A stretch of DNA of 64,000 bases, taken from the NCBI GenBank assembly GCA_047495785.1, contig JBLDXI010000011.1, forward strand, positions 1,798,001 to 1,862,000, written 5' to 3'. Source of the stretch: Lepidodermella squamata (Eukaryota > Animalia > Gastrotricha). The notes beneath the pieces are model-generated. The model was not told the DNA's origin and ran no database searches. It saw nothing but the letters and a program-made list of their open reading frames with translations. The position numbers and the translations under genes were made by a program. Positions within the stretch are counted from its first letter, which is position 1, and each line of letters begins with the position of its first letter. Of this stretch, positions 1 to 64,000 are shown piece after piece.

Positions 1-702
1 TAGGCCATGCACCATGCACACGTCCAAGTACTTTCGAAATTGAAAGTGGAAATAAATCGACCCATTTATATTTAATATCCTGTAATTCTGCTATGAGATA
101 TCAGTGGGAGCTGCGACTTATTTCTTTACCCGGCTTTAATCGGATAAAAAATCATGCTGCAATAAATTGTTGAGAACGTTTGCAAATTTTTCTCTTCGAA
201 AACGTTCCGGCCACCCGACCCCCACCCCGTGTAAAGCAGCCCGAATTCTCGCGAACGAACAGATTGCAGCATGCACTAGAGTATGCTGTTTGCCCGCGGA
301 AAAATGAGAATCGAGTGACGACACTCTCGCATAGTGCCACCAAATATTGTAACAAATCTATTCTCTACCTTATAGATTGTATCTATTCTGGCATAAGCTT
401 CTCCGTGAAACAGATCGGTTACGAACCAAGCTACTCGCCCCGCAGACCATGATTTCAATGGCAGGAGGTGCTGTGCTTGAAGATGTGGAGAAGAGCGAGA
501 AACCAGATGGTCAAAGGCTCATTGAGTTGCCATGGTTCTCGATGTGGCTATTATGCTTCGAGTGTGAGCTTCTTCATCGAGATCGCAAGGACAATTGCAC
601 TCCAATTTCCCCCCAGCGAGCCGCAAAAAAGCGATGACAAACGAAGAGGAGCGGCTACGGAAAGCAAATTGGAGATTGTCGTTGAGGGCTAACGGCTTAC
701 TT

Positions 703-1548
703 CAGTGGTTCTCAAACCCCGTTTTTCCGGCCGCATGCGGCCGGCGAGGCCCATTTTGGCGGCCGGCAGAGGTCCGCCTATCTCTTGCATTGCGTGCGGC
801 CGGACGGGTCTTTCGAGGGAAATAGTCCAGGGTTTCACATAATTTGTGCACATTTCCAGCAAAATTCGTCGTATCCAAATGATAAATAGCCATAATTTTC
901 TTAAAAGTTTCTCGCTTCGCTCGCTGATTCACTTTGAAATCTGTCAATATAAGGAGAAGCCCCAGACGCAATGACCAACTTTTTCACGAACAGCCTGCAA
1001 GGCAATTACGCAGCTCTAGATTCCCCTTCGAAGTGTCTACTGCACGAATCGCTTACGGCCTAGCCCAGCTCGCGGCTCGCGGCGAGAAACACTCAAATCC
1101 CCTTTTAACGCATTTTTAGCCCATTTTCAGAAGGAATTCTGGAAAAATATCGTCAGCTAAAGCTCGCTTCGCTCGCAAAGGTTAAGTAATTCACGGGCTA
1201 AGAGTTTGGAGTTTGGAGGCCAAATATTAATTGGCCAAAATGTTACATAGAAATATCTTTCAATTTTCGACTTTTTGAGAGTGATGGGTAGCGACTTCAT
1301 TTGAATGACCAATCAGGGGTCGCGTAAACATTCGGTGAAGAACCACTGCTCAAACCCTAATTTAATAAACAATCCGCTTAAAAGCGCACTCGAAAACTTC
1401 AATTCTCGATTATAGAGGCGTGCGGCCGGGAAGGTCCTATTTTACCATTACAAGCGGCCGGTTGAGGGGTCAAGAGGCATTGCGGCCGGAAAGGTCGCCA
1501 GCCGGCCGCCATTTTTGACCGGGAGCGAAAATAGTTTGAGAACCACTG
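703..1548. mobile_element. Non-autonomous hAT-type DNA transposon (MITE family A), copy 1, 846 bp
   Basis: 15-bp TIRs CAGTGGTTCTCAAAC (703-717) / GTTTGAGAACCACTG (1534-1548). 8-bp TSD GCTTACTT at 695-702 and 1549-1556. CAG termini plus an 8-bp TSD are typical of hAT. Same-length inverted copy at 10580-11425. Confidence 0.92.
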
Positions 1549-1844
1549 GCTTACTTGGCTTAGGAACGGCTACCTGCGGAAGGAGGATATAGCAGCCAGC
1601 GTTTGTTGACATCCGCTGCAATCGGCACGTAATATATCGAGCTGGAGAGGAGGTCGGGAAGAGACAGCCAAAGCCCATCACGGCTATAGCTCGAGGCAGA
1701 GCGAGGAGCTGAAGTGGTCGCTCTGAGGCGGAACCACGATAACTCCACCGCCGAGGAACTGCAAAGCGGCGCCATTTACCACCCAAATATCGAGAGTAGA
1801 GAGTTATGCCAGTTCCGGCGGTGAGACCGAGCCTGTTCGCCATG

Positions 1845-2290
1845 TGATGCACCCACGGCAACTCCACCGCTTAGTAACTGCAAAGCGGCGTCATCATGGT
1901 GAGACCGCGCGGAGTCGCCATGTGATGCAGTTGTTACCCATACAGATTCCAGTGGTCAGCGTCTCAAAACTTGCGCTAGCGCAAAAAGACTGCCGACAAA
2001 TAATGTACGAGCACCTATCTAATTGCTGATTATTTTGCGGCATTTGTTTTAATGTTGTATAAATTAACTGTTGCGAGGTATGAAACGGCCGGAATAGCCA
2101 TCTCTGCCTCATTGTTTTGTTTTCACTCGCTCCTACCTACACTTCGAGCTCTTAACAATGGGATTTATGATTAGTAAAAAAAAATATTAACAAGAATTAG
2201 GATAACAAAAGTTTCATGATTTCGCAATGATAATTACCAAGGATTTTATGGAAGAAGGAGAAAAAATGGGTTAGCATTTTCTCTAGGTTC
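1845..2290. repeat. Intergenic block duplicated with the gene-array unit
   Basis: Homologous by eye to ~7545-7890 and to 14697-14897 + 21882-22030, where the copy is split by the LINE/copia insertion. Shared anchor TCTGCCTCATTGTTTTG. Confidence 0.8.
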
Positions 2291-2753
2291 TGTGCTCTAG
2301 GAGCCGGCTCGTCGCCCGTGAAGTTAAACCCGCCGAGCGTGAAAAGCGCTAAATCTGCGAAGATTACCGAGGTGGTCCCTGCCACTCGTGCCTTTGTCGA
2401 CCAGCCAACGCCCGCGGCTTGGCCCGACCAGTTCTTGCTCATGGGCCAACTCCAAGACCTGCTACGTCCTCTTCGTTTGTGAATCCTGCGATTCGAAGCC
2501 AGTCTTTACCGCCTAATGGCGTGGGCCTCTTTTCTCTGATAGAGGCAAAGTTGCATCCAGCTGCTTTGGAGCGCTGACTCGAACATGTCGGACGCCTGCT
2601 TGATCGGTCTTCGCCTCTTCGGTCAACCTTCTCACCTCAAGAGACTCAATTGCCTGACAGTCAGCTAGTACGCTCTTTTGACGTTAGGTCTACTGAATTT
2701 TGTTGTTAGGTCTTTTGTTTCCATGCTTTATTAGCAGCAGCAAAACATTGCCC

Positions 2754-3062
2754 TTATTTATTCCGGTGTTGCATTTCGCGTCGACTTTTCTGAGAGGGTG
2801 ATTTTAGCATACCAATTAGACCATCATCAGCTAAAACCATACAGCAGACCATCATCAGCAAAAAACGTTCGTCATTTGGAATTGGAAAACCGCCCGCGTA
2901 GGCATGAGTTTGTGACAGATTACACAAAAGTTGCAATGAAGAGGAGCGAAGCAGAGGGCAGCCCTGCCGTAAGCCTCTCTTCACAATGAAGTACTCCGCC
3001 AGTTGATGATTTCCGCTGGAACAAATCACCTTTTCAATTAACCTGCGTCTAAATTGCGGCAA
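2754..3062 (-). pseudogene. Degenerate non-LTR retrotransposon RT fragment
   Basis: Translation contains KRGLRQGCPL (LINE RT GxxQGxxLSP motif) and VLADD (YADD-like). Confidence 0.65.
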
Positions 3063-3431
3063 CCTTTACTGGGTTTGAAAGCGAACTATGAAGTTTCGAG
3101 AAATTAAAGTTAATGATATTTCCCAGTTTCCGTTTTAGAGTATTATTGTCCTACAACAATGAGTCAACCAATACATCGGTGATTTTTGCAATCAGATTTA
3201 CCGTCTTTATTTGTAACGGTGTACAATCGCCGTCGACGAAACCTGTTTCAAAATGGGACTAAGCCATTCAGTGCCAGCGTCGTTTAATTTTATTTCATCT
3301 AAATTGATGTAAATGATAACATAACTGCTTTAGGTAGCTATAATTCTGTCATTACTTATCGTTAATTTATTCATTTAGCGGTAGGCGGTAATTTTTCGCT
3401 GGTTGGAATTAGACTTGCCGGAGATGATAAT

Positions 3432-4654
3432 TTAATTTCCAGTACACGTATTAAAAATGCTAATGAAATAGGCTGAGCCCATACTGTCAACTCGCAAGTT
3501 AGGCGACGGTGATAAAAGCAAGCAGCATCCTAGGAAAGTTGAAGCCCCGTATGTTCCGTCTCTGGTTTGCTGAATACAAAAACGGAAAATTGCAGTATAA
3601 CACGGCGAAACATGTGAATAATTACCAAAGTGTTCGTAACGGCAACGTTTCCGTTTGGCGAAGTATATGGGAAGCGGAAACAAGTTGGGTATAATGATCC
3701 ATCATTCGATGGAGCTGATATCTTGTAAGGTGCATCAGCTCCGAGCTTTTGAATACACGCCAAAGTAGGTGGGTTGCTGGGATTAACGCTTGGAATCGTT
3801 TCGTATATAACGTCACCGCCCGAGTTCGCGGCATTACAGCAATCCGAAAATGATGAAAACGTATTTGGCAATGCAGTAGAATCCTGAAAAATACACAGGT
3901 AGGAGAGCAAAGTAAATTTGTCGCTTCTTACCACTGAAGTATATGTAAAGACGGAGTTGCATGCCGCGCCATTCGATGTGCAGAATAGCACGTTACTTTT
4001 CGATATCGTGCTGGCATCGCCTTGTGTCTGCGTGATCATGCATAGCTTGTAGCTGACGGTCTGGATTATATAACAATTCAAAGTTAGGCGAAATATTATG
4101 CTGCTTTTGTAACTTATGCAACTTACTGGACTACTCGAGCAAGATTGCCCACTGGGGCATTGAGTTGCTGTTTTGAGAATGCAGTTTTTTGAAGAAGTGT
4201 CGCAAATATTGGCGGTCGGCGTACAAGACTGACCGGTTGGACATGAGGACCCACTTTTAGGCACGCACATGCTTGTTGATATATCGCATACGTTGGCTGA
4301 TGCCACACACGAAGACCCAGAGCTACACGGATTGCTTGTCGATAAGCAAGACTGACCAGTGGGACAAGACGAAGAGCTGCAGGGACTGCTTGGCGCTAAA
4401 CACGACTGGCCACTTGGGCACGGATTGCTTGTTGATTGACAGGATTGGCCAGTAGGGCAAGACGACGAGCTACACGGGCTGCTGGTCGTTGTACTAGTAG
4501 TTGATAAACACGACTGGCCAGTAGGGCACGGATTGCTCGACGATAGACAGGACAGCCCAGTTGGGCAAGCCGGGCTTAGTGTTGAGGTCGACGCAGGGCA
4601 AGCTGCTGCAACGGCACAAACAGCCGCCAGAATGGCAAGAATGAACAATTCCAT
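3432..4654 (-). CDS. Secreted Cys-rich family member 1 (~350 aa, intact, 4 exons)
   Basis: Exons 4654-4127, 4060-3932, 3883-3626, 3569-3432; all GT-AG, phase 0. Signal-peptide-like MELFILAILAAVCAVAAA-C, about 8 CPxGxSC repeats, then family motifs LC..FCxxNGxxC / FSxCC..YE..C..PY..CxRFP / FxxCC..C. Confidence 0.88.
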
Positions 4655-5230
4655 GTTGTGTCGAAGCGAATCAAAAGTTTCTCAAAATTTCCTCAATGGC
4701 TGGAATGATCTCCAAGAAGCTCGAGGTTTGAAATGGCAGATTTCGTATGCTTATATACGCTCAGGTTTGAAATTTGGCACCAGGCCCATCAGTAATAAAA
4801 CGTTATGGGCCACGATAATTGCCACCTACCTTGCCCAGGTGCCACATACTTTGCCCACGTGCGGCATGTACGGGTAGCTTCATTGTTCCAAGCAACAAGA
4901 AAATTGGGCCCTCTACTTCACGATGATGGTGCTCAACGCCTACAAAATTCATTGCGCTTTTAACTGCGTAATTAATTGTTGTTTATAAAAATGGAGAGTT
5001 TATTTTGATTGTTGATATCTCAAGAACAAAAGATTCAAGATGAGGCAAAGATAATTGAAAAGGGTTATTTGGACACATGGGTAAAACTGGGTGAGCATTT
5101 TTTGTAAATCATGTGACTGAGATTTACGTGCACACTTTTCAATGGGTCATCAAGCACCCACAGTGGGCCATGCACCGTGCACGCATCAACTGAACTTGAA
5201 TGAAATTGAAGACTAAAATAACTAAACCTT
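4655..5230. repeat. Upstream region duplicated between members 1 and 2 (distal part also at window start)
   Basis: Aligns by eye with 12083-12634 + 13216-13310. Its distal part also matches 1-110, implying a further minus-strand paralogue just left of the window. Confidence 0.75.
4751..4757 (-). promoter_or_regulatory. Putative TATA box of member 1
   Basis: TATATAA ~97 bp upstream of the ATG. Conserved in the paralogous upstream block of member 2 (12203-12209). Confidence 0.55.
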
Positions 5231-5699
5231 CAAGGTCATATCTGCAAGGACACACATTTGGAAGCAGCAATTTTGAATTTATTTACACGGATTGAATCAT
5301 ATACAATTATTCATGGAGGAAAGAGTTTTTGAAAACTGGCACCAGGCTCATTATTAGTAAAACAAATATAGGTTGCGCTAATTGCTTGGTTACACATGAT
5401 CGAATTTCGTCTTCTGGAAAGGTCAGAAAAAAACCATTCGGAGCATGGTTGTTATCTTCGGCCGTTCAAGGCCGGCGGTAGCCGTCGAATGCGAGATCGA
5501 AATCAGCCAGCCAGTGAGCTTAAAGCCGAGCGCTGATTCCATCGTGCAAAGCAACCGCTATCAAAGCCTGGAGTCGCATGGTCTCGCTTTCCTTCAGTCC
5601 CACGACCTCGCTAGTGAATCTACAAGTGGTCTGAGCATTATCGATGCCCAACCCTCACTTGACCGCGATATAAAAAGCTCTACCGCTTCGGAAAACAAT

Positions 5700-7130
5700 C
5701 CACCTGGTGCACGAGGTTTATAAGCGGAAATAACGGTAAAGCCCACTGGAATATCCCACTGGAGAATGGAAAGGACATGAATGGCGAGACATGCTGGGCA
5801 ACTGGCGATCTTGAAAAAGTGGACTATTTCTTGTCAAAGATGGTTGCCACCGAAGATTGAAGATTGGAAAGTAAAAAATCCGGAACTGCGGAACATTTTT
5901 ACGTCCGTTCGGTTGACGAAAAAGAAATAGCGAGGAAGCTCAAGGCGCTACAGCTTGGAAAGGCGCCGGGACCAAGCGGCATAGAGTCGATACCGGTACT
6001 GGTAACTAGCCAATAGGATAGCCAGTCGCTACTGATCCTGTGGAACACGATGGCAATGAAGCAAACTGGCCTCGAGTGTTCAAAGTTTTCAACGTTTGTT
6101 CACTGGAAAAGCTTCAAGTCCAACTAAGAAAATTTTTAGAAAAGTGGCAATAGCGAACGGCTTCATGCTACCTGATCAGGCGGCATTAATGGGGGTATGC
6201 GGAATGTCGGATACGCAATTCAAAGCTTTCATCTACATCTTGGCGCCATTCAACGACAGAAAAGATTTCATCCCGAGGTACACCGACGTCAGTGGCGCAT
6301 GCAATTGCTGGGCATGCTTTGGCCATTCGGTACTCGAGGGGAAGTTCCTTCTGAACCACAATCTCGAAGATCGTTTATTCCGTGTGGTAGTTGCAGGGGC
6401 AACCTCAATCTTATATGAGCCGAAGAAGGAGGAATCCGCCAAGGTAGATTTCTCGGCCCGTCATCATGGATTGCATTCTCTTCTCCGTGAAACAGACAGG
6501 GAGCGAACCCAGCCACTCGCCTCGTCAGCCACTCTACATTACTGCCAGCCACTCTACATTACTGCACGGCGCCGACGTCAGACGCACGCGTTAGCGGATA
6601 GTTTCAAGATCAGACGCGCCGTGCTGCAAGATGTGGAAAAAGGAGAAGAGCGAGCAACCTGATGGTCAAAGGCTCTCAGAGTCTCCGCGAAGCTAGGACA
6701 CGAAGAAAAGGATTGATACACGGTTATCCTATCCCTGTTTTCGATGGGCAGCCTAAGCTGAACGAAAGGGATCTCAACAAGTCGGGGATGGCCAGACGTC
6801 GCTACTGGGCCTGAAACTGGATTCGGCAATGTCGATGTCAACGAAATGGTGGGGTTCGCTAACGCTTCCACAGCGCCTTCTGCAGAGCGACCTGCGTCGA
6901 CCTGGAACCACTAAAAAACGTCGAGCTGTTGGCACCGTCACTCACCTATGCAAGGTCATTGTGGCACACCCAAGTTGCGCTCGACGTTCGAAATCCTCGA
7001 GTCAAGGAAAGATACGCGAACGCTTCGTGATTCGCTTGCTTGACACCGAAACCAGTAAACGCCGTGGCAATTCGACGAAAACCAGGTAGCGAGAGATCGG
7101 GCCACTACATTGAATTAATGATATCATCAT
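5700..7130 (+). pseudogene. Degenerate non-LTR retrotransposon (LINE ORF2) relic
   Basis: KLKALQLGKAPGPSGI at ~5935-5985 resembles the KAPGPDGI motif preceding LINE RT. Many frameshifts. Part (6470-6680) is similar to 370-530. Boundaries approximate. Confidence 0.5.
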
Positions 7131-8337
7131 AGACTGGAATAATCTACCCGCCAAATGATAACCCGAAAAAACTGATATCGACGTTTTTTTAAAACTCCCT
7201 CAAGACCTTTAGACTTAAGCTAAAGATTTTCGGTAAATAAAAAGTACAGCCATAATTATGTTGTCGTTGTCAATATGGTATGTATATGCTAACGCTGAAT
7301 TGCTAACTTCGAACAGGAAATTTACCTAAACTATGACTAAGACTGAATTGCCTCAAACTCTTACTATCACAGGGTTCTGGCGAGATCAGGCGTTAAGAGC
7401 TAACGGCGTGCAACGGCTTATGGTCGAGAGCCTTGAGCGGCTGTAATAGACGTTTCATCTCTCGAGCCAGCTTGCGTCAGAGCAGGGTAGATCAATGTTA
7501 AGTGTGAATGTGGGCAGTCTTCAGGGCCGTGTCGTCGTGTGGTGCAGGTGATACCCATGCGGATTCCACGGCAAGGGTCGTAAAGCTTGCGCTGACTCAA
7601 AAGACCGATGGTACGAGCAACTCTCAAATTATTTTCGCTAAGTATATTTGTTGTACTGTAGCTTAATGAATTGTTGCGAAGTATGCAACGGCCGGAATAG
7701 ACATCGCAACTCTGCCTCATTGTTTTGTTTTCACTCGCCCGTTCATACATTTTGAGCTGTCAACAATGAGATTTATGCTCAGTAAATAAACAAAATATTA
7801 TTAATTAGAATAACGAAAATTTCTAGGTTAGGCGAAAATAAGGGTTTTATGGTCGAAGAGGAAAAACTGGGTTACCATTATTTCTAAGCACTGTGCTTGA
7901 ATTAGTATTTACACTTTTCCCTGGGCAATTAATCACCGCCCGCATGTGTCATCCAAATATTTTCAACACAACCAACTTCTTATTTTGTAAATCTGGAAAT
8001 CCGCTGGAAATGTAAAATTAACAAGACCTCGCACAACCAACGGCGTTTTGCGGGAGTAGCCACCCGAAATCACTTGTCACTTGCGTAGATTATGCCGTAC
8101 ATAGCCGTCTATGATGCCGTATTTTTTATAGTGATGTTGATTTACAGGTCACGCGACCAAGAAAGCAAAAACTCTTGATGAATCATTTCGGAACACATAA
8201 ATGTACATACTAGCGTGTCAGATCTCTCTTTTTTATTTATCTTTGATGATTCCTGAGTTTTAAGCAGGTTTCCTTGGCTCGAACTTCCATCCGCGCTACA
8301 ACTTTGCGGATGTTAATGATGTTAATAATGTGCAACA

Positions 8338-8452
8338 CAGTGCTTTGGATTTGATTTTATTTGATTTAGACCCTATTTTCACTGATTTAGATTTAAAACG
8401 ATTGATTTACGCGGGGAAGCATTTTGATTTGATTGATTTTGATTGAGTGATT
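8338..8452. mobile_element. Truncated left end of hAT MITE family B
   Basis: Begins CAGTGCTTTGGATTTGATT like 12635, followed by GATTT-type subterminal repeats. No matching right TIR found. Confidence 0.6.
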
Positions 8453-10021
8453 CCCGTTCTCCCAACCACGACCACCCAACCGCGCAGTTTCCCAACCAAT
8501 TCTCCCAACCTAGGGATTTAATTTAAATTAAAACTATTTTCCCAAATTCCCGATCGCGTGCGAGCTCGCGTGTCAAATTTAAACTGCTGAACTGCAACAC
8601 CTGGTTATCGCGCGCTTCTATGAAGAACTCGGAGGAATAGGCACTCCCTCAGATACGAGGTACAGCTTTACAACTTAATTGACTGAATTTAAAACCAATA
8701 CTTACAATTGTTGACTTCAATATTTTTCAATCTTGTTATTTTTTCAACTACTACCGACACTCGGTTCGCTTGGCGTGAACAAAATTTACATCACGCCCGG
8801 CGAATTGGGTACACCGGAGTGAATTTTATTTTATCATTTTTCCTTCTCATTTTTGTTTCTTCGTTTCTGTACTTGAACTCAATTGTTTTTGTTATGTTAT
8901 TGTTGATCAATTAATGAAGGAAAAGATAAAATAAAGAAAATGCTATGCTATGCTATGCTATTTTTTCAATTTTTCAACTTCAATTTTTTTCAATAGTGCG
9001 GGTGAAACCTCAATTGGGAGTGTGTAAGAAGAAGGCGCCCAAGACAAGCTTTTATTGTGGGCCTTGCGAAGCCGATTATCTAAAGGCCATTGAAAGCGCG
9101 TCACGCTGTGAAGGCCCTCTGTTAGCTGCTCCTGTTCGAGTCATTGTCACTAGAGACTCGCGGCCGAAGAAACGCGCCAAGTGCCGGCCGTTGCTATTAA
9201 TAGGAAATAATTTCAAATGCTAAGTTTTGACTATACTACAGCACCTCCGCCTCGCAAAAATCAGCCGAGTGGTGATGAAGTGGTTGTTAAGCGGAAACGC
9301 AGAAGGCCACCTAGGGTCAAAGAGCAGGTAGCTGAGGATGAAGAAGTGCGGCCGCCCGCCCTTGAGATCACAGCAGCCCGCAGAGAGCGAGGCAACGCCG
9401 CCACCCTCGCCTCACGTCGCCTCACCTGGGCTTGAGCTCTTGAGTCACCCCCAGCACTTGAACCACAACGAAGCTCGCATTACCGCTCTCAGCAACGGAT
9501 ATAGTAATATCTCCTGCGTCACCCAGGTCTAAGAAGGCTAAGACTAAAATGACTGTTACTAAGGCCTCCTTCCACATTGCCATCTATCGGTCTTCATTCG
9601 ATCTTCCCGTCTTCATTCGATGACCCTGAGTTGTCTGCTGACAGCCAGCTCTCTTCCCTCCGTCAGGTAGTGCGTCGCACCAGCCCTGGCTCCGAGCCAA
9701 AGTCAGTCAGACTTGAATCAGTTTGAAGTAGCCACCCGAAATCACTTGTCAGATGCGTGGTTGATTTCACCGTACACCTCTTGTAGAGTTATTGACAAGG
9801 GAATAAACTGGCCACGTGACCAAGAACAGTGCAAAAATTCTTGATGAAGAAAAGTACTAGGTACTGTGCCAGATCCATAGGCCAGATCTCTCTTGTTTAT
9901 TTATCTATGGTTCAAGCAGGGTGAGTAATGATATTTTTTTCTTCTCTTCTAAATAATGATTATAAAAACGCTCCAGTTATTCATCAAATTGCTGGGAATT
10001 ATACTCTCGGACGACGATGTT

Positions 10022-12082
10022 TTAAATTTTAGTGCAAACATCAAATCCATAAATACCATAGGCGGAGCTGAAGTCGCTAATCTGCAGGCTAGTAAACGGT
10101 GACAAAAGCAAGCAGCATTCCAGAAAACTTGAAGCCTCGTATGTACCGTCTCTGGTTGCCTGGATGCAAACAAGAGAAAATGCCAATTAAAAGAAAAACA
10201 AATGTGAAAATACCAAGTCTGTCGTAACGGCACCCCAACGGTTCGGTGGATCAGTATATGGAAAGCGGAAGCAACCTGCCGTTCCTGCTCCACTGGGGGC
10301 CGTCGGGGATGCTATCTTGTAAGGTCCACCAGTTCCGACCTTCTGAATACATGCAGTAACAGGTGGATTGCCTGGAACAATTTCGTATATTACATCACCA
10401 CCCGATTTCGCGGCATTACAGCAATCCGAAAATGATGTAAAGTAATTTGTCGAGGCAGTAGAATCCTGGCAAATTTAGTGTTAGGAGATGGATGTTAACT
10501 TGACATTTCTTACCACTGCATTGTTTTGAAGAACTGAGTTGCATGCCCCACCATTCGATGTGCAGAATACAGAATAGGACAGTGGTTCTCAAACTATTTT
10601 CGCTCCCGGTCAAAAATGGCGGCCGGCTGGCGACCTTTCCGGCCGCAATGCCTCTTGACCCCTCAACCGGCCGCTTGTAATGGTAAAATAGGACCTTCCC
10701 GGCCGCACGCCTCTATAATCGAGAATTGAAGTTTTCGAGTGCGCTTTTAAGCGGATTGTTTATTAAATTAGGGTTTGAGCAGTGGTTCTTCACCGAATGT
10801 TTACGCGACCCCTGATTGGTCATTCAAATGAAGTCGCTACCCATCACTCTCAAAAAGTCGAAAATTGAAAGATATTTCTATGTAACATTTTGGCCAATTA
10901 ATATTTGGCCTCCAAACTCCAAACTCTTAGCCCGTGAATTACTTAACCTTTGCGAGCGAAGCGAGCTTTAGCTGACGATATTTTTCCAGAATTCCTTCTG
11001 AAAATGGGCTAAAAATGCGTTAAAAGGGGATTTGAGTGTTTCTCGCCGCGAGCCGCGAGCTGGGCTAGGCCGTAAGCGATTCGTGCAGTAGACACTTCGA
11101 AGGGGAATCTAGAGCTGCGTAATTGCCTTGCAGGCTGTTCGTGAAAAAGTTGGTCATTGCGTCTGGGGCTTCTCCTTATATTGACAGATTTCAAAGTGAA
11201 TCAGCGAGCGAAGCGAGAAACTTTTAAGAAAATTATGGCTATTTATCATTTGGATACGACGAATTTTGCTGGAAATGTGCACAAATTATGTGAAACCCTG
11301 GACTATTTCCCTCGAAAGACCCGTCCGGCCGCACGCAATGCAAGAGATAGGCGGACCTCTGCCGGCCGCCAAAATGGGCCTCGCCGGCCGCATGCGGCCG
11401 GAAAAACGGGGTTTGAGAACCACTGGAATAGGACGTTGAATTTCATGATCGAACCTGTATTGCCTTGTGTCTGCGTGATCACGCATAGATTGTAGAAAGT
11501 CTGGATTGTCTAACAATTCGAAGTTGAGCAAACTTTTACTCCATTGTTGGAAGTTACTGGACCACTCGAGCAAGATTGACCACTAGGGCATTGAGTCGCC
11601 GTGCTCGAGATGCAGTTTTTCGAAGAAGTGTCGCAAATATTGGCGGTTGGCGTACAAGACTGACCGGTTGGACATGAGGACCCACTTTTAGGCACGCACA
11701 TGCCTGTTGATATATCGCATACGTTGGCTGATGCCACACAGGAGGACCCAGAGCTACACGGATTGCTTGTCGATAAACACGACTGGCCAGTAGGACAAGA
11801 CGAGGAGCTACATGGACTGCTTGGCGCTGAACACGACTGGTCACTTGGGCATGGATTGCTTGTTGATTGACAGGATTGGCCAGTTGGGCAAGACGACGAG
11901 CCACACAAAGAGATGGTCAATGAACTGCTTGTTGATGAACAGGACTGGCCACTAGGGCACGTTCTGTTCGCCGAGAGACAGGACTGGCCAGTATTAGGGC
12001 AAGTCGCACTTAGGGTTGAAGTTGGCGCAGGGCAAGCTGCTGCAACGGCACAAACAGCCGCCAGAATAGCAAGAATGAACAT
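10022..12082 (-). pseudogene. Secreted Cys-rich family member 2, exon 2 interrupted by hAT MITE
   Basis: Exons 12082-11558, 11500-10514 (containing the 846-bp MITE, its TSD and an extra CAGAATA duplication), 10465-10214, 10159-10022. Close paralogue of member 1. Confidence 0.85.
10580..11425. mobile_element. hAT MITE family A, copy 2 (inverted relative to copy 1), 846 bp
   Basis: Same TIRs. 8-bp TSD GAATAGGA at 10572-10579 and 11426-11433. Appears identical to the reverse complement of 703-1548. Confidence 0.92.
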
Positions 12083-12634
12083 GTAGTGTCCATGTAGTGT
12101 CGAAGCGGATCAAAAGTCTCACAATATGACTTCTCAAAATTTCCTCAATGGATGGAATGATCTCCAAGAAGCTCGAGGTTTGAAATGGCAGATTTCGTAT
12201 GCTTATATACGCTCAGGTTTAAAAATTTGGCGCCAGGCCCATCAGTAATAAAACGTTATGGGCCACGATAATTGCCACCTACACTGCCCAGGTGCCTCAT
12301 ACGTTGCCCACGTGCGGCATGTACGGGTAGCTTCATTGTTCGTACACTCGGGGTAAGGCAACGAGATAACTTTTGGTCCTCAGCTTCACAATGATGATGC
12401 TCAACGCCCACAATTTACATTGCGCTTTCAGCTGCGTAATTAATTTTTTATCATGAAATTATATTCTGTTTTGATTGTGTACACCTCGAGAACAAAAGAT
12501 TTAAGATGAGGCAAAGATAATTACCTAGGGTTTTTGGACGCACGGGTAAAACTGGGTGAGCATTTTTTGTCATGTGACTGTGATTTACGTGCGCACATTT
12601 CAATGGGTCATCAAGCACCCACAGTGGGCCATGC

Positions 12635-13215
12635 CAGTGCTTTGGATTTGATTTGATTTGATTTGATTTGATTTGATTTGATTTATAGGCGTTTTGGCTA
12701 CCCGTGATTTGATTTGATTGATTTAACATCGTAATGCGATGATTTAGATTGATTTTGATTTAAGGTGCTTGATTTATAGTGATTTAGTTGAGCCTAATTT
12801 ACTTCTTGCGTGTACATGCATGTGTGCTCAAAAGGAGGAAGTAACAAAAAATCGCGTGCCAAACTCAAACCGCAGACCAAAAATGTGGCAATGTGAGGCG
12901 GTGAGGTGTTTATTACGGGCAATAATAGGCTCTTGCACGAGGCAGCACTCGTTTTGTTGCATTAGCAGCTAGGCTTTATAATTCTTATTCATCGCAAGTG
13001 CAATTTGATCGCATGTGATACTCTGATTGAAACACTCTGTTATGGTGAGATGAGGATTCGATGAATAAAGGATGATTTAATCCTGATTTACATTCCCTTG
13101 TGATTGATTTTGATTGATTTAACTTGAAAAATTCCAGCAAATGATTGATTTTGATTGAGTTGAAGTGATTCGTGATTTAAGGTTTAAATCAAATCAAATC
13201 AAATCCAAAGCACTG
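12635..13215. mobile_element. Non-autonomous hAT MITE family B, 581 bp
   Basis: TIRs CAGTGCTTTGGATTTGATTTG.../...CAAATCAAATCCAAAGCACTG. 8-bp TSD GGCCATGC (12627-12634, 13216-13223). The empty site is seen in the paralogous region near 5165. (GATTT)n subterminal repeats. Confidence 0.9.
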
Positions 13216-15104
13216 GGCCATGCACACAACATAGTACTTTCGAAATTGAAAAGTAAAATAACTCAACGAATTTTCCGTTTAAAATCTTGTAAATCTGCTG
13301 GGACCTGCAGTTCAGCGCGGCGATTCTAAATTGATTTTCCAGATTTGAATAGCATAAAAATTCATGGAGGAATGATTGTTGAAACTTGGCGCTTTACTGA
13401 TACATGAAGGGGAGCCTGATTCTTCGTACGTGCGACACCAGGTAACAAGCAAATAAATTGGGCCATCAACAGTCAGCGCCTTCAACATCGCGATGGTTGT
13501 TCTCAACGCCCACAATATTCATTGTATCTTTCATCTGATTAAACATTTTTCGTCGACGATTTTGTAAAAAAAAAACTTCTGGATCTGGTTTGGAGTTTGT
13601 AGCTTTCGAAAAACTATAACCAAACTACAATGTTAGACTATTTCCGCTGATCCTTCCCGTCGAAACGTGTCCTTGTTAGTAACAATACTAATATGGGTTT
13701 CACATTCCACTGCAAACTTCTTTTTCGAGATAACATCGACAACGCGTGCGACAGAAAACGACGACAAACGGCGAGGTGGTGACCAAGGAAACCAGCCTCT
13801 CGTCTTGCATTTTGCGGTCGCGCATTGCAGCTGTGAGCAAGCTAATGAGGTTCTTGGCAAAGCCGATCTACGAGGCCGAAAATTCAGGCGGACTCTTATG
13901 CCGCCTTCACATCAAGACCCGTCAGAGTTTGTCGGCACAGCACGGCGGGCGCAGTCAATTGCGTAGAGTGTCGATATTCAATTCTCCGCAACTGTAAAGG
14001 TCAGCAAGAACCAGTGGTGTGTGCTGTTTGTTGGAGCACATTTGCAAGCTTCGGCCGTTCGTGGCCAGAAATAGCTGTGGAGCGCGAGCTGCTGCGGGTG
14101 ATTGGCAAACGAGTGAGGTGAAAACCTGAAGTGCTTAGAATTTTGATTTCCAAACGGTCTCGTAGTTTTGATCATTAATCCTCTGTAGCGGTTCTTAATA
14201 TGGCACCAAATTCCTTTTCACACCAAATTCCTAATTTTGAATTTTGAACGTGAAATTTTGCGTAATAAACTATAATGACTATGGCACTGATACGACGCCA
14301 ACGATTGCCTCCTGAATCTTGCGCATAATATCTCGAGAGATAACGGCAACAGATGGCTTACCCGGCCTAGGGACATCGATAACGACCGCCTCTTTTGAAC
14401 GGAGAAAGCTAAACGGCTGTAGACGGTCGATCTCCCGAGCCAGCGTATGTTGGCTTAGGTCATGGCCGGGCAGATGAATCTTGCAAGCCGTGCTTTGCAG
14501 GTTGCCATTGGGATCTCACAAGCTCGAAGCTCGAGTCAACACTGGGCTGGGACGACGGCGGCCTGGTTGGTAAGCCAGAGAGGATAACAGCCACAGCATT
14601 CTTTGTAATCCTCGGCGACTGACAGGCAGGTGGGTCCGAAGTCGGGAGGATGCAGCAAACTTATTCGTGCTCGACGACAAACTTCGAGCAGCGCGAGATG
14701 CACCCACGGCAACTCCACCGCTTAGTAACTGCAAAGCGGCGTCATCATGGTGAGACCGCGCGGAGTCGCCATGTGATGCAGTTGATACCCATGCAGACTC
14801 CAGTGGTCAGCGTCTCAAAAGCTTGCACTAGCACAAAAGACTAATAGTGTACGAGCAGCTCTCAAGTTGTTGATTATTTTTGCTACATTTTTGTATTTAT
14901 TTATTTCATTTATTTCATTTATTTCAAAGCTATGACGCCCAAGAGAGAGCAGCTTGACAATAGTGAATTGAAAATGAAACAGATAATTGCAGGACAGGTT
15001 ACAGAGGTATAGGACATTGGCAAATGATGACATAAAAAATGTTATTAAGTGCATATAGCAAGAGTGAGCGATTGAACAATGATGAGAATTAAGTAAAATA
15101 ACAA

Positions 15105-15333
15105 TGTTGAGGTTTGGAGAAAGCCATCAGTAAGTTCAAGTAACAAATCTAGAATTGGGAAGAAAAATATCGGTTAGCAAAATCTCCAACTGATTTTATT
15201 AGGTACCAAAAGAAGCGAAGAGGGGTAAAACTCACGGCATGAGGAAGGCGTGCCTCGAGCACCGGCTGGACCGCGAGTCGACTCGATCATTCGACCTTCA
15301 CATGAAATCATACCGATATATTTATATTCAACA
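15105..15333 (-). repeat. 3' LTR of copia element
   Basis: TGTTGA...TCAACA, identical to 20723-20951. Preceded on the minus strand by the PPT-like AAGTGGGAG (15334-15342). Confidence 0.95.
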
Positions 15334-15402
15334 CTCCCACTTGATGGAATGTGAAGTGACATCACCTAATAAAACAAGAACACAGGTTATTCAGGATTTC
15401 TT

Positions 15403-18400
15403 TCAAGACATGCCTAGAGCCTTTCGATTTTCATCATGCTTGACATGAACCAGAGCTTTCGTGAAGATATCAGCCAGTTGCTTGGTAGTTTCAATCCACT
15501 GCAGGTCTAGCAACCTTTCTTCAATAAGTTCCTTGAGATAGTTCAGTCGGATACGGAAGTGCTTTGTTCGTTTAGTTAGGGCACCAGACTTGCCGAGCAA
15601 AACCGCAGCTTGGTTATCACAATAGAGGGTGAATCGAGACTGATGATAGCCAAGTTCGTTGATCAGCCTGAGTAACCAAATTCCCTCTTGTGCGCAAGCA
15701 TAGGCGGCAGTGAACTCAGCTTCCATGGTGGAGCCCGAAATGATAGTTTGCCGGTGACTAGACCACGAAACGGCGCCATTCGAGAGCAAGTAGACAAGGC
15801 CAGTCATAGACCTCGAAGTCTTATTGTCTCCGGCCCAATCAGCGTCCGAGAATGCAATTAAGTCGCAGCCATCGCGCCGATACTCGATACCGACGTTTCT
15901 GGTGCCTTTCAAGTAACACAACACGCGACGTGCGCATGTCATGTGATGAGTTCGGGGGTCAGAAGTGTACCTTGCCAAGACTGAGACCGACCAGGCTATA
16001 TCTGGACGAGTCGAACAGGCGGCAAACATTAACGAGCCTACTATGCTTTGGTACAACTCCTGATCAGCAGGTCCGGCGGGATCTTCGTCGTTGTCGAGCC
16101 TGATGTCGCGGGGGATAGGTGTGGCGACAGCGAATCGATCTTCCATACCATACCTCTTGAGCATTCGGTCGATGTAAGGACCCTGATGAATCCGGATGTG
16201 CCCAGGGCTACATTCAACGGAAATTCCGATACACAATTTTATCACTCCCAAATCCTTCATTTTGAACAAAGTTTTGATCGCGTCCTTCAGTTGCTTGACA
16301 ACGTGAGCAGGAGCTGCAACGACTAGATCGTCGACGTAGATGCCAACAATGCCAGCGTCTTTGATGAATAAACAAGGGTCGGAGCCCAGTTGCTGAAAAC
16401 CGAGCGATTTGAGGCTCTTTGAAAGCAGGCGATTCCAACACGAACCGCTTTGGCGAAGTCCGTAGACCGCGCGGTGCAAGCGCCACACTAGCCCGGCCTT
16501 TGCATCCGGATGACCAGGCGGGGGTCGTAGGTAGACTTCTTCAGTTAGGCGGCCGTGTAGATATGCCGAGGGAGCATCCATTTGATGAACTTCGAAATTG
16601 TTAGCAGCAGCAATCGCGAGAATAACGCGAAGCGATGCGATGCGCATTACCGGGGCGTAGCTTTCTTCGAAATCGCGGCCGATTTTCTGGGTGTGACCTT
16701 GAGCCACTAATCGACATTTGAAACGGCTAGGAATCCCATTTTCGTCAATCTTGATTTTGAACACGTATCGTGAACCGTAAATTCGTTTCCCAGGAGGAGC
16801 TTTCATAGCGGTATAGACATTGTTTTCTACGAACAGAGCCAGTTCCTCTTCGATGGCACGGAGCCATTGAGGCCATTCCGGCGAGTCGATAGCTTCTTGA
16901 TAGGTGAGCGGCTCAACCATCGATTCCACTCCCACTGAGCCGCGAGCTCGAACTGCGACGGCTGCCGATTGATACTTAGCGCCAGATCGGGTTCTGGAAT
17001 TTGAAGCGGGGAGTTGACCGAGGGTGAGTACTGTTTCGGGTATTGCAAGTCTTTGGAGTTCACGATTTACGTTCGAATTTCTTGACTGATCGAGACTAGT
17101 CGGGTTTCTCTCGTTGCTGGTGCTTGATTGGGTAGGCGGTGCTGGTGCGTTGGCGTTTGCATTTAGCGATGAATTTGCGGCATTGAGCTGGTCAATAACT
17201 GGATCGATTTCCAACCAATCATTACTTGCAATTGGCTGTTGAGAGATTGCTTGCTGAATGATAGCTGGGCTCACTTGATGAGTCGGCTGAATTTGATTTG
17301 AGGTCTGAGCTTGACTCGCTCCCACTGGATAGGAGTTTTGAGCTTGACTCAAGGTCTGAGCTTGACTCGCTCCCACTGGATGGGTGTTTTGAACTTGATT
17401 TATCTCCACTTGATGGTGCTTTTGAGCTGGACTCGCTCCCACTGGATGGGAGTTTTCGGCCATCGCTTGACGAGGCAACTGTCTCGGAGGTGGAGGTGGA
17501 GGTGGTGGAGGAGGTTGCCGCGTATCCCTGTTTGGGTCAGCTGGGACTAGACTGGGTAGATTTTTCTGGAAAAAATCGTTATCTTCGTAACCGAATTTTA
17601 CGGGCATTTTCCTTACCCTGCTCTCCCTTTCCGAGAGGAGAGGAACCGCGGCTATCCCTGTACTAACTCGATTAGTCTCGGGGTCGGACTCGATCCGAAA
17701 TTCCTTCTCGTGAAATTGTACCGCAATTCGGCACAGGATTTTCTTGGTAACTGGGTCGAGGAGGCGATAACCCTTCTGGGTGTCGGAGTACCCAACAAAA
17801 CGGCAAGCTTTGGATTTCGCGTCGAACTTTTTCCGATCTTGATCGTTAACGAACGCGTAAGCTACACATCCGAAAGGCTTGAGGTTGGCGACATTCGGTT
17901 TTCTGCCTGTCCATAATTCGAATGGGGTTTTGTCTGAGTCGATCGCTGAAGATGGTAGTCGGTTTCGAATGTAAGCAGCGCAAGAAATGGCTTCGGCCCA
18001 TAAGAAACGCGGAGATTCAGATTCCAAGAGCATCGTTCTTGCCATCTCCGTAATGGTTCGTACCATCCTTTCTGCGCTACCATTTTGTTCTGGCGTGTGG
18101 GGACAACTTGTTTCATGTTTGGTGCCTCGAGCTTTAAGGTGGTCGATGAAAGCCGTTGATAAATTTTCTCCGGCATTGTCCGATCGTAAGCGCTTGATCT
18201 TCTTGTTTTGAAACGTGGTGACTTCATTCTCGAAATGTTTGTAGCAGTCAAACACGTCCGACTTCTTCTCCATACAGTATACCCAGGTATAATGCGTGAA
18301 GTCATCAACGAGGATGAGGTACCAGTGGGCTCCTCCTAGAGATTGTACTTCGACTGGTCCGGCTACATCCATATGGACTAGATCCAACTCGCATTTCGAT

Positions 18401-19302
18401 CGTTGATAATTTACGCTAGAATGTGTTGCTCGATGAGCCTTGCCTAGAGCGCAGGGTTCACAATCCTCGAGAATGTGGCGACCGCTGACCTTAAGACCAT
18501 CAACCAGGTTGTGTCGAAGGATTTGTTTCAATGCTGGCGATCCGGCATGTCCGAATCTTCGATGCCATTGAGTGTAAGTGGGTGCGAGTAGTGCGTGATG
18601 TGATTTCTGTCGCAAAAAATAAAGTCCGTCAAGTTTGTCAGCAATTAACACTTCTTTATTTGAGAAATTTAAATCTCGAATTTGAGCATGAGTTTTCGTA
18701 AAAATAGCTACATTATCTTTTTCAGTGACTGCTGGTACGCTAAATAAATTTGAGGCCAGGCCTGGTACGTACATGACGTCTTCGAGTTGTACCCAGAATG
18801 CAGACGAATCCGATGCTGCTGCTTGAATTTGCACCGCGCCGGACCAGTTGACTGGAATACGGCGCCCGTCCCCCAGGTAGACGTTGGTTTGCTCGACAAG
18901 CCTGGTCGGGTTCCTGAAGAGACGAGGATTGTTGCACATGTGCGAGCTGGCGCCGGAGTCTAGAACCCACTTATTTGATTGTGCCTTGCTAGCAAGTAAA
19001 GAATAAAATTTTCTGGGTGTCATGCCTGAGTACGCATTCAAAATACCTTGAGTAGAACTATTATTTTTCCGTGCGGTGGCCGGGAACTCGGGTCGAACCT
19101 GGAGTTGACCGAAGGTGGCATTAATCGCACTTTCGGAATCGGTATCCGACATAGAGTCGTTAGAAGGGTTAAAGCTGACGTAAGCACCTTGAGTGGCTAG
19201 GTTGTCGCCTAGAGCGGACCTGGAGTCATTAAATTTATGTTTCAGTCTTGAACGTGAGAAGCGATTATAAATTTGTTTACCTTGACGGGAACTACTCGGC
19301 AG
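15403..19302 (-). CDS. pol: copia Pol (protease, integrase, RT, RNase H); frame open from the gag stop, first Met at 19152
   Basis: WVLDSGASSHM (protease); WHRRFGH..CEPC (HHCC); HMDVAGP / VDDFT / LRSDNAGE / EQNGSAER (integrase); YVDDL (RT); FSDADWAG..EAEF..CDNQAA..LADIFTK (RNase H). No stops between 19302 and 19152. Confidence 0.95.
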   Translation of the reverse strand: MPSSSRQGKQIYNRFSRSRLKHKFNDSRSALGDNLATQGAYVSFNPSNDSMSDTDSESAINATFGQLQVRPEFPATARKNNSSTQGILNAYSGMTPRKFYSLLASKAQSNKWVLDSGASSHMCNNPRLFRNPTRLVEQTNVYLGDGRRIPVNWSGAVQIQAAASDSSAFWVQLEDVMYVPGLASNLFSVPAVTEKDNVAIFTKTHAQIRDLNFSNKEVLIADKLDGLYFLRQKSHHALLAPTYTQWHRRFGHAGSPALKQILRHNLVDGLKVSGRHILEDCEPCALGKAHRATHSSVNYQRSKCELDLVHMDVAGPVEVQSLGGAHWYLILVDDFTHYTWVYCMEKKSDVFDCYKHFENEVTTFQNKKIKRLRSDNAGENLSTAFIDHLKARGTKHETSCPHTPEQNGSAERMVRTITEMARTMLLESESPRFLWAEAISCAAYIRNRLPSSAIDSDKTPFELWTGRKPNVANLKPFGCVAYAFVNDQDRKKFDAKSKACRFVGYSDTQKGYRLLDPVTKKILCRIAVQFHEKEFRIESDPETNRVSTGIAAVPLLSERESRVRKMPVKFGYEDNDFFQKNLPSLVPADPNRDTRQPPPPPPPPPPRQLPRQAMAENSHPVGASPAQKHHQVEINQVQNTHPVGASQAQTLSQAQNSYPVGASQAQTSNQIQPTHQVSPAIIQQAISQQPIASNDWLEIDPVIDQLNAANSSLNANANAPAPPTQSSTSNERNPTSLDQSRNSNVNRELQRLAIPETVLTLGQLPASNSRTRSGAKYQSAAVAVRARGSVGVESMVEPLTYQEAIDSPEWPQWLRAIEEELALFVENNVYTAMKAPPGKRIYGSRYVFKIKIDENGIPSRFKCRLVAQGHTQKIGRDFEESYAPVMRIASLRVILAIAAANNFEVHQMDAPSAYLHGRLTEEVYLRPPPGHPDAKAGLVWRLHRAVYGLRQSGSCWNRLLSKSLKSLGFQQLGSDPCLFIKDAGIVGIYVDDLVVAAPAHVVKQLKDAIKTLFKMKDLGVIKLCIGISVECSPGHIRIHQGPYIDRMLKRYGMEDRFAVATPIPRDIRLDNDEDPAGPADQELYQSIVGSLMFAACSTRPDIAWSVSVLARYTSDPRTHHMTCARRVLCYLKGTRNVGIEYRRDGCDLIAFSDADWAGDNKTSRSMTGLVYLLSNGAVSWSSHRQTIISGSTMEAEFTAAYACAQEGIWLLRLINELGYHQSRFTLYCDNQAAVLLGKSGALTKRTKHFRIRLNYLKELIEERLLDLQWIETTKQLADIFTKALVHVKHDENRKALGMS

Positions 19303-20745
19303 TCATAGAGACTTTTCGACTTCGCCATCTTCCATCTCCTCGCCTTCTTCGTCATCGACGGACGAGTCTGAGTAGCGATCCTCTTGAAGGAGCTCGCGTT
19401 CTCGCTGCTCGGGGATATCATTGTACCTGGAGCCGCCTTGAGCGCCGCCTTGAGTGGAAACGCGAGCGGTACGTGCCTGGAGCACGCGTTCTTCGCCTTG
19501 ACCGCCGGCGACGGGAGTGGGACAGTCACGCTGACGATGCCCATACTGACCACAATCGTAGCATTTCGACCGGCTGTCCGCCTTGGCCTTGTTGCATTGC
19601 GAAGCGGTGTGGTTTTGATGCCGAGGGAGGGGGCATGGCGGATCGTTTCGGGCGCCGCCTTGAGCGGGCGCAGGCCGATATTCTTGACGACCAGGTTGTC
19701 TCGGCTGTTGGCGGGCAGGTTGCTGACGCGGGTAGCCTCGAGCTCTTCCGATTCCAGCGGCGGGGCGACGGTCGCGTCGATCGGGGTTTTGAGCGATCAT
19801 CAGGGCTGCGGCCTCGTGCCGGGCTTGACCCGGAGGTGCGGGCGCGGGGCGAGCAGCGTTGAGCCGGTCGTCCTCGGCTAGCAGCGCCTGCTGGATTTCG
19901 GCGACCGATGGCGGCGGAATTCGATTTTCGAGCATCGTTCTCATGTTCCCGAGGCTCGGTGGCAGCGAGTGGAACAAAGCGGCCCTCTTCATCCGTTCCT
20001 CGATCGATACTCCTGCGTTTTCCAGCGCCTGGAGCAACTGGGCGAAGTCCCGAAAATGGGCGGAGAGGGTGGCTCCTGGAGCCATAGCAAAACTGTGAAA
20101 CCGAGCCAGGAGCCTCGACTCGGTGGCAGCCGAGGTCCTCTCGAAGTGCGCCTTGAGCGCTGACCAAATCGCCCGGGGGTCGTCACCGGCTGCCCTGGTG
20201 ATATAATAATAGGCAGGCCCTACCAGTCGAACCAGGATAGATGCAGCAAGTCGACGTTTGTCCGCCAACTCTTGGTCACGGGTTCGCCTGGAGCGAACAG
20301 CGGCGTCTATCGCAATGCCCAGGGCATCGCGAGCAGCACTGGACGCAGCTCGGGCGGTCGCCAGTTCAGCCGTTGCAGCCATAGCAGCAGCGGAGTGCGC
20401 GGGGTCATCGGGATGAGCGATGATAGCGGCGTTGGCTTCGCGGAGGGCGATCTCGAATCTGCCCTGTCGCTCGGCGCATTCGGCGGCGGTAGCTCGAGCA
20501 GTTTCGACGGCCAAGTCCTCGAGACTCGGGACGCCGGGAGCGGGCGGGGCTGGATGCACGCCTGGAGCGGCTGGCACGCCTGGAGCGGCCCCTGCGGGTA
20601 GTGGCTCGACCACTTCCCACAGATTCATGCCCTGAAGGATGTAGTACGTCGCGTAGGACCAATCCTGATAGTTCGTCCCGTTCAACCGCTCTGCCGAGGT
20701 TAGAGCATCTGGGCCCATAACCTGTTGAGGTTTGGAGAAAGCCAT
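19303..20745 (-). CDS. gag: copia Gag
   Basis: RLNGTNYQDWS..LWEVV copia-type N-terminus, IWSALKAHF, zinc knuckle CYDCGQYGHRQRDC plus a variant CPLPRHQNHTASQC. ATG at 20745 (in LTR) or 20718 (in PBS). TGA at 19305-19303. Confidence 0.9.
   Translation of the reverse strand: MAFSKPQQVMGPDALTSAERLNGTNYQDWSYATYYILQGMNLWEVVEPLPAGAAPGVPAAPGVHPAPPAPGVPSLEDLAVETARATAAECAERQGRFEIALREANAAIIAHPDDPAHSAAAMAATAELATARAASSAARDALGIAIDAAVRSRRTRDQELADKRRLAASILVRLVGPAYYYITRAAGDDPRAIWSALKAHFERTSAATESRLLARFHSFAMAPGATLSAHFRDFAQLLQALENAGVSIEERMKRAALFHSLPPSLGNMRTMLENRIPPPSVAEIQQALLAEDDRLNAARPAPAPPGQARHEAAALMIAQNPDRRDRRPAAGIGRARGYPRQQPARQQPRQPGRQEYRPAPAQGGARNDPPCPLPRHQNHTASQCNKAKADSRSKCYDCGQYGHRQRDCPTPVAGGQGEERVLQARTARVSTQGGAQGGSRYNDIPEQRERELLQEDRYSDSSVDDEEGEEMEDGEVEKSL
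20709..20722 (-). other. Primer-binding site GGTTATGGGCCCAG
   Basis: Immediately 3' of the 5' LTR. Matches the PBS type of Drosophila copia, complementary to the anticodon-stem region of initiator tRNA-Met (half-tRNA primer). Confidence 0.88.
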
Positions 20746-20951
20746 CAGTAAGTTCAAGTAACAAATCTAGAATTGGGAAGAAAAATATCGGTTAGCAAAA
20801 TCTCCAACTGATTTTATTAGGTACCAAAAGAAGCGAAGAGGGGTAAAACTCACGGCATGAGGAAGGCGTGCCTCGAGCACCGGCTGGACCGCGAGTCGAC
20901 TCGATCATTCGACCTTCACATGAAATCATACCGATATATTTATATTCAACA
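20723..20951 (-). repeat. 5' LTR of copia element
   Basis: 229 bp, identical to 15105-15333. Confidence 0.95.
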
Positions 20952-21072
20952 TAATAATTCAACATAATTATTCAACATAATAATATTGAATATAACATAT
21001 ATATTCAATCATAATAACATCACAACAAAACAGCATCGCAGCATTATAAAAATATATAGTGTATCGAATTTA

Positions 21073-21881
21073 TCATAGGCCTAAACCAGTGGAATTTCTT
21101 TCGTAAAAATAAGCATAAACATTTGAGCGGCACGCTTCAGCTGACTCAGCATTTTGAGCTTCTGCAGGCAGTTGATTCCAGAGATCGGGACCGCGATAGC
21201 TAAGGCTCAACGTACCACGAACTGACAAATACGTCGGCTTGAACATTGGCTCAGTGTTACGTGTTGAGTAGCTGCCGACCGGGTTCAGCTTGAAAAGTGT
21301 TTGAATCGCAGCCGGTGCTTGTTTATTCAGGCAATTGTGGATGAATGTCGCCAAATGGATGGCGTGTTTCTGTTGAACGTTGACCCAGCCGAGTCGATGG
21401 CGAAGAGGCTCCGCATCTGCGAGTGAGTGAGCGCCGCATATGATTCGGACGGCACGATCTTGCGTTGACTGAAGCTTTGCTAGAGTAGTCGGTGCTGCCT
21501 GACCTAAGGTTAGGTCACCGTAATTGATATGGCTGAATATCAAGCCATTGGCCATCATGATGGCAGTTTTTCGGTCGACGAATTTCGCAGCTAGTTTGAG
21601 GGCATACAATCCCCGTCGAGCCTTGCTCTTTGCACCTTTGATATGTTTTTTGAAGGAAAGTTTGCAGTCAATGGTGAAGCCAAGAGTGGTCATAACTTTT
21701 GATGGTCCGATAACTGCGTCGCCGATAGTGATGGAAAAATCCGGCGCGGATGGCATAGCACATTTCAAAAGCAAAAACTGCGACTTTTTCCCATTAACTG
21801 CCAAAGAGTTGCTGCTGAGCCATGAGCAAACACGATTCATCTCTTGCTGTAGAACTGATCGTAATTCATTGACATTTCTGC
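21073..21881 (-). pseudogene. LINE ORF2 C-terminal fragment (RT thumb and downstream)
   Basis: WLSSNSLAVNGKKSQFLL..TLGFTIDCKLSFKKHI..SHINYG..QDRAVRII..YSTR..LSYRGPDLWNQLP, typical of CR1/L2-group ORF2 ends. Confidence 0.85.
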
Positions 21882-22354
21882 TTGTATTGTATTAGCTTAA
21901 TTAATTGTTGCGAGGTATTAAACGGTCTGAATAGACATCGCATCTCTGCCTCATTGTTTTGCTTTCCCTCGCCTTTTTACACACTTCGAACTCTTAACAA
22001 GGAGATTTATGCTCAGAAGTAAACAAAACAATCAGCATATTGTCCATCTTAGTCTGGATTTGCAGTGTCAAAGTCCACTTTTTTTGCTGTTCAATGCGTC
22101 ATGGTGGTGGCGGTGGTCGGAGCGGTCGGAGCGGTCGGAGCGGTCGGTGACCGTGGTCATTATTAGCATGAAAAAAATTGTTTTTCTCATCTTCCGTCAT
22201 TTATTGGATTTTCTAAATAAATAAAAAGAGCCTTTTTTGGGGTAATAAATTACTATCATACAAATATGAATTAAAATCTTTGAATCAATCTGAACATTTG
22301 CAGAAGTAATTATGTATTATTGATTCTATAGGTTTCCAGAATTTCTTTCATCAC

Positions 22355-24290
22355 ATGCCGGCGACTTACTCTGAGCCGACCATAGTTGATCAAGATGCAG
22401 CTAGGCGCAGCTTGTCTCGAATGAAGGGCCCCGTTTCATCAATTTCCAACCGATCAGCTGTACATCGAGCTGAGGTGGTGCAGAATCTTTTCTTGCAGTC
22501 GTTACCTGTGGCGTGGCCTTTCAATGCAGCTATGGACGGGGCTGTTATTAAAAAAGCCCAATTAGTTGTAGAATACGAAAACATAGGCGTGGTTGCGTCG
22601 GAATGGCCATTGAAAAACGAGTCTAAACAGGAACAGGCTGGAGAAAAAACGCAGAGGTTAAGGTTGAATTGTCAACTGGTAATATTACAGCTTGATTATT
22701 ATGTTTAGTTTGGTTCGCCTCGGCTTGAAACACGGCATTAATGCTTCCACCCTCATGACCATTAAAAATGAAATTGGCTACCAAAGTGTAACAAAAGAAA
22801 ACTTCTATGGGGTTCGAAAGCGCCTTGCTATGCTTCACCCAATAACATCAACTCACCGTGGATTAGGCGCATATCGCTCGGTAGATTCAATCGTTAAAAA
22901 AATGATTGTTCGAGGCGACTTGGAAAAAGACGTTGTTAATGATCTACGGCTTCAGGTAAATCAAAATTACATATGGTCCTTGCTAGGGCAAAGTCAAATT
23001 TAACAGGTGGATGGCATGGCAGCTAGGACGAGCATGGCAGATGCAACAGTCAGTTCATACATTTGTGCTGCTAAGACAAAGGCCAAAGTGGGCTGCGCTG
23101 GTGAATATCAGCTGTCAATGTACCAGGGAAGCGAATCTTCCGAGATGTTCAGGAAGTTTTTACAGCCAACCATCGGCGAGCTCTCGAATATCGTTCGAGA
23201 TGGCTTGAAGATCGGGGATGATTCTTACGATTTTCGATTATTGGTTTGCTGTGACTACCCAGCTACTGTCAAGCTCTTTGGCTGTGGTCACCAGGGCGCC
23301 GATTTTCGTTGCGTAATCTGTGAAAGGAATATTAAAAAGCTCAATGTCCTTTCGCGGAAACGCCGATTCGACTCATACGAAAATTCATTTAAAGGAAAGC
23401 TTGGTTGGTCGAAAGATTTTGCCCCGATGATTCGTTTGGGTCCTGACAAACTTCTGATTTTACCTGATTTCTTCCACATGAAGGTCAATATTGCTCGTCA
23501 ACTTATTGCTAAAGTAGGTATTCCTTCCAACAACTTGAAAGTTCAATATTCTATTTAACAATAGATCATACGTGTTCTGAAAAGCCATGGGTTCCGCGAT
23601 GCTATGAACGATCTTGTTTCTTTCTTGAAAACCAACTCGAAAAAGCCAAAATTTTCTATCGAGACCAAAGCCACAAAACGAGGTGTCATTAGTGTGCTTA
23701 TCAAAAATTCCAATCACTACGGCATTTCCAAGGTATGAACCTAATTTTGTGTTATATGAAATAAATTAGTTCCTAACTGAAATTTAAACTAGGCATTTGC
23801 TGAATTAGCCAAGAGAATGATTGGAAAGCCTCTATCCGAGTCATTTTTCCTACCGGCTAACTTCCTCAACTCGGTCAAAACTTCAGGTCGTAACACTCGC
23901 AGGGGATCTATTCAGTCTCAAAGCAGCCGTCAGAAGCTACTGCTGTCTTCATTAAAGGATTTGCGAACCTTGTGTCTATCCACCTTGATGGTATTTCGGG
24001 ACATCGAGATGAACCATGTGACGTCAACAGCTAAAATTATGGCTAGCTGCTACGAAAAGATATGGCATCGAACTATTGGACCAGTTACTTCTTACGCTCA
24101 TTTGCTCGGGTGCCATGTTTACGAGCTTCTGGAGAAAGGGGTCGATTTGGCAAAACTCTGCACTGAGAGCATTGAGTTGAGCAACAAGAAAAGACGCAGA
24201 ACGATGGACTGTTCAATTTCAAACAAATACTCCAAACCGTGCCAGATTTTGAAAATCGAAAACATGAAGGAAAATTTGAAGCTGATTTGA
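22355..24290 (+). CDS. RAG1-core/Transib-like DDE transposase (~579 aa, 5 exons)
   Basis: Exons 22355-22656, 22691 (or 22709)-22955, 23007-23513, 23565-23732, 23793-24290 splice in frame with GT-AG. Motifs VDGM, YQGSES, CCDY..G..CVIC, PDFFH, TSYAHLLGCHVYELLE..TESIELSNKKRRR parallel the RAG1 catalytic D, D, CxxC, H, Hx4H and E. Confidence 0.85.
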
Positions 24291-24457
24291 AAATATTTGA
24301 AGTACCTAGAAACTGTGTTTCATTTGATAAATAAAAAGTTTGAACTATGTCATCATGTCATCATTTTATTTCCGCATTAATCTTTGTCGACGTAGCTTTA
24401 TTTCTTCCTCAACTTTGATTTATCATAGGCAGGAGGCAAAAGATCACAGCGTAACCT

Positions 24458-25527
24458 TTACTTGTCAACCTCATAACCATCACGATCAGCATTATAGAAC
24501 AAACGGAACTTGTCCTTAGCGTCCCACTGAAAACGAAACACGCCCGCTCTTATAAGGCGGTGGATCACAGGTATTTGACGGGCAATGGCGCCAGTTGTTC
24601 TACCCAACTCTTTATCGAGGTCACGATCTGTTGGTGTCTTTGCCATCCAAAATTCGATCATTTTAGCTGTAACACTTTCAAATTTTATCCCAGACCTGAC
24701 AACATAGGCGAAACAATGCCGAATACGATTTCTTTCATCGGGACTCCACTCGGTTCTGCTCTTCGTTGATTTAGCTGTGAGATTAAACACTATTTTACAC
24801 AATTTACACAGCAAAACAAAGGCTTACAATTTGAGTAGCTGCTCGCCACATTTTGTATATGGTTCCATGACATTTTGAAAGCATAACTTGAATCTAGATC
24901 GACTCGGTCGCTGTCAGGGACGCTGAAGAACAACGGTCCTGGAGCAAACGAATTGCCTGATTTACCGCTCTTCTTGCGCATATCACGTGAAACCGCTCGA
25001 TTGGATTTAGTCGATTGGGTCGGCTCGATTGGTTCACGTTCATCGGGCTCATGTTGCTCATCAGCATCGTCCTCGCCATCATCCTCGCTATCGTCCTCGC
25101 CATCACCCCCGTCGTCATCCTCGTCATCGCTCTCATCTTCATCCTCGTCATTGTCCTCGTCATCTTCCGATGCATCTTCCTCGCCATCAACAACAGCATC
25201 ACCCACGGCACCATCCTGGCCATCATCATGACCATCGACCTCGTGATCATCTCCGCCTTCAACTCCATTACGCTCCACCTCCATTTCTTGGCCGCTAACA
25301 CCTTCCGCTTCGCCAGTTTTTCGCTGTTTGGCTACCCGCGGCAACTTCAACGCGACCTCTTCAGCAACAGGAGCGGCCTTTCTTCGTGTGCTTGTCTCGT
25401 TTTCTCGCGCACTCTTTCGCCGCGCATTGCTCTGCTTGCGATTGCGATCTTTCTCCTCAAGAATTGCCGCATCTTTTGTGGCTTGAATTGCCGCTTCCTT
25501 TGCTGCGATTTTCCGCGTTTTGGTCAT
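24458..25527 (-). CDS. Transposon accessory protein (~338 aa): basic N-terminus, long Asp/Glu tract, C-terminal Myb/SANT-like domain
   Basis: Exons 25527-24828 and 24774-24458 joined by a 53-bp GTAAGC...CACAG intron, in frame. EWSPDERNRI...ELGRTTGAIARQI resembles the Myb/SANT WxxEE...LGRTxxAI pattern. Confidence 0.75.
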
Positions 25528-26163
25528 GAAAAAAAGAATATTTAAATAAGTAAATAATGGGGAAATAATGCTCACGAGAAATTATTAGATGATAAAAAAT
25601 TCCCGACCTAATCGACCACCCCACCGCCCCGACCACACATCATGAAGCAAAAAATGTGTGGACTTTGACACTGCAAATCCAGACTAAGATGTCAGGGGTC
25701 GGGCCACCCTTTTCCTCACAGTCAGAAGCTACGGCTAAGATAAGGCAAGGGCAAACTTCGTCACCGGTCAAGAGTCTCAGGTCCTGGGCTCATTATCCTC
25801 ATATCCGACTCTGATGTCCCGAGCTATATTATAATCTGAGAAATCAGGGAAATGGAGAAGTTGGCGGCGAGTTCTCACTGCTCGCTGCATAAGCCAAGGA
25901 TTGTTACAAATCAGGTAACAGTCCAACGTTCAAGACGCAGTGGCTAGACGTCAACGCCAACGGGTTTTCAAGAAAAATAATTACAGATTATTTAGTTTTT
26001 ATCACGATAGACATGTTAAAGTCTAGTTATGATCACGATAATTATTTGTATATTACATTCAAAGCTGCTCAATTGTATGAAACAAAAAAAACTAGTAGGC
26101 CGCATCTACAGGTGACAATTCCCGGCAGTGTTAACAACTCTGCATGCATAAACAAATAATAAT

Positions 26164-27167
26164 ATGTTGTCCAGCAATTGCAGCCGTTTGATTTTTTTGA
26201 TTTCATCCCTGCTTTTTGAGACTGGAGACGCTTGCCCTTCGTCATCGACTCCATCAAAATTCGAACCATTTACCTACCCGCCTATATTTGCTTGCCCAAG
26301 CAGTCAGATATGCGCGCCAGTCAGTAACCCGTGCTTGGAAGCATCAAAATCTTGCCAGCTAACACCTACTGTAAGTCAGATTTTGAGATAGACAAGTACC
26401 AGATGTTTAGCAGGTTTTGGATGAACATTTCTGCTCAGTTAACATCCAAAATAGATTGCATTTATCATCCAACATTCATATTATCTCTCTAAATTCCATG
26501 TTTTGCAGCCAGCCTTTCAACTTTGCACTGGCGCGACATTCGGCGGTGAGGGTATCAGCCAGAATGTCAAGTTGTGCACTTCCAACGGTCTGGCTTGTAC
26601 AATAGTTTTCGGCAGCACATTCACGGTAAGAACAACGTCAAGTTTCATAGTCATTTATCGGAAGTTTTGCCCAGCAAGCCGCAGCAACGCCAACTGTCCC
26701 GAACTCTTTCATGACATTCGCCGACTGCTGCAACGCTGCAGCCCCAGCTAGTCCGTATGCCGCCAACATTCGTTATGAACTGATTCCAGGCATCTCGTCA
26801 TTTATCGTGCCATCTATCGCATGCATCGGAACGGCTGATGCCTTGCCGTACAAGATTACAATGCCTTCTTATAACATGAGAATTGGCAACTGCGTCCGCT
26901 TCCCGCATACGGCCAGCGCCTTAACCGATATACCCGCAGCTTTACCCTGGGTGGTGAGAGCATTTTCATAAATCCTTTTTGCAAGGATACTGACATGTTT
27001 CATCGTAGCCAACTTACCCTGCAGCTACTTACGCGTACACTTCGTTCAGAGACTGCTGCGCTGCTCTTGCTTGGAACTATTTTTGTTGCTATCCGAACTA
27101 TCTAGTTTCGGCTGTGACTACTGCTTACGGTCTCACCTTGGAACGGTGTCAAGCTATAACTCCATAG
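26164..27167 (+). CDS. Secreted Cys-rich family member 3 (~253 aa, intact)
   Basis: Exons 26164-26370, 26509-26625, 26675-26953, 27009-27167; phase 0; family motifs present. Confidence 0.85.
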
Positions 27168-27799
27168 TGAAAGGATAAGATGTGTCAATTGTTTGTCAGT
27201 TTCGACTCAATTTTGGTCATACTCGATGCGCAAATAAATTTTGTTAGGCGGTGCTAACGTAATTAAGTAACTGTTACAGGCCGCTTTTACTGAAATTTGG
27301 CTTTTAAAAGCTTACGGTGATTTTATATCGATTGTTTGATGCTGAGTTACCCGTGTGGTTTAGGTTTTCCGGGAAACATCAGCGCGTGGAAGTGCCATCA
27401 AATCTAACAATTGAAATCCTGAATTTTAGCAGCATTTTAAGATCGCCCAATATACCCCTCGAATATTTTATTGTCTTGTTCGCTTGCATTTTTCACACTA
27501 TCCAGCCTCCAGCCTACGTCGCGCCGGGCTAAGTAATTAAGAAGTAAACTGTGTAAAAAACTTGTGAAGCTTGAACATTTTGGTGAAAAACTTTCCGGTC
27601 TGCTCAAGCACCTCATAGGCATAATTTCTTCAAACGAAGGCAAATGGCAGTAGCTGCCACGCTATAAGAAATATTTCTTATAGCGTGTAGAGCTTTCAGG
27701 TGAGTTGAATTTACTCAAATGTGGATGTATAAGATGTTTTATTTACACATCTGCTCAAATCATATTTTGATAAATAATTGCACTACTGAATTCTGAAAT

Positions 27800-30700
27800 T
27801 GGCTCTAGTAAATATCGCCACTATTTCTTGGACTGACTGATGGATGTGTCTTGACCGCTTAAGAAACCAATGGAGGCCCTAAGTTCGTACAATTCACAAA
27901 TCCACCAGCCACACCACCTTGCCAATGAGTGCCCACCTCAAATTTGTTCGACGTTTCGACAAAGATCCGTGTGCCAAGTACACGGTGTAGTGATCCATGC
28001 CCGATGAGCCAGACTTGCCAAATCCCGGAAAGCCCCGGATTTTTACCCGTGTTTACTGTATTCGTGACATCGTGTAAGATGTAATAAGTTGCAGTTTCGC
28101 CTAAATTGAAACGTTTACGCGCTGGCGCTATATTGACTAAGTGGTGGTAAATATGAGTGGTGGAATCGTATTGTTGTATATATTGTATATATTGTTGTAA
28201 AACCTCGTCCATTAATAACTGCTTGCGCTTTCGACACACTGCTGCAGCCTTAACCGACCTATTGATGACAGGTACGCTAAGGTAAGAGTTGCTCTAAACT
28301 CCATTGATTTGATATTAGTTGAAAGCTACCCCTGGTGATTAATGCCATGGTTAATCTGCTAAGTTCTGCTAAGATCTCCCAAGATTCAAGATCTTTATAA
28401 ATCTTTGCAAGATCTTGGAAAGACTTTTCAGTGATTACTTAAGAAGGATCTTTGCTGATCTTAGCATGAACTTGGAAGGATTTTTTATGATTTTTTTATA
28501 ACTATCTTTGCTGATCTTTGCTGATCATTGCCGAAATTGAATAATTAGGGCACAGAGTGCATTCACTTGGAATCTATGCTGCAATGCTATTTTCAGCTAA
28601 ATTCCGCGCCCCCTTAAATATTCGAGCAGGCCCCAAGCGTCGGCTGCCTAATCAGAGAGCAAAGTGGACTTGTGCGCGAGCGCTAAGTCGAACTTTTTAT
28701 AAAATTCAGGGCCGCGCGCACGAATGTCAAAGGGCTACTTGTTATAATTCCGGCGGTTTTTATACCAAAAAATAATACAGATGATTCTCTATCGAATAGA
28801 TATAGTTTCTCGCGTGAAATAATTGAGGGATAAATGTTTTACCTGTATCTTCGATTTCGAGAAGCAAGTGCGCGCACTTTCAATCGGTGTGGAATATTTA
28901 GGGTGCGCGTAAAAAATTTCCCTCAATTTTTTCACGCGAGAACACCATATCCAAACGATAGAAAATTGCCTGAATTATATTTTGGTATTAAAACCGACAC
29001 GATATTCGAAAGTAGGTAAGCCTCTAACATCATCGCGCGCGGTATTAATTTCGTAAAAACTGTTCACAATTTATCGGATTAATTTTTATCTCACATTATA
29101 CCGCGCGGCTTATAAGCAACAAACGGTGATAGATAGAGACTCGCCGCTTTCACCGCCGGAAAGGCCGTGAAATTTTGCACTAGAAATGGACAATCAATTC
29201 CGTCATGAATTTTCAGCTTACCAAGGAAAAAATTCACAAAACGTTCAAATTTCGAAATTTTCGAGTGAAAATGCGGATATCGTCTGATTTTTATGGCCGT
29301 TCCGCACCGAAAATAACTTAAAAACCATGATAACCAGCGAGTCGCGTTCAGTCTCGTTTGATTCATTGCAAATTTCTGCAATAAATGATGGAAAATTATT
29401 TTGCCCGCCAATAAGCGGAAAAATCGCAGCAAAGATTGAAGTTCCAAATATTGCGCAAATATTAATTCGCCTTTTTGATATATTTTGGGCCGCGCGCGTT
29501 GATCTCAAAGGACTACATTCGAATAATCCAGCGGTTTTTATACCAAAATAATATTCAGAAAATTCTCTACCGATTGAATACTGGTTTATCGCGCGAAAAC
29601 GCCAATGGGAATTTTTTTACGCTCACTCGCAAGTTTCAATTGTGTGTTTGTTTCCGCATTTCTTATTTATTATATTCTCCAGCCGTTCACCTATAATCAC
29701 GATCGATGGTTTTCTGAATTTTATTATGATCTAAATATCGCCGAATTATTAGTTGGCCCTTTATCATCAGCACACGTGGCCCGGAATTTCATAAAATGTT
29801 CGACTCTTGCGCGCGCGAACACTGAGTAAAACTGAGTAGACCTGGCTCTCTCGCGTGCGGTCAATTTTAGAAAATTATCGGCAGGCAATCAAATATTAAC
29901 TTCGAATTTATTTGTCGTATATATTAAACCACCTTGTTTCTACAACTCTCAGTCACAAATAAACCATGGGACACGCTGAATTAAAAAATAGCGGACTTCG
30001 AGAATGTATAGCAATAATAATCATAATATAATAATAGCGCCTCGCAACACGCGCTGTCGTAACCTAAAAGGCTCCATAGTGCGCTTGCTTCGAGCGCATT
30101 ATTACGAAGCTGAGCAGTAGACGGTGACGAGCGCGCGTTGGAAACTGGCACACGCGCACTAGTACTTACACATATAGTATATACGTAGTACCTATACATT
30201 ATTATCGCTCATAACTTTATTCAGAGTTGTTCAGAGTTATCAAAACTTGTGCCTTGGCCTCAAAATACTGGATTTTCATCTTGACTGTTTATTGCTATTG
30301 ATTGTTTGTTGGTTTTTTACAACTAGGTCGTTATTATTATTTGCTTATCATCCAGGTGCGCAAATTATCGCGTGCGCGGGTGAGATTTACGTGCAGCCAC
30401 GAGCGGCCGCTGGTTGATCGTGTAGCTCCCTTCAACCGCAACTCCGACCGCGGCAACAAGGGCGTTGCGGCGTGACAGCTATTATCTTGGCGTGTCATCG
30501 GAGCACTTGGGACACCCTGAGGGATAGCTCATTGTCAATTATAATGGCCAGAAATATGTTTATAAACACAGTTGTCGCAGGTAAATTTATCATTTGCTCT
30601 CGATTCAGTACTCCTCAATATCAACTTGTTGTACACTATAGTGAAAACTACCGCCACTCATCGCCCGTCGTCGTCTCCGCCTATTTCCGACTATCAACAA

Positions 30701-31930
30701 CACGACATCGTCGGCTGGTAATTGTAGGCTTTTAAAAGAGGTGAGTAATTATTAAATTTATTTATTTAATTAATTAAATTAATTTAATTTAATTTATTTA
30801 TTTAATTTAAATTAAATTGTTATTAAATTTAATTTGTTTCGATTTTCCAATTATTATCGACATTGAACAACGCTTTTATTCGCCGGTTATAATTAAAACT
30901 TTCTTGCTTTCTAGATAATATGCTAACATCAACCGGCCGTCGTCAACCGGCAATTTTTAGCGGCGTAGACTACGCCAACTGCCGGGCTCGCACCCTAGGA
31001 TCGAATAAATGGGCCATCTTCACTTGTCGCGGAGTCTTTGGCGACGACCGCTTGGCGAACAGCATTGTCGAGCCAACTAGGCCTGATAAATCAAACCGCA
31101 CGGCAATAGACGACTCAAATGCTCACGAAGAGCTCGAATTTTTTCGAAGTACGTTTTGTTGCACATTTTTGTCGTCTTTTACTGAGCTCATCTTTTTTAA
31201 CAGATACTTTTCGTTTGCTTTTCGGCGACGAAATTCAGCGATTTGACCGCGCCCGTGTTGCGGTGAACCAGTGGGGCAACGACCTGCGCCGCCGCCGCCG
31301 TGCAACGCGCGCTGATGCAGCAGCTGTTATCGACGCCGCTGAACCGGCTGCTGGCTTTGTTGCGGCCGCTTTTCGAGACAACCAGAATTTGTTATGAAAA
31401 TATTAATGTCGTGCTTGGCGGAACGCGTGTTTTATATCGGGTTTTTTTTATACCGAAAATCGATTTTTTCCTGAATAAAATTGACAACTCTGAAATTCTA
31501 GTCGTGTTTTATACCTGGGTGCGTACATTCGGGTGCGGTTCCGTGGGCGCCAGTAAAAATTTCGGGCCAAGATTTGGAAAGATGAGAACAAGAATTCTTT
31601 AATAACATGAAAGATTCTTCAAATCTGAGCAGTTCTTAGTGTCATCTTTGGAAGATCTTTCAATAACAATAAAGATCTTGAATAATTATCTGCTAAGATC
31701 TTTGAACCAAAATCTTTGCAAATCTGTGCAAGATCGTGCACGGATCTTTGATGGATCTTGGCAAGTTCAGCTAAGATCTTGCCAAGATTTGATCCCTAGG
31801 GACAGGTAACCAAACCACCGTTCAAATATCAGTATTCAGCCTTGACCGCTTGATGCCACGGCATCGGTGCAGCTATTTTGCGCCGTCGGCGGTTGCACTT
31901 TACAGGCTCATCCTGGAGAAAAGCAAAGCA
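27800..31930 (+). pseudogene. Secreted Cys-rich family member 4 (decayed, with 3.5-kb insertion in last intron)
   Basis: Exon-1 remnant ~27820-28030 (ETNGGPKFVQFTNPP with TAA/TGA stops), exon-3 tail ~28200-28281 (NCLRFRHTA), exon 4 from 31806 (VTKPP..YQYS, similar to member 9). Boundaries approximate. Confidence 0.8.
28330..31801. mobile_element. Non-autonomous CMC/EnSpm-like DNA transposon, ~3.47 kb
   Basis: CCCT...AGGG termini, AC on both flanks (28328-28329, 31802-31803), dense AAGATCTT/GCTAAGATC subterminal arrays at both ends. Removing it restores the TACAG acceptor of member 4 exon 4. Confidence 0.75.
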
Positions 31931-32883
31931 TCGAACATTTGAGTTGATAGCAATACCTGGCATCCTATCGGAAATTCGACTTTGCGCTCGTGCTCAAGTC
32001 CACTTTTACCCTCTGATTGCGCAGCCGACACTTGGGGCCTGCTCGTATCTAAGGGGGCCCAGAATTGAGCGAATGAATGTGGACAGATAAACCTTTTTCC
32101 AACCAAATGTATGTAGAAAGCGCCTAATTTTGAAGCCAAATAAAGTCGAACCGTGGTTTTAAACTTTGCTGTATGAGCCAAGCATACCACCAGGAAAAAT
32201 CACAAAAGCTGGCCGTCTGTGTTGTTATTTCGAAAGATTTATAGAGATGCTTGAGTGCTGACTCGCCTCAGTGCTGCTACAAAGGGCATGAGATTATGTA
32301 ACACGTTTTCCCGGAGTAATGAACTCAGCTGCGGACTTGCGAGAGAGCAATACAAATCGATCGACGGAAGGCTGCAGCGAACGAATCCACGGTGACAATG
32401 AAATCCTCGAACTGACAAGTGAGTCTACAACACTCTATTATCTCTATGGTCTGCAAGAAAACCTTTCGAGAGAACATCTACGATGGCGTAGCTGTGAGTT
32501 CGGGTTCGTGGCGCGTTTTGTGTGTTAGACCGGCGTGCAAACGATTCATGCTATCTAGCTAGCTATTGCATTTTCAACTCACGTTCAACCGTATCAGTAA
32601 CGGCATCAACAGCAGAGTATTCTCTGGTAGTCGTTAAACGATCGTCGCGAGGGGGATAGCCAAGCTGGAGGTTGCGTTCATAAAATTTCCACTGATTTCG
32701 CAACAGAAATATTCTGCTGTCGTTAGGATCTGTTGCATGTAACCTTCAACAAATCATTGCTGTAAAAAATCCTTTTGTAGTGCACTTCTTAAAGAGTAAT
32801 AACACCTAAGAGATTAAACACGTTCAGAGGTTTTCATTTTACTAATTCAGAACTTCGCCTTTCCTGATTCGAAATTTCAATAA

Positions 32884-33727
32884 ATGAAAGCCGAAATTAT
32901 AGTCATTCTCGTCACGGTCTTTGCCGTTGTTACTGCCTGTCCAGCGACATCCAACTCAACCCCATGCCCGGTTAAGACTGCAGTTGAAACAGTAGCGACT
33001 TGCCCCAACGGCCAAAGTTGCCTAACGATATCGAATCCTTGCCCGACCAGCCAAAGCTGCTTCAACTCATTCAATCCATGCTCAGACGGCAAAACCTGCT
33101 CGGTACCACCTGTCTTTACGCTGTGCGAAATCACCGCAACCCAGGGCGATCCTGCAACCGTTTCGAAACCAAATGTCAAGTTCTGCACAGCCAATGCAGG
33201 ATCATGCACATCAGTGTTGAAAACCGGCACCACTGTAAAGCTATAACCAGCCGTATCTGATGGAAGTTGTTAACTGTGATTGTTACAGATTGCTACAGGT
33301 GTTACTCCAACGACCTTCTCGACTTTTAGCGAGTGTTGTCAGGCTGCAGCTACGGGCGCGACCCTTAAATATGAATACGTCCCAGTCGCATCGGCCGCAC
33401 CAGTATCGACTTGCATTGGTGCTGCAAAAGATGCAGCTTATCCAATGACAGGGCTTTCGACCACATCAAAGAACTGTATTCGATTCCCACATACAGCCGG
33501 CCAAAGCACCCATTTCTTAACATCAACTGGGGTAAGAAATTTGTTGATGATTCACGATGCAATTTGATATATGCTTATGCAACGATTTTCAGCCCACCAG
33601 GCCTCCGTCCACCTATGAATTCGCATCGTATGCGCAATGCTGCACGGCCGTAGCCTCCTATTCGACTCTTCTTTTCAGTGTGATCCCTGTTTACGGCGTC
33701 TCGTTTGATATTTGCCTCGGTGCTTAA
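32884..33727 (+). CDS. Secreted Cys-rich family member 5 (~242 aa, intact, 3 exons; intron 1 absent)
   Basis: Exons 32884-33234, 33289-33531, 33593-33727. Signal peptide MKAEIIVILVTVFAVVTA-C. Confidence 0.9.
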
Positions 33728-36420
33728 CATTAATCGAAGCACGGCTAAAGTTCCGATCTAACTGCGAGCGCTGAAACTGATCAGGTTCCAATTAATTTAA
33801 CATTTTGTAATAATTTTTAAATCTCCGATAACCGAAGTAAGGGTGGAGCTTCATTTATTTAAATACTGAATATATTTTCAAAATTAAATATCAATGGTTT
33901 ATGCCTATCAGTGCGATTTTCGAACAAAGTTTTGAATTCACTTTTCTTGGAATCAGCTTATAATAAACAATTAACTCGAGCAGTGCCTTTGGGTGTATCA
34001 TAGGAGAACAATTTCTCAGGAGCCATTTGAACACACAATTGGCGAGTTCATTCGCGTGCAACGACGGCATACGAAATGTATTTATTATACCTTATCACTG
34101 TAAGAAAAGTTTCAAGCTTATTCGCCACATGAAAACTTTTCCTGTAGCTCTTTCAACTTATAACCACCGATTTCCTTCGCACGCAATGACGGCAGTGTTA
34201 TTGGCTACAGGCTGCAGGTAGCAAAGTGCAAAGTGGTTGTATAGGTACTACACGTTAAAGTATTGTCGGCAAATATTGTATTCACCCTATGATTTGGGTT
34301 CATCCTGCAGAATTTCAAAGAGTTTTGCAGAGATCTAACAGGTGTTGATTTGCACAAGCCATTTCTCTCCACAATTATTGGCAGTAAAAAAAGCCTACTG
34401 GCACCCAGCAAAATACCGTTTTCTTTATTAAATTTTCTCCATTACATCAAATTCTCGACGAACTGTGCCGACATTGCAGCAGCTCATGGTGGAAACAAGC
34501 CGCTTCAACACAGCTGATGAACGGCTTGAAAGAGCACTTGCAGTACACAGTACACCATTCGGCAGCCTGAAGCCTGATGATTCGCCAAGCGGATGACCCC
34601 CGACCAGCACAACTAGCCTAGCTCCTCGCAATGTCGCAATGATGCCCCTCAAGGCCGCAAAACATAGAATCACATAATTCTTCAATATACTCGATAACCC
34701 TGAGTGCCACGTCTTCTGTGTCTTTCCTTGTTAAGCCTTTGGGACCTGAGAGCCTCAGAACTGGCGGCCTAAGCCTTCCGGAGGAACGAGTCGCCTGTAT
34801 TCAGACCCTGTAATTTCTCGTTCCAAAAGCCTGAGCCTGACGCCTGGCACCGCGGATACTTGAGACCTGAGCCCTGATCCTGTAGCCTTATGCTGGTGAG
34901 GTGTGAATCGATAGCGTACCCCGTTATCATACGATCGAATATCCCTGCTTTCGATCTATACAGTAAATACATCTTGAGCCATAACCCTTAGCCCTTTCAT
35001 GGCGGAATTATTTATATCTGCGGTAGAAAAAATATTTGACAGCAGTTTTGGGAGTTTTCGAAGGTTGATTACGATTTTGAAATCCGTTTGTCTTTATCTA
35101 TCACTGTTAGGGCTGTACAAAAAGTGGCCGAAATCGTCCTATCCGCCCAGCTGATTTCAGGCGATTTTTCGAGCACCCTAACTTCTGTGTCAGGTGTGTT
35201 CAGTTTCGGAATTTTAAATTCTAAATTAATCCCATGAATGTCCCTAAGATTCTCCCTCACTTATATCACCGAAAACATTCAGATTAAAAAGATTCAGAGG
35301 CTCAGCATTCAGATCTGAATTCAGCTTTTCCAGTTTTAGCTCGCGACAGTTTTTGCAGCACAAAAATCACGCACTCCGCCTCTTGAGCGGATAGGACGAA
35401 TTCGGCCGGTTTGATTTAATCTCAATAGCGTCGTCATTTTTAATTGCCAACTCGAAACAATTTACATTGTAGCCAATGAGACTATGACGGACACGGTGGT
35501 ATTTTTTGTTGGATCAAAAAATGATCAGGAACTTATGAAATCTCAAGTTAAAAAAAAAATCGAAATTTCAATCTCAGGTTGACTATTTTCAAATTGCTGG
35601 TATGCCTTGACCATGCAAGATAACGGTGCCCTGGTCTCAAAACCTTGTAGCCAACATCGAAGAGCAAAGGCCCTCAAAAGGGCGATCAAGAATTCATCAA
35701 ATCAAGTCGAAATTCCGAAATCGTCCTTCCCGCCGTGAAAGGGTTAGTCCTGAAATTAACTTTTCTCCTTGTTTGTCAATTCCGCAATTCCGCGAAGGCC
35801 GACCAACAATGCTCCAAAGGTAACTATTGTGCTGATGATGCCCTAAATTCGGCAGACGGTTAGCCATTTCTCGACTGTCCAGAAGGCTCCAATTGCAACT
35901 GAATGCTTACTGCCCAGTGATTCGGGCACCGGCGACTAATCTTTCATGTAAAGTGTGATGTTCGGGGTTTATAACCCGGAAGTTTGGCACCTTTCAGCTA
36001 TTTCCACGCTGCCTGTCTTCAGACGGTTTCATCAGGTGTATATGGTCAGCTCAAATGATACTCACATAATATTCGTGATACTCACATTGTACTTACATGA
36101 ATGAAAATAAAATTGGTGTTGACGTAAAGTAATGTTCATTACACACAACAGCCAGTTGTAGTAGTTTTACTCGCACCTTATAAGAGTAATTCATGAGAGT
36201 AGAATTTATGTAGTAGCTGTTATGAGGCAATGACTTATGTGCTTGTACTTGCATGAGTAAAAATGTCATATCTGAACGAAGCCAGCCGAGATTTCTGAAT
36301 CGTAGCGAGTCGAAGACGAGTTTTAATATGAGTAATTCAAGTACAGCTAGTTCAGATTTAAACGATTTACGAATTTCAATGTTATATCAATTCATTTCAA
36401 TTCATTATTTCAATGTTATA

Positions 36421-37307
36421 CTTGAAAAAGTAAGCACGTTCAAGTATCTAGGTAGCATTATAACTGATGATGGAAAAATCGGCGAGGAACTTAAAGCGCG
36501 CATTGCGAAAGCAGGTAGTTGCTTTGGCGCGATAAGTAAATTTATGTGCAACCGAAAACATGTCTCTTTGGCGGTAAAATTAAAAATATTAAAATGCGTT
36601 ATTATTCCAGCTATGATGTATGCCTGCGAGTCATGGAATATTACGGAAGACGACGAAAGTACGCTAAATACCCAAGAATATAAGTGGCTGCGATGCATTT
36701 TAGGAATTACAGTAATGGACTATATTCCCAACATAGATATCAGACTATCAATGTGTGGCGGAATAATTGAAGTCGGTAGATTAATTGAAAAACAACGACT
36801 TAATTACCTAGGTCATATAATAAGGATGGAGACCTATGTCGACGACAAAGGTGAGCCGATACCACCGGGGCCAGTCTACGACCTTTATAGGTGGGTTGCG
36901 CCTAAGGAAAGGAAGAGACCGGTGGGGAAACCTCGAACTAGATGGCTAGATACGGTTGAAAGAAGTTTAAGTAAAGTAGGACTTACAACAGAAAATATAA
37001 TAAGAAAAAAACCGACGGGTCCCGTGGCAGACCTCGTAAAGATGGTAGTAATGTAACCGAAATTTCCGAAAAAACTGTTGACTGGACATTTACCGAAACA
37101 ACGGCATTAGATCGAGTTGAATGCGAAAAATAGTTGAGTCTCTGGAAGATTTTGAATTTTATAACAAAAGTAAGATTTTCTCGGCTGTGGGGGAGGGTGA
37201 CTAAAATTTTTCCTTTTGGTTTGCCTTGCCTTCGCCTTCCTCAAAGCCCGAAAGGGTACAGACGTCTAGTCGCGGGGAAGAGAAACAAATAAATCATTTT
37301 CAATCAT
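36421..37307 (+). mobile_element. 5'-truncated RTE-clade-like non-LTR retrotransposon
   Basis: EKVSTFKYLGSII..ARIAKA..MYACESW..RLNYLGHIIR..RPVGKPRTRWLD (stop at 37056). Flanked by the direct repeat TTTCAATGTTATA (36408-36420, 37308-37320). Confidence 0.85.
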
Positions 37308-37499
37308 TTTCAATGTTATATCGTAGAATATACAATTGTCCTCAAAGATATAGGTAGACCGAGTAGCTTGGCCAATTAGATATTTTACGATGAAAAATTC
37401 GTAAATATAGAATTGTCGTCAAAAATATAGGTCGAGTCGCTATGACAATTCGATATTTTACGGTATAACATTCGTAAATCGTTCATATCTGAACTCGCC

Positions 37500-38720
37500 G
37501 CACTCGATTTACTCATCGCAACTCGCCTCCGGCTCGTTCCGACTCGTAAATCTCGGGCGGCTCCGTACAGATATAAACGTTTTACTCATGTCATACCATA
37601 CAAATATAGCCTTCGTCAACGAAAGCAAATGATCGGCATCCGAATGGCCGTAACTTTGAGACGTCTCCTGTTTATATCCAAACATAAGTTCGCACGGAGT
37701 TTTACCGCCATTGAAATTAATACGGCGCGAACGAGACTGCGCCAACATTTTTGTTTCCCTACTTTGTTTGGCAATGTGACGGCGGGCGATTAGGACAGTG
37801 ATGACGTAGTCGAAGCAGTAAGCCCACATTCGCTTGAAAAGGCCAGTTTCGTTCAAGATCGTCCTACGATATTCCGCATTTGACGTTCGATAGTGTTCTT
37901 CTGCTGGGAATTCCCTCAGTTGTAATTTGCAGAAATCACCCCAATCCGCCGATTTGAAATCAAGTCCATCATCTGACTTCAAATAGACAATGTTAGTGTT
38001 TACAAGTGTTGTCATATGTGAGTGGTAAACTTTAAACGCATCGATCGCGTCAGATTTCTTGGCTAGGAATTGATTCGAGGTATAACGGCTGAAATCATCC
38101 ATGACAACTCGTTCCAGATGTCGCTTTCACCGAATTTGAACTGGAAAATTAAGTTCTCATGATTCTTTTCCTGCAAAATCCAAACTGAATTTTGAGGGTC
38201 CACCTTAAAGCATTCATCTTGTCCGTTCATCCAACGTGACGAAGTTTCTGTTCATTACAATGAGCCAGACGTCGATGCCACAGAGAAATTGGCTCGCCAC
38301 GTTCTTAGGCCTTTTCAATTCGGCTTCAAGGAAGAACAACTCCTCCCCGATCAGTTTCTCGTTTCGTTTGTCGTACATTTCACAGTGATCCTCGTCGTAG
38401 ATTAATCGACATTTCTGGCTCGTGATGGCCGCCCCTACTGCTGCATTTTAAGTCGGGTACGAACACTACCTTCTCTAGCATGGCATTTTTTGCTCGCATT
38501 GCTAGTTTGACTGTGCCAATGCCTCGGCATTCCATCTCCTTTCCATTGGCTGCTCGAACCGATTCTCTGCCCTACTCTGCCCTACATCCACCGTGAGAAC
38601 CGAGTTCGCGTGTCAACGTAAGCGAGTTTGTGTACCAAGCGTCGAGTCTAATGAGGTTCGGTTCGTCTTGCCGCTTCGCAAGGAACTTGAAGAGGGTCCG
38701 CCAATGGCCCAAACTCCCCT
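37500..38720 (-). pseudogene. Degenerate Ty1/copia pol relic (protease/integrase)
   Basis: VRAANGKEMECRGIGTVKL (~38500-38560), LWHRRLAH (~38260-38285), MDDFSRYT..KKSDA..LKSDDG. Frameshifted; no LTR pair seen. Confidence 0.75.
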
Positions 38721-38829
38721 CTCACCTTGCTCGCCTTTGATCATCAGACCTCCTCGTGGACCTCAACCCGGCTTCAGCTAAACCCTAATTCCAATTTTTA
38801 CTTTCCTTTATATTTTTCAACCTATTAGT

Positions 38830-39664
38830 CTTGTGATTTCATGCAGTTTTAGTGTTTCTCTTCGTGACTCTCCTCAACTTGCGGACTACCCGCCACTTGA
38901 AAACACCCCTACACTCACTTCTTTGCATGGCTCCATCTCACACACGAGCTTTTCTTTAGTCATGTGATGTGGACGGACGCAGGCCTACCCCGATTTTTTA
39001 CGTGAAAACATCGCGAAAAAGATAATGAGCCAATTTCTTTCACTGCTCCCGTGCAGGCAAAAATGAAAAAATACTTTTATGTTTTATGTTTATGCCGGCG
39101 TGCAAACGATTCTTACGATCTATAGCTGGTAATGCATTTCCAAGTCGCATTTAGCCTCCATATCAGTAACGGCATCAACGGCAGAATCTTCTCCAGCAGA
39201 GTCATTAATGATCGTCACGAAGATGACAGCCAACCTGGTGGCTGCTCATGCCGTGATACTCGCATCTGGAAAAAGCTACTTCGAGCACTGCTGCCACAGA
39301 CATTTCACGCGTGTAACCGACAGCTAACCTGAGTGAAAAAAATGAACAAATTACCGGTTGTACGTTTGCGCCGGTGTGCAAACGATTCGTACGATCTAGC
39401 TTGTTATAGCTGGTTTAATTTCCAACGCGCATTTGCTATCCATATCAGTAACGGCATCAGCAGCAGAATACTCTCCAGCTGTCGTTAATGATCGTCACGA
39501 AGATGATCGTCATGACGTTTCGACTGAATTCGCACCTGGAAGGTAAACAAAATTCCTTTTAGTGTCCTCCCAAGAAAAAAATCAGGCTATATAAGAGGCT
39601 AACGGCGAAGAAACTTTCATTTTCATTGTTCGAATCTTCAACTACTTGTCATTCTTGCTTTCAA
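38830..39664. repeat. Upstream block duplicated between members 6 and 7 (copy ~44000-44756), with an internal ~280-bp tandem repeat
   Basis: High similarity by eye. The sub-repeat beginning GTGCAAACGATTC occurs twice in each copy and once upstream of member 5 (~32535). Confidence 0.85.
39588..39594 (+). promoter_or_regulatory. Putative TATA box of member 6 (equivalent at 44680-44686 for member 7)
   Basis: TATATAA 70 bp upstream of the ATG in both genes. Confidence 0.6.
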
Positions 39665-40597
39665 ATGAAAGTTGAAATTTCAGTATTTCTCGCCGCGGTC
39701 TTCGCCGCTGCTACTGCCTGCCCAGCTACATCTAACACAACCCCATGCCCGGCTAGGACTGCCGCAGTTGAAACAGTATCCACTTGCCCCAACGGCCAAG
39801 GCTGCCTAACGCCATCGAACCCGTGCCCGACTGGCCAAAGCTGCTTAAACTCATTCAATCCATGCTCAGACGGCAAAACCTGCTTGGATCCATTAGCAAA
39901 ACCGCCGACATGTCCCACCTTGGTAAACTTCGATTTTCCCACTTGATCAAAAGTCGAACCGTGTTTTAGCCTCAGGATGTCTTTACGCTATGCGAAATGA
40001 CCGCAACCCAGGGCGATGCTACAACCGTTCAGCAAAAGAACTTGAAATTCTGCACAGCCAACGCAGGATCATGCACATCCGTGTTGATAACCGGCACAAC
40101 TGTATAACTAGCCCGTATCTAATGAAAGTTTGACAACTTTGACTGTGATTTGCAACAGATTGCTACAGGCGTTGCCACGACGACTTTCTCATCATTCAGC
40201 GACTGCTGTGCAGCTGCGGCGATCGGCAAAACGCTTAAATATGAATATATCCCAGTCGCTTCCGCCGCGCCAGTATCGACATGCATTGGCGCTGCGAAAG
40301 ATGCTGCCTACCCAATGACAGCCGCCGCCCCAGCTGGAAATCGGTACTGTGTTCGATTCCCGCATACAGCCTTTCTGTCAAACTATATTTTAATGTCAAC
40401 TACAGTAAGAATATTTTTGATGACTTTCGATTAAAGTTGATATACACGTCAACGATTTTCAGCCCACCAGGCCCCCGTCCACCTATGAATTCACGTCATT
40501 TGCGCAATGCTGCGTGGCTGTCGGTGCAAATACCAATATTGTTTACGAAACTCAACCCTTTTACGGCATCATGATCGAGGATTGCTATGGTTATTAA
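39665..40597 (+). CDS. Secreted Cys-rich family member 6 (~256 aa, intact)
   Basis: Exons 39665-39922, 39970-40101, 40159-40404, 40463-40597; phase 0. Confidence 0.9.
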
Positions 40598-42599
40598 CAT
40601 AAACGGAAGGCTCTAGTATGACTAATTTGAATTTCGAGCGTGATTTTGCGTTAAATATTTTGTAATTATTGTTAAATTCCCGATGAGCCAAGTACAATAT
40701 ATTTACTTAATGAAAAATAATTAAAAATAAAACAGTTCATATCTGCACGTAACATATGACTATCAGCAACATTGTGAAGCAAACTTTTGGATAAACATTA
40801 TTCAGAATCAGGCTCTGTGCATTTGCTGAAACTATCTGGAACCGCTTGAAACCGCTGAAACTCGCTGGAACCGTTTGAAACCGCTGAAACCGAATGGAAC
40901 CGCACAGAGTTCACTTGCACGCAACTACGTCAAACGGCAGAGTTAGCTGTTAGCTACCAGGTAGCAACGTCCGGAAGGCCCGAAATAAGCCACTTTTCTG
41001 GCACCTAACAAATCTCAGATCATCATTCTTCATGTGTTTCTAGGGCTCATTTGCTTGTGGCTAATTAAACGACGTCATGATTGTCAAAGCAAGCTCGACG
41101 GTGGACGATAACATAGAACGATACAGCGAATCTATGATCCTGGGGGTCGAAAACAAAGTACTTCGTATGTTTCAGTGAAGTTTTTCCAAGCTTTAACAAC
41201 TTGGGAACTCAAAATCATCAGTTTTAGCCAAGAAAAAAAGTGTACAGTAGAAAACCGATACAGTGGATATCGGTATCAACTGTATCGATTTTGTATTTAC
41301 ACTCGAACAACCGATTGTGGCCGTGTTGCCGAAAGGCCGACCTTTGAGCCTCCTCCTATTTGTTCTTCAATATATTGTCCTGCGAAGTCATACAGACGAC
41401 GGTAATCGTACGGTAAGGTCTCCAAAGGAACCTATGCTGATGATGCCCTGAATTCGGCTTACGGGTTGTAACTTCCCGATTATACCAGACAACGACGGGC
41501 CTATACTGCCCAGTGGTGCGGACGCTGGCGATTAGTCTTCCTTGTACAGCTTGTTCGGTCTTTGTAACGCGAAAGCTTGGCACACTTCGACTGTTTATTC
41601 CGCGCTGCCTGTCTTCGGGCGGTGTCATGGCAACTTATAAGCATGTGCTCGTGATACTCACCTGTATTACATGAATGAAAATGAAATTAGTGTTAACGTA
41701 GAGTTATATTCATTACACAGCAGTCAGTTGTAGTAGTTTTACTCGCACCTTATGGAATAGCTTTACGTAGTAGCTGTTATGATATGACTTCTTTAAACTT
41801 TAAGCTATAACATGAGTAAAAAGGTCATATTCTGAACGAGATTTACGAATTTACGAGGTAAATCGAGTTGATCGAGCCATTAAACTGAAAAAACCAAATA
41901 TAGCACTCGCTCGAAAACGATGGTGTTGGTTGATATGCTCATGCGATATTCGTAAGACAATTTAAGAGTATTTCATTCATGATTTTTGTGACAAGTGCAG
42001 CATTGTAACATGCATTGTCAATTTTTCGACCCTTAACCTATCCTTACTAAGAATTAGTGTTCTCATCTGAGCCACTTTTCTCATATTATTTACGAACCCC
42101 CTAATTCTTAGAGACTTCAGAGCTAAATACTGTCTTTCCGACTAAACGGTAACCAAATTACCGCGTGACTGTCGTTTTTTGGCAGGGGCGGCTTTTCTGG
42201 ATTATCGATTCAAAGCGATCACTTCTAACCTCTAAGAAAAAGGTCTTTGTGGAGGGCAGAGAGCTGTGCCGATTTCCCCTTGGGACTTTAGGACTCGATT
42301 TGTCGCGACCCAGGAAAACTAGCTCTTCAAAGCTGCTAATCGGGGGTTTAGGTGGAGTAGTATATATTAAACTTAGATCATATCATCATTTTTTAATCCT
42401 ATCATCGATATTCTGTTCCTTCTGTTCTGTTACTTTCTCTGCTCTTTCCTTTGTTGAGTTTAGTGAATGAATTTGAAGATTTATCGTAAATAATACGGCG
42501 TTTGGAAGAATACTGGATATTATGCGCAAGATTCTAGGCAGGACAAATGCCGGATCAGTCCTGGAAAATTATGTACAGGACCAGTTCTGGATGGTAGCA

Positions 42600-43700
42600 G
42601 GTCAGTACTCGTATCCTATGCAAAAGCTGGATTAGTGCTGGGTAATTATGTTGGAGGCGTGCTGGAATACAGGAATATAGGAATTTTTCGTTTTGATCGG
42701 ATAAAGGAAGCTGATGATCTATTCGGCGAACGTGGTGGCGCTGCTATGTTTGTTCGGAAGAGGACTCTCGTGATCTCCGAGCGGCGGCTGGCCGCAAGCT
42801 GAGTGATCGGCCCGCTTAGATCCTTGGATCTTAGATCTCAGATTTCTCGAAGCTGAGTTTGTTGCGGCCTCCCGTCAAGTCTCATGTGTGGGAATACAAC
42901 CGCGTGATTTGTTGCATTTCGTGACCCGTCTTGGTTTGGCGGTCCTTCCCTCGTCGCGGCACGGCACCCTGTCTAATCGATCTCTGGTTTGTTAACGTGA
43001 AGCTTTTTCGTCTTCTCGATCGCAGCGTCTCTGTTTGCGACCACCTTAGCAGCGATCATTCTGTTTATTTTCGTCTTCCTTCCAGCTCTGGTCCGCCTGA
43101 TTTTTAAGAGTTACGAGCTCGCGGAACCTGCCCCACGTTACGGATCTGTTTGACAGCTATTGTACCCTGCTCCGCTTGCTGTCCGAAATCGCGTTGCCAA
43201 ATGGCAATTGCCGAGTCTCGCTGCCGACCGGATCAAGGCTTTAGACGTCGAGTTGCGCACTGCGAAACTGCGTCGTAGTGTTTCCAACCTGTGCTACGTT
43301 GAAGCTCTCGTTTGATAAGTTTGCCCTAATCCTGTAAGCCGCCTGGCCAACATTACGTTTGCCGATGAGTGTCTTGCCGCTCCGTCTACTGCCCTTGCTG
43401 ATCCTCTGCGTCAAACCGATATCAGCTGTGGCAACGACAAGAGGACGATGTCGCTCTGCGCTGTCGGAAGTTGAGCCTATCCCGATGGCCGGCAAGTCGC
43501 AAGACAATTTTTCGTCATAGCTTAATATTGTCTCCCTGCTTCCTCTTGGAGTCAATCATGGCTCGGTGGATGACCCAGTTTCTCGAAAGTCAACACTTTC
43601 TTCACGAGGATCAGTTTACCTTCCGTCCGCACCGCCCCGCGCCTGATGTCCCCATTCGCACTTCCGTATTGGGTGTGTAAACAGCGCCAAAAGTTCAATG
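42600..43700 (+). pseudogene. Degenerate LINE ORF2 relic (APE endonuclease and start of RT)
   Basis: FRFDR..GERGGAAMFVR (APE RxDR..GGGV motif, ~42685-42760) and FLESQHFLHEDQFTFRP (QFGFR-like, ~43580-43630). Heavily decayed. Confidence 0.55.
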
Positions 43701-44756
43701 CTAGCGAGAGCGAAGTTAGCCTCGAAAGAGCAGCGAAAGCGGAAGCTCTCAGTTCTCCTAAACGACTGCTTTCGACGATGTTGGGGATTTGATTTATCCG
43801 ATTTTTCTTTCACGATTTTTGAACTTTTTTGCTGTTATTTGTTTTTTGGGCATTGATTCGAAAGAATAAAGATTTGATAGACGCAAAACAACTGTTTTCA
43901 CCTTTGCTTCCGTGTTACAGGCTGCCTTGTTTATTCTTCCTGGGATGCCCATCCCGTGTCTTGGCGTTACCTTAGCCTTGTGGTTTTATGTTTCTCAGCA
44001 GTGTTAGTGTTTCTCTTCGTGTCTCTCCTGAACTTGCGGACTACCCGCCACTTGAAAACACCCCTACACTCACTTCTTTGCATGGCTCCATCTCACACAT
44101 GAGCTATTCTTTAGTCATGTGATGTGGACGGACGGAGGCATCCAACAATTTTTTGCGTGAAAACAGCCCAGGAAACCAAAAATGAATGAAAAAATGTTTA
44201 TGTTCATGCTGGCGTGCAAACGATTCTTACGATCTATAGCTGGTAATGCATTTCCAAGTCGCATTTAGCCTCCATATCAGCAACGGCAGAATATTCTCGA
44301 GCAGAGTCATTAATGATCGTCACGAAGATGACAGGCAAGCTGGTGGCTGCTCATGCCGTGATACTCGCATCTGGAAAAAGCTACTTCGAGCACTGCTGCC
44401 ACAGACATTTCATGCGTGACATGAGTGAAAAAAATGAACAAATTACCGGTTGTACGTTTGCGCCTGCGTGCAAACGATTCCTACGATCTAGCTTGTTACA
44501 GCTGGTTTAATTTCCAACGCGCATTTGCTATCCATATCAGTAACGGCATCAGCAGCAGAATATTCTCCAGCTGTCGTTAATGATCGTCACGGAGACGATC
44601 GTCACGAGGTTTCGACTGAATTCGCACCTGGAACGTAAACAAAATTCTTTTCAGTGAGCACATAAGAAAAAAATCAGGCTATATAAGAGGCTAACGGCGA
44701 AGAAAGTTTCATTTTCATTATTCGAATCTTCAACTATTTGTCATTCTTGCTTTTAA

Positions 44757-45687
44757 ATGAAAGTCGAAATTTCAGTAATTCTCGCCTCGGTGTTCGCCGT
44801 TGTCACTGCCTGCCCAGCTACATCGAACTCAACCCCATGCCCGGCCAGGGCTGCCACTGTTGAAACAGTTGCCACTTGCCCCAACGGTCAAAGCTGCCTA
44901 ACGATATCGAATCCGTGCCCGACCAGCCAAAGCTGCTTAAGCTCATCGAATCCATGCTCAGATGGCAAAACCTGCTCGTCACCACCGCCGCCATGTCCCA
45001 CCTTGGTAAATTCCGATTTTCTCATCTGATCATGAATGACGATGTTTTAGACCCCGCCTGTATTCACGCTTTGCGAAATCACCGAAACCATGGGCGAGCC
45101 ATCAACGATCCAGAAAAAGAAATTGAAATTCTGTACAGCCAATGCAGGATCATGCACATCCGTGTTGAAAACCGGCACAACTGTAAGAAGCTATAGCCGC
45201 AGCCCGTAACTAATGAAAGTTTTACGACTATGATTGTAACAGGTTGCTACAGGCGTTGCTACGACAACCTTTCCGTCATTCAGTGACTGCTGTGCAGCTG
45301 CGGCGGTCGGTAAAACGCTTAAATACGAAGACGTTCCAGTCGCTTCCGCCGCGCCAGTATCGACATGCATTGGCGCTTATAAAGATGCCGCTTACCCTAT
45401 GACAGGCATCAATACCCCATCATCAAATAAGTGCTGTGTTCGATTCCCCCATACAGCCATTCAATTCGCCGATTTCCAAATGTTTTCTTCAGTAAAAATA
45501 TTTTTGATGAAATTTGATATATATATATATATATGTCACCGATTTTCAGCCCACCAGGCCCCCTGGCACCTATGAATTCACGTCATATGCGCAATGCTGC
45601 TTAGGTGTAGCCGCAAATCCCACGTTTCAATTCGATTTTGCAACCGTTTACGGCGTCTCGTTCGATGTTTGCATCGGTCATTCTTAA
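44757..45687 (+). CDS. Secreted Cys-rich family member 7 (~255 aa, intact)
   Basis: Exons 44757-45005, 45051-45182, 45243-45491, 45550-45687; phase 0. Confidence 0.9.
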
Positions 45688-46594
45688 ACGGAATGCCTCA
45701 TATACGGCTAAAGTCGAAGCTGATAACAGAGAGTGCTGATTCCGATCCTGTCGATTTAACAAGTTTTCAATAATTGTAACATTTCAATTTATCCGGCTTG
45801 TTCCGCACATTCTGCACAATTTGATTCTTACTATGCAAAATAGTTATAATAAGATTTTTTATAATAAAAAGTATATATTTTTTCGGATTTTTCGGAACTG
45901 AAACCGGCATCTATTCAGTTCCACGTCCAGCAATCCTATTCCGCGGGGTGTTCAACAAAGAATGTGATTTAAATCCTATTTCAAAATATCAAGGATTCAA
46001 TGATTCATGTTATTAAAGTCATAAATTTTAACAAAGTTAATACATAGCTTTTCATTGGCAGCGCGTAAAGCCAAGGTGGAAAACTCAAAAAACCAGCGGG
46101 GTGGTTACCAAATTTGGGCCCGAAAATACCCCGTGGCTCGGGATCTTGAACTTACCTGAGAGTAAAGTTATGTTTTTCGGACTTGAAACTAGACGTGCTG
46201 CTAGACTTCAGCAAGCACACCTTCAAACAGGTATCGACTCTGAAGTATTTCGTGGTAATAATTTCGGATGGTCATAATCGGAAAACGACTTATCAAATGT
46301 TTCCGGGCTACCTATGTGTCTCCGGGTAGTGCCATGGCAGCTTACATCAGGTATACATATAATCAGCTTATAAGCCTGTGTTCGTGATAGTCACTTTGTA
46401 TTGACATGAAAGAAAATGGCAAAAGTAGTGTTCACGTTAGGTTATGTTATGTTGAGATATTCATTACTCAGCTATCAGTTGTGCTAGTTATGCTCGCATT
46501 TGGCTGTTATGAGATGACTTACTTACATAGCTGCAAAACCTATAACTCGGGAAATACTTTCACGATTCTGAAATCTGTTCTGCTGCCTAGTTTG

Positions 46595-47779
46595 ATGAAT
46601 ACCTTGGAATCTCTCCTGATTTACTTTATTTGCTCATCGTCACTATATCTTGGACTAACTGATGCGTGCGCTTCGACCGCTTCAGATACCAATGGAGGCC
46701 CGAAATTTGTCCCGTTCACAAATCCGCCTGTGACACCAGCGTGTCAATGCGTGCCAACGGCAAATATTTGTGACGTTTCGACAAAAAGCTGTGTGCCAAG
46801 TAGCAATCCATGCCCGACAAGTCAGACTTTTGCCAACGCGAGGTTGATATTTAATATTAATATTTAAATTCTCGAAATTTGCGGCGTGATTCAACGAAAA
46901 TAGATTCTCGTTAGGTTTCTTCGATTTCGAGAGGGATGTGTGATTTGAAGCAATTTTCAGTTTTGGATTGGTTTCGAGCTAGGCCAGACCAAACTATAAA
47001 AAACTATCTCACTGTTTTGTCAATTTTGAGAGGTTTTGATTGCGTTCAAGTGCAAAATCTTCAACATTTTCAACATTCGCGTGTTAGTCGAAATCACTCA
47101 TAATTATTTTAATTTCGTTATCATTTATTTTCCTCATATTCTCTCCCAGGCTGCTTATCAATTGTGATCCTTTCAAACCAATGGGATTGGCACTGGCTTA
47201 GCTCAATATGTCAAGTTCTGCCACAACGTCGCCGGAGCATCGTGTACCGCTTATCTAACAGCAACACCTCCTGAAGTGGTAATTGTTTCATTAGCTCACC
47301 CACACACGATGTAGTCTATATCGACCTAGCCTTCTGTCGACGCGACCAACAGCTTCAGCACATTTGCTCAATGCTGCGCAGCCACACACCCTACGGTTGC
47401 CAACATCAAGTACGAAGTCCTCCCGCAGCCGAGCGGTGCGCCCGGCATATTGACCTGCATCGGAGCTAATGACGCGGCCCCCTACAAGATGACAGGCGCT
47501 ACTGCAACTGCACAGTCTGGCTCTTGCGTTCGTTTCCCACATACAGCTCTAGCTGCTGGCGACGTCGTCCTAAGTGGCGGAGTGGTTAGCATGCGATTAA
47601 TTTCTAATGAATTTTGCGATAATTTACTCTTTTTACAGATTACCTCCCCAACGGGTCAATATAACCACGCTACATTCTCGGCTTGCTGTTACTATCTCGC
47701 CAGCGCCCCAGGCCCAAAAGTAGCCCCCACCACAGCAATGATTTATGGTCTGGCGATTGAAACGTGCACCCAGTCGTAA
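46595..47779 (+). pseudogene. Secreted Cys-rich family member 8 (probable pseudogene)
   Basis: Extra TT near 46829 frameshifts the end of exon 1 (ACTTTTGCCAA vs ACTTGCCAA in paralogues). The conserved exon-2 Cys codon is TGA at ~47165. Exons 3-4 remain recognisable; stop at 47779. Confidence 0.8.
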
Positions 47780-48590
47780 AAAACAAATCTGTTCATTCTT
47801 TTGAAAAAAGTCATAATTACTGAAATTTGAATATTGGAAGAAGAAGAAAGGATAGAGCGCACTGCGTTATGGCGCTTCTCTGAGACAGTTCGCCCCTCAG
47901 GACTAGAAAATACTGATTTATCGCAAATTCATCCGATTTATTTATCATTCACGGCAGGCGCAGACGAGGGAAGGCTAGTTCGGAAGTTGTGATCGGAGTA
48001 AAGCGAGGTCCAGGAGACAGAATGAAATTGTTGGACTGGGAGCGGGAAGTCGGACTTTCAGCATCCAGCATACGCTCATTTGGGGAGAAAGACTGGTGAT
48101 TTCGCAAGCTTCAGAACAGTGAGCTCTAACTCGATAGTCAATATGAATATTCGGAAAAGAGGGATGAAACCCTATGCTTAATGCTTAGGAAAATTACGCA
48201 ACAAGTTGCAACAAGTGCTTTCGAATTGCTTGGAATTTCTTCTTTACTGTTTGTTGCGGTAATTGTTTCTTCACTGACGAAGGGTCAGCCTGAAATCGTG
48301 CCTAAAGAGACGCATCGAAAACCTAGCTTACGAACTGTGAATCAATGCCGCGAGCGCTGTTTCAGCGGTGAGAGCCGCACGGTCTCAATAGGCATTTGGA
48401 AAATAGCCTTTGAAACCTTCATTTTAAAACAACATCCGTTTTTGATAAGGAGCGGATTTTCATTTGAACGTCGATGCCCACGTTAATACAAAAAAGTTTC
48501 GTGTGTGCCATGCCACTTAATGACGGTTTAGCAGCATATGACATGGCTTTCTTTTACAGCTGCACAACAAATAAATTTAGAAATTATTCT

Positions 48591-49785
48591 ATGATTTCAC
48601 ATTGGAGAGAAATTCCAACTTTCATCCGGATTCCTTTGAGCCAGGACCTAAATTATAAAATAATCTATTACATTTGCGTGTCATCAACGTTTCTTGGATT
48701 GACTGGTGCGTGTGTCTCGCCCACGCCAGCAACTGCCTCAGGCCCAATATTCGTCCCGTTCACAAGCTCGCCAACATTAGGCTGCCCAGTCGGTCAATCA
48801 TGCACATCGCAGCCGAATATTTGCGACTCATCGACGAAAAGCTGTGTACCAAGTAGCAACCTGTGCTCAGACTCTTCGAAAAGCTGTTTAACAACAGCCA
48901 ATCCATGCCCCTCAAGTCAGACTTGCCAAAGCGCGGTAAGTAAATTCGCTGACTTTGTTTCTCAATGGCCCAAAAAAGACTGGTAGGGTTTTGCTCTTCT
49001 AAATTCGGAATATAGGATTAAAACTGCCCTATGTAGTTGGCCATAAAAGCCGATGAATGAATGAGGCGTTGCTATTCGTGCCTTTCGTGGTATTAGATTG
49101 GGATTATTTTTTAAGAATACTTGAATAATTGTTACTCGTTTTTTTCTCAGCCCGTTTACAGCTTATGCCAAATAACGACGATTGGCGGCAGTGGCGTAAG
49201 TAAGCCGGGTGTAAAATTCTGTTTAGATAACGGCGGAGCGTGTAGCATGTTGACGGGCGCAACCGTAAGACCATCAGGACACAATTGTCCCTTAGATTTA
49301 TGCAACTTGTCGTCTAGGAAATGCCCACGACGCCTAACAAATTTTCATCGTTCTCGGCTTGCTGCACAGCGGCTGCGTCATTTTCGACACCAAGTGCCGC
49401 CTGGTACGAAAAAGTAGCATTCGCTACGCCATCGAACACATATGCAATAGCCTGTATTGCGTCGGTCAATGGAGCACCTTACTTTGTTACGAAATCGTCT
49501 GCGTCTCCTACCACCGCTAACTGCGTGAGCTTCCCGCACTCTGCTGAAACTGGCACTGATGCTCTCATCACCAGTACTTTGGTATGAGTTATGCCCAACT
49601 TTCATTGCTTCGAATCGATTAAGTATCCACCTAAATAGGTAACCAACCCACCGGACACATATCAGTATTCAACCTTCGCCGCTTGCTGCCAGGGCATCGG
49701 TGCCGCTCCTGGAGCTGCGATTGCGCCGTCAACTGTCAGACTTTACGGGCTCATTCTTGAGAAATGCTCTGTGCCTAGTGTTTGA
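48591..49785 (+). CDS. Secreted Cys-rich family member 9 (~289 aa; start codon uncertain)
   Basis: Exons 48591-48935, 49151-49264, 49318-49581, 49639-49785; phase 0, no stops. Confidence 0.8.
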
Positions 49786-50236
49786 GTTGAAAGCGGCATT
49801 CCGTCGGCTAGCGCTCATACATTTATGTGATCAAATTTTTGATATGCTTTCACTCTGATCTACTTTGTAGAATGCGGCTTATCTCAAGCCGAATCGAACG
49901 AGCCATCACATGCAGTTTGGGGCCTGGGAAGAAAATAGCGAATAAAAGTTATCACTACTACTTATTTTTGCAGGGTTAATGACTTTAATCCAGTTTTTAT
50001 GTAGCTGATAGTAGGCATAATGAAAAATGTAATGATGCATAAAGCTATTCTTATATGTAAACAACTGAGCTGTTAATTGATCATTTCGTTGAAGACAATT
50101 TTCCGGGTTGCGCAAGCACCTGGCAGTAATCTTTTCTATAATGAAGTGAAATGATTGCAGTGGTCACGTTAAAACAGCTACATTGAAGCTTTCAGGTGTG
50201 CTAGTTATTAGTTATACTCGCATTTGGCTGTTTCAG

Positions 50237-51449
50237 ATGGTTATATTAAATGAAGGCGTGAAATCTACACTGATTTATTTAATGTTTTCAGCATCAGTAT
50301 TCCTTGAATTGGCTGATGCGTGTGTTTCGACCGCTTCAGAAACCAATGGAGGCGCTAAATTCGTACCGTTCACCAATCCGCCTGTAACGCCAACTTGCCA
50401 ATGCGTGTCGTTAGAAAATACATGCGACGTTTCGACGAAAAGCTGTGTACTTAGTAGCAATCCTTGCCCAACAAATCAGACGTGTCAAAGTTCGGTAAGT
50501 ATTTTTACTGCAGTTTTTGCCGTTGCTCAGATTTATTGAGTGCCTTGGGGAAAACAGACAAAGAGTTCAGGGCTGCGTTTTATACTCACATAAAACGCTC
50601 CCATAAAAGTTCGCAAGTTTTAAATTGCGATAATCAGTTATAAATAATAGAATCTCGAATACTTACAGGTAAGCGAGGAACAAGGTTGCTAAAAAGGATG
50701 AGTGTGAGTGCATTCATCTTTAAGTTGGTTTTTATAGTTTTGCATGTCCCCTCCCCCTCCCCTCCATTCCGCCTATGCATTGTATTATTATTGATTATAC
50801 CATTTATCACATTACAGCCTGTCTACAATCTATGCCAAATCACCACAATCGGCGGCTCAGGTGTCACTTCGAATATACATTTTTGCCTGAATAAGGGCGG
50901 ACCCTGCAGCCAGTTGATTGGCGCAACGGTAATCCACAAACAATTTTTACCTGACAATAGCTTTCACAATAGCTGTCTAATTCCAGCCAGCTCCAGTGCC
51001 CAACATTTTCTCAACGTTTTCAGCCTGCTGTCAAGCGACAACAAACTCCCCGAAGTTGATCAAGTTCGAGCATGTCGCATTTGCGACGCCTTCGAACACG
51101 TTCGCAACTGCCTGCATTGCAGGTTGGACTGAAACGCCGTACTTTGTGACAGGAGCCACTGCTTTCAGTCCTGCTTATGACTGCGTGCGTTTCCCCTACA
51201 CAGCAGCGAGCCCGGTTAATACCGTCGCTTTTACTATTCTAGTAAGACACTTACGAAGCTGTTTCAACATCGTCAATTTCAAATTGTACTTTGCAGCCGT
51301 CTTATCCAACCAAATATAACGGCTATTTAACTTACGCAGCGTGCTGCCGGATAATTGGTTCTGTTTCACGCTCAGAAATCGCGCCGTCGACAGTTTCAAT
51401 TTATGGACTAATCGTAGAGAGATGCTCCGGGCAGAACTGGTTGCTATAA
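50237..51449 (+). CDS. Secreted Cys-rich family member 10 (~258 aa, intact)
   Basis: Exons 50237-50494, 50818-50928, 50987-51241, 51297-51449; phase 0. Confidence 0.85.
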
Positions 51450-52009
51450 TTGTTGTTTGTTATCATCGTCTTTCGCTATTACGCAATTTTGATTTTGCTA
51501 CAACCTGTACCAGCGTGAAGTTTGAGCCGAAAATACAGCTATCTACGCTTTTCAGACTCAGAAACGTGTTGCAGACTGCAGACAAAGAATTTGTTGTTTT
51601 AAAAAACCATGAATGGCAGATCCTCAATGTTCAATTCATTTTCAAACAAGGAAAAATCACAGCTGAAGTAAAATTAATATAATAATACTCCGAGTTCCTT
51701 ACACACTGCCATCGCTTTCGCCTAACGAAAATTAAGTCTGAAATTTCCTAGGAATAATGTGTAAAGGGGAAAGCAACTTGGTGGAGAATTGAGCTACGTT
51801 AATAATTCTGAAAGCGCAATCATTTTGATAGCAAACCTTTTATTCAGCAGTGGTCACGTTAAAAGATGTTCATTATAGCCGGCCGGTGAGCTTGCTCGCA
51901 TTTAGTAGTTGTTTTGATCGCGAGAAGCATATAGTTTCTCAGCCTATAAATCGGTTAATTTCAGCTTTTTAGAAGTAATTATTTACAACTGTTAAGCGTG
52001 CATAGAACT

Positions 52010-53106
52010 ATGAAATCTTTGACATCTTTTAATGTTTTGTTGATTCATTGCATTTTCACATCACTATTTCTTGACCTGGGCGATGCATGCGTCTCAACCA
52101 CTTCAGAATCTAATGAAGGGCCAAGGTTTGCTACTCTGGCAGTCACGCCGGCTTGTCTATGCGTTCCGACGGCCAATATTTGCGACGCTTCGACAAAAAG
52201 CTGTGCACCTATTGGTAGTAATCTATGCCCGGCAAGTCAGATTTGCCAACTCTCGGTAATTTATAAAATGACATTTGCTGTTTCTGGAATAGTCAGATTG
52301 ATTATGAGCTGGCTTGACTTGAGCTTGTCCTGTTGTTGAGCCGCCAAGGCTGTTTTCTATTTATGTACCTTAGTTTAAGGCGATACTTGGTTTTATTAAT
52401 TCCATACCCGCTTTTACTTTATTTCATCTAACGGCTTATTATGTATCGCATAAAATAGCCAGTCTACAACCTTTGCCAAATCACCACTATCGGGAGCCCT
52501 ATCATCGCTCAGACGATCAAGTTTTGTTTGGATAATAGCGGGGACTGTGGCCTGTTGACCGGCGCAACAGTAAGCACAATCTGATTGCGTTGAGTCGAAA
52601 TGATTTTTTTTAATTCCAGCCAGCTCCGTTGCCCAACATATTCTCAACGTTTTCAGCCTGCTGTCAAGCGACAACAAACTCTCCAAACTTGATCAAGTAC
52701 GAACATATTGAATTTTCGTCGCTTTCGTACACGTTCGCAACAGCTTGCTTCGGTGCCTTGACAGAAACGCCTTACCTTATAACAGGAGAGTCGTCCTTTC
52801 CCCAAATTGCTCACTGCGTGAGCATTCCGCATTCGGCATCGCATCCACTTCATATTGCCGTTAACAGATTGGTAAGATAATTTCGAAAAAAGTGTACAAT
52901 CTCACTGATTTAGTTGTGTTGAACAGCCTATGCGGCCAATCGCAAATTCTCACAGCTATCCAACCTTTGCGGCCTGTTGCAAGGCACTCGGTGCCCTCAT
53001 AATATCACGGCCAGAAACGGCATCGACAGTTTCGCTTTACGGGCTCGTTGTAGAGGGCTGCATTGCTTATGAAAATACATACAGGGTGATCCAAAAGTCT
53101 ATGTAG
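52010..53106 (+). CDS. Secreted Cys-rich family member 11 (~262 aa; C-terminus donated by a Tc1/mariner TIR)
   Basis: Exons 52010-52255, 52459-52569, 52620-52871, 52927-53106; phase 0. Confidence 0.85.
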
Positions 53107-53662
53107 GTTGCCACATTGGTTTGTTATTACAATTTATTAAGAAATTAGTGTTCCAACTGAAATAGGTCAAATTAGTACCTAAGAGCAATTCGACCCTGCC
53201 GAATTCGAAAAAAATTATCTTGCTTTGGCATTAACGATTTATAACCTTCAAGTAAACGCTCAACGCAGTCCTCCAAGCTTGAAAAGCTGTTCAAGCCTGT
53301 TTTAAACGAAAAATTAGGGACAATGAGCAGTGGGTTGGTTCTTTTCACTAAAATTTGTTTCAGAATTACGATGACTCTCATTCCAAACACACCTGCTGAA
53401 AGAAAATTGCTAAAGGTTACGCAATGCCTTGGAAGCGCTTGAACGGCGCCTTTGAGGAATTGCGCAACGCTCAACAGCCGTGCGCATCTTCTTCGTTGGG
53501 AGCTCAGTGTGACTCTAATTTTGGTGGAAACTTGTCAAATTATATATCAAAATGATCGTGGAAGAGCAAGGAATCGAATGGTACATCATAAATTGATTCA
53601 ATTATCATTGTTATGAATGAGCGACAGTTTTTATTACCTACATAGACTTTTGGATCACCCTG
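53082..53662. mobile_element. Non-autonomous Tc1/mariner element, 581 bp
   Basis: 27-bp TIRs CAGGGTGATCCAAAAGTCTATGTAGGT. TA TSD at 53080-53081 and 53663-53664. Confidence 0.92.
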
Positions 53663-53782
53663 TAATGCTGCGCATTTAAACTTGCGTCATGCGATCGTCT
53701 TTCTATTTTGAGAATTTTTGTCTTTGTGATTAAGGACCGTCATCTGGTGTGTTGTCATTATTTGAATATTTGTTAAAAAATA

Positions 53783-54277
53783 GGGTGCCAACTTTCATAC
53801 ATAAATATGTATGAAATTTTTACCTTTCATACATATTTATGTATGACAAAATTAACTTTCATACATATTTTTTTTCATTAAATTCAAGCTGAAAACATTA
53901 GGGAAATGCCAGATGATTAGTTTTCGGTTTATGTAAGAGAAAAACGGGGTTCCGAAAGCGTAGTCAATTTTTTCCGCATGAAAATGGTCATTGGGGAAGC
54001 GCAAGGGCCCAAAAATCGAACTTTGTAGAAACCCGAAACTCGAACTACCCCAACCCTAAACCTTAACCGTGAACCCAAACCAAACCCTAAACCTAACCCT
54101 AACCCTAACCCGAACCCTGGCACCTAACCCTAACCCCTAACTCCAATTCCTAATCACAGTTTGGCTAAAAAACACGATTTTATGAAAAAAAATATGTATG
54201 AAAGTTAATTTTGTCATACATAAATATGTATGAAAGGGAAAAATTTCATACATAAATATGTATGAAAGTGCACTTCG
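53783..54277. mobile_element. Non-autonomous Mutator-like (MULE) element, 495 bp
   Basis: 9-bp TSD TAAAAAATA (53774-53782, 54278-54286). ~90-bp inverted repeats built of TTTCATACAT...ATGTATGAAA palindromes. Internal degenerate (AACCCT)n tract at ~54040-54150. Confidence 0.8.
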
Positions 54278-55652
54278 TAAAAAATATTTAATATACTAAG
54301 TGACGTCGAAAAACTGAGAGGCGCCAACATCTTCAGCGCCACTTCTCAATTTGAGGCTTTGTCTCATTTTGGAGAGTGGCACAAAGTGGGGATAACCAAC
54401 GACAAAAAATGTATGGTGAATGATTTGAAAAACTCCGGTTTATGCAGACGAAAATTTCGAAAAATTGCTGCTCTATTCCAATGTTCAAAACGCTAGCTGC
54501 CCATCGGTGCCACCTTCAATTTTCAGTTTTCCTGGCCTAAATCAATTTTAAATTTGTAAGCATTTGTAAGCAACTTCTCCATTATCACAACACAATAACG
54601 CCGGAGAAATTAAACGTCCTTTCGTTTGTTTTTTATTCCAAAAAAAGAATGCCATCACTTCAATATCAATTATTATCATTAAATTAATATAACTCGTTAT
54701 TCAGTACAGAGAGATGGGAACCACACACATACACAACGTCGAATGTCGTCCGTCGATCCTCAAAATATTCCACAAAAAATTTGCAATCATTTTTCATCAT
54801 CATAGCCAAATTTTTACGAAATTTATCAATTTCTTGTGAATTACGCTAGTAAGAATTTTCAATAATTTTATTGAATTTCTCAAAAAATCGAGATGAGAAA
54901 AATTCAAATTTTCTAAACTGCTTAAAAATCATTATACAATTATATACCAGCAAGTCGAGGAAAATATTATGAAAAAAGTGAGCCATGATTTGTTGAATTT
55001 ACCCACGTCAAACTTGCCACAATATTCCGATTTATTTTCCGATCAGGTCAACAAAAATAGTGCGACATAGAGATAGAGATAGAGTCGAAGTAAAATTACG
55101 CGACAAAGAAAAAGGGAACAACCAAATCTAAATTTTTTGCCGTCTAGTTACAATAAGAAGAAGTGATAAACAATTCTGAAATAATTACGCAGAATTTATT
55201 TTTCGCAATCAACAAAATCATGATTCAATTTTTCTCGAAAAAAATGACGGGCACATTGCTCCAAAACAAGAAGAAAAGAACGAGAGAGAACACGTGCATT
55301 TATTTTTTAATATTAATCATTTTATTTATTCGATTTTTTTAACGAGAGAACAGCGAATTGTGTTGAGCGGCCATCGAGAGAATCTGCATTTCAATGCGGA
55401 AGCGAAAAAATCCGCCCTGAAAAAATCATGCAGATACTAAATGTTTTTTTCTTCGAATGAAATGAGCCATTTTTTTATGCGAAATATATGCTGACTTCAA
55501 AAACGAGAGAATAAGAGAGAAAAAAGGCGCAAATAAGGCACTGCCGTATTTTTTGACCCGAAATGTTTCATCATCAGTGCAAAAAATCGTGAGAAAAAAA
55601 CGTGTTTTTTTACAATTTATTTCATTTTTTCGATGGCACGGCGGCGTAAATA

Positions 55653-58600
55653 TCACGCGACTGAAGGCTGAGGCTCCTGCGGGGGTGGGTCGCTGCCGCT
55701 GGCCGCCGAACCCGCCGCGCCGGCTGACGATGAGTTGTCGACCTGGGACGGGCCGGCTACGTTCGCCGTCGCGAAGTGCGGCCGGAAAACCATGGACGAA
55801 ATGTGGAAAACAGGCCCGTTGGGCGGTTTCGACGACGACGGCGCTGGGGTCATTACTTGCGGTGGGGTTTGCGACGGGGTGGCCATGGCTACTGCGGGCG
55901 AGGCAGAGGTGGGCGGCGGCTGCTGGTTGGATGGTGTTGTTGTCGAGGGCGTGGTGGTGGTGGGAGGGCGCGGGTGCGAGGGTTCGGGCAGGCGCAGGTG
56001 CGACAGGAACTCGGCCATGTCCGACGAGGTGAGCGGCACCATCGTCTGGTGCGGCGTGGGCGAGGCCGAGTTGTCGCCTATTGTAGGTGTACTCTGCTTG
56101 TTTCGCGGCTTGTTAGGTGTCTAAATAAAGGAAAAAATTAATTAACATTTTAATAAAATTTTGGAATTAATTTAATTCAATTTAATTAAAATTTTAAAAT
56201 AATATCAACCCAAATTTTAATTTCAATCTTAAATCATAACTTTCAAATAAAAAATCTCTAGTAAATTCCTGCTATTAGCAATTAACAGCCGAGTTATTAG
56301 CAAATCTTCCTTAATTTCTCACGTCCGCAGAACGGGAGTTTTCCTGAGCTACGAACGCTGTCGAAAAACCGGAATTTCGTTTTTCGCTAATTACCCATGA
56401 TTTTTCTGTGTTTCGGTTCAATTTCGGAACTCAATTGTTGTTTCTCCTTCACTGAGTGGGAAATGGGCTTACACGATAGGATTAAATTTAAATTTTCAAG
56501 CTCTGTTTAATAAAAAGCTCAAAATCGAAAAATAAAAAATCCACCTTAATATTGACGCAATATCAAAACTGAGTAAAATAACGCTTATTTTCGCATCTTA
56601 AAAATACACAAACCGCATGCGGTAACAGCAATAAGGCGATGAGGGTTTCTCGTAGACAATTTCTCGCTTACTGGTAGGGGAGGATTATTCTAAAAATCAT
56701 GATAATCCATGAAAATCACCGAAAATGCTCGGCCAAATATCGAAATATGATGCTCAGCGATCCAGAGTAAGCCAAAAAGAGCTACAATTTCTGTTTTTAT
56801 CAATTTTTAATGTTGCATTCACGCTCAACTCTTGGATTCTAGCAAATTTTCACTCTTGCAGAAACATCGAATTAGACATAACACTCGAGGTAATTAGACA
56901 ATTCTACGATGTTTAGAAAAGTAACAAGGTGCTTAAGATTGGATATTGGATGAATATTGAATTGTCTCGAGGTCCTCTAACATCATCAAAAATATTCGAA
57001 TTAAATTCAATTTCTGACTGAAGTCGAAGGAAAAAAATTCGACCATTTGTGATAAATTAACGGAAAATCGGGAATCTCCCAGCTGAATTTTTTCTCCAGA
57101 TTTTCCTCGAGAAAATACCGATTTTCAACTGTAGTTTCCACGGTGCATGAATTTAGTTCTCCTATTTAGGAAGTTATTCTACGAACTAGAAACAACATCC
57201 AGAAAAAAATTAAGGTGGACTTTTCATTTTCGTAATCGAATAAAAATTTTCGTAATCAAAAAATGCAATTAAATTCCAATAACTTTCTTGAAATTTGAGC
57301 TCCTGGTTCAAAAAATCGCTCGCTAAAATGATTAAAAATTGAATAATAAATAAATTACCCGTCGCTGGGGCGTTTTTTTCGCAGCTACATCCGGCGTCGC
57401 CGTGCCGCCGTGATTTGAGTCCTGGTTGTGCTGCCCGGCCAACTGCGGCGTCGACGACTGGCCGCGGTTCTTCCTTGCCGCCGCGCGCTCCGCCGTCACC
57501 GTCGCCGTCGCCATAATCGCCTTGAGCGTCTCCTCAACCGACGCAGGAACCGCCGTCAAATGATTCTTCGTCGTCTCAGGCGCCGGCGGTTGCTGCTGTT
57601 GCTGTTGCATTTGCGGGGACTGCGAGATATTCTGAGACTGTGGCGGGGGTGGGGGAGGAGGGGGAGGTAAATTCTGTTGCTGCTGCTGTTGATGAAACCA
57701 CGGATTTACGACATTCTGATTCGCAAATTGCCGCATCAAATCGCCATTATTGTTGTTGTTCTGGCTATTGTTATTCGCCTGTTGCTGCTGGGGTATAAAT
57801 TGCTGCATCAACATTTGATTCGCGGCCTGGATCGCGCCTGGGTTCGAGCCGTAATACGGCAGCAGCGCGGCTAGGGTCGAGTTGAATATCGAAACAGCTT
57901 GTTGTTGCTGTTGCTCGGTGAATCGGCCGAAATTCGCGTTGTTGTTATTGTTGTTATTATTGTTATTATTATTCGACGACCCAGTCGCGGTTTGGAATGG
58001 ACCTAACGGGTACGAACTAACCACCTGTTGCTGCTGCGAATTATTTGTCGCCATCATTTGCTGCTGTTGTTGTGGCTGTTGTTGAGGTTGTTGCTGGGGC
58101 TGTGTAATTTGCGGCTGTTGCGGGTTATTCGCGATTTCTTTCAGCGATTTGTTCCGGTTGACTATCCGCTTCGATTCGTTGATGAAATCCGAGGCGGTCG
58201 TGATGTTTGAGCTGGTTTTCGACGTTAACGTGTCGACTTGTTGCCGGAGACGGGCGTTGTTTTGCGCCGTTAGTTGGCTCAACTCTTCTGATATCGCCCG
58301 GTCTCGCTCTTTTAGCTCGGCATTTTTCGCCCGAGCGGCTTCTAGACGAGCGGCCAAAATCTAGAAAAAATAATATAAAAATTATAAATGAGACAAAGAT
58401 TTTCCGGTTCTATTTAAAAATTATTATCGATAACCAAATTTAGCCGCCATAATATTTTTTTAATTTTTCAAGGTTTTTAGAATAGGCAATCTTAATTGAG
58501 ATTTACCAGCTATAAAATAAGGTAAAAGTTACATTTTTATAAATAAGTGATTAATTTTGAATTTTAACTAAATATTGGAAAATTATGGCATCGTCTGAAA

Positions 58601-61120
58601 TTCAAAAATTAAGAGCGCATTCAGTTGAGGCCGAAAGAGATTTTCCAAAAAATAAAAAACTACGGAAAACGATCAAAACTCAGCAGACTTGAATTTGGAC
58701 CAACTAATTTTCCTAAAAATGAATTTTCAAAATTTATTAAAAAATGTAAATAAACTCGAATGATTTTCTTTGAAAAAACTAGAAAAACCTTGAGATTACT
58801 GCATAATCCCTATTTAGTGAAATTATTCGTAAACTGTCCAATTTTTTTCGATAGAAATTATATTTCTTTTAGGAAATTTGTATCGCTATTTTCAAAATTT
58901 ATATTTTTTACAAATTTAGACTGAAATAACGCTTAAAATGATTGAATTATGTTTTCAATAAAATTATGACAAGCCTAAAATCCTGAAATTTAGAAGCAAA
59001 GGGTTTCTAGTTTCATTAAAATGAAAAAATTCGAGAAATTTCGAATCGACTCCCAATTGTTTTTACGAAAATAGCCGACATTGTTGCGAATTATGACGCT
59101 GCGCTTCATCCCTCTTTCTATAGAGCGACAATCCTTATACAAAAATGTTATAAAATTGTCCAATTAATTTCACGCATAACGGAGCTATTGAATTCTCGAT
59201 CGTTGATGAATAACGTGAGAAAATTAAGAGTGAGTCATTAAACGAAATCTCTCCATTCACTAAAAGCAGTGACCTAAAATATAACTTAACGACACGCAAT
59301 ATTATGAATTAGTCTACACAGGAATTTTACCAAAAATATCAAAAAAATAATAGTAATTTAAATTGGAAAAATAAAAAAAATCCTAAAATTAATTTGAACG
59401 GCTATTATTATTAAAAATTTATTGAAAAAAAGAAATTTCCGTAAAAATAATAAAATTCATTAAAAATCTAGGAAAAGAGAAAATGCTTTATTTTGGTAGG
59501 AAATTTACCTGTTTTTGCCCGGCCATAGTCTGATGTTCGATAAACGACAAAACCTGCGACTTGATGCGGTTGAAAAACGCATCGACCCGGCCCTCACGAC
59601 TCGCCGGATCGACCGCCGTCGAAGACACCGACGCCTTGTACAACAAATCCAACCCGGCCGGCATCGTTTTCGCCGCCTTTTTCGCATGCGGCTCGTCCTC
59701 CTTATCGGCGCCGCGATGGTGGTGATGATGGTGATGGTGCTCCTTCTCGCGTTTCCGCCGAGTTTTCTCAGCAACAACCAACTCCTCCGCGATTTTTGAC
59801 GATTTCTTAACGATTGGCGTCGAACCGAGCCGCGGGATCTTCGCAGGCCGGCCGCGGCCTCGATGCACGACTGGCTGGGCGGCCGCTGGTTGAGGTGGAT
59901 TTTCGACGACCGCCTTCTTCTCGTGGCCATTCGCCGTAGAAACACTCGGCACTTCGTCCTTCTCCGCCGATTTCGTGCTGACGTGGCTCTTACCAGACGC
60001 CATAGAGTCCTCGCTGTTGATAGATGAAGAAGAGCTAGGTACAGAGTTGCCTTGCCGTTCCCGCCTCGCTTTTTTCTTCTCGAAATACTCTTCTAGCATA
60101 GTACGGTCGAGCGTGTGCAGGTAGAACGAGAAGTCTCGACCCGTCCACGACACGGCCTGCGTGTTCGGCGAGATCGACAGTTCCTCAACTCGCAGTATAG
60201 CGCTTATATCCGAGAGGTTACGCTCGGTTATCTCAAACTTCATCGGACACAGCGAGAGCGAGCACACTATTTTAGCGCCTTGCTTCATGTTCTGTAGCCG
60301 CTGTTTCAACTCGTGGTTAACCTGCGGCCCGAACGCGAAGTTATTCGCGAAAACGACGTCCGCGTCGTTGATGACGTCGGCCCAGCGCTGCGTTAGGAAG
60401 TCCTCCTTAACGAGCTGAAACTCAGAGTACGACTTGCCGTACCACGCCATCCAAAACCGGAATTGCGCGTCCATCAGTTTTGCGTACGCGCTAGGCAAGT
60501 CGGCCCGCTCAACGCCGTAGGCTATGCGCAGATTAGGCACCATCGCCGCGACTTGCAGCACAACTTGGCCCACCCCGGAGCCGAGATCGATAAACGTGCC
60601 GTTTTCAGGCCATTTAATCTTCGAGACCATGCGTTCTATCAGCTCAAACGACGTCTCGCCGTACGTCTCCGGCGAGAATGGCGGGTATTGATTCAGTTTT
60701 TCCGGGTCACTCACCGCCCGGTAGTAACATTGTAGTAAGATGTGTTTCAACAGAGGGTGGGACGGTCGATGCCGCTCGAGGTATTTTTTCGAGCAACTCG
60801 TGCCCTTCCACATGCGTTGAATTTCGGTGACGGCGCGGTTGAATCGGTCGCATGATTCCCGCACGCTGTCATAACTCGAAGGGTCGACTTTGGCGAGAAT
60901 GTTCTGAACTGGGTATTTCAGCTCAGGAATATCCTCGCAAACGAAACTGAATGTAAGCCTTAGTTCTTCAAAGCCCTCTCTTCCGTCCTACAAATAAAAT
61001 GAAACATAAAAAATATTAGCTTTAAAATGCAATATGACTTACGAATGAGTTCAAAGGCCAGGTGAACACGGCTGGCTCAGCGCCGACGGGGCTCGATAGC
61101 CGGATTTCGCGCCTTGCCAT
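55653..61120 (-). CDS. DOT1L: Histone H3K79 methyltransferase DOT1-like (~1008 aa, 4 coding exons)
   Basis: Exons 61120-61043, 60987-59509, 58360-57359, 56120-55653, all in frame. Motifs LSSPVGAEPAVFTWPL, YPPFSPETYGETSF, FIDLGSGVGQVVLQVAA, VFANNFAFGP, ITERNLSDI, VSWTG. Low-complexity Q/N/P-rich tail. Confidence 0.95.
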
Positions 61121-63176
61121 CAGCTGTTCAGCAGGCGGTAGTAATCGGTGGTATTACCATTGCGGTCATAAATTTTGACGAATAAAGAGCGCGTGGCTCA
61201 ATTAAAAATACTAAAATCTGAGAAATAAATGAACAATCATAGAACTTGTGATAGTACGAAAGTTTAGAAGTCAATATAATTCTTAACTGCTTACTTGGCT
61301 GTTTAAAATAAGTGCAATCGAGAACGGCTTAGTGCCAACCAAGCCTATATTAAAATGGACAAGTTAAATTTCGCCGAAAGAAAATTATCTCGTAATTGCT
61401 GTCACCAACTAGCTGTCATGGGAAGGTCCAGTCGACAAACAATAAAATGGGAAGATGAATAAAATAACTCATGGCCCTTAGCCCTTACATCTCCCCGCCA
61501 GCCGGCTGAAAGGTGAAAGGAGGGCGAGCCAGCGTTCGAAAATTACGTTGATGTGATTATTGTAGTGTCCGACTGTTGCATGATCGGTAGACTAGATTTA
61601 AGATTTAAGCCTACATATCTCTTCAGGAGTTCTTCTTAGTGCTAATACAATAAGTCCGAAGATATCTCAGTTTGAAGCTGTACTTCATTCGCTTCAACCG
61701 TTAATATTGGAGGAAAGTTATTATGGGAAGTTTTCGGCCGCAAGAAAGTTAAACGGCTAATTACAGCCACCGAGCGAGGCGCGAAGTACCGGTAGCTCCA
61801 TGGCCCATGGCAACGATTCAAATGCCAAAGCGGATGCATTATAACGCATGAAACACATGACGTTTTTAGTGTGTTCAAATGTTTGTCAACAAACATCTCG
61901 GTAAAATCTGCTTCGAAATCAATCCCGCTGTTAAGAGAAGCTTTTTATTTCAAGAAGGTCTTCTCAGGTGTACTGTTACTTAATCTAAACCCCACCAAAA
62001 GCAAATTACTCTCGATTAAGAGTTTAATCGACGATCATCAATTTGCCGAAACAGTTCAACTCGCACATGCAATCAGAAAAGCGAAGAATGAAGCTATACA
62101 TGTCTGGTTCCCAGTTCCCAGGATCATGCTGCATTTGATTTCTCAGTTTCATGGGAAAGCAGACATCTGCTCAAGGCTCACGATACAAAGCAGATGCACT
62201 CTCCGCTCAACGAAAAAGTGACAGTTTTCTGCGTAATTTCGACGGCGAAAATCAGCCTCAAAATCAATAAATTGTAAGCAAAAGTAGCTCAGTGTAACAG
62301 CAACAGCATAGCTATCTCATTTTGCGAAACAAACCTAGGCTAGGCGGCTACGCAACGCTCAAAGAGGCGTTTTTTGGCGCTGTTTTCAAAGTTTTGGCTC
62401 GCGTTCGGTGCTTGGCGTTGTTTGAATTTTTAGATTCCCAATTTAAATGACCTCGACGTATTTTGGAAATTTTATACGGAAAATCTAAATTTATTCTATT
62501 TTGCTCTATAATATTTTGCAACAATAATACTTTGAAATTCTTGATGATTTATAAAGGGCTACGTTTGACCGGCAAATGGGTGTTTACTCGGTCAGCTGTC
62601 CAGATTGAGGTTGTAAAACCGCTGCGAAGAGTAGCGTCGATCGACCGACTGTCGAAAGTCGAAAGTCAACCGAAAGAAGTTAACCGAAAGGTTGGCGGTT
62701 GGTGGTTGTCGGTAGGTCGAGGTCCCCAACTTAAAACGCAATATTTTTTCAATCGGACTACCGACTACCGTCCCCACCGTTGCGTTTGGTAAAAAAAACG
62801 AATTGTCGAATGCTCTATGTATGGGCTTCGAACATTCTAGAAACAATTGTTTAAATGTTTACTTAAATCATCTTCTTAGAATGCCGAATGTAGCTTGTGC
62901 CTATTCTTCATTGTTCAAATCCTAAATCCCGATAGGTATAGCACGTGACTTGCGCAAAATTGTTGCAAGAGATCATCGCATTCGTTACTTGCCAAGTATC
63001 AAGTTCAACGAGTTTGCTATCTCATTCGACATCGACATTTATTATTTACGCTGTCTTAGCTAGCGGTCTCGCTGGACCTGGGCGTACCTCTTGCTCTTTG
63101 TTCATCGCTCGCTGTTCGATGTGAAAATCGTGCATTATCATCCATTTAGGTTGTTTTTACTTACTATCAAGCGTAG

Positions 63177-64000
<824 letters not shown>

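Follow-up and report, generated by a model that had tools for sequence, protein, structure and literature searches.

The locus at 22045-25691 of a 64,000-nucleotide window from the gastrotrich Lepidodermella squamata (contig JBLDXI010000011.1; all positions below are those of the window, that is, of the whole stretch of DNA analysed) raises the question of whether a transposase resembling the RAG1 recombinase, encoded tail-to-tail with a second gene, belongs to an element of the ProtoRAG kind or to a lineage of its own. A first-pass annotation had described an intact two-gene transposon with a ProtoRAG-like layout and a non-RAG2 partner. The reading favoured here, with a probability of roughly 0.78, is that of an autonomous, recently active cut-and-paste transposon of the CACTA-Mirage-Chapaev-Transib (CMCT) clade, probably on its CMC side.

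Ends, target site and copies of the element

Window sequence and genome comparison together identify 22045-25691 as a complete DNA transposon of ~3.6 kb and of the cut-and-paste type (Table 1). Its terminal inverted repeats (TIRs) have arms of 41 nt that are 93% complementary, and the outermost 34 nt are identical at both ends with zero mismatches, in agreement with the perfect 34-bp repeats first described. The termini read CAT..ATG (CATC..GATG), CAT..ATG ends being seen in three families, and the left TIR includes a core, GTCAAAGTCC, common to the TIRs of paralogous families. At the filled site, ..CATATTGTC[element]TCAGGGG..., the element is flanked by a 2-bp target-site duplication (TSD), a length confirmed by an empty paralogous site elsewhere in the genome (L056; ..CATATTTTCAGGG..; flank identity 96-99%) and found in four insertions from three families, with a dinucleotide that varies (TC, AA, AC, TG). 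Within the two subterminal arms fall six of the eight occurrences of GGTCGG in the element; such repeat arrays are present in three families and are candidate protein-binding sites.

Table 1. Features of the element, in window coordinates
Feature	Position	Strand	Details
Left TSD copy (TC)	22043..22044	.	Comparison of filled with empty site
Left TIR	22045..22085	+	Starts CATCTTAG; initial 34 nt identical to right end
Left subterminal array	22108..22150	+	4 tandem GGTCGG(AGC) motifs
Transposase gene, 573 aa	22355..24290	+	Exons 22355-22656, 22709-22955, 23007-23513, 23565-23732, 23793-24290
D185	23010-12	+	Transposase key residue
D266	23253-55	+	Transposase key residue
E536	24174-76	+	Transposase key residue
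C285/C288, D337/H340, H511/H516		+	Further transposase key residues
AATAAA, 3' of transposase stop	24330..24335	+	Sequence
AATAAA, 3' of partner stop	24365..24370	-	Sequence
Partner gene, 338 aa	24458..25527	-	Exons 25527-24828, 24774-24458; single 53-nt GT-AG intron
Right subterminal array	25603..25635	-	3 GGTCG(G) motifs, inverted relative to left array
Right TIR	25651..25691	-	Ends ..CTAAGATG
Right TSD copy (TC)	25692..25693	.	Comparison of filled with empty site

Genome-wide, 42 copies of the TIR were counted against 0 for a control pattern, and at least three intact copies of the element, ~99.7% identical (differing at ~0.3%), sit at unrelated loci, a fourth being disrupted by a nested insertion. 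The same genome contains several families of 3.2-3.6-kb two-gene elements, together with elements that share the ends only, and contigs ~93-95% identical to the element are present in a run with a different organism label. The transposase is under purifying selection, with 5 synonymous substitutions and 1 non-synonymous among copies and 10 and 2, respectively, relative to the related-organism contigs (15:3 in total). The potential activity suggested at first reading is thereby strengthened by intact frames, near-identical copies and this synonymous excess; the element is probably intact and active, and it has been recently mobile.

An inactive relic, or a domesticated host-gene pair rather than a live transposon, might be suspected from the near absence of transposase transcripts in the one cDNA-type run and from the in-frame TAA at 23001, a nonsense codon in any transcript that kept intron 2. 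Position 23001, however, falls within a GT-AG intron, and splicing this intron out rejoins a conserved motif; the intact TIRs, TSDs and frames, the almost identical copies at unrelated loci, the empty site with its closely matching flanks and the strong synonymous excess in the transposase make such a reading extremely improbable.

Two convergent genes and their products

Four GT-AG introns (52, 51, 51 and 60 nt) link the plus-strand open reading frames into a single stop-free frame of 573 aa. The spliced single frame proposed earlier therefore stands, but its length of 579 aa requires an alternative intron 1 acceptor at 22690 (a 34-nt intron); the acceptor at 22708 is preferred because the resulting 52-nt intron fits the length of the other introns. 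Removal of intron 2 restores the motif RLQ[VI]DG, unbroken in the homologues P0002, P0003 and P0005 and in the paralogue L047, and introns 1, 3 and 4 have canonical ends and in-frame stops. Because the cDNA-type run contains almost no transposase mRNA, proof from RNA is limited to one of the five introns that the annotation had drawn, namely the partner's (24775-24827), exactly whose 53 nt are skipped by a contig in that run (X2). The two genes point at each other as described, their stop codons (24288-24290 for the transposase, 24458-24460 for the minus-strand partner) lying 167 bp apart, and the AATAAA signals noted at 24330 (+) and 24365 (-) are both in place.

The partner, covered by X2 contigs, consists of a basic N-terminus (1-80), an acidic tract (81-175, with 50 D/E), a linker and a C-terminal domain (235-338) of 104 aa, helical with a beta-hairpin, which is conserved in at least eight paralogous families, with ten invariant residues, and which yields an AF2 model of pLDDT 88. 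Against Pfam and PDB sequences, neither kelch nor any other family was recognised. The partner is not RAG2-like, and the original description of a non-RAG2 partner holds for this basic/acidic protein with its small helical domain. Foldseek returned no match for the domain in the PDB at E 0.001 or better, and TM in the atlas of predicted structures was always <0.4; the best fold analogues, a Myb-containing domain of TEBP-2, homeodomains and Myb domains, are weak (Z 3.2-4.5). The C-terminal helical domain probably binds DNA.

The two genes are inherited together. The partner is convergent in every examined paralogous family with 35-67% transposase identity, and its own identity declines in parallel with that of the transposase. 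Because all of these families keep the convergent partner, it is an integral helper of the element. Were the minus-strand gene instead a passenger without any role in transposition, whether captured from the host or an unrelated open reading frame, the element would functionally have one gene. Such a view is consistent with the partner evolving faster than the transposase, with 16 non-synonymous to 9 synonymous changes relative to the contigs of the related organism, most of them located in the linker and the acidic tract, and with its lack of a recognisable family. It is nevertheless very unlikely: in at least eight families, down to ~35% transposase identity, the C-terminal domain is retained and always lies immediately behind the transposase in convergent orientation, none of 21 genome hits places a copy of the domain away from such elements, and the gene is transcribed and correctly spliced. 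The more distant clades L048 and L051, which have no partner, are what would be expected of a lineage-specific accessory gene.

A RAG1-type fold and a probable place in the CMCT clade

At the sequence level, the transposase gives few and faint signals. Transposase_21 is the only recurrent Pfam family, matching 10 of 17 homologues (best E 3.2e-5) and two paralogues in a six-frame genome scan, although this copy itself remains below threshold (17.6 bits vs a gathering score of 28.6; E 0.0023), and an hhalign comparison with a bona fide Transposase_21 open reading frame of the same genome (E 2e-4, probability 45%) aligned the second D and the CxxC. No match in the genome was obtained for Pfam RAG1 (PF12940), for Plavaka (PF18759) or, despite weak hints among homologues and predicted structures, for DUF1280, while profile searches of PDB sequences returned neither RAG1 nor Transib at E up to 10, and the C-terminal piece of the transposase gave nothing informative against Pfam and PDB profiles. 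An exhaustive HMMER search of 1.84 billion representatives with exon 3 recovered no more than six fragmentary relatives, none named; a word-indexed protein search gave one match for the single sequence and no match for alignment A2, and a scan of JGI metagenomes yielded two loci, both short and weak. The family is poorly represented in public protein data, and the contigs encoding relatives P0001 and P0002 are metagenome fragments of 1.2-2.6 kb, too short for a partner gene to show. Because the Pfam match is sub-threshold and HMMER relatives are few, the CMCT placement draws on the TSD, the termini and weak matches to profiles rather than on phylogeny.

The structural evidence comes from a model of the N-terminal core of a paralogue 47% identical to the transposase (exons 2 and 3 fused; AF2, pLDDT 76). 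The top 48 Foldseek matches in the PDB were all RAG1, RAGL or Transib, and VIA Z scores were 12.2 for RAG1, 9.9 for amphioxus RAGL (BbRAGL) and 7.3-8.2 for HzTransib, with everything else at 5.2 or lower. Superposition on RAG1 extended over 210 residues (model 35-258 onto RAG1 504-808), comprising the pre-RNase-H, RNase-H and ZnC2 regions and carrying D, D and CxxC. In the atlas of predicted structures, TM values of 0.63-0.70 were reached by clusters of DUF1280, Plavaka (0.69), Transposase_21 (CACTA) and RAG1 (0.64). Since equal TM is reached with the Transposase_21, Plavaka and DUF1280 clusters, the RAG1-type fold, as modelled, is not exclusive to RAG1. We know of no solved structure of a CMC transposase, so any CMCT member would be expected to find RAG1 first among PDB structures. 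Among solved structures, the core model lies nearer to RAG1 than to HzTransib. The superposition of D/D/E and zinc ligands on RAG1/Transib that the annotation required is found in the model for D, D and CxxC; H-x4-H and E correspond by motif, so that the likeness of the C-terminal half to RAG1 is one suggested by motifs only.

All RAG1 core motifs quoted in the annotation are present, in order, and conserved among paralogues, and it may be asked whether the true place of the element is inside the Transib/RAG lineage, as a ProtoRAG-like transposon whose RAG1-like enzyme acts together with a different, non-kelch partner. Consistent with this are the ranking of RAG1 and amphioxus RAGL ahead of HzTransib, the spacing of 19 and 22 residues from the second D to the CxxC, which presumably equals that of RAG1 (D708, C727 and C730), the language-model neighbours, among them RAG1_RNase_H, ZnC2 and ZnH2 clusters, and the tail-to-tail layout. 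Against it stand the 2-bp TSD in four insertions of three families (5 bp in Transib and ProtoRAG), ends of the form CATCTTAG that are not heptamer-like CAC..GTG, the negative PF12940 and PDB profile searches, Transposase_21 as the only recurrent Pfam signal, and a predicted-structure TM to RAG1 that is no better than those to Transposase_21, Plavaka and DUF1280. Such membership is unlikely, but if true it would bear directly on the origin of the RAG1-RAG2 pairing.

Placement within the CMCT clade, the reading favoured above, accommodates these observations. Members of this clade (CACTA/EnSpm, Mirage, Chapaev, Transib and relatives) carry a C(2)C motif following the second D and an H(3-4)H motif preceding the E, and they have 5'-CA..TG-3' termini and a TSD of 2-5 bp (Kojima 2025, PMC12730594). 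In the present transposase, D185 and D266 are followed by one zinc module, C285xxC288, and E536 is preceded by another, H511x4H516, with D, D, CxxC, H-x4-H and E all conserved across paralogue alignments, and the element has CAT..ATG ends with a 2-bp TSD. Likeness to CMC elements lies in the DDE core and its C(2)C and H(4)H motifs, the CA..TG ends, the short TSD and the weak recurrent Transposase_21 similarity; the differences are a compact 573-aa transposase, a Pfam match below threshold and an accessory gene that forms a separate convergent transcription unit rather than an alternative splice form. Subterminal repeat arrays and a second protein recall En/Spm with its TnpA and TnpD, but EnSpm proper is rejected, since its termini are CACTA and those found here CAT... 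Mirage is the CMC branch with a 2-bp TSD, and it is by this feature that the likeness to it is drawn.

Other affiliations can be set aside with differing firmness. Chapaev, with a TSD of 3-4 bp and invariable CAC..GTG termini (PMC4079192), is excluded by the 2-bp TSD and CAT..ATG ends. Transib has a canonical TSD of 5 bp, from which some newly described relatives depart (bioRxiv 10.64898/2026.08.26.747230); the 2-bp TSD and the ends that are not heptamer-like speak strongly, if not absolutely, against Transib proper. With RAG1, ProtoRAG and Transib the element shares the pre-RNase-H, RNase-H and ZnC2 fold and the order D, D, CxxC, D-x2-H, H-x4-H, E, but it has neither heptamer/nonamer-like ends nor a sequence-profile match to them. 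ProtoRAG membership in particular is rejected, as the partner has a helical domain with a hairpin in place of the kelch propeller of RAG2 and the TSD is 2 bp, not 5 bp. What survives of the ProtoRAG-like claim is the convergent layout and the RAG1-like core, while a special kinship to RAG1/ProtoRAG finds no support, given motifs that are CMCT-wide and the 2-bp TSD.

PlavakaB, with ends CATCA..TGATG and a TSD of 2-3 bp (PMC12730594), comes close to the CATC..GATG ends and 2 bp seen here, and a Plavaka cluster matches the model in structural comparison. Plavaka and ESTA/CNEST are recently described fungal CMCT lineages, so new branches of the clade are still emerging (bioRxiv 10.1101/2025.05.19.654958). 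ESTA and CNEST share the 2-bp TSD, but theirs is TA-specific, and they are at least 7 kb long with other cargo (TET/JBP). As a working analogy only, PIF/Harbinger also combines, between TIRs, a transposase with a small accessory protein bearing a three-helix, probably DNA-binding domain, there a Myb-like DNA-binding protein; the partner here is not demonstrably Myb/SANT, the transposases are unrelated, and membership is excluded by the lack of a DDE_Tnp_4 signal and by a TSD of 2 bp vs 3 bp. Altogether, the element appears to represent a new CMCT lineage, most likely belonging to the CMC side, whose 2-bp TSD is like that of Mirage and whose two-gene layout is conserved; of the annotation's placement, what survives is the suggestion of an undescribed branch in the Transib/RAG/CMC group.

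Proposed mechanism and significance

The transposase would act as a DDE enzyme, its RNase-H fold accompanied by the two zinc-binding modules of its clade. By analogy with RAG1, Transib and CACTA, it may pair two CAT..ATG ends before cutting and insert the element with a 2-bp stagger. Most plausibly, the C-terminal domain of the partner would bind the GGTCG-type arrays 55-100 bp inside each end, and this binding could help to recruit or assemble the transposase, in the way that En/Spm relies on TnpA and Harbinger on its Myb-like protein. The two proteins may also contact each other; a complex prediction with paralogue core pieces and the cognate partner domain scored 0.00, which speaks neither for nor against binding. 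A bolder reading, in which a superfamily-level, undescribed CMCT branch with a core nearer to RAG1 than Transib's needs a co-evolving, tail-to-tail DNA-binding partner, is doubtful; if true, it would be a second, independent example of a RAG1-fold transposase working in two components, and would help in asking how RAG1 became dependent on RAG2.

The RAG1-like fold of the enzyme and its zinc and catalytic motifs are common to the whole CMCT clade. From its ends, its 2-bp footprint and its small helper of DNA-binding type, the element is best read as a new lineage of this clade, not as a special RAG ancestor. To our knowledge, no structure has been solved, and few active members have been characterised, for RAG1-fold transposases other than those of Transib and RAG. 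Being compact and apparently intact, with few young copies, a conserved helper and defined subterminal repeats, the element is therefore a tractable candidate for CMC-side biochemistry. For annotation, it defines a group of families that goes unseen in standard Pfam and HMMER searches, and for the biology of these transposons it allows comparison of independently recruited accessory proteins, namely RAG2, TnpA, Myb-like proteins and the present partner.

Element ends, copies and insertion site

The element is an intact two-gene cut-and-paste transposon of the CACTA/Mirage/Chapaev/Transib (CMCT) clade that is very probably active. As the first-pass annotation had proposed, it is bounded by perfect 34-bp terminal inverted repeats (TIRs), the first 34 nt (CATCTTAGTCTGGATTTGCAGTGTCAAAGTCCAC) being the same at both ends, and it carries two spliced, stop-free genes pointing at each other, whose stop codons are separated by 167 bp and are each followed by AATAAA (24330 on the plus strand; 24370-24365 on the minus strand).

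Coordinates and composition of the element, its genes and its repeats
Feature	Position	Strand	Description
Element	22045-25691		inverted repeats at both ends, 41 nt, 93% complementarity
Transposase gene		+	five ORF pieces, four GT-AG introns; one stop-free frame, 573 aa
Transposase introns	22657-22708, 22956-23006, 23514-23564, 23733-23792	+	52, 51, 51, 60 nt
Partner gene		-	two pieces, 53-nt GT-AG intron 24827-24775; 338 aa
Partner part 1	residues 1-80		basic, 21 K/R
Partner part 2	residues 81-175		acidic, 50 D/E
Partner part 3			linker
Partner part 4	residues 235-338		conserved domain
Subterminal arrays			left, four GGTCGG(AGC); right, three GGTCG(G); mutually inverted

The suggested copy search of the L. 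squamata genome (121 Mb, 151 contigs) yielded three full copies, on contigs C11 (the window), C26 and C34, with about a dozen differences per 3.65 kb, and a fourth copy on C31 broken up by a nested 784-bp insertion. This insertion (L004, G000:C31:390178-390961), which sits in exon 5 at the equivalent of window 24032-24039, is flanked by an 8-bp target-site duplication (TSD; TAATTTTA) and ends in perfect TIRs of ~31 bp (CTTGGGACTAATACTGTATGGACTCGACACT), so that it resembles a short non-autonomous transposon from a different superfamily. The right half is present a second time, as a partial copy, at C31:403703-405362. In addition, a run under another organism label contains contigs ~93-95% identical to the element.

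On C29, a site either paralogous or allelic to this one, with both flanks 96-99% identical to those of the window copy, is without the element and reads ..CATATTTTCAGGGTCGGG.., against ..CATATTGTC(element)TCAGGGGTCGGG.. in the filled site; the comparison places the element boundaries at CA..TG, with a 2-bp TSD. The duplication is TC in the window copy and AA in the C34 copy, and the TSD sequences TC, AA, AC and TG show no sequence preference, while ends of the form CAT..ATG with a common GTCAAAGTCC core are found in three families. The near-identical full copies, the empty site and the synonymous excess in the transposase mark the element as mobile and young and bear out the proposal that it is potentially still active. 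Just left of the insertion, a 255-aa ORF (21073-21840, minus strand) resembles the C-terminal part of a non-LTR retrotransposon reverse transcriptase; the flank is itself repeated, with 80-99% identical stretches on C29 and C11, which means that the insertion took place within or next to repetitive DNA.

The 34-nt terminus has 42 genomic matches at <=3 mismatches, against 0 for the reversed control, and ~30 of the 42 bear one variant TIR (..GGATATGCAGTGTCAAAGTCCAA). Several of these variant loci match the element solely at its ends, over ~96 bp (e.g., G000:C42:706573-706668, C1:3150412-3150507, C15:3329649-3329744), and in a DNA run contig depth at the element ends is 4-5x that of the interior; together these observations point to non-autonomous relatives, probably a family of short derivatives that are candidates for mobilisation by the transposase.

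Gene models, transcription and constraint

The 579-aa transposase of the first-pass annotation corresponds to an acceptor at 22690 (34-nt intron), but acceptor 22708, giving 573 aa, appears preferable because its 52-nt intron fits the other intron sizes. All four transposase introns have canonical splice sites, and introns 1, 3 and 4 hold in-frame stops. Removal of intron 2 restores RLQ[VI]DG, a motif unbroken in the homologues P0002, P0003 and P0005 and in paralogue L047; within this intron, position 23001 is T in the window copy, creating TAA, and G in the other copies.

The sequencing run X2 is cDNA, since loose contig ends carry SMART-type adaptor sequence. Its contigs span the partner gene (24488-25632), and one omits exactly 24775-24827, which confirms both transcription of the partner and its modelled splicing; there is hardly any coverage of the transposase body, and the RNA check of the five introns thus bears out only that of the partner. 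Unlike the transposase body, the left subterminal region and leader (22091-22240) have about the depth of the partner gene, and one contig stops at 22240, where AAATAAATAAAAA gives way to A's and adaptor sequence. Early plus-strand termination upstream of the transposase ATG could explain this end, and a chimera arising from assembly or adaptor could do so equally well.

Among genomic copies, transposase changes comprise five synonymous and one non-synonymous, and against the related-organism contigs ten and two. Partner changes are looser (9 synonymous, 16 non-synonymous), chiefly in the linker and acidic parts.

Fold and clade placement of the transposase

The fold was modelled on a 258-aa piece of L047 (47% identical over the region), which is a two-gene element of 3.17 kb with fused exons 2 and 3. 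The model (pLDDT 76, pTM 0.73) shows the canonical RNase-H order β1-β2-β3-α1-β4 and places D85 and D167 where they are expected, at strand ends. In Foldseek against solved structures, its best 48 matches are all RAG1, amphioxus RAGL or HzTransib (E down to 3e-5), and VIA-align superposes model residues 35-258 onto RAG1 504-808 (Z 12.2, 210 residues, rmsd 3.7 Å), ahead of RAGL (Z 9.9), HzTransib (Z 7.3-8.2) and the next unrelated chain (<=5.2). Paralogue alignments identify D185, D266, C285/C288 (19 and 22 residues past D266), D337/H340, H511-x4-H516 and E536 as conserved; judged from the aligned ranges, the D, D, CxxC and D-x2-H are compatible with the motif pairing of the first-pass annotation, which in RAG1 corresponds to D600, D708, C727/C730 and H795. 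RAG1 and Transib head the PDB list because they are, to our knowledge, the sole solved members of the clade. Among ESM Atlas predicted structures, the same model scores alike against a DUF1280 cluster (TM 0.70), Plavaka (0.69), plant, fungal and rotifer Transposase_21 clusters (0.63-0.65) and RAG1 (0.64), and language-model neighbours mix RAG1 and Transposase_21 clusters. The RAG1-like core of the first-pass annotation is therefore real in fold and motifs, yet it is a clade-wide character.

Sequence searches barely detect the transposase. Its sole Pfam match is Transposase_21, the family of CACTA tnp2 proteins (E 0.0023; 17.6 bits, below the cut-off of 28.6). A HMMER search of 1.84 billion representatives gave six fragments; the alignment was built from in-genome paralogues (59 matches). 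Transposase_21 was matched by 10 of 17 exon-3 homologues (best E 3.2e-5) and RAG1 by none; the RAG1 profile (PF12940) found nothing in the whole genome, and N- and C-piece profiles did not find RAG1 or Transib among PDB sequences. In hhalign against L053, an authentic Transposase_21 ORF from this genome (36.8 bits), the second Asp and CxxC align (E 2e-4, probability 45%). This separate, intron-less 568-aa ORF (L053/L054; G000:C42:58506-58910, C42:1366028-1366432), above the Pfam threshold and with DG, CVDT..ACHKC and HxxxH motifs, is by its sequence a second, more conventional family of the CACTA/EnSpm-Mirage-Chapaev (CMC) side. A distant transposase relative, L048 (G000:C32:25857-33399; ~36% identical across the exon-3 region), is framed by 224-nt inverted repeats separated by 7.1 kb and has no detectable partner-domain homologue.

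The 2-bp TSD and CAT..ATG ends differ from the 5-bp TSD and heptamer-like ends of Transib and ProtoRAG; they likewise differ from the CACTA ends and 3-bp TSD of EnSpm. Mirage, which has a 2-bp TSD in Repbase descriptions, agrees with the element in TSD. Plavaka and DUF1280 Pfam models found nothing in this genome. Chapaev has a 3-4-bp TSD and CAC..GTG ends (PMC4079192), unlike the element, whereas PlavakaB, with CATCA..TGATG ends and a 2-3-bp TSD, is similar (PMC12730594). C(2)C and H(3-4)H motifs, CA..TG termini and 2-5-bp TSDs characterize the CMCT clade (PMC12730594), and CMC-side lineages are still being added, as with ESTA/CNEST (bioRxiv 10.1101/2025.05.19.654958). Our reading is that TSD, ends and weak profile signal suggest a poorly sampled CMC-side lineage. 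The original observation is confirmed and its interpretation partly supported.

The partner protein and its putative binding sites

The conserved partner domain occurs 21 times in the genome, each time just downstream of a transposase homologue and on the strand opposite to it, except at C15 (a degraded copy of the element) and at C54 and C73:250470 (two weaker matches outside the comparison). Alignment across eight families reveals ten invariant residues. Partner identity in seven families (62, 55, 46, 44, 44, 36 and 34%) drops in step with transposase identity in the same order (67, 67, 56, 53, 53, 55 and 42%), indicating co-divergence within element lineages rather than a passenger gene. 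The domain is absent from the more distant transposase clades L048 and L051 (30-36% identity).

The partner is clearly not a kelch RAG2, in keeping with the first-pass annotation. Its domain, modelled with confidence as five helices and a C-terminal β-hairpin (pLDDT 88), had no significant match in Pfam, PDB sequences or Foldseek. The nearest structural analogues, at Z only 3.2-4.5, are DNA-bound three-helix domains (the TEBP-2 Myb-containing domain, homeodomains, Myb, TRF, GT-1), and from the model the domain is probably a homeodomain/Myb-like DNA binder, by resemblance rather than by membership.

At each element end, a cluster of short direct repeats follows a T-rich spacer and lies 55-100 bp inward of the TIR; these two arrays contain six of the element's eight GGTCGG. 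The corresponding arrays are CGGTCG in family L043 and CTTGGT(G/C)AC in family L047 (4/4 in the arms in each), and such retention of position with a shifting motif is expected of binding sites co-evolving with a family-specific DNA-binding protein. The partner would bind these putative sites, with En/Spm TnpA and the Harbinger Myb-like protein as working analogies. We found no description of such a convergent accessory gene for the CMCT clade, and this convergent, co-evolving gene is the distinctive feature of the element.

Follow-up and report, generated by a model that had tools for sequence, protein, structure and literature searches.

Loop divergence on a conserved cysteine scaffold among three tandem paralogues of a lineage-restricted gene family in the gastrotrich Lepidodermella squamata

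Three neighbouring genes of Lepidodermella squamata raise the question of whether the three short protein segments in which they differ most have been driven apart by diversifying selection, as a sequence-only reading of the locus had proposed with a putative ligand-binding face like those of immune receptors or venom peptides in mind, or have diverged for other reasons. The genes, members 5, 6 and 7 (m5, m6 and m7) of a large family, are located in a window of 64,000 nucleotides (assembly GCA_047495785.1, contig JBLDXI010000011.1, positions 1,798,001 to 1,862,000), which is the whole stretch of DNA analysed here and to which all coordinates below refer. What is new is the loop-specific evolutionary pattern in these three members, and diversifying selection on their loops is found to be partly supported.

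Three members of an orphan ten-cysteine family

From their predicted gene structures, m5, m6 and m7 are tandem paralogues represented by intact genes of three or four exons, all encoded on the plus strand. Member 5 (243 aa) spans positions 32884–33727, with exons at 32884–33234, 33289–33531 and 33593–33727. Member 6 (257 aa) spans 39665–40597 (exons 39665–39922, 39970–40101, 40159–40404 and 40463–40597) and member 7 (256 aa) 44757–45687 (exons 44757–45005, 45051–45182, 45243–45491 and 45550–45687). The introns of m5 are phase-0 with GT..AG ends, and introns of about 50 nt are seen in the contig. The close exon/intron likeness previously described for all three genes has to be restricted, as m5 is devoid of intron 1 and of the CPTL module of about 10 codons. 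The segment carrying m6 and m7 is transposon-rich and 12 kb long. In the C29 counterpart of the region, 12.4 kb including both genes are missing, with about 0.7 kb in their place. Gene content may differ between haplotypes, m6 and m7 being present in one copy of the region only.

Further family members are found on both sides of the three genes. On the minus strand, one at 3435–4654 shows a long CPxGQSC repeat region with introns that are read through in frame, and another at 10025–12082 consists of exons 2–4 at 10025–10567 and a repeat exon at 11510–12082. On the plus strand, exons 2–4 of an additional member bearing an additional Cys pair in loop V3 (see below) are located at 26512–27164, and members 8–11 follow at 47174–53103, with their exons 2–4 at 47174–47776, 49154–49782, 50821–51446 and 52462–53103.

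Judged from the sequences retrieved, the family is lineage-restricted, disulfide-rich and predicted to be secreted. It comprises at least 150 scored exon-3 loci and 249–324 first-look candidates, corresponding to roughly 300 genes. The architecture consists of a signal peptide and a stalk of CPxGQSC-type repeats, both judged by eye from translations, followed by a C-terminal part, about 170 residues long, in which 10 cysteines are conserved. Three phase-0 exons encode this part, and a two-fold repeat, F-x-x-F-x-x-CC ... C-x-G, is present within it. Exons 2-3-4 with short phase-0 introns and 3+4+3 conserved cysteines are present in m5–m7, which belong to the 87 genes among the retrieved loci having all three exon types in order; none of these 87 is wholly intron-less. 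Invariant or near-invariant columns among 47 exon-3 sequences are F-x-x-F-x-x-CC, Y-E, C-x-G, P-Y and C-V-R-F-P-H-T-A, a further motif is the second CC ... Y-G ... C, and all family motifs are found in m5–m7.

A profile search covering 1.84 billion representatives resulted in one true match, P0002 (Logan SRR30674226), a spliced transcript from a different organism, which is the sole outside relative and at most 49% identical to any sequence of this genome. A second match, P0001, was rejected as a spurious tandem-repeat protein with 12 short stretches. P0002 has the same architecture as m5–m7 and aligns with them end to end, with the exon junctions free of gaps. In Pfam, no family was found with single exons and longer reference ORFs, and a word-index protein search with a 374-aa member and P0002 as queries did not yield relatives. 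Profile and sequence searches of the PDB gave no match and the ESM Atlas no usable one. Comparison of the P0002 model with known folds did not result in a meaningful match either (best Foldseek E-value 2.5, best VIA Z-score 3.5), and no Ig, LRR, FReD or lectin domain was recognised with Pfam, PDB sequence search or Foldseek and VIA on this model. From the folding alignment, exon-4 fragments were omitted because MAFFT misaligned them onto the first internal repeat.

Loop divergence and codon tests

The peptides quoted earlier as barely alignable, before and after CxRFPHTA and after the exon-4 CC, were all found where stated, and these patches are three variable-length loops of the family, situated on either side of the invariant C-V-R-F-P-H-T-A and after the second CC. 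In m5, loop V1 (33451–33474) consists of the 8 codons directly 5' of the C-x-RFPHTA motif, V2 (33499–33531) of the final 11 codons of exon 3 and V3 (33644–33691) of 16 codons 3' of the exon-4 CC. The equivalent positions for V1, V2 and V3, likewise on the plus strand, are 40321–40347, 40372–40404 and 40514–40561 in m6 and 45405–45434, 45459–45491 and 45601–45648 in m7, whose V1 contains one additional Cys. In P0002, V1 and V2 each contain one additional Cys as well, a hint that the two loops are neighbours in space; in the AlphaFold model of this protein, V1 and V2 are of low confidence (pLDDT 37–62).

Among m5, m6 and m7, protein identity is only 17–31% in the patches versus 78–82% elsewhere (Fisher p = 1e-9 to 3e-13), and the mismatch load of the best three 11-residue windows was matched in 0 of 2000 shuffles. 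Therefore, the contrast between loops and rest is real and exceeds chance. As V2 and V3 have equal lengths in m0, m5, m6 and m7, their divergence does not result from misalignment, and an origin of the patches by frameshift-compensated indels was ruled out, as the patches are in-frame homologues with a nucleotide identity of about 50%. Variation is also seen in the middle of exon 2, at the end of exon 1 and in the C-terminal tail. Calling the paralogues near-identical was too strong, with an overall protein identity of 71–75% and a scaffold pS of 0.24–0.39, and members 10 and 11, which were thought to behave alike, diverge over the whole remaining exon and not in the loops alone.

Codon statistics were obtained from joined coding sequences with local scripts and complemented by codon ML. 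For the pair m6–m7, loop pN amounts to 0.47–0.49, about twice the scaffold pS of 0.24–0.27 (Fisher p = 0.007, and 5e-5 with introns added). The introns of the two genes differ at 11/45, 9/50 and 13/58 positions (0.18–0.24), so that an excess of loop replacement over intron divergence, suggested before as a check, is indeed observed. With loops sharing the scaffold time, codon ML gives an omega of 0.39 for the scaffold and 3.7 for the loops, and the LRT of loop omega = 1 under this shared time is 16.1 (p = 6e-5). Allowing a separate loop time does not result in a significant gain (p = 0.20), and omega = 1 combined with a 3.15-fold loop time fits equally well (lnL –987.82 versus –987.91). When the synonymous sites of the loops themselves serve as the reference, omega is between 0.5 and 2.0 and never significantly above 1.

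For counting at the family level, independent sister pairs (cherries on the family tree) were used, i.e., 12 paralogue cherries and 13 young pairs. The pooled cherries show a loop pN of 0.352, a loop pS of 0.386 and a scaffold pS of 0.321, and family-wide loop omega is therefore about 1. Loop dN exceeds neutral divergence in 5 of the 12 cherries but not in the pooled family, and four cherries besides m6–m7 have loop omega values of 2–3 (p = 0.0004–0.03). In the 13 young (or allelic) pairs, pooled loop pN is 0.019 versus a pS of 0.052 (omega 0.36, p = 0.0005), so that the loops are under constraint there. Between m5 and its C29 counterpart, at a flank divergence of 6.6%, exon 3 has accumulated 7 synonymous and 0 nonsynonymous changes. 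Scaffold omega rises as well, from 0.23 in young pairs to 0.50 in paralogue pairs, so that the loops are not alone in accelerating after duplication. In sum, the proposal of diversifying selection is supported by the m6–m7 loop pN exceeding pS and introns and by the shared-time omega, but not by the pooled value or by omega on the loops' own sites.

The explanation that we consider best, with chances we put at about even, is an episodic diversification of the loops on the disulfide scaffold after duplication, giving loops with copy-specific function. Accordingly formulated as a sequence of steps, exposed loops would gain amino-acid replacements above the neutral rate after a duplication, while the disulfide scaffold would be held by purifying selection; in copies that have become established, the loops would be conserved once more. 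The copy-specific function carried by the loops would most plausibly be that of a binding surface. What we infer from this pattern is that positive selection would have caused the divergence and that the loops would be surface-exposed and engaged in binding.

Alternative explanations

A less likely alternative combines relaxed constraint with concerted evolution. The loops would be weakly constrained surface linkers drifting near-neutrally in the absence of positive selection, while from time to time gene conversion or unequal crossing-over among the tandem copies would homogenise the scaffold, the introns and, most of all, the 5' flank. With the tracts ending at the diverged patches, the neutral yardstick would be too short and the contrast exaggerated. 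The upstream block of m6 (39102–39661, plus strand), which contains a tandem duplication of about 280 bp, indeed differs by only about 4% from that of m7 (about 44200–44753), compared with 12–25% in the gene body, and the shift at the ATG is abrupt. The upstream flank of m6 and m7 has a different history from the gene body, and because this block is so little diverged, recombination or conversion acts at the locus. The similarity of the two upstream regions had been noted before and is present, but its extent is about 560–700 bp rather than 800. Apart from a repeat of about 70 bp at its far end, the block is found at m6 and m7 only, by which a transposon copy was ruled out. Also in favour of this alternative, near-identical tandem arrays elsewhere show ongoing unequal exchange, loop pS is above scaffold pS, and the model with separate times is significantly better in three pairs (m5–m6, p = 0.008; L034/L033, p = 0.0003; L020/L018, p = 0.04). 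The pooled loop omega of about 1 agrees with near-neutral drift, and in most of the family S/T/A/G/P make up about 60% of the loops, whose length also varies, as in weakly constrained linkers.

Within the genes themselves, however, the evidence points in the other direction. Between ATG and stop of m5–m7, no conversion tract was detected by the run test (p = 0.15–0.52), and quartet site patterns show one topology along the whole gene (31 sites versus 9 and 11). The exon-3 scaffold compared between m5 and m6/m7 has a nearly saturated pS of 0.51–0.55 and yet an omega of only 0.10–0.13, and has therefore been kept by purifying selection and not by conversion. Three islands of 8–16 codons, set apart by a conserved motif of 8 codons, poorly match the ends of conversion tracts, and the loops of young pairs are non-neutral, as seen from the pooled omega and from exon 3 of m5. 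No other DNA of the genome was found to match V1–V2 of m6 or m7, by which a recent donor of converted sequence was ruled out.

Local mutational heterogeneity appears improbable to us. Loop codons would then mutate faster at synonymous as well as nonsynonymous sites, possibly via slippage, indel-associated or multi-nucleotide mutation or short patch replacement, and no selection for change would be involved. Consistent with this, loop synonymous change is also elevated 2–3 fold in several pairs of high divergence, where omega is near 1, and V1 shows small indels, including an apparent 6-nt tandem duplication in m7. V2 and V3, on the other hand, are free of indels in the m5–m7 clade and not of low complexity in m5–m7, and no donor sequence was found elsewhere in the genome. 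Moreover, young pairs do not show any excess of loop mutation (loop pS 0.052 versus scaffold pS 0.053), and the loop synonymous excess of m6–m7 is not significant (p = 0.14–0.20).

Finally, m6 and m7 are very improbable as decaying, non-functional copies with loop divergence representing early pseudogene drift, since, although their segment is missing from the C29 counterpart and the cysteine number of m6 is odd, both have open frames, canonical phase-0 splice sites, 10/10 scaffold cysteines and every family motif, their scaffold omega of 0.39–0.41 is far below 1, and drift would not cluster in three loops.

Implications and comparison with known systems

If the loops are truly selected to diversify, as in the post-duplication diversification preferred here, the family would represent a compact and very numerous natural variant library on one small disulfide scaffold, and a tractable case of paralogues gaining new specificities after duplication, for which one genome supplies pairs of young and of older age as well as divergent haplotypes. 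If the loops are weakly constrained linkers, their divergence would be an ordinary trait of a fast-turnover orphan family. A much more far-reaching reading, which we regard as a long shot, is that the family, with its roughly 300 genes, is a germline-encoded repertoire of secreted proteins that serve in binding and have a 10-cysteine fold not described before, and that each duplication is followed by a new round of positive selection reshaping the three CDR-like loops. Invertebrates would then have a recognition or defence family of a new kind. To our knowledge, an immune repertoire has not been described for Gastrotricha, and hardly any work has been done on their secreted proteins, defence or surface biology.

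In its cysteine order, the family recalls the fungal hydrophobins, which have the pattern C-CC-C-C-CC-C. The last eight scaffold cysteines share the order C, CC, C, C, CC, C, here arranged as two repeats. The spacings in the m5–m7 family are far longer, however, its proteins have two additional cysteines as well as a repeat stalk, and they are animal and not fungal; no hit was obtained in Pfam at E ≤5, and structural comparison did not give a match.

Diversified secreted immune-type families of invertebrates are the FREPs of snails, the 185/333 SpTransformer family of sea urchins and the VCBPs of amphioxus. The m5–m7 family may be compared with these in being a large lineage-specific expansion, in its predicted secretion and in its variable regions on a conserved frame, and possibly also in a gene content varying between haplotypes or copies. 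It differs in that no Ig, fibrinogen or lectin domain was recognised.

Conotoxins and snake three-finger toxins are toxin families of accelerated evolution on disulfide scaffolds. No relation of the m5–m7 family to them was seen in sequence, Pfam or fold, and venom is not known from gastrotrichs. At about 245 aa and with their repeat stalk, the proteins studied here are also much larger, and their loop omega is not significantly above 1 on its own synonymous sites. By analogy, however, the pattern is alike in that signal peptide, introns and cysteine framework are conserved and replacements are concentrated in inter-cysteine loops, as well as in the presumed secretion and tandem birth-and-death arrays, and m6–m7 likewise show a loop dN above intron and synonymous divergence.

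Gene models, family size and relatives

The assembly containing the window is eukaryotic (121 Mb, 151 contigs), with a window GC content of about 44% and introns of roughly 50–60 nt; for Lepidodermella squamata, a published assembly of 122 Mb in 157 contigs (N50 3.9 Mb, 43–45% GC) with a heterozygosity of 3% and strongly divergent haplotypes is described (PMC11660948). By tblastn with exon peptides and subsequent iterated HMMs, a tandem gene family is found in the window, including the neighboring plus-strand paralogues m5 (exons 32884–33234, 33289–33531 and 33593–33727; 243 aa), m6 (39665–39922, 39970–40101, 40159–40404 and 40463–40597; 257 aa) and m7 (44757–45005, 45051–45182, 45243–45491 and 45550–45687; 256 aa). 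All their introns are phase 0 with GT..AG ends, m5 being devoid of intron 1 and about 10 codons (window 33075–33110). The deduced proteins show a signal-peptide-like start and CPxGQSC-type repeats, followed by a C-terminal part bearing 3+4+3 cysteines on exons 2, 3 and 4, with the first half of exon 3 resembling exon 4 as an internal repeat.

Genome-wide, an exon-3 search gave at least 150 scored matches among 249 candidates. In 43 stretches (42 loci plus the window), 91 exon-3 matches were located, of which 87 are accompanied by correctly ordered exons 2 and 4. Intron presence varies across the family: intron 3 is absent from L029 1443–1847 and from the outgroup member m0 (L001 3175–3561), in which exon 3 is fused to exon 4 and exon 2 sits 1.6 kb upstream, while intron 2 is absent from one clade (loci L019, L021, L022, L025, L030 and L032). 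Very young tandem amplifications are present at L039/L040 (C11:860000–879999; seven copies, period of about 2.5 kb) and L037/L038 (C11:1148000–1167999; at least five copies, period of 2.5–6 kb), exons 3 and 4 being identical or nearly so.

Neither Pfam, searched singly with the m5–m7 exons, nor a word-index protein search returned relatives. A profile of 47 exon-3 sequences run against 1.84 billion representatives revealed one true relative, P0002 (227 aa), encoded on a 929-nt Logan contig from run SRR30674226 that is intron-less and thus most likely a transcript. P0002 retrieves 324 candidates in the genome but shares no more than 49% identity with any sequence there and hence derives from another organism. 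Its end-to-end alignment with the spliced m5–m7 models (local script), gap-free at the exon junctions, lends support to the modeled splicing as well as to genuine expression of the family. The top profile-search match, P0001, was rejected, as this 635-aa perfect tandem repeat matches only a short C-x-x-F-P-x-T-A-N stretch, 12 times, and is taken to be a spurious repeat-derived ORF.

Three variable loops on a conserved scaffold

The sequence-only reading had described m5–m7 as near-identical apart from three hypervariable segments. The peptide strings it quoted are present and the contrast is real, with identities of 78–82% outside and 17–31% inside the patches, but it was overstated: overall identity is 71–75%, and a synonymous divergence (pS) of 0.24–0.39 in the scaffold makes "near-identical" too strong. 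Replacements cluster in the patches far beyond chance, even when allowing for their post-hoc choice. In a 64-sequence family alignment, the patches before (V1) and after (V2) the CVRFPHTA motif and after the exon-4 CC (V3) are the family's three variable-length loops, with an entropy of 2.5–2.7 bits versus 1.8 bits in the scaffold. Most are rich in S/T/A/G/P, those of m6 and m7 being among the most aromatic. An AlphaFold model of P0002 (80-row alignment) reached a mean pLDDT of 65, with 69–94 for residues 55–140 and 37–62 in V1 and V2. This model had no match in Foldseek (best E 2.5) or VIA-align (best Z 3.5), nor did the family in a PDB profile search and the ESM Atlas.

Two adjacent extra cysteines are found in V3 of one sub-clade (window 26675–27164; L010 6895–7385; L013 476–972; L006 292–805), one each in V1 and V2 of P0002, and one each in V1 and the CPTL module of m7, indicating that the loops gain and lose cysteines. 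Member 11 (window 52620–52871) has lost the near-invariant RFP of the motif, now reading C-V-S-I-P-H-S, yet is almost identical to its counterpart on contig C29 (L016 5583–5810).

Divergence of the m6 and m7 loops

Between m6 and m7, nonsynonymous divergence (pN, Nei-Gojobori) is 0.47–0.49 in the loops at a pS of 0.37–0.45, compared with 0.10 and 0.24–0.27, respectively, in the scaffold; the introns differ at 11/45, 9/50 and 13/58 sites. The loop pN is above the scaffold pS, both when the latter is taken alone (p = 0.007) and when introns are added to it (p = 5e-5). When loops and scaffold share a single mutational time, pairwise codon ML gives omegas of 3.7 and 0.39, respectively (LRT 16.1, p = 6e-5), and granting the loops their own time does not significantly improve the fit (p = 0.20). 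Pooling 12 independent sister pairs of paralogues results in a loop pN of 0.352, loop pS of 0.386, scaffold pS of 0.321 and intron divergence of 0.262, corresponding to a family-wide loop omega of about 1; five pairs, including m6–m7, individually exceed 1 under shared time.

Two alternatives, relaxed constraint combined with concerted evolution and local rate heterogeneity, may also generate the loop contrast. For m6–m7, a 3.15-fold longer time in the loops at an omega of 1 fits equally well, and for m5–m6, a separate-time model is preferred (p = 0.008), the loops of m5 being near saturation versus both m6 and m7. In 13 young pairs, however, the loops have a pN of 0.019 versus a pS of 0.052 (omega 0.36, p = 0.0005), the latter equaling that of the scaffold (0.053), so that on short time scales they are neither unconstrained nor hypermutable. 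Likewise, the exon-3 scaffold of m5 versus m6/m7, at a pS of 0.51–0.55 and an omega of 0.10–0.13, is kept by purifying selection and not by homogenization. As scaffold omega also rises, from 0.23 in young to 0.50 in older pairs, a general duplication effect accounts for part of the acceleration.

On conversion of the flanks as a possible source of the contrast, the evidence points both ways: the 560 bp upstream of m6 (39102–39661) and m7 (about 44200–44753) differ by only about 4%, whereas a Sawyer-type run test found no tract between ATG and stop for any m5–m7 pair (p = 0.15–0.52). Quartet site patterns with m0 as outgroup favor one topology along the whole gene (31 sites versus 9 and 11), and V1–V2 of m6 or m7 match no other genomic DNA. 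The upstream block is unique to both genes, which themselves differ by 12–25%, the shift being sharp at the ATG; in m6 it includes a tandem duplication of about 280 bp (39081–39226 and 39357–39506). Right beside m6/m7, either some recent exchange or strong constraint is at work.

The C29 copy and interpretation

A collinear copy of the region is found on contig C29 and represents either a divergent haplotype left uncollapsed or a recent segmental duplication. Between m5 and its counterpart there, divergence amounts to 6.6% in the 5' flank, while exon 3 shows seven synonymous and no nonsynonymous changes. All flanking genes (m5, members 8–11 and the member at 3435–4654) have C29 counterparts, whereas, in place of window 33828–46193 (12.4 kb, including m6, m7 and a pair of transposon-like ORFs), C29 has about 0.7 kb (L002 7334–8010 = C29:2669334–2670010), so that m6 and m7 are confined to one copy of the region, being either hemizygous or deleted from the other. 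Between m5 and m6, the ORFs at 36253–37056 (+) and 37509–38102 (−) presumably resemble remnants of retroelement reverse transcriptase and integrase; Pfam gave no significant match for either.

Taken together, diversifying selection is the best single explanation for m6–m7, albeit partly supported, and their loops would have diversified episodically after duplication and then been conserved. Regarding the loops as a ligand-binding face, and the family as immune receptors or venom peptides, would be to draw analogies with such systems.
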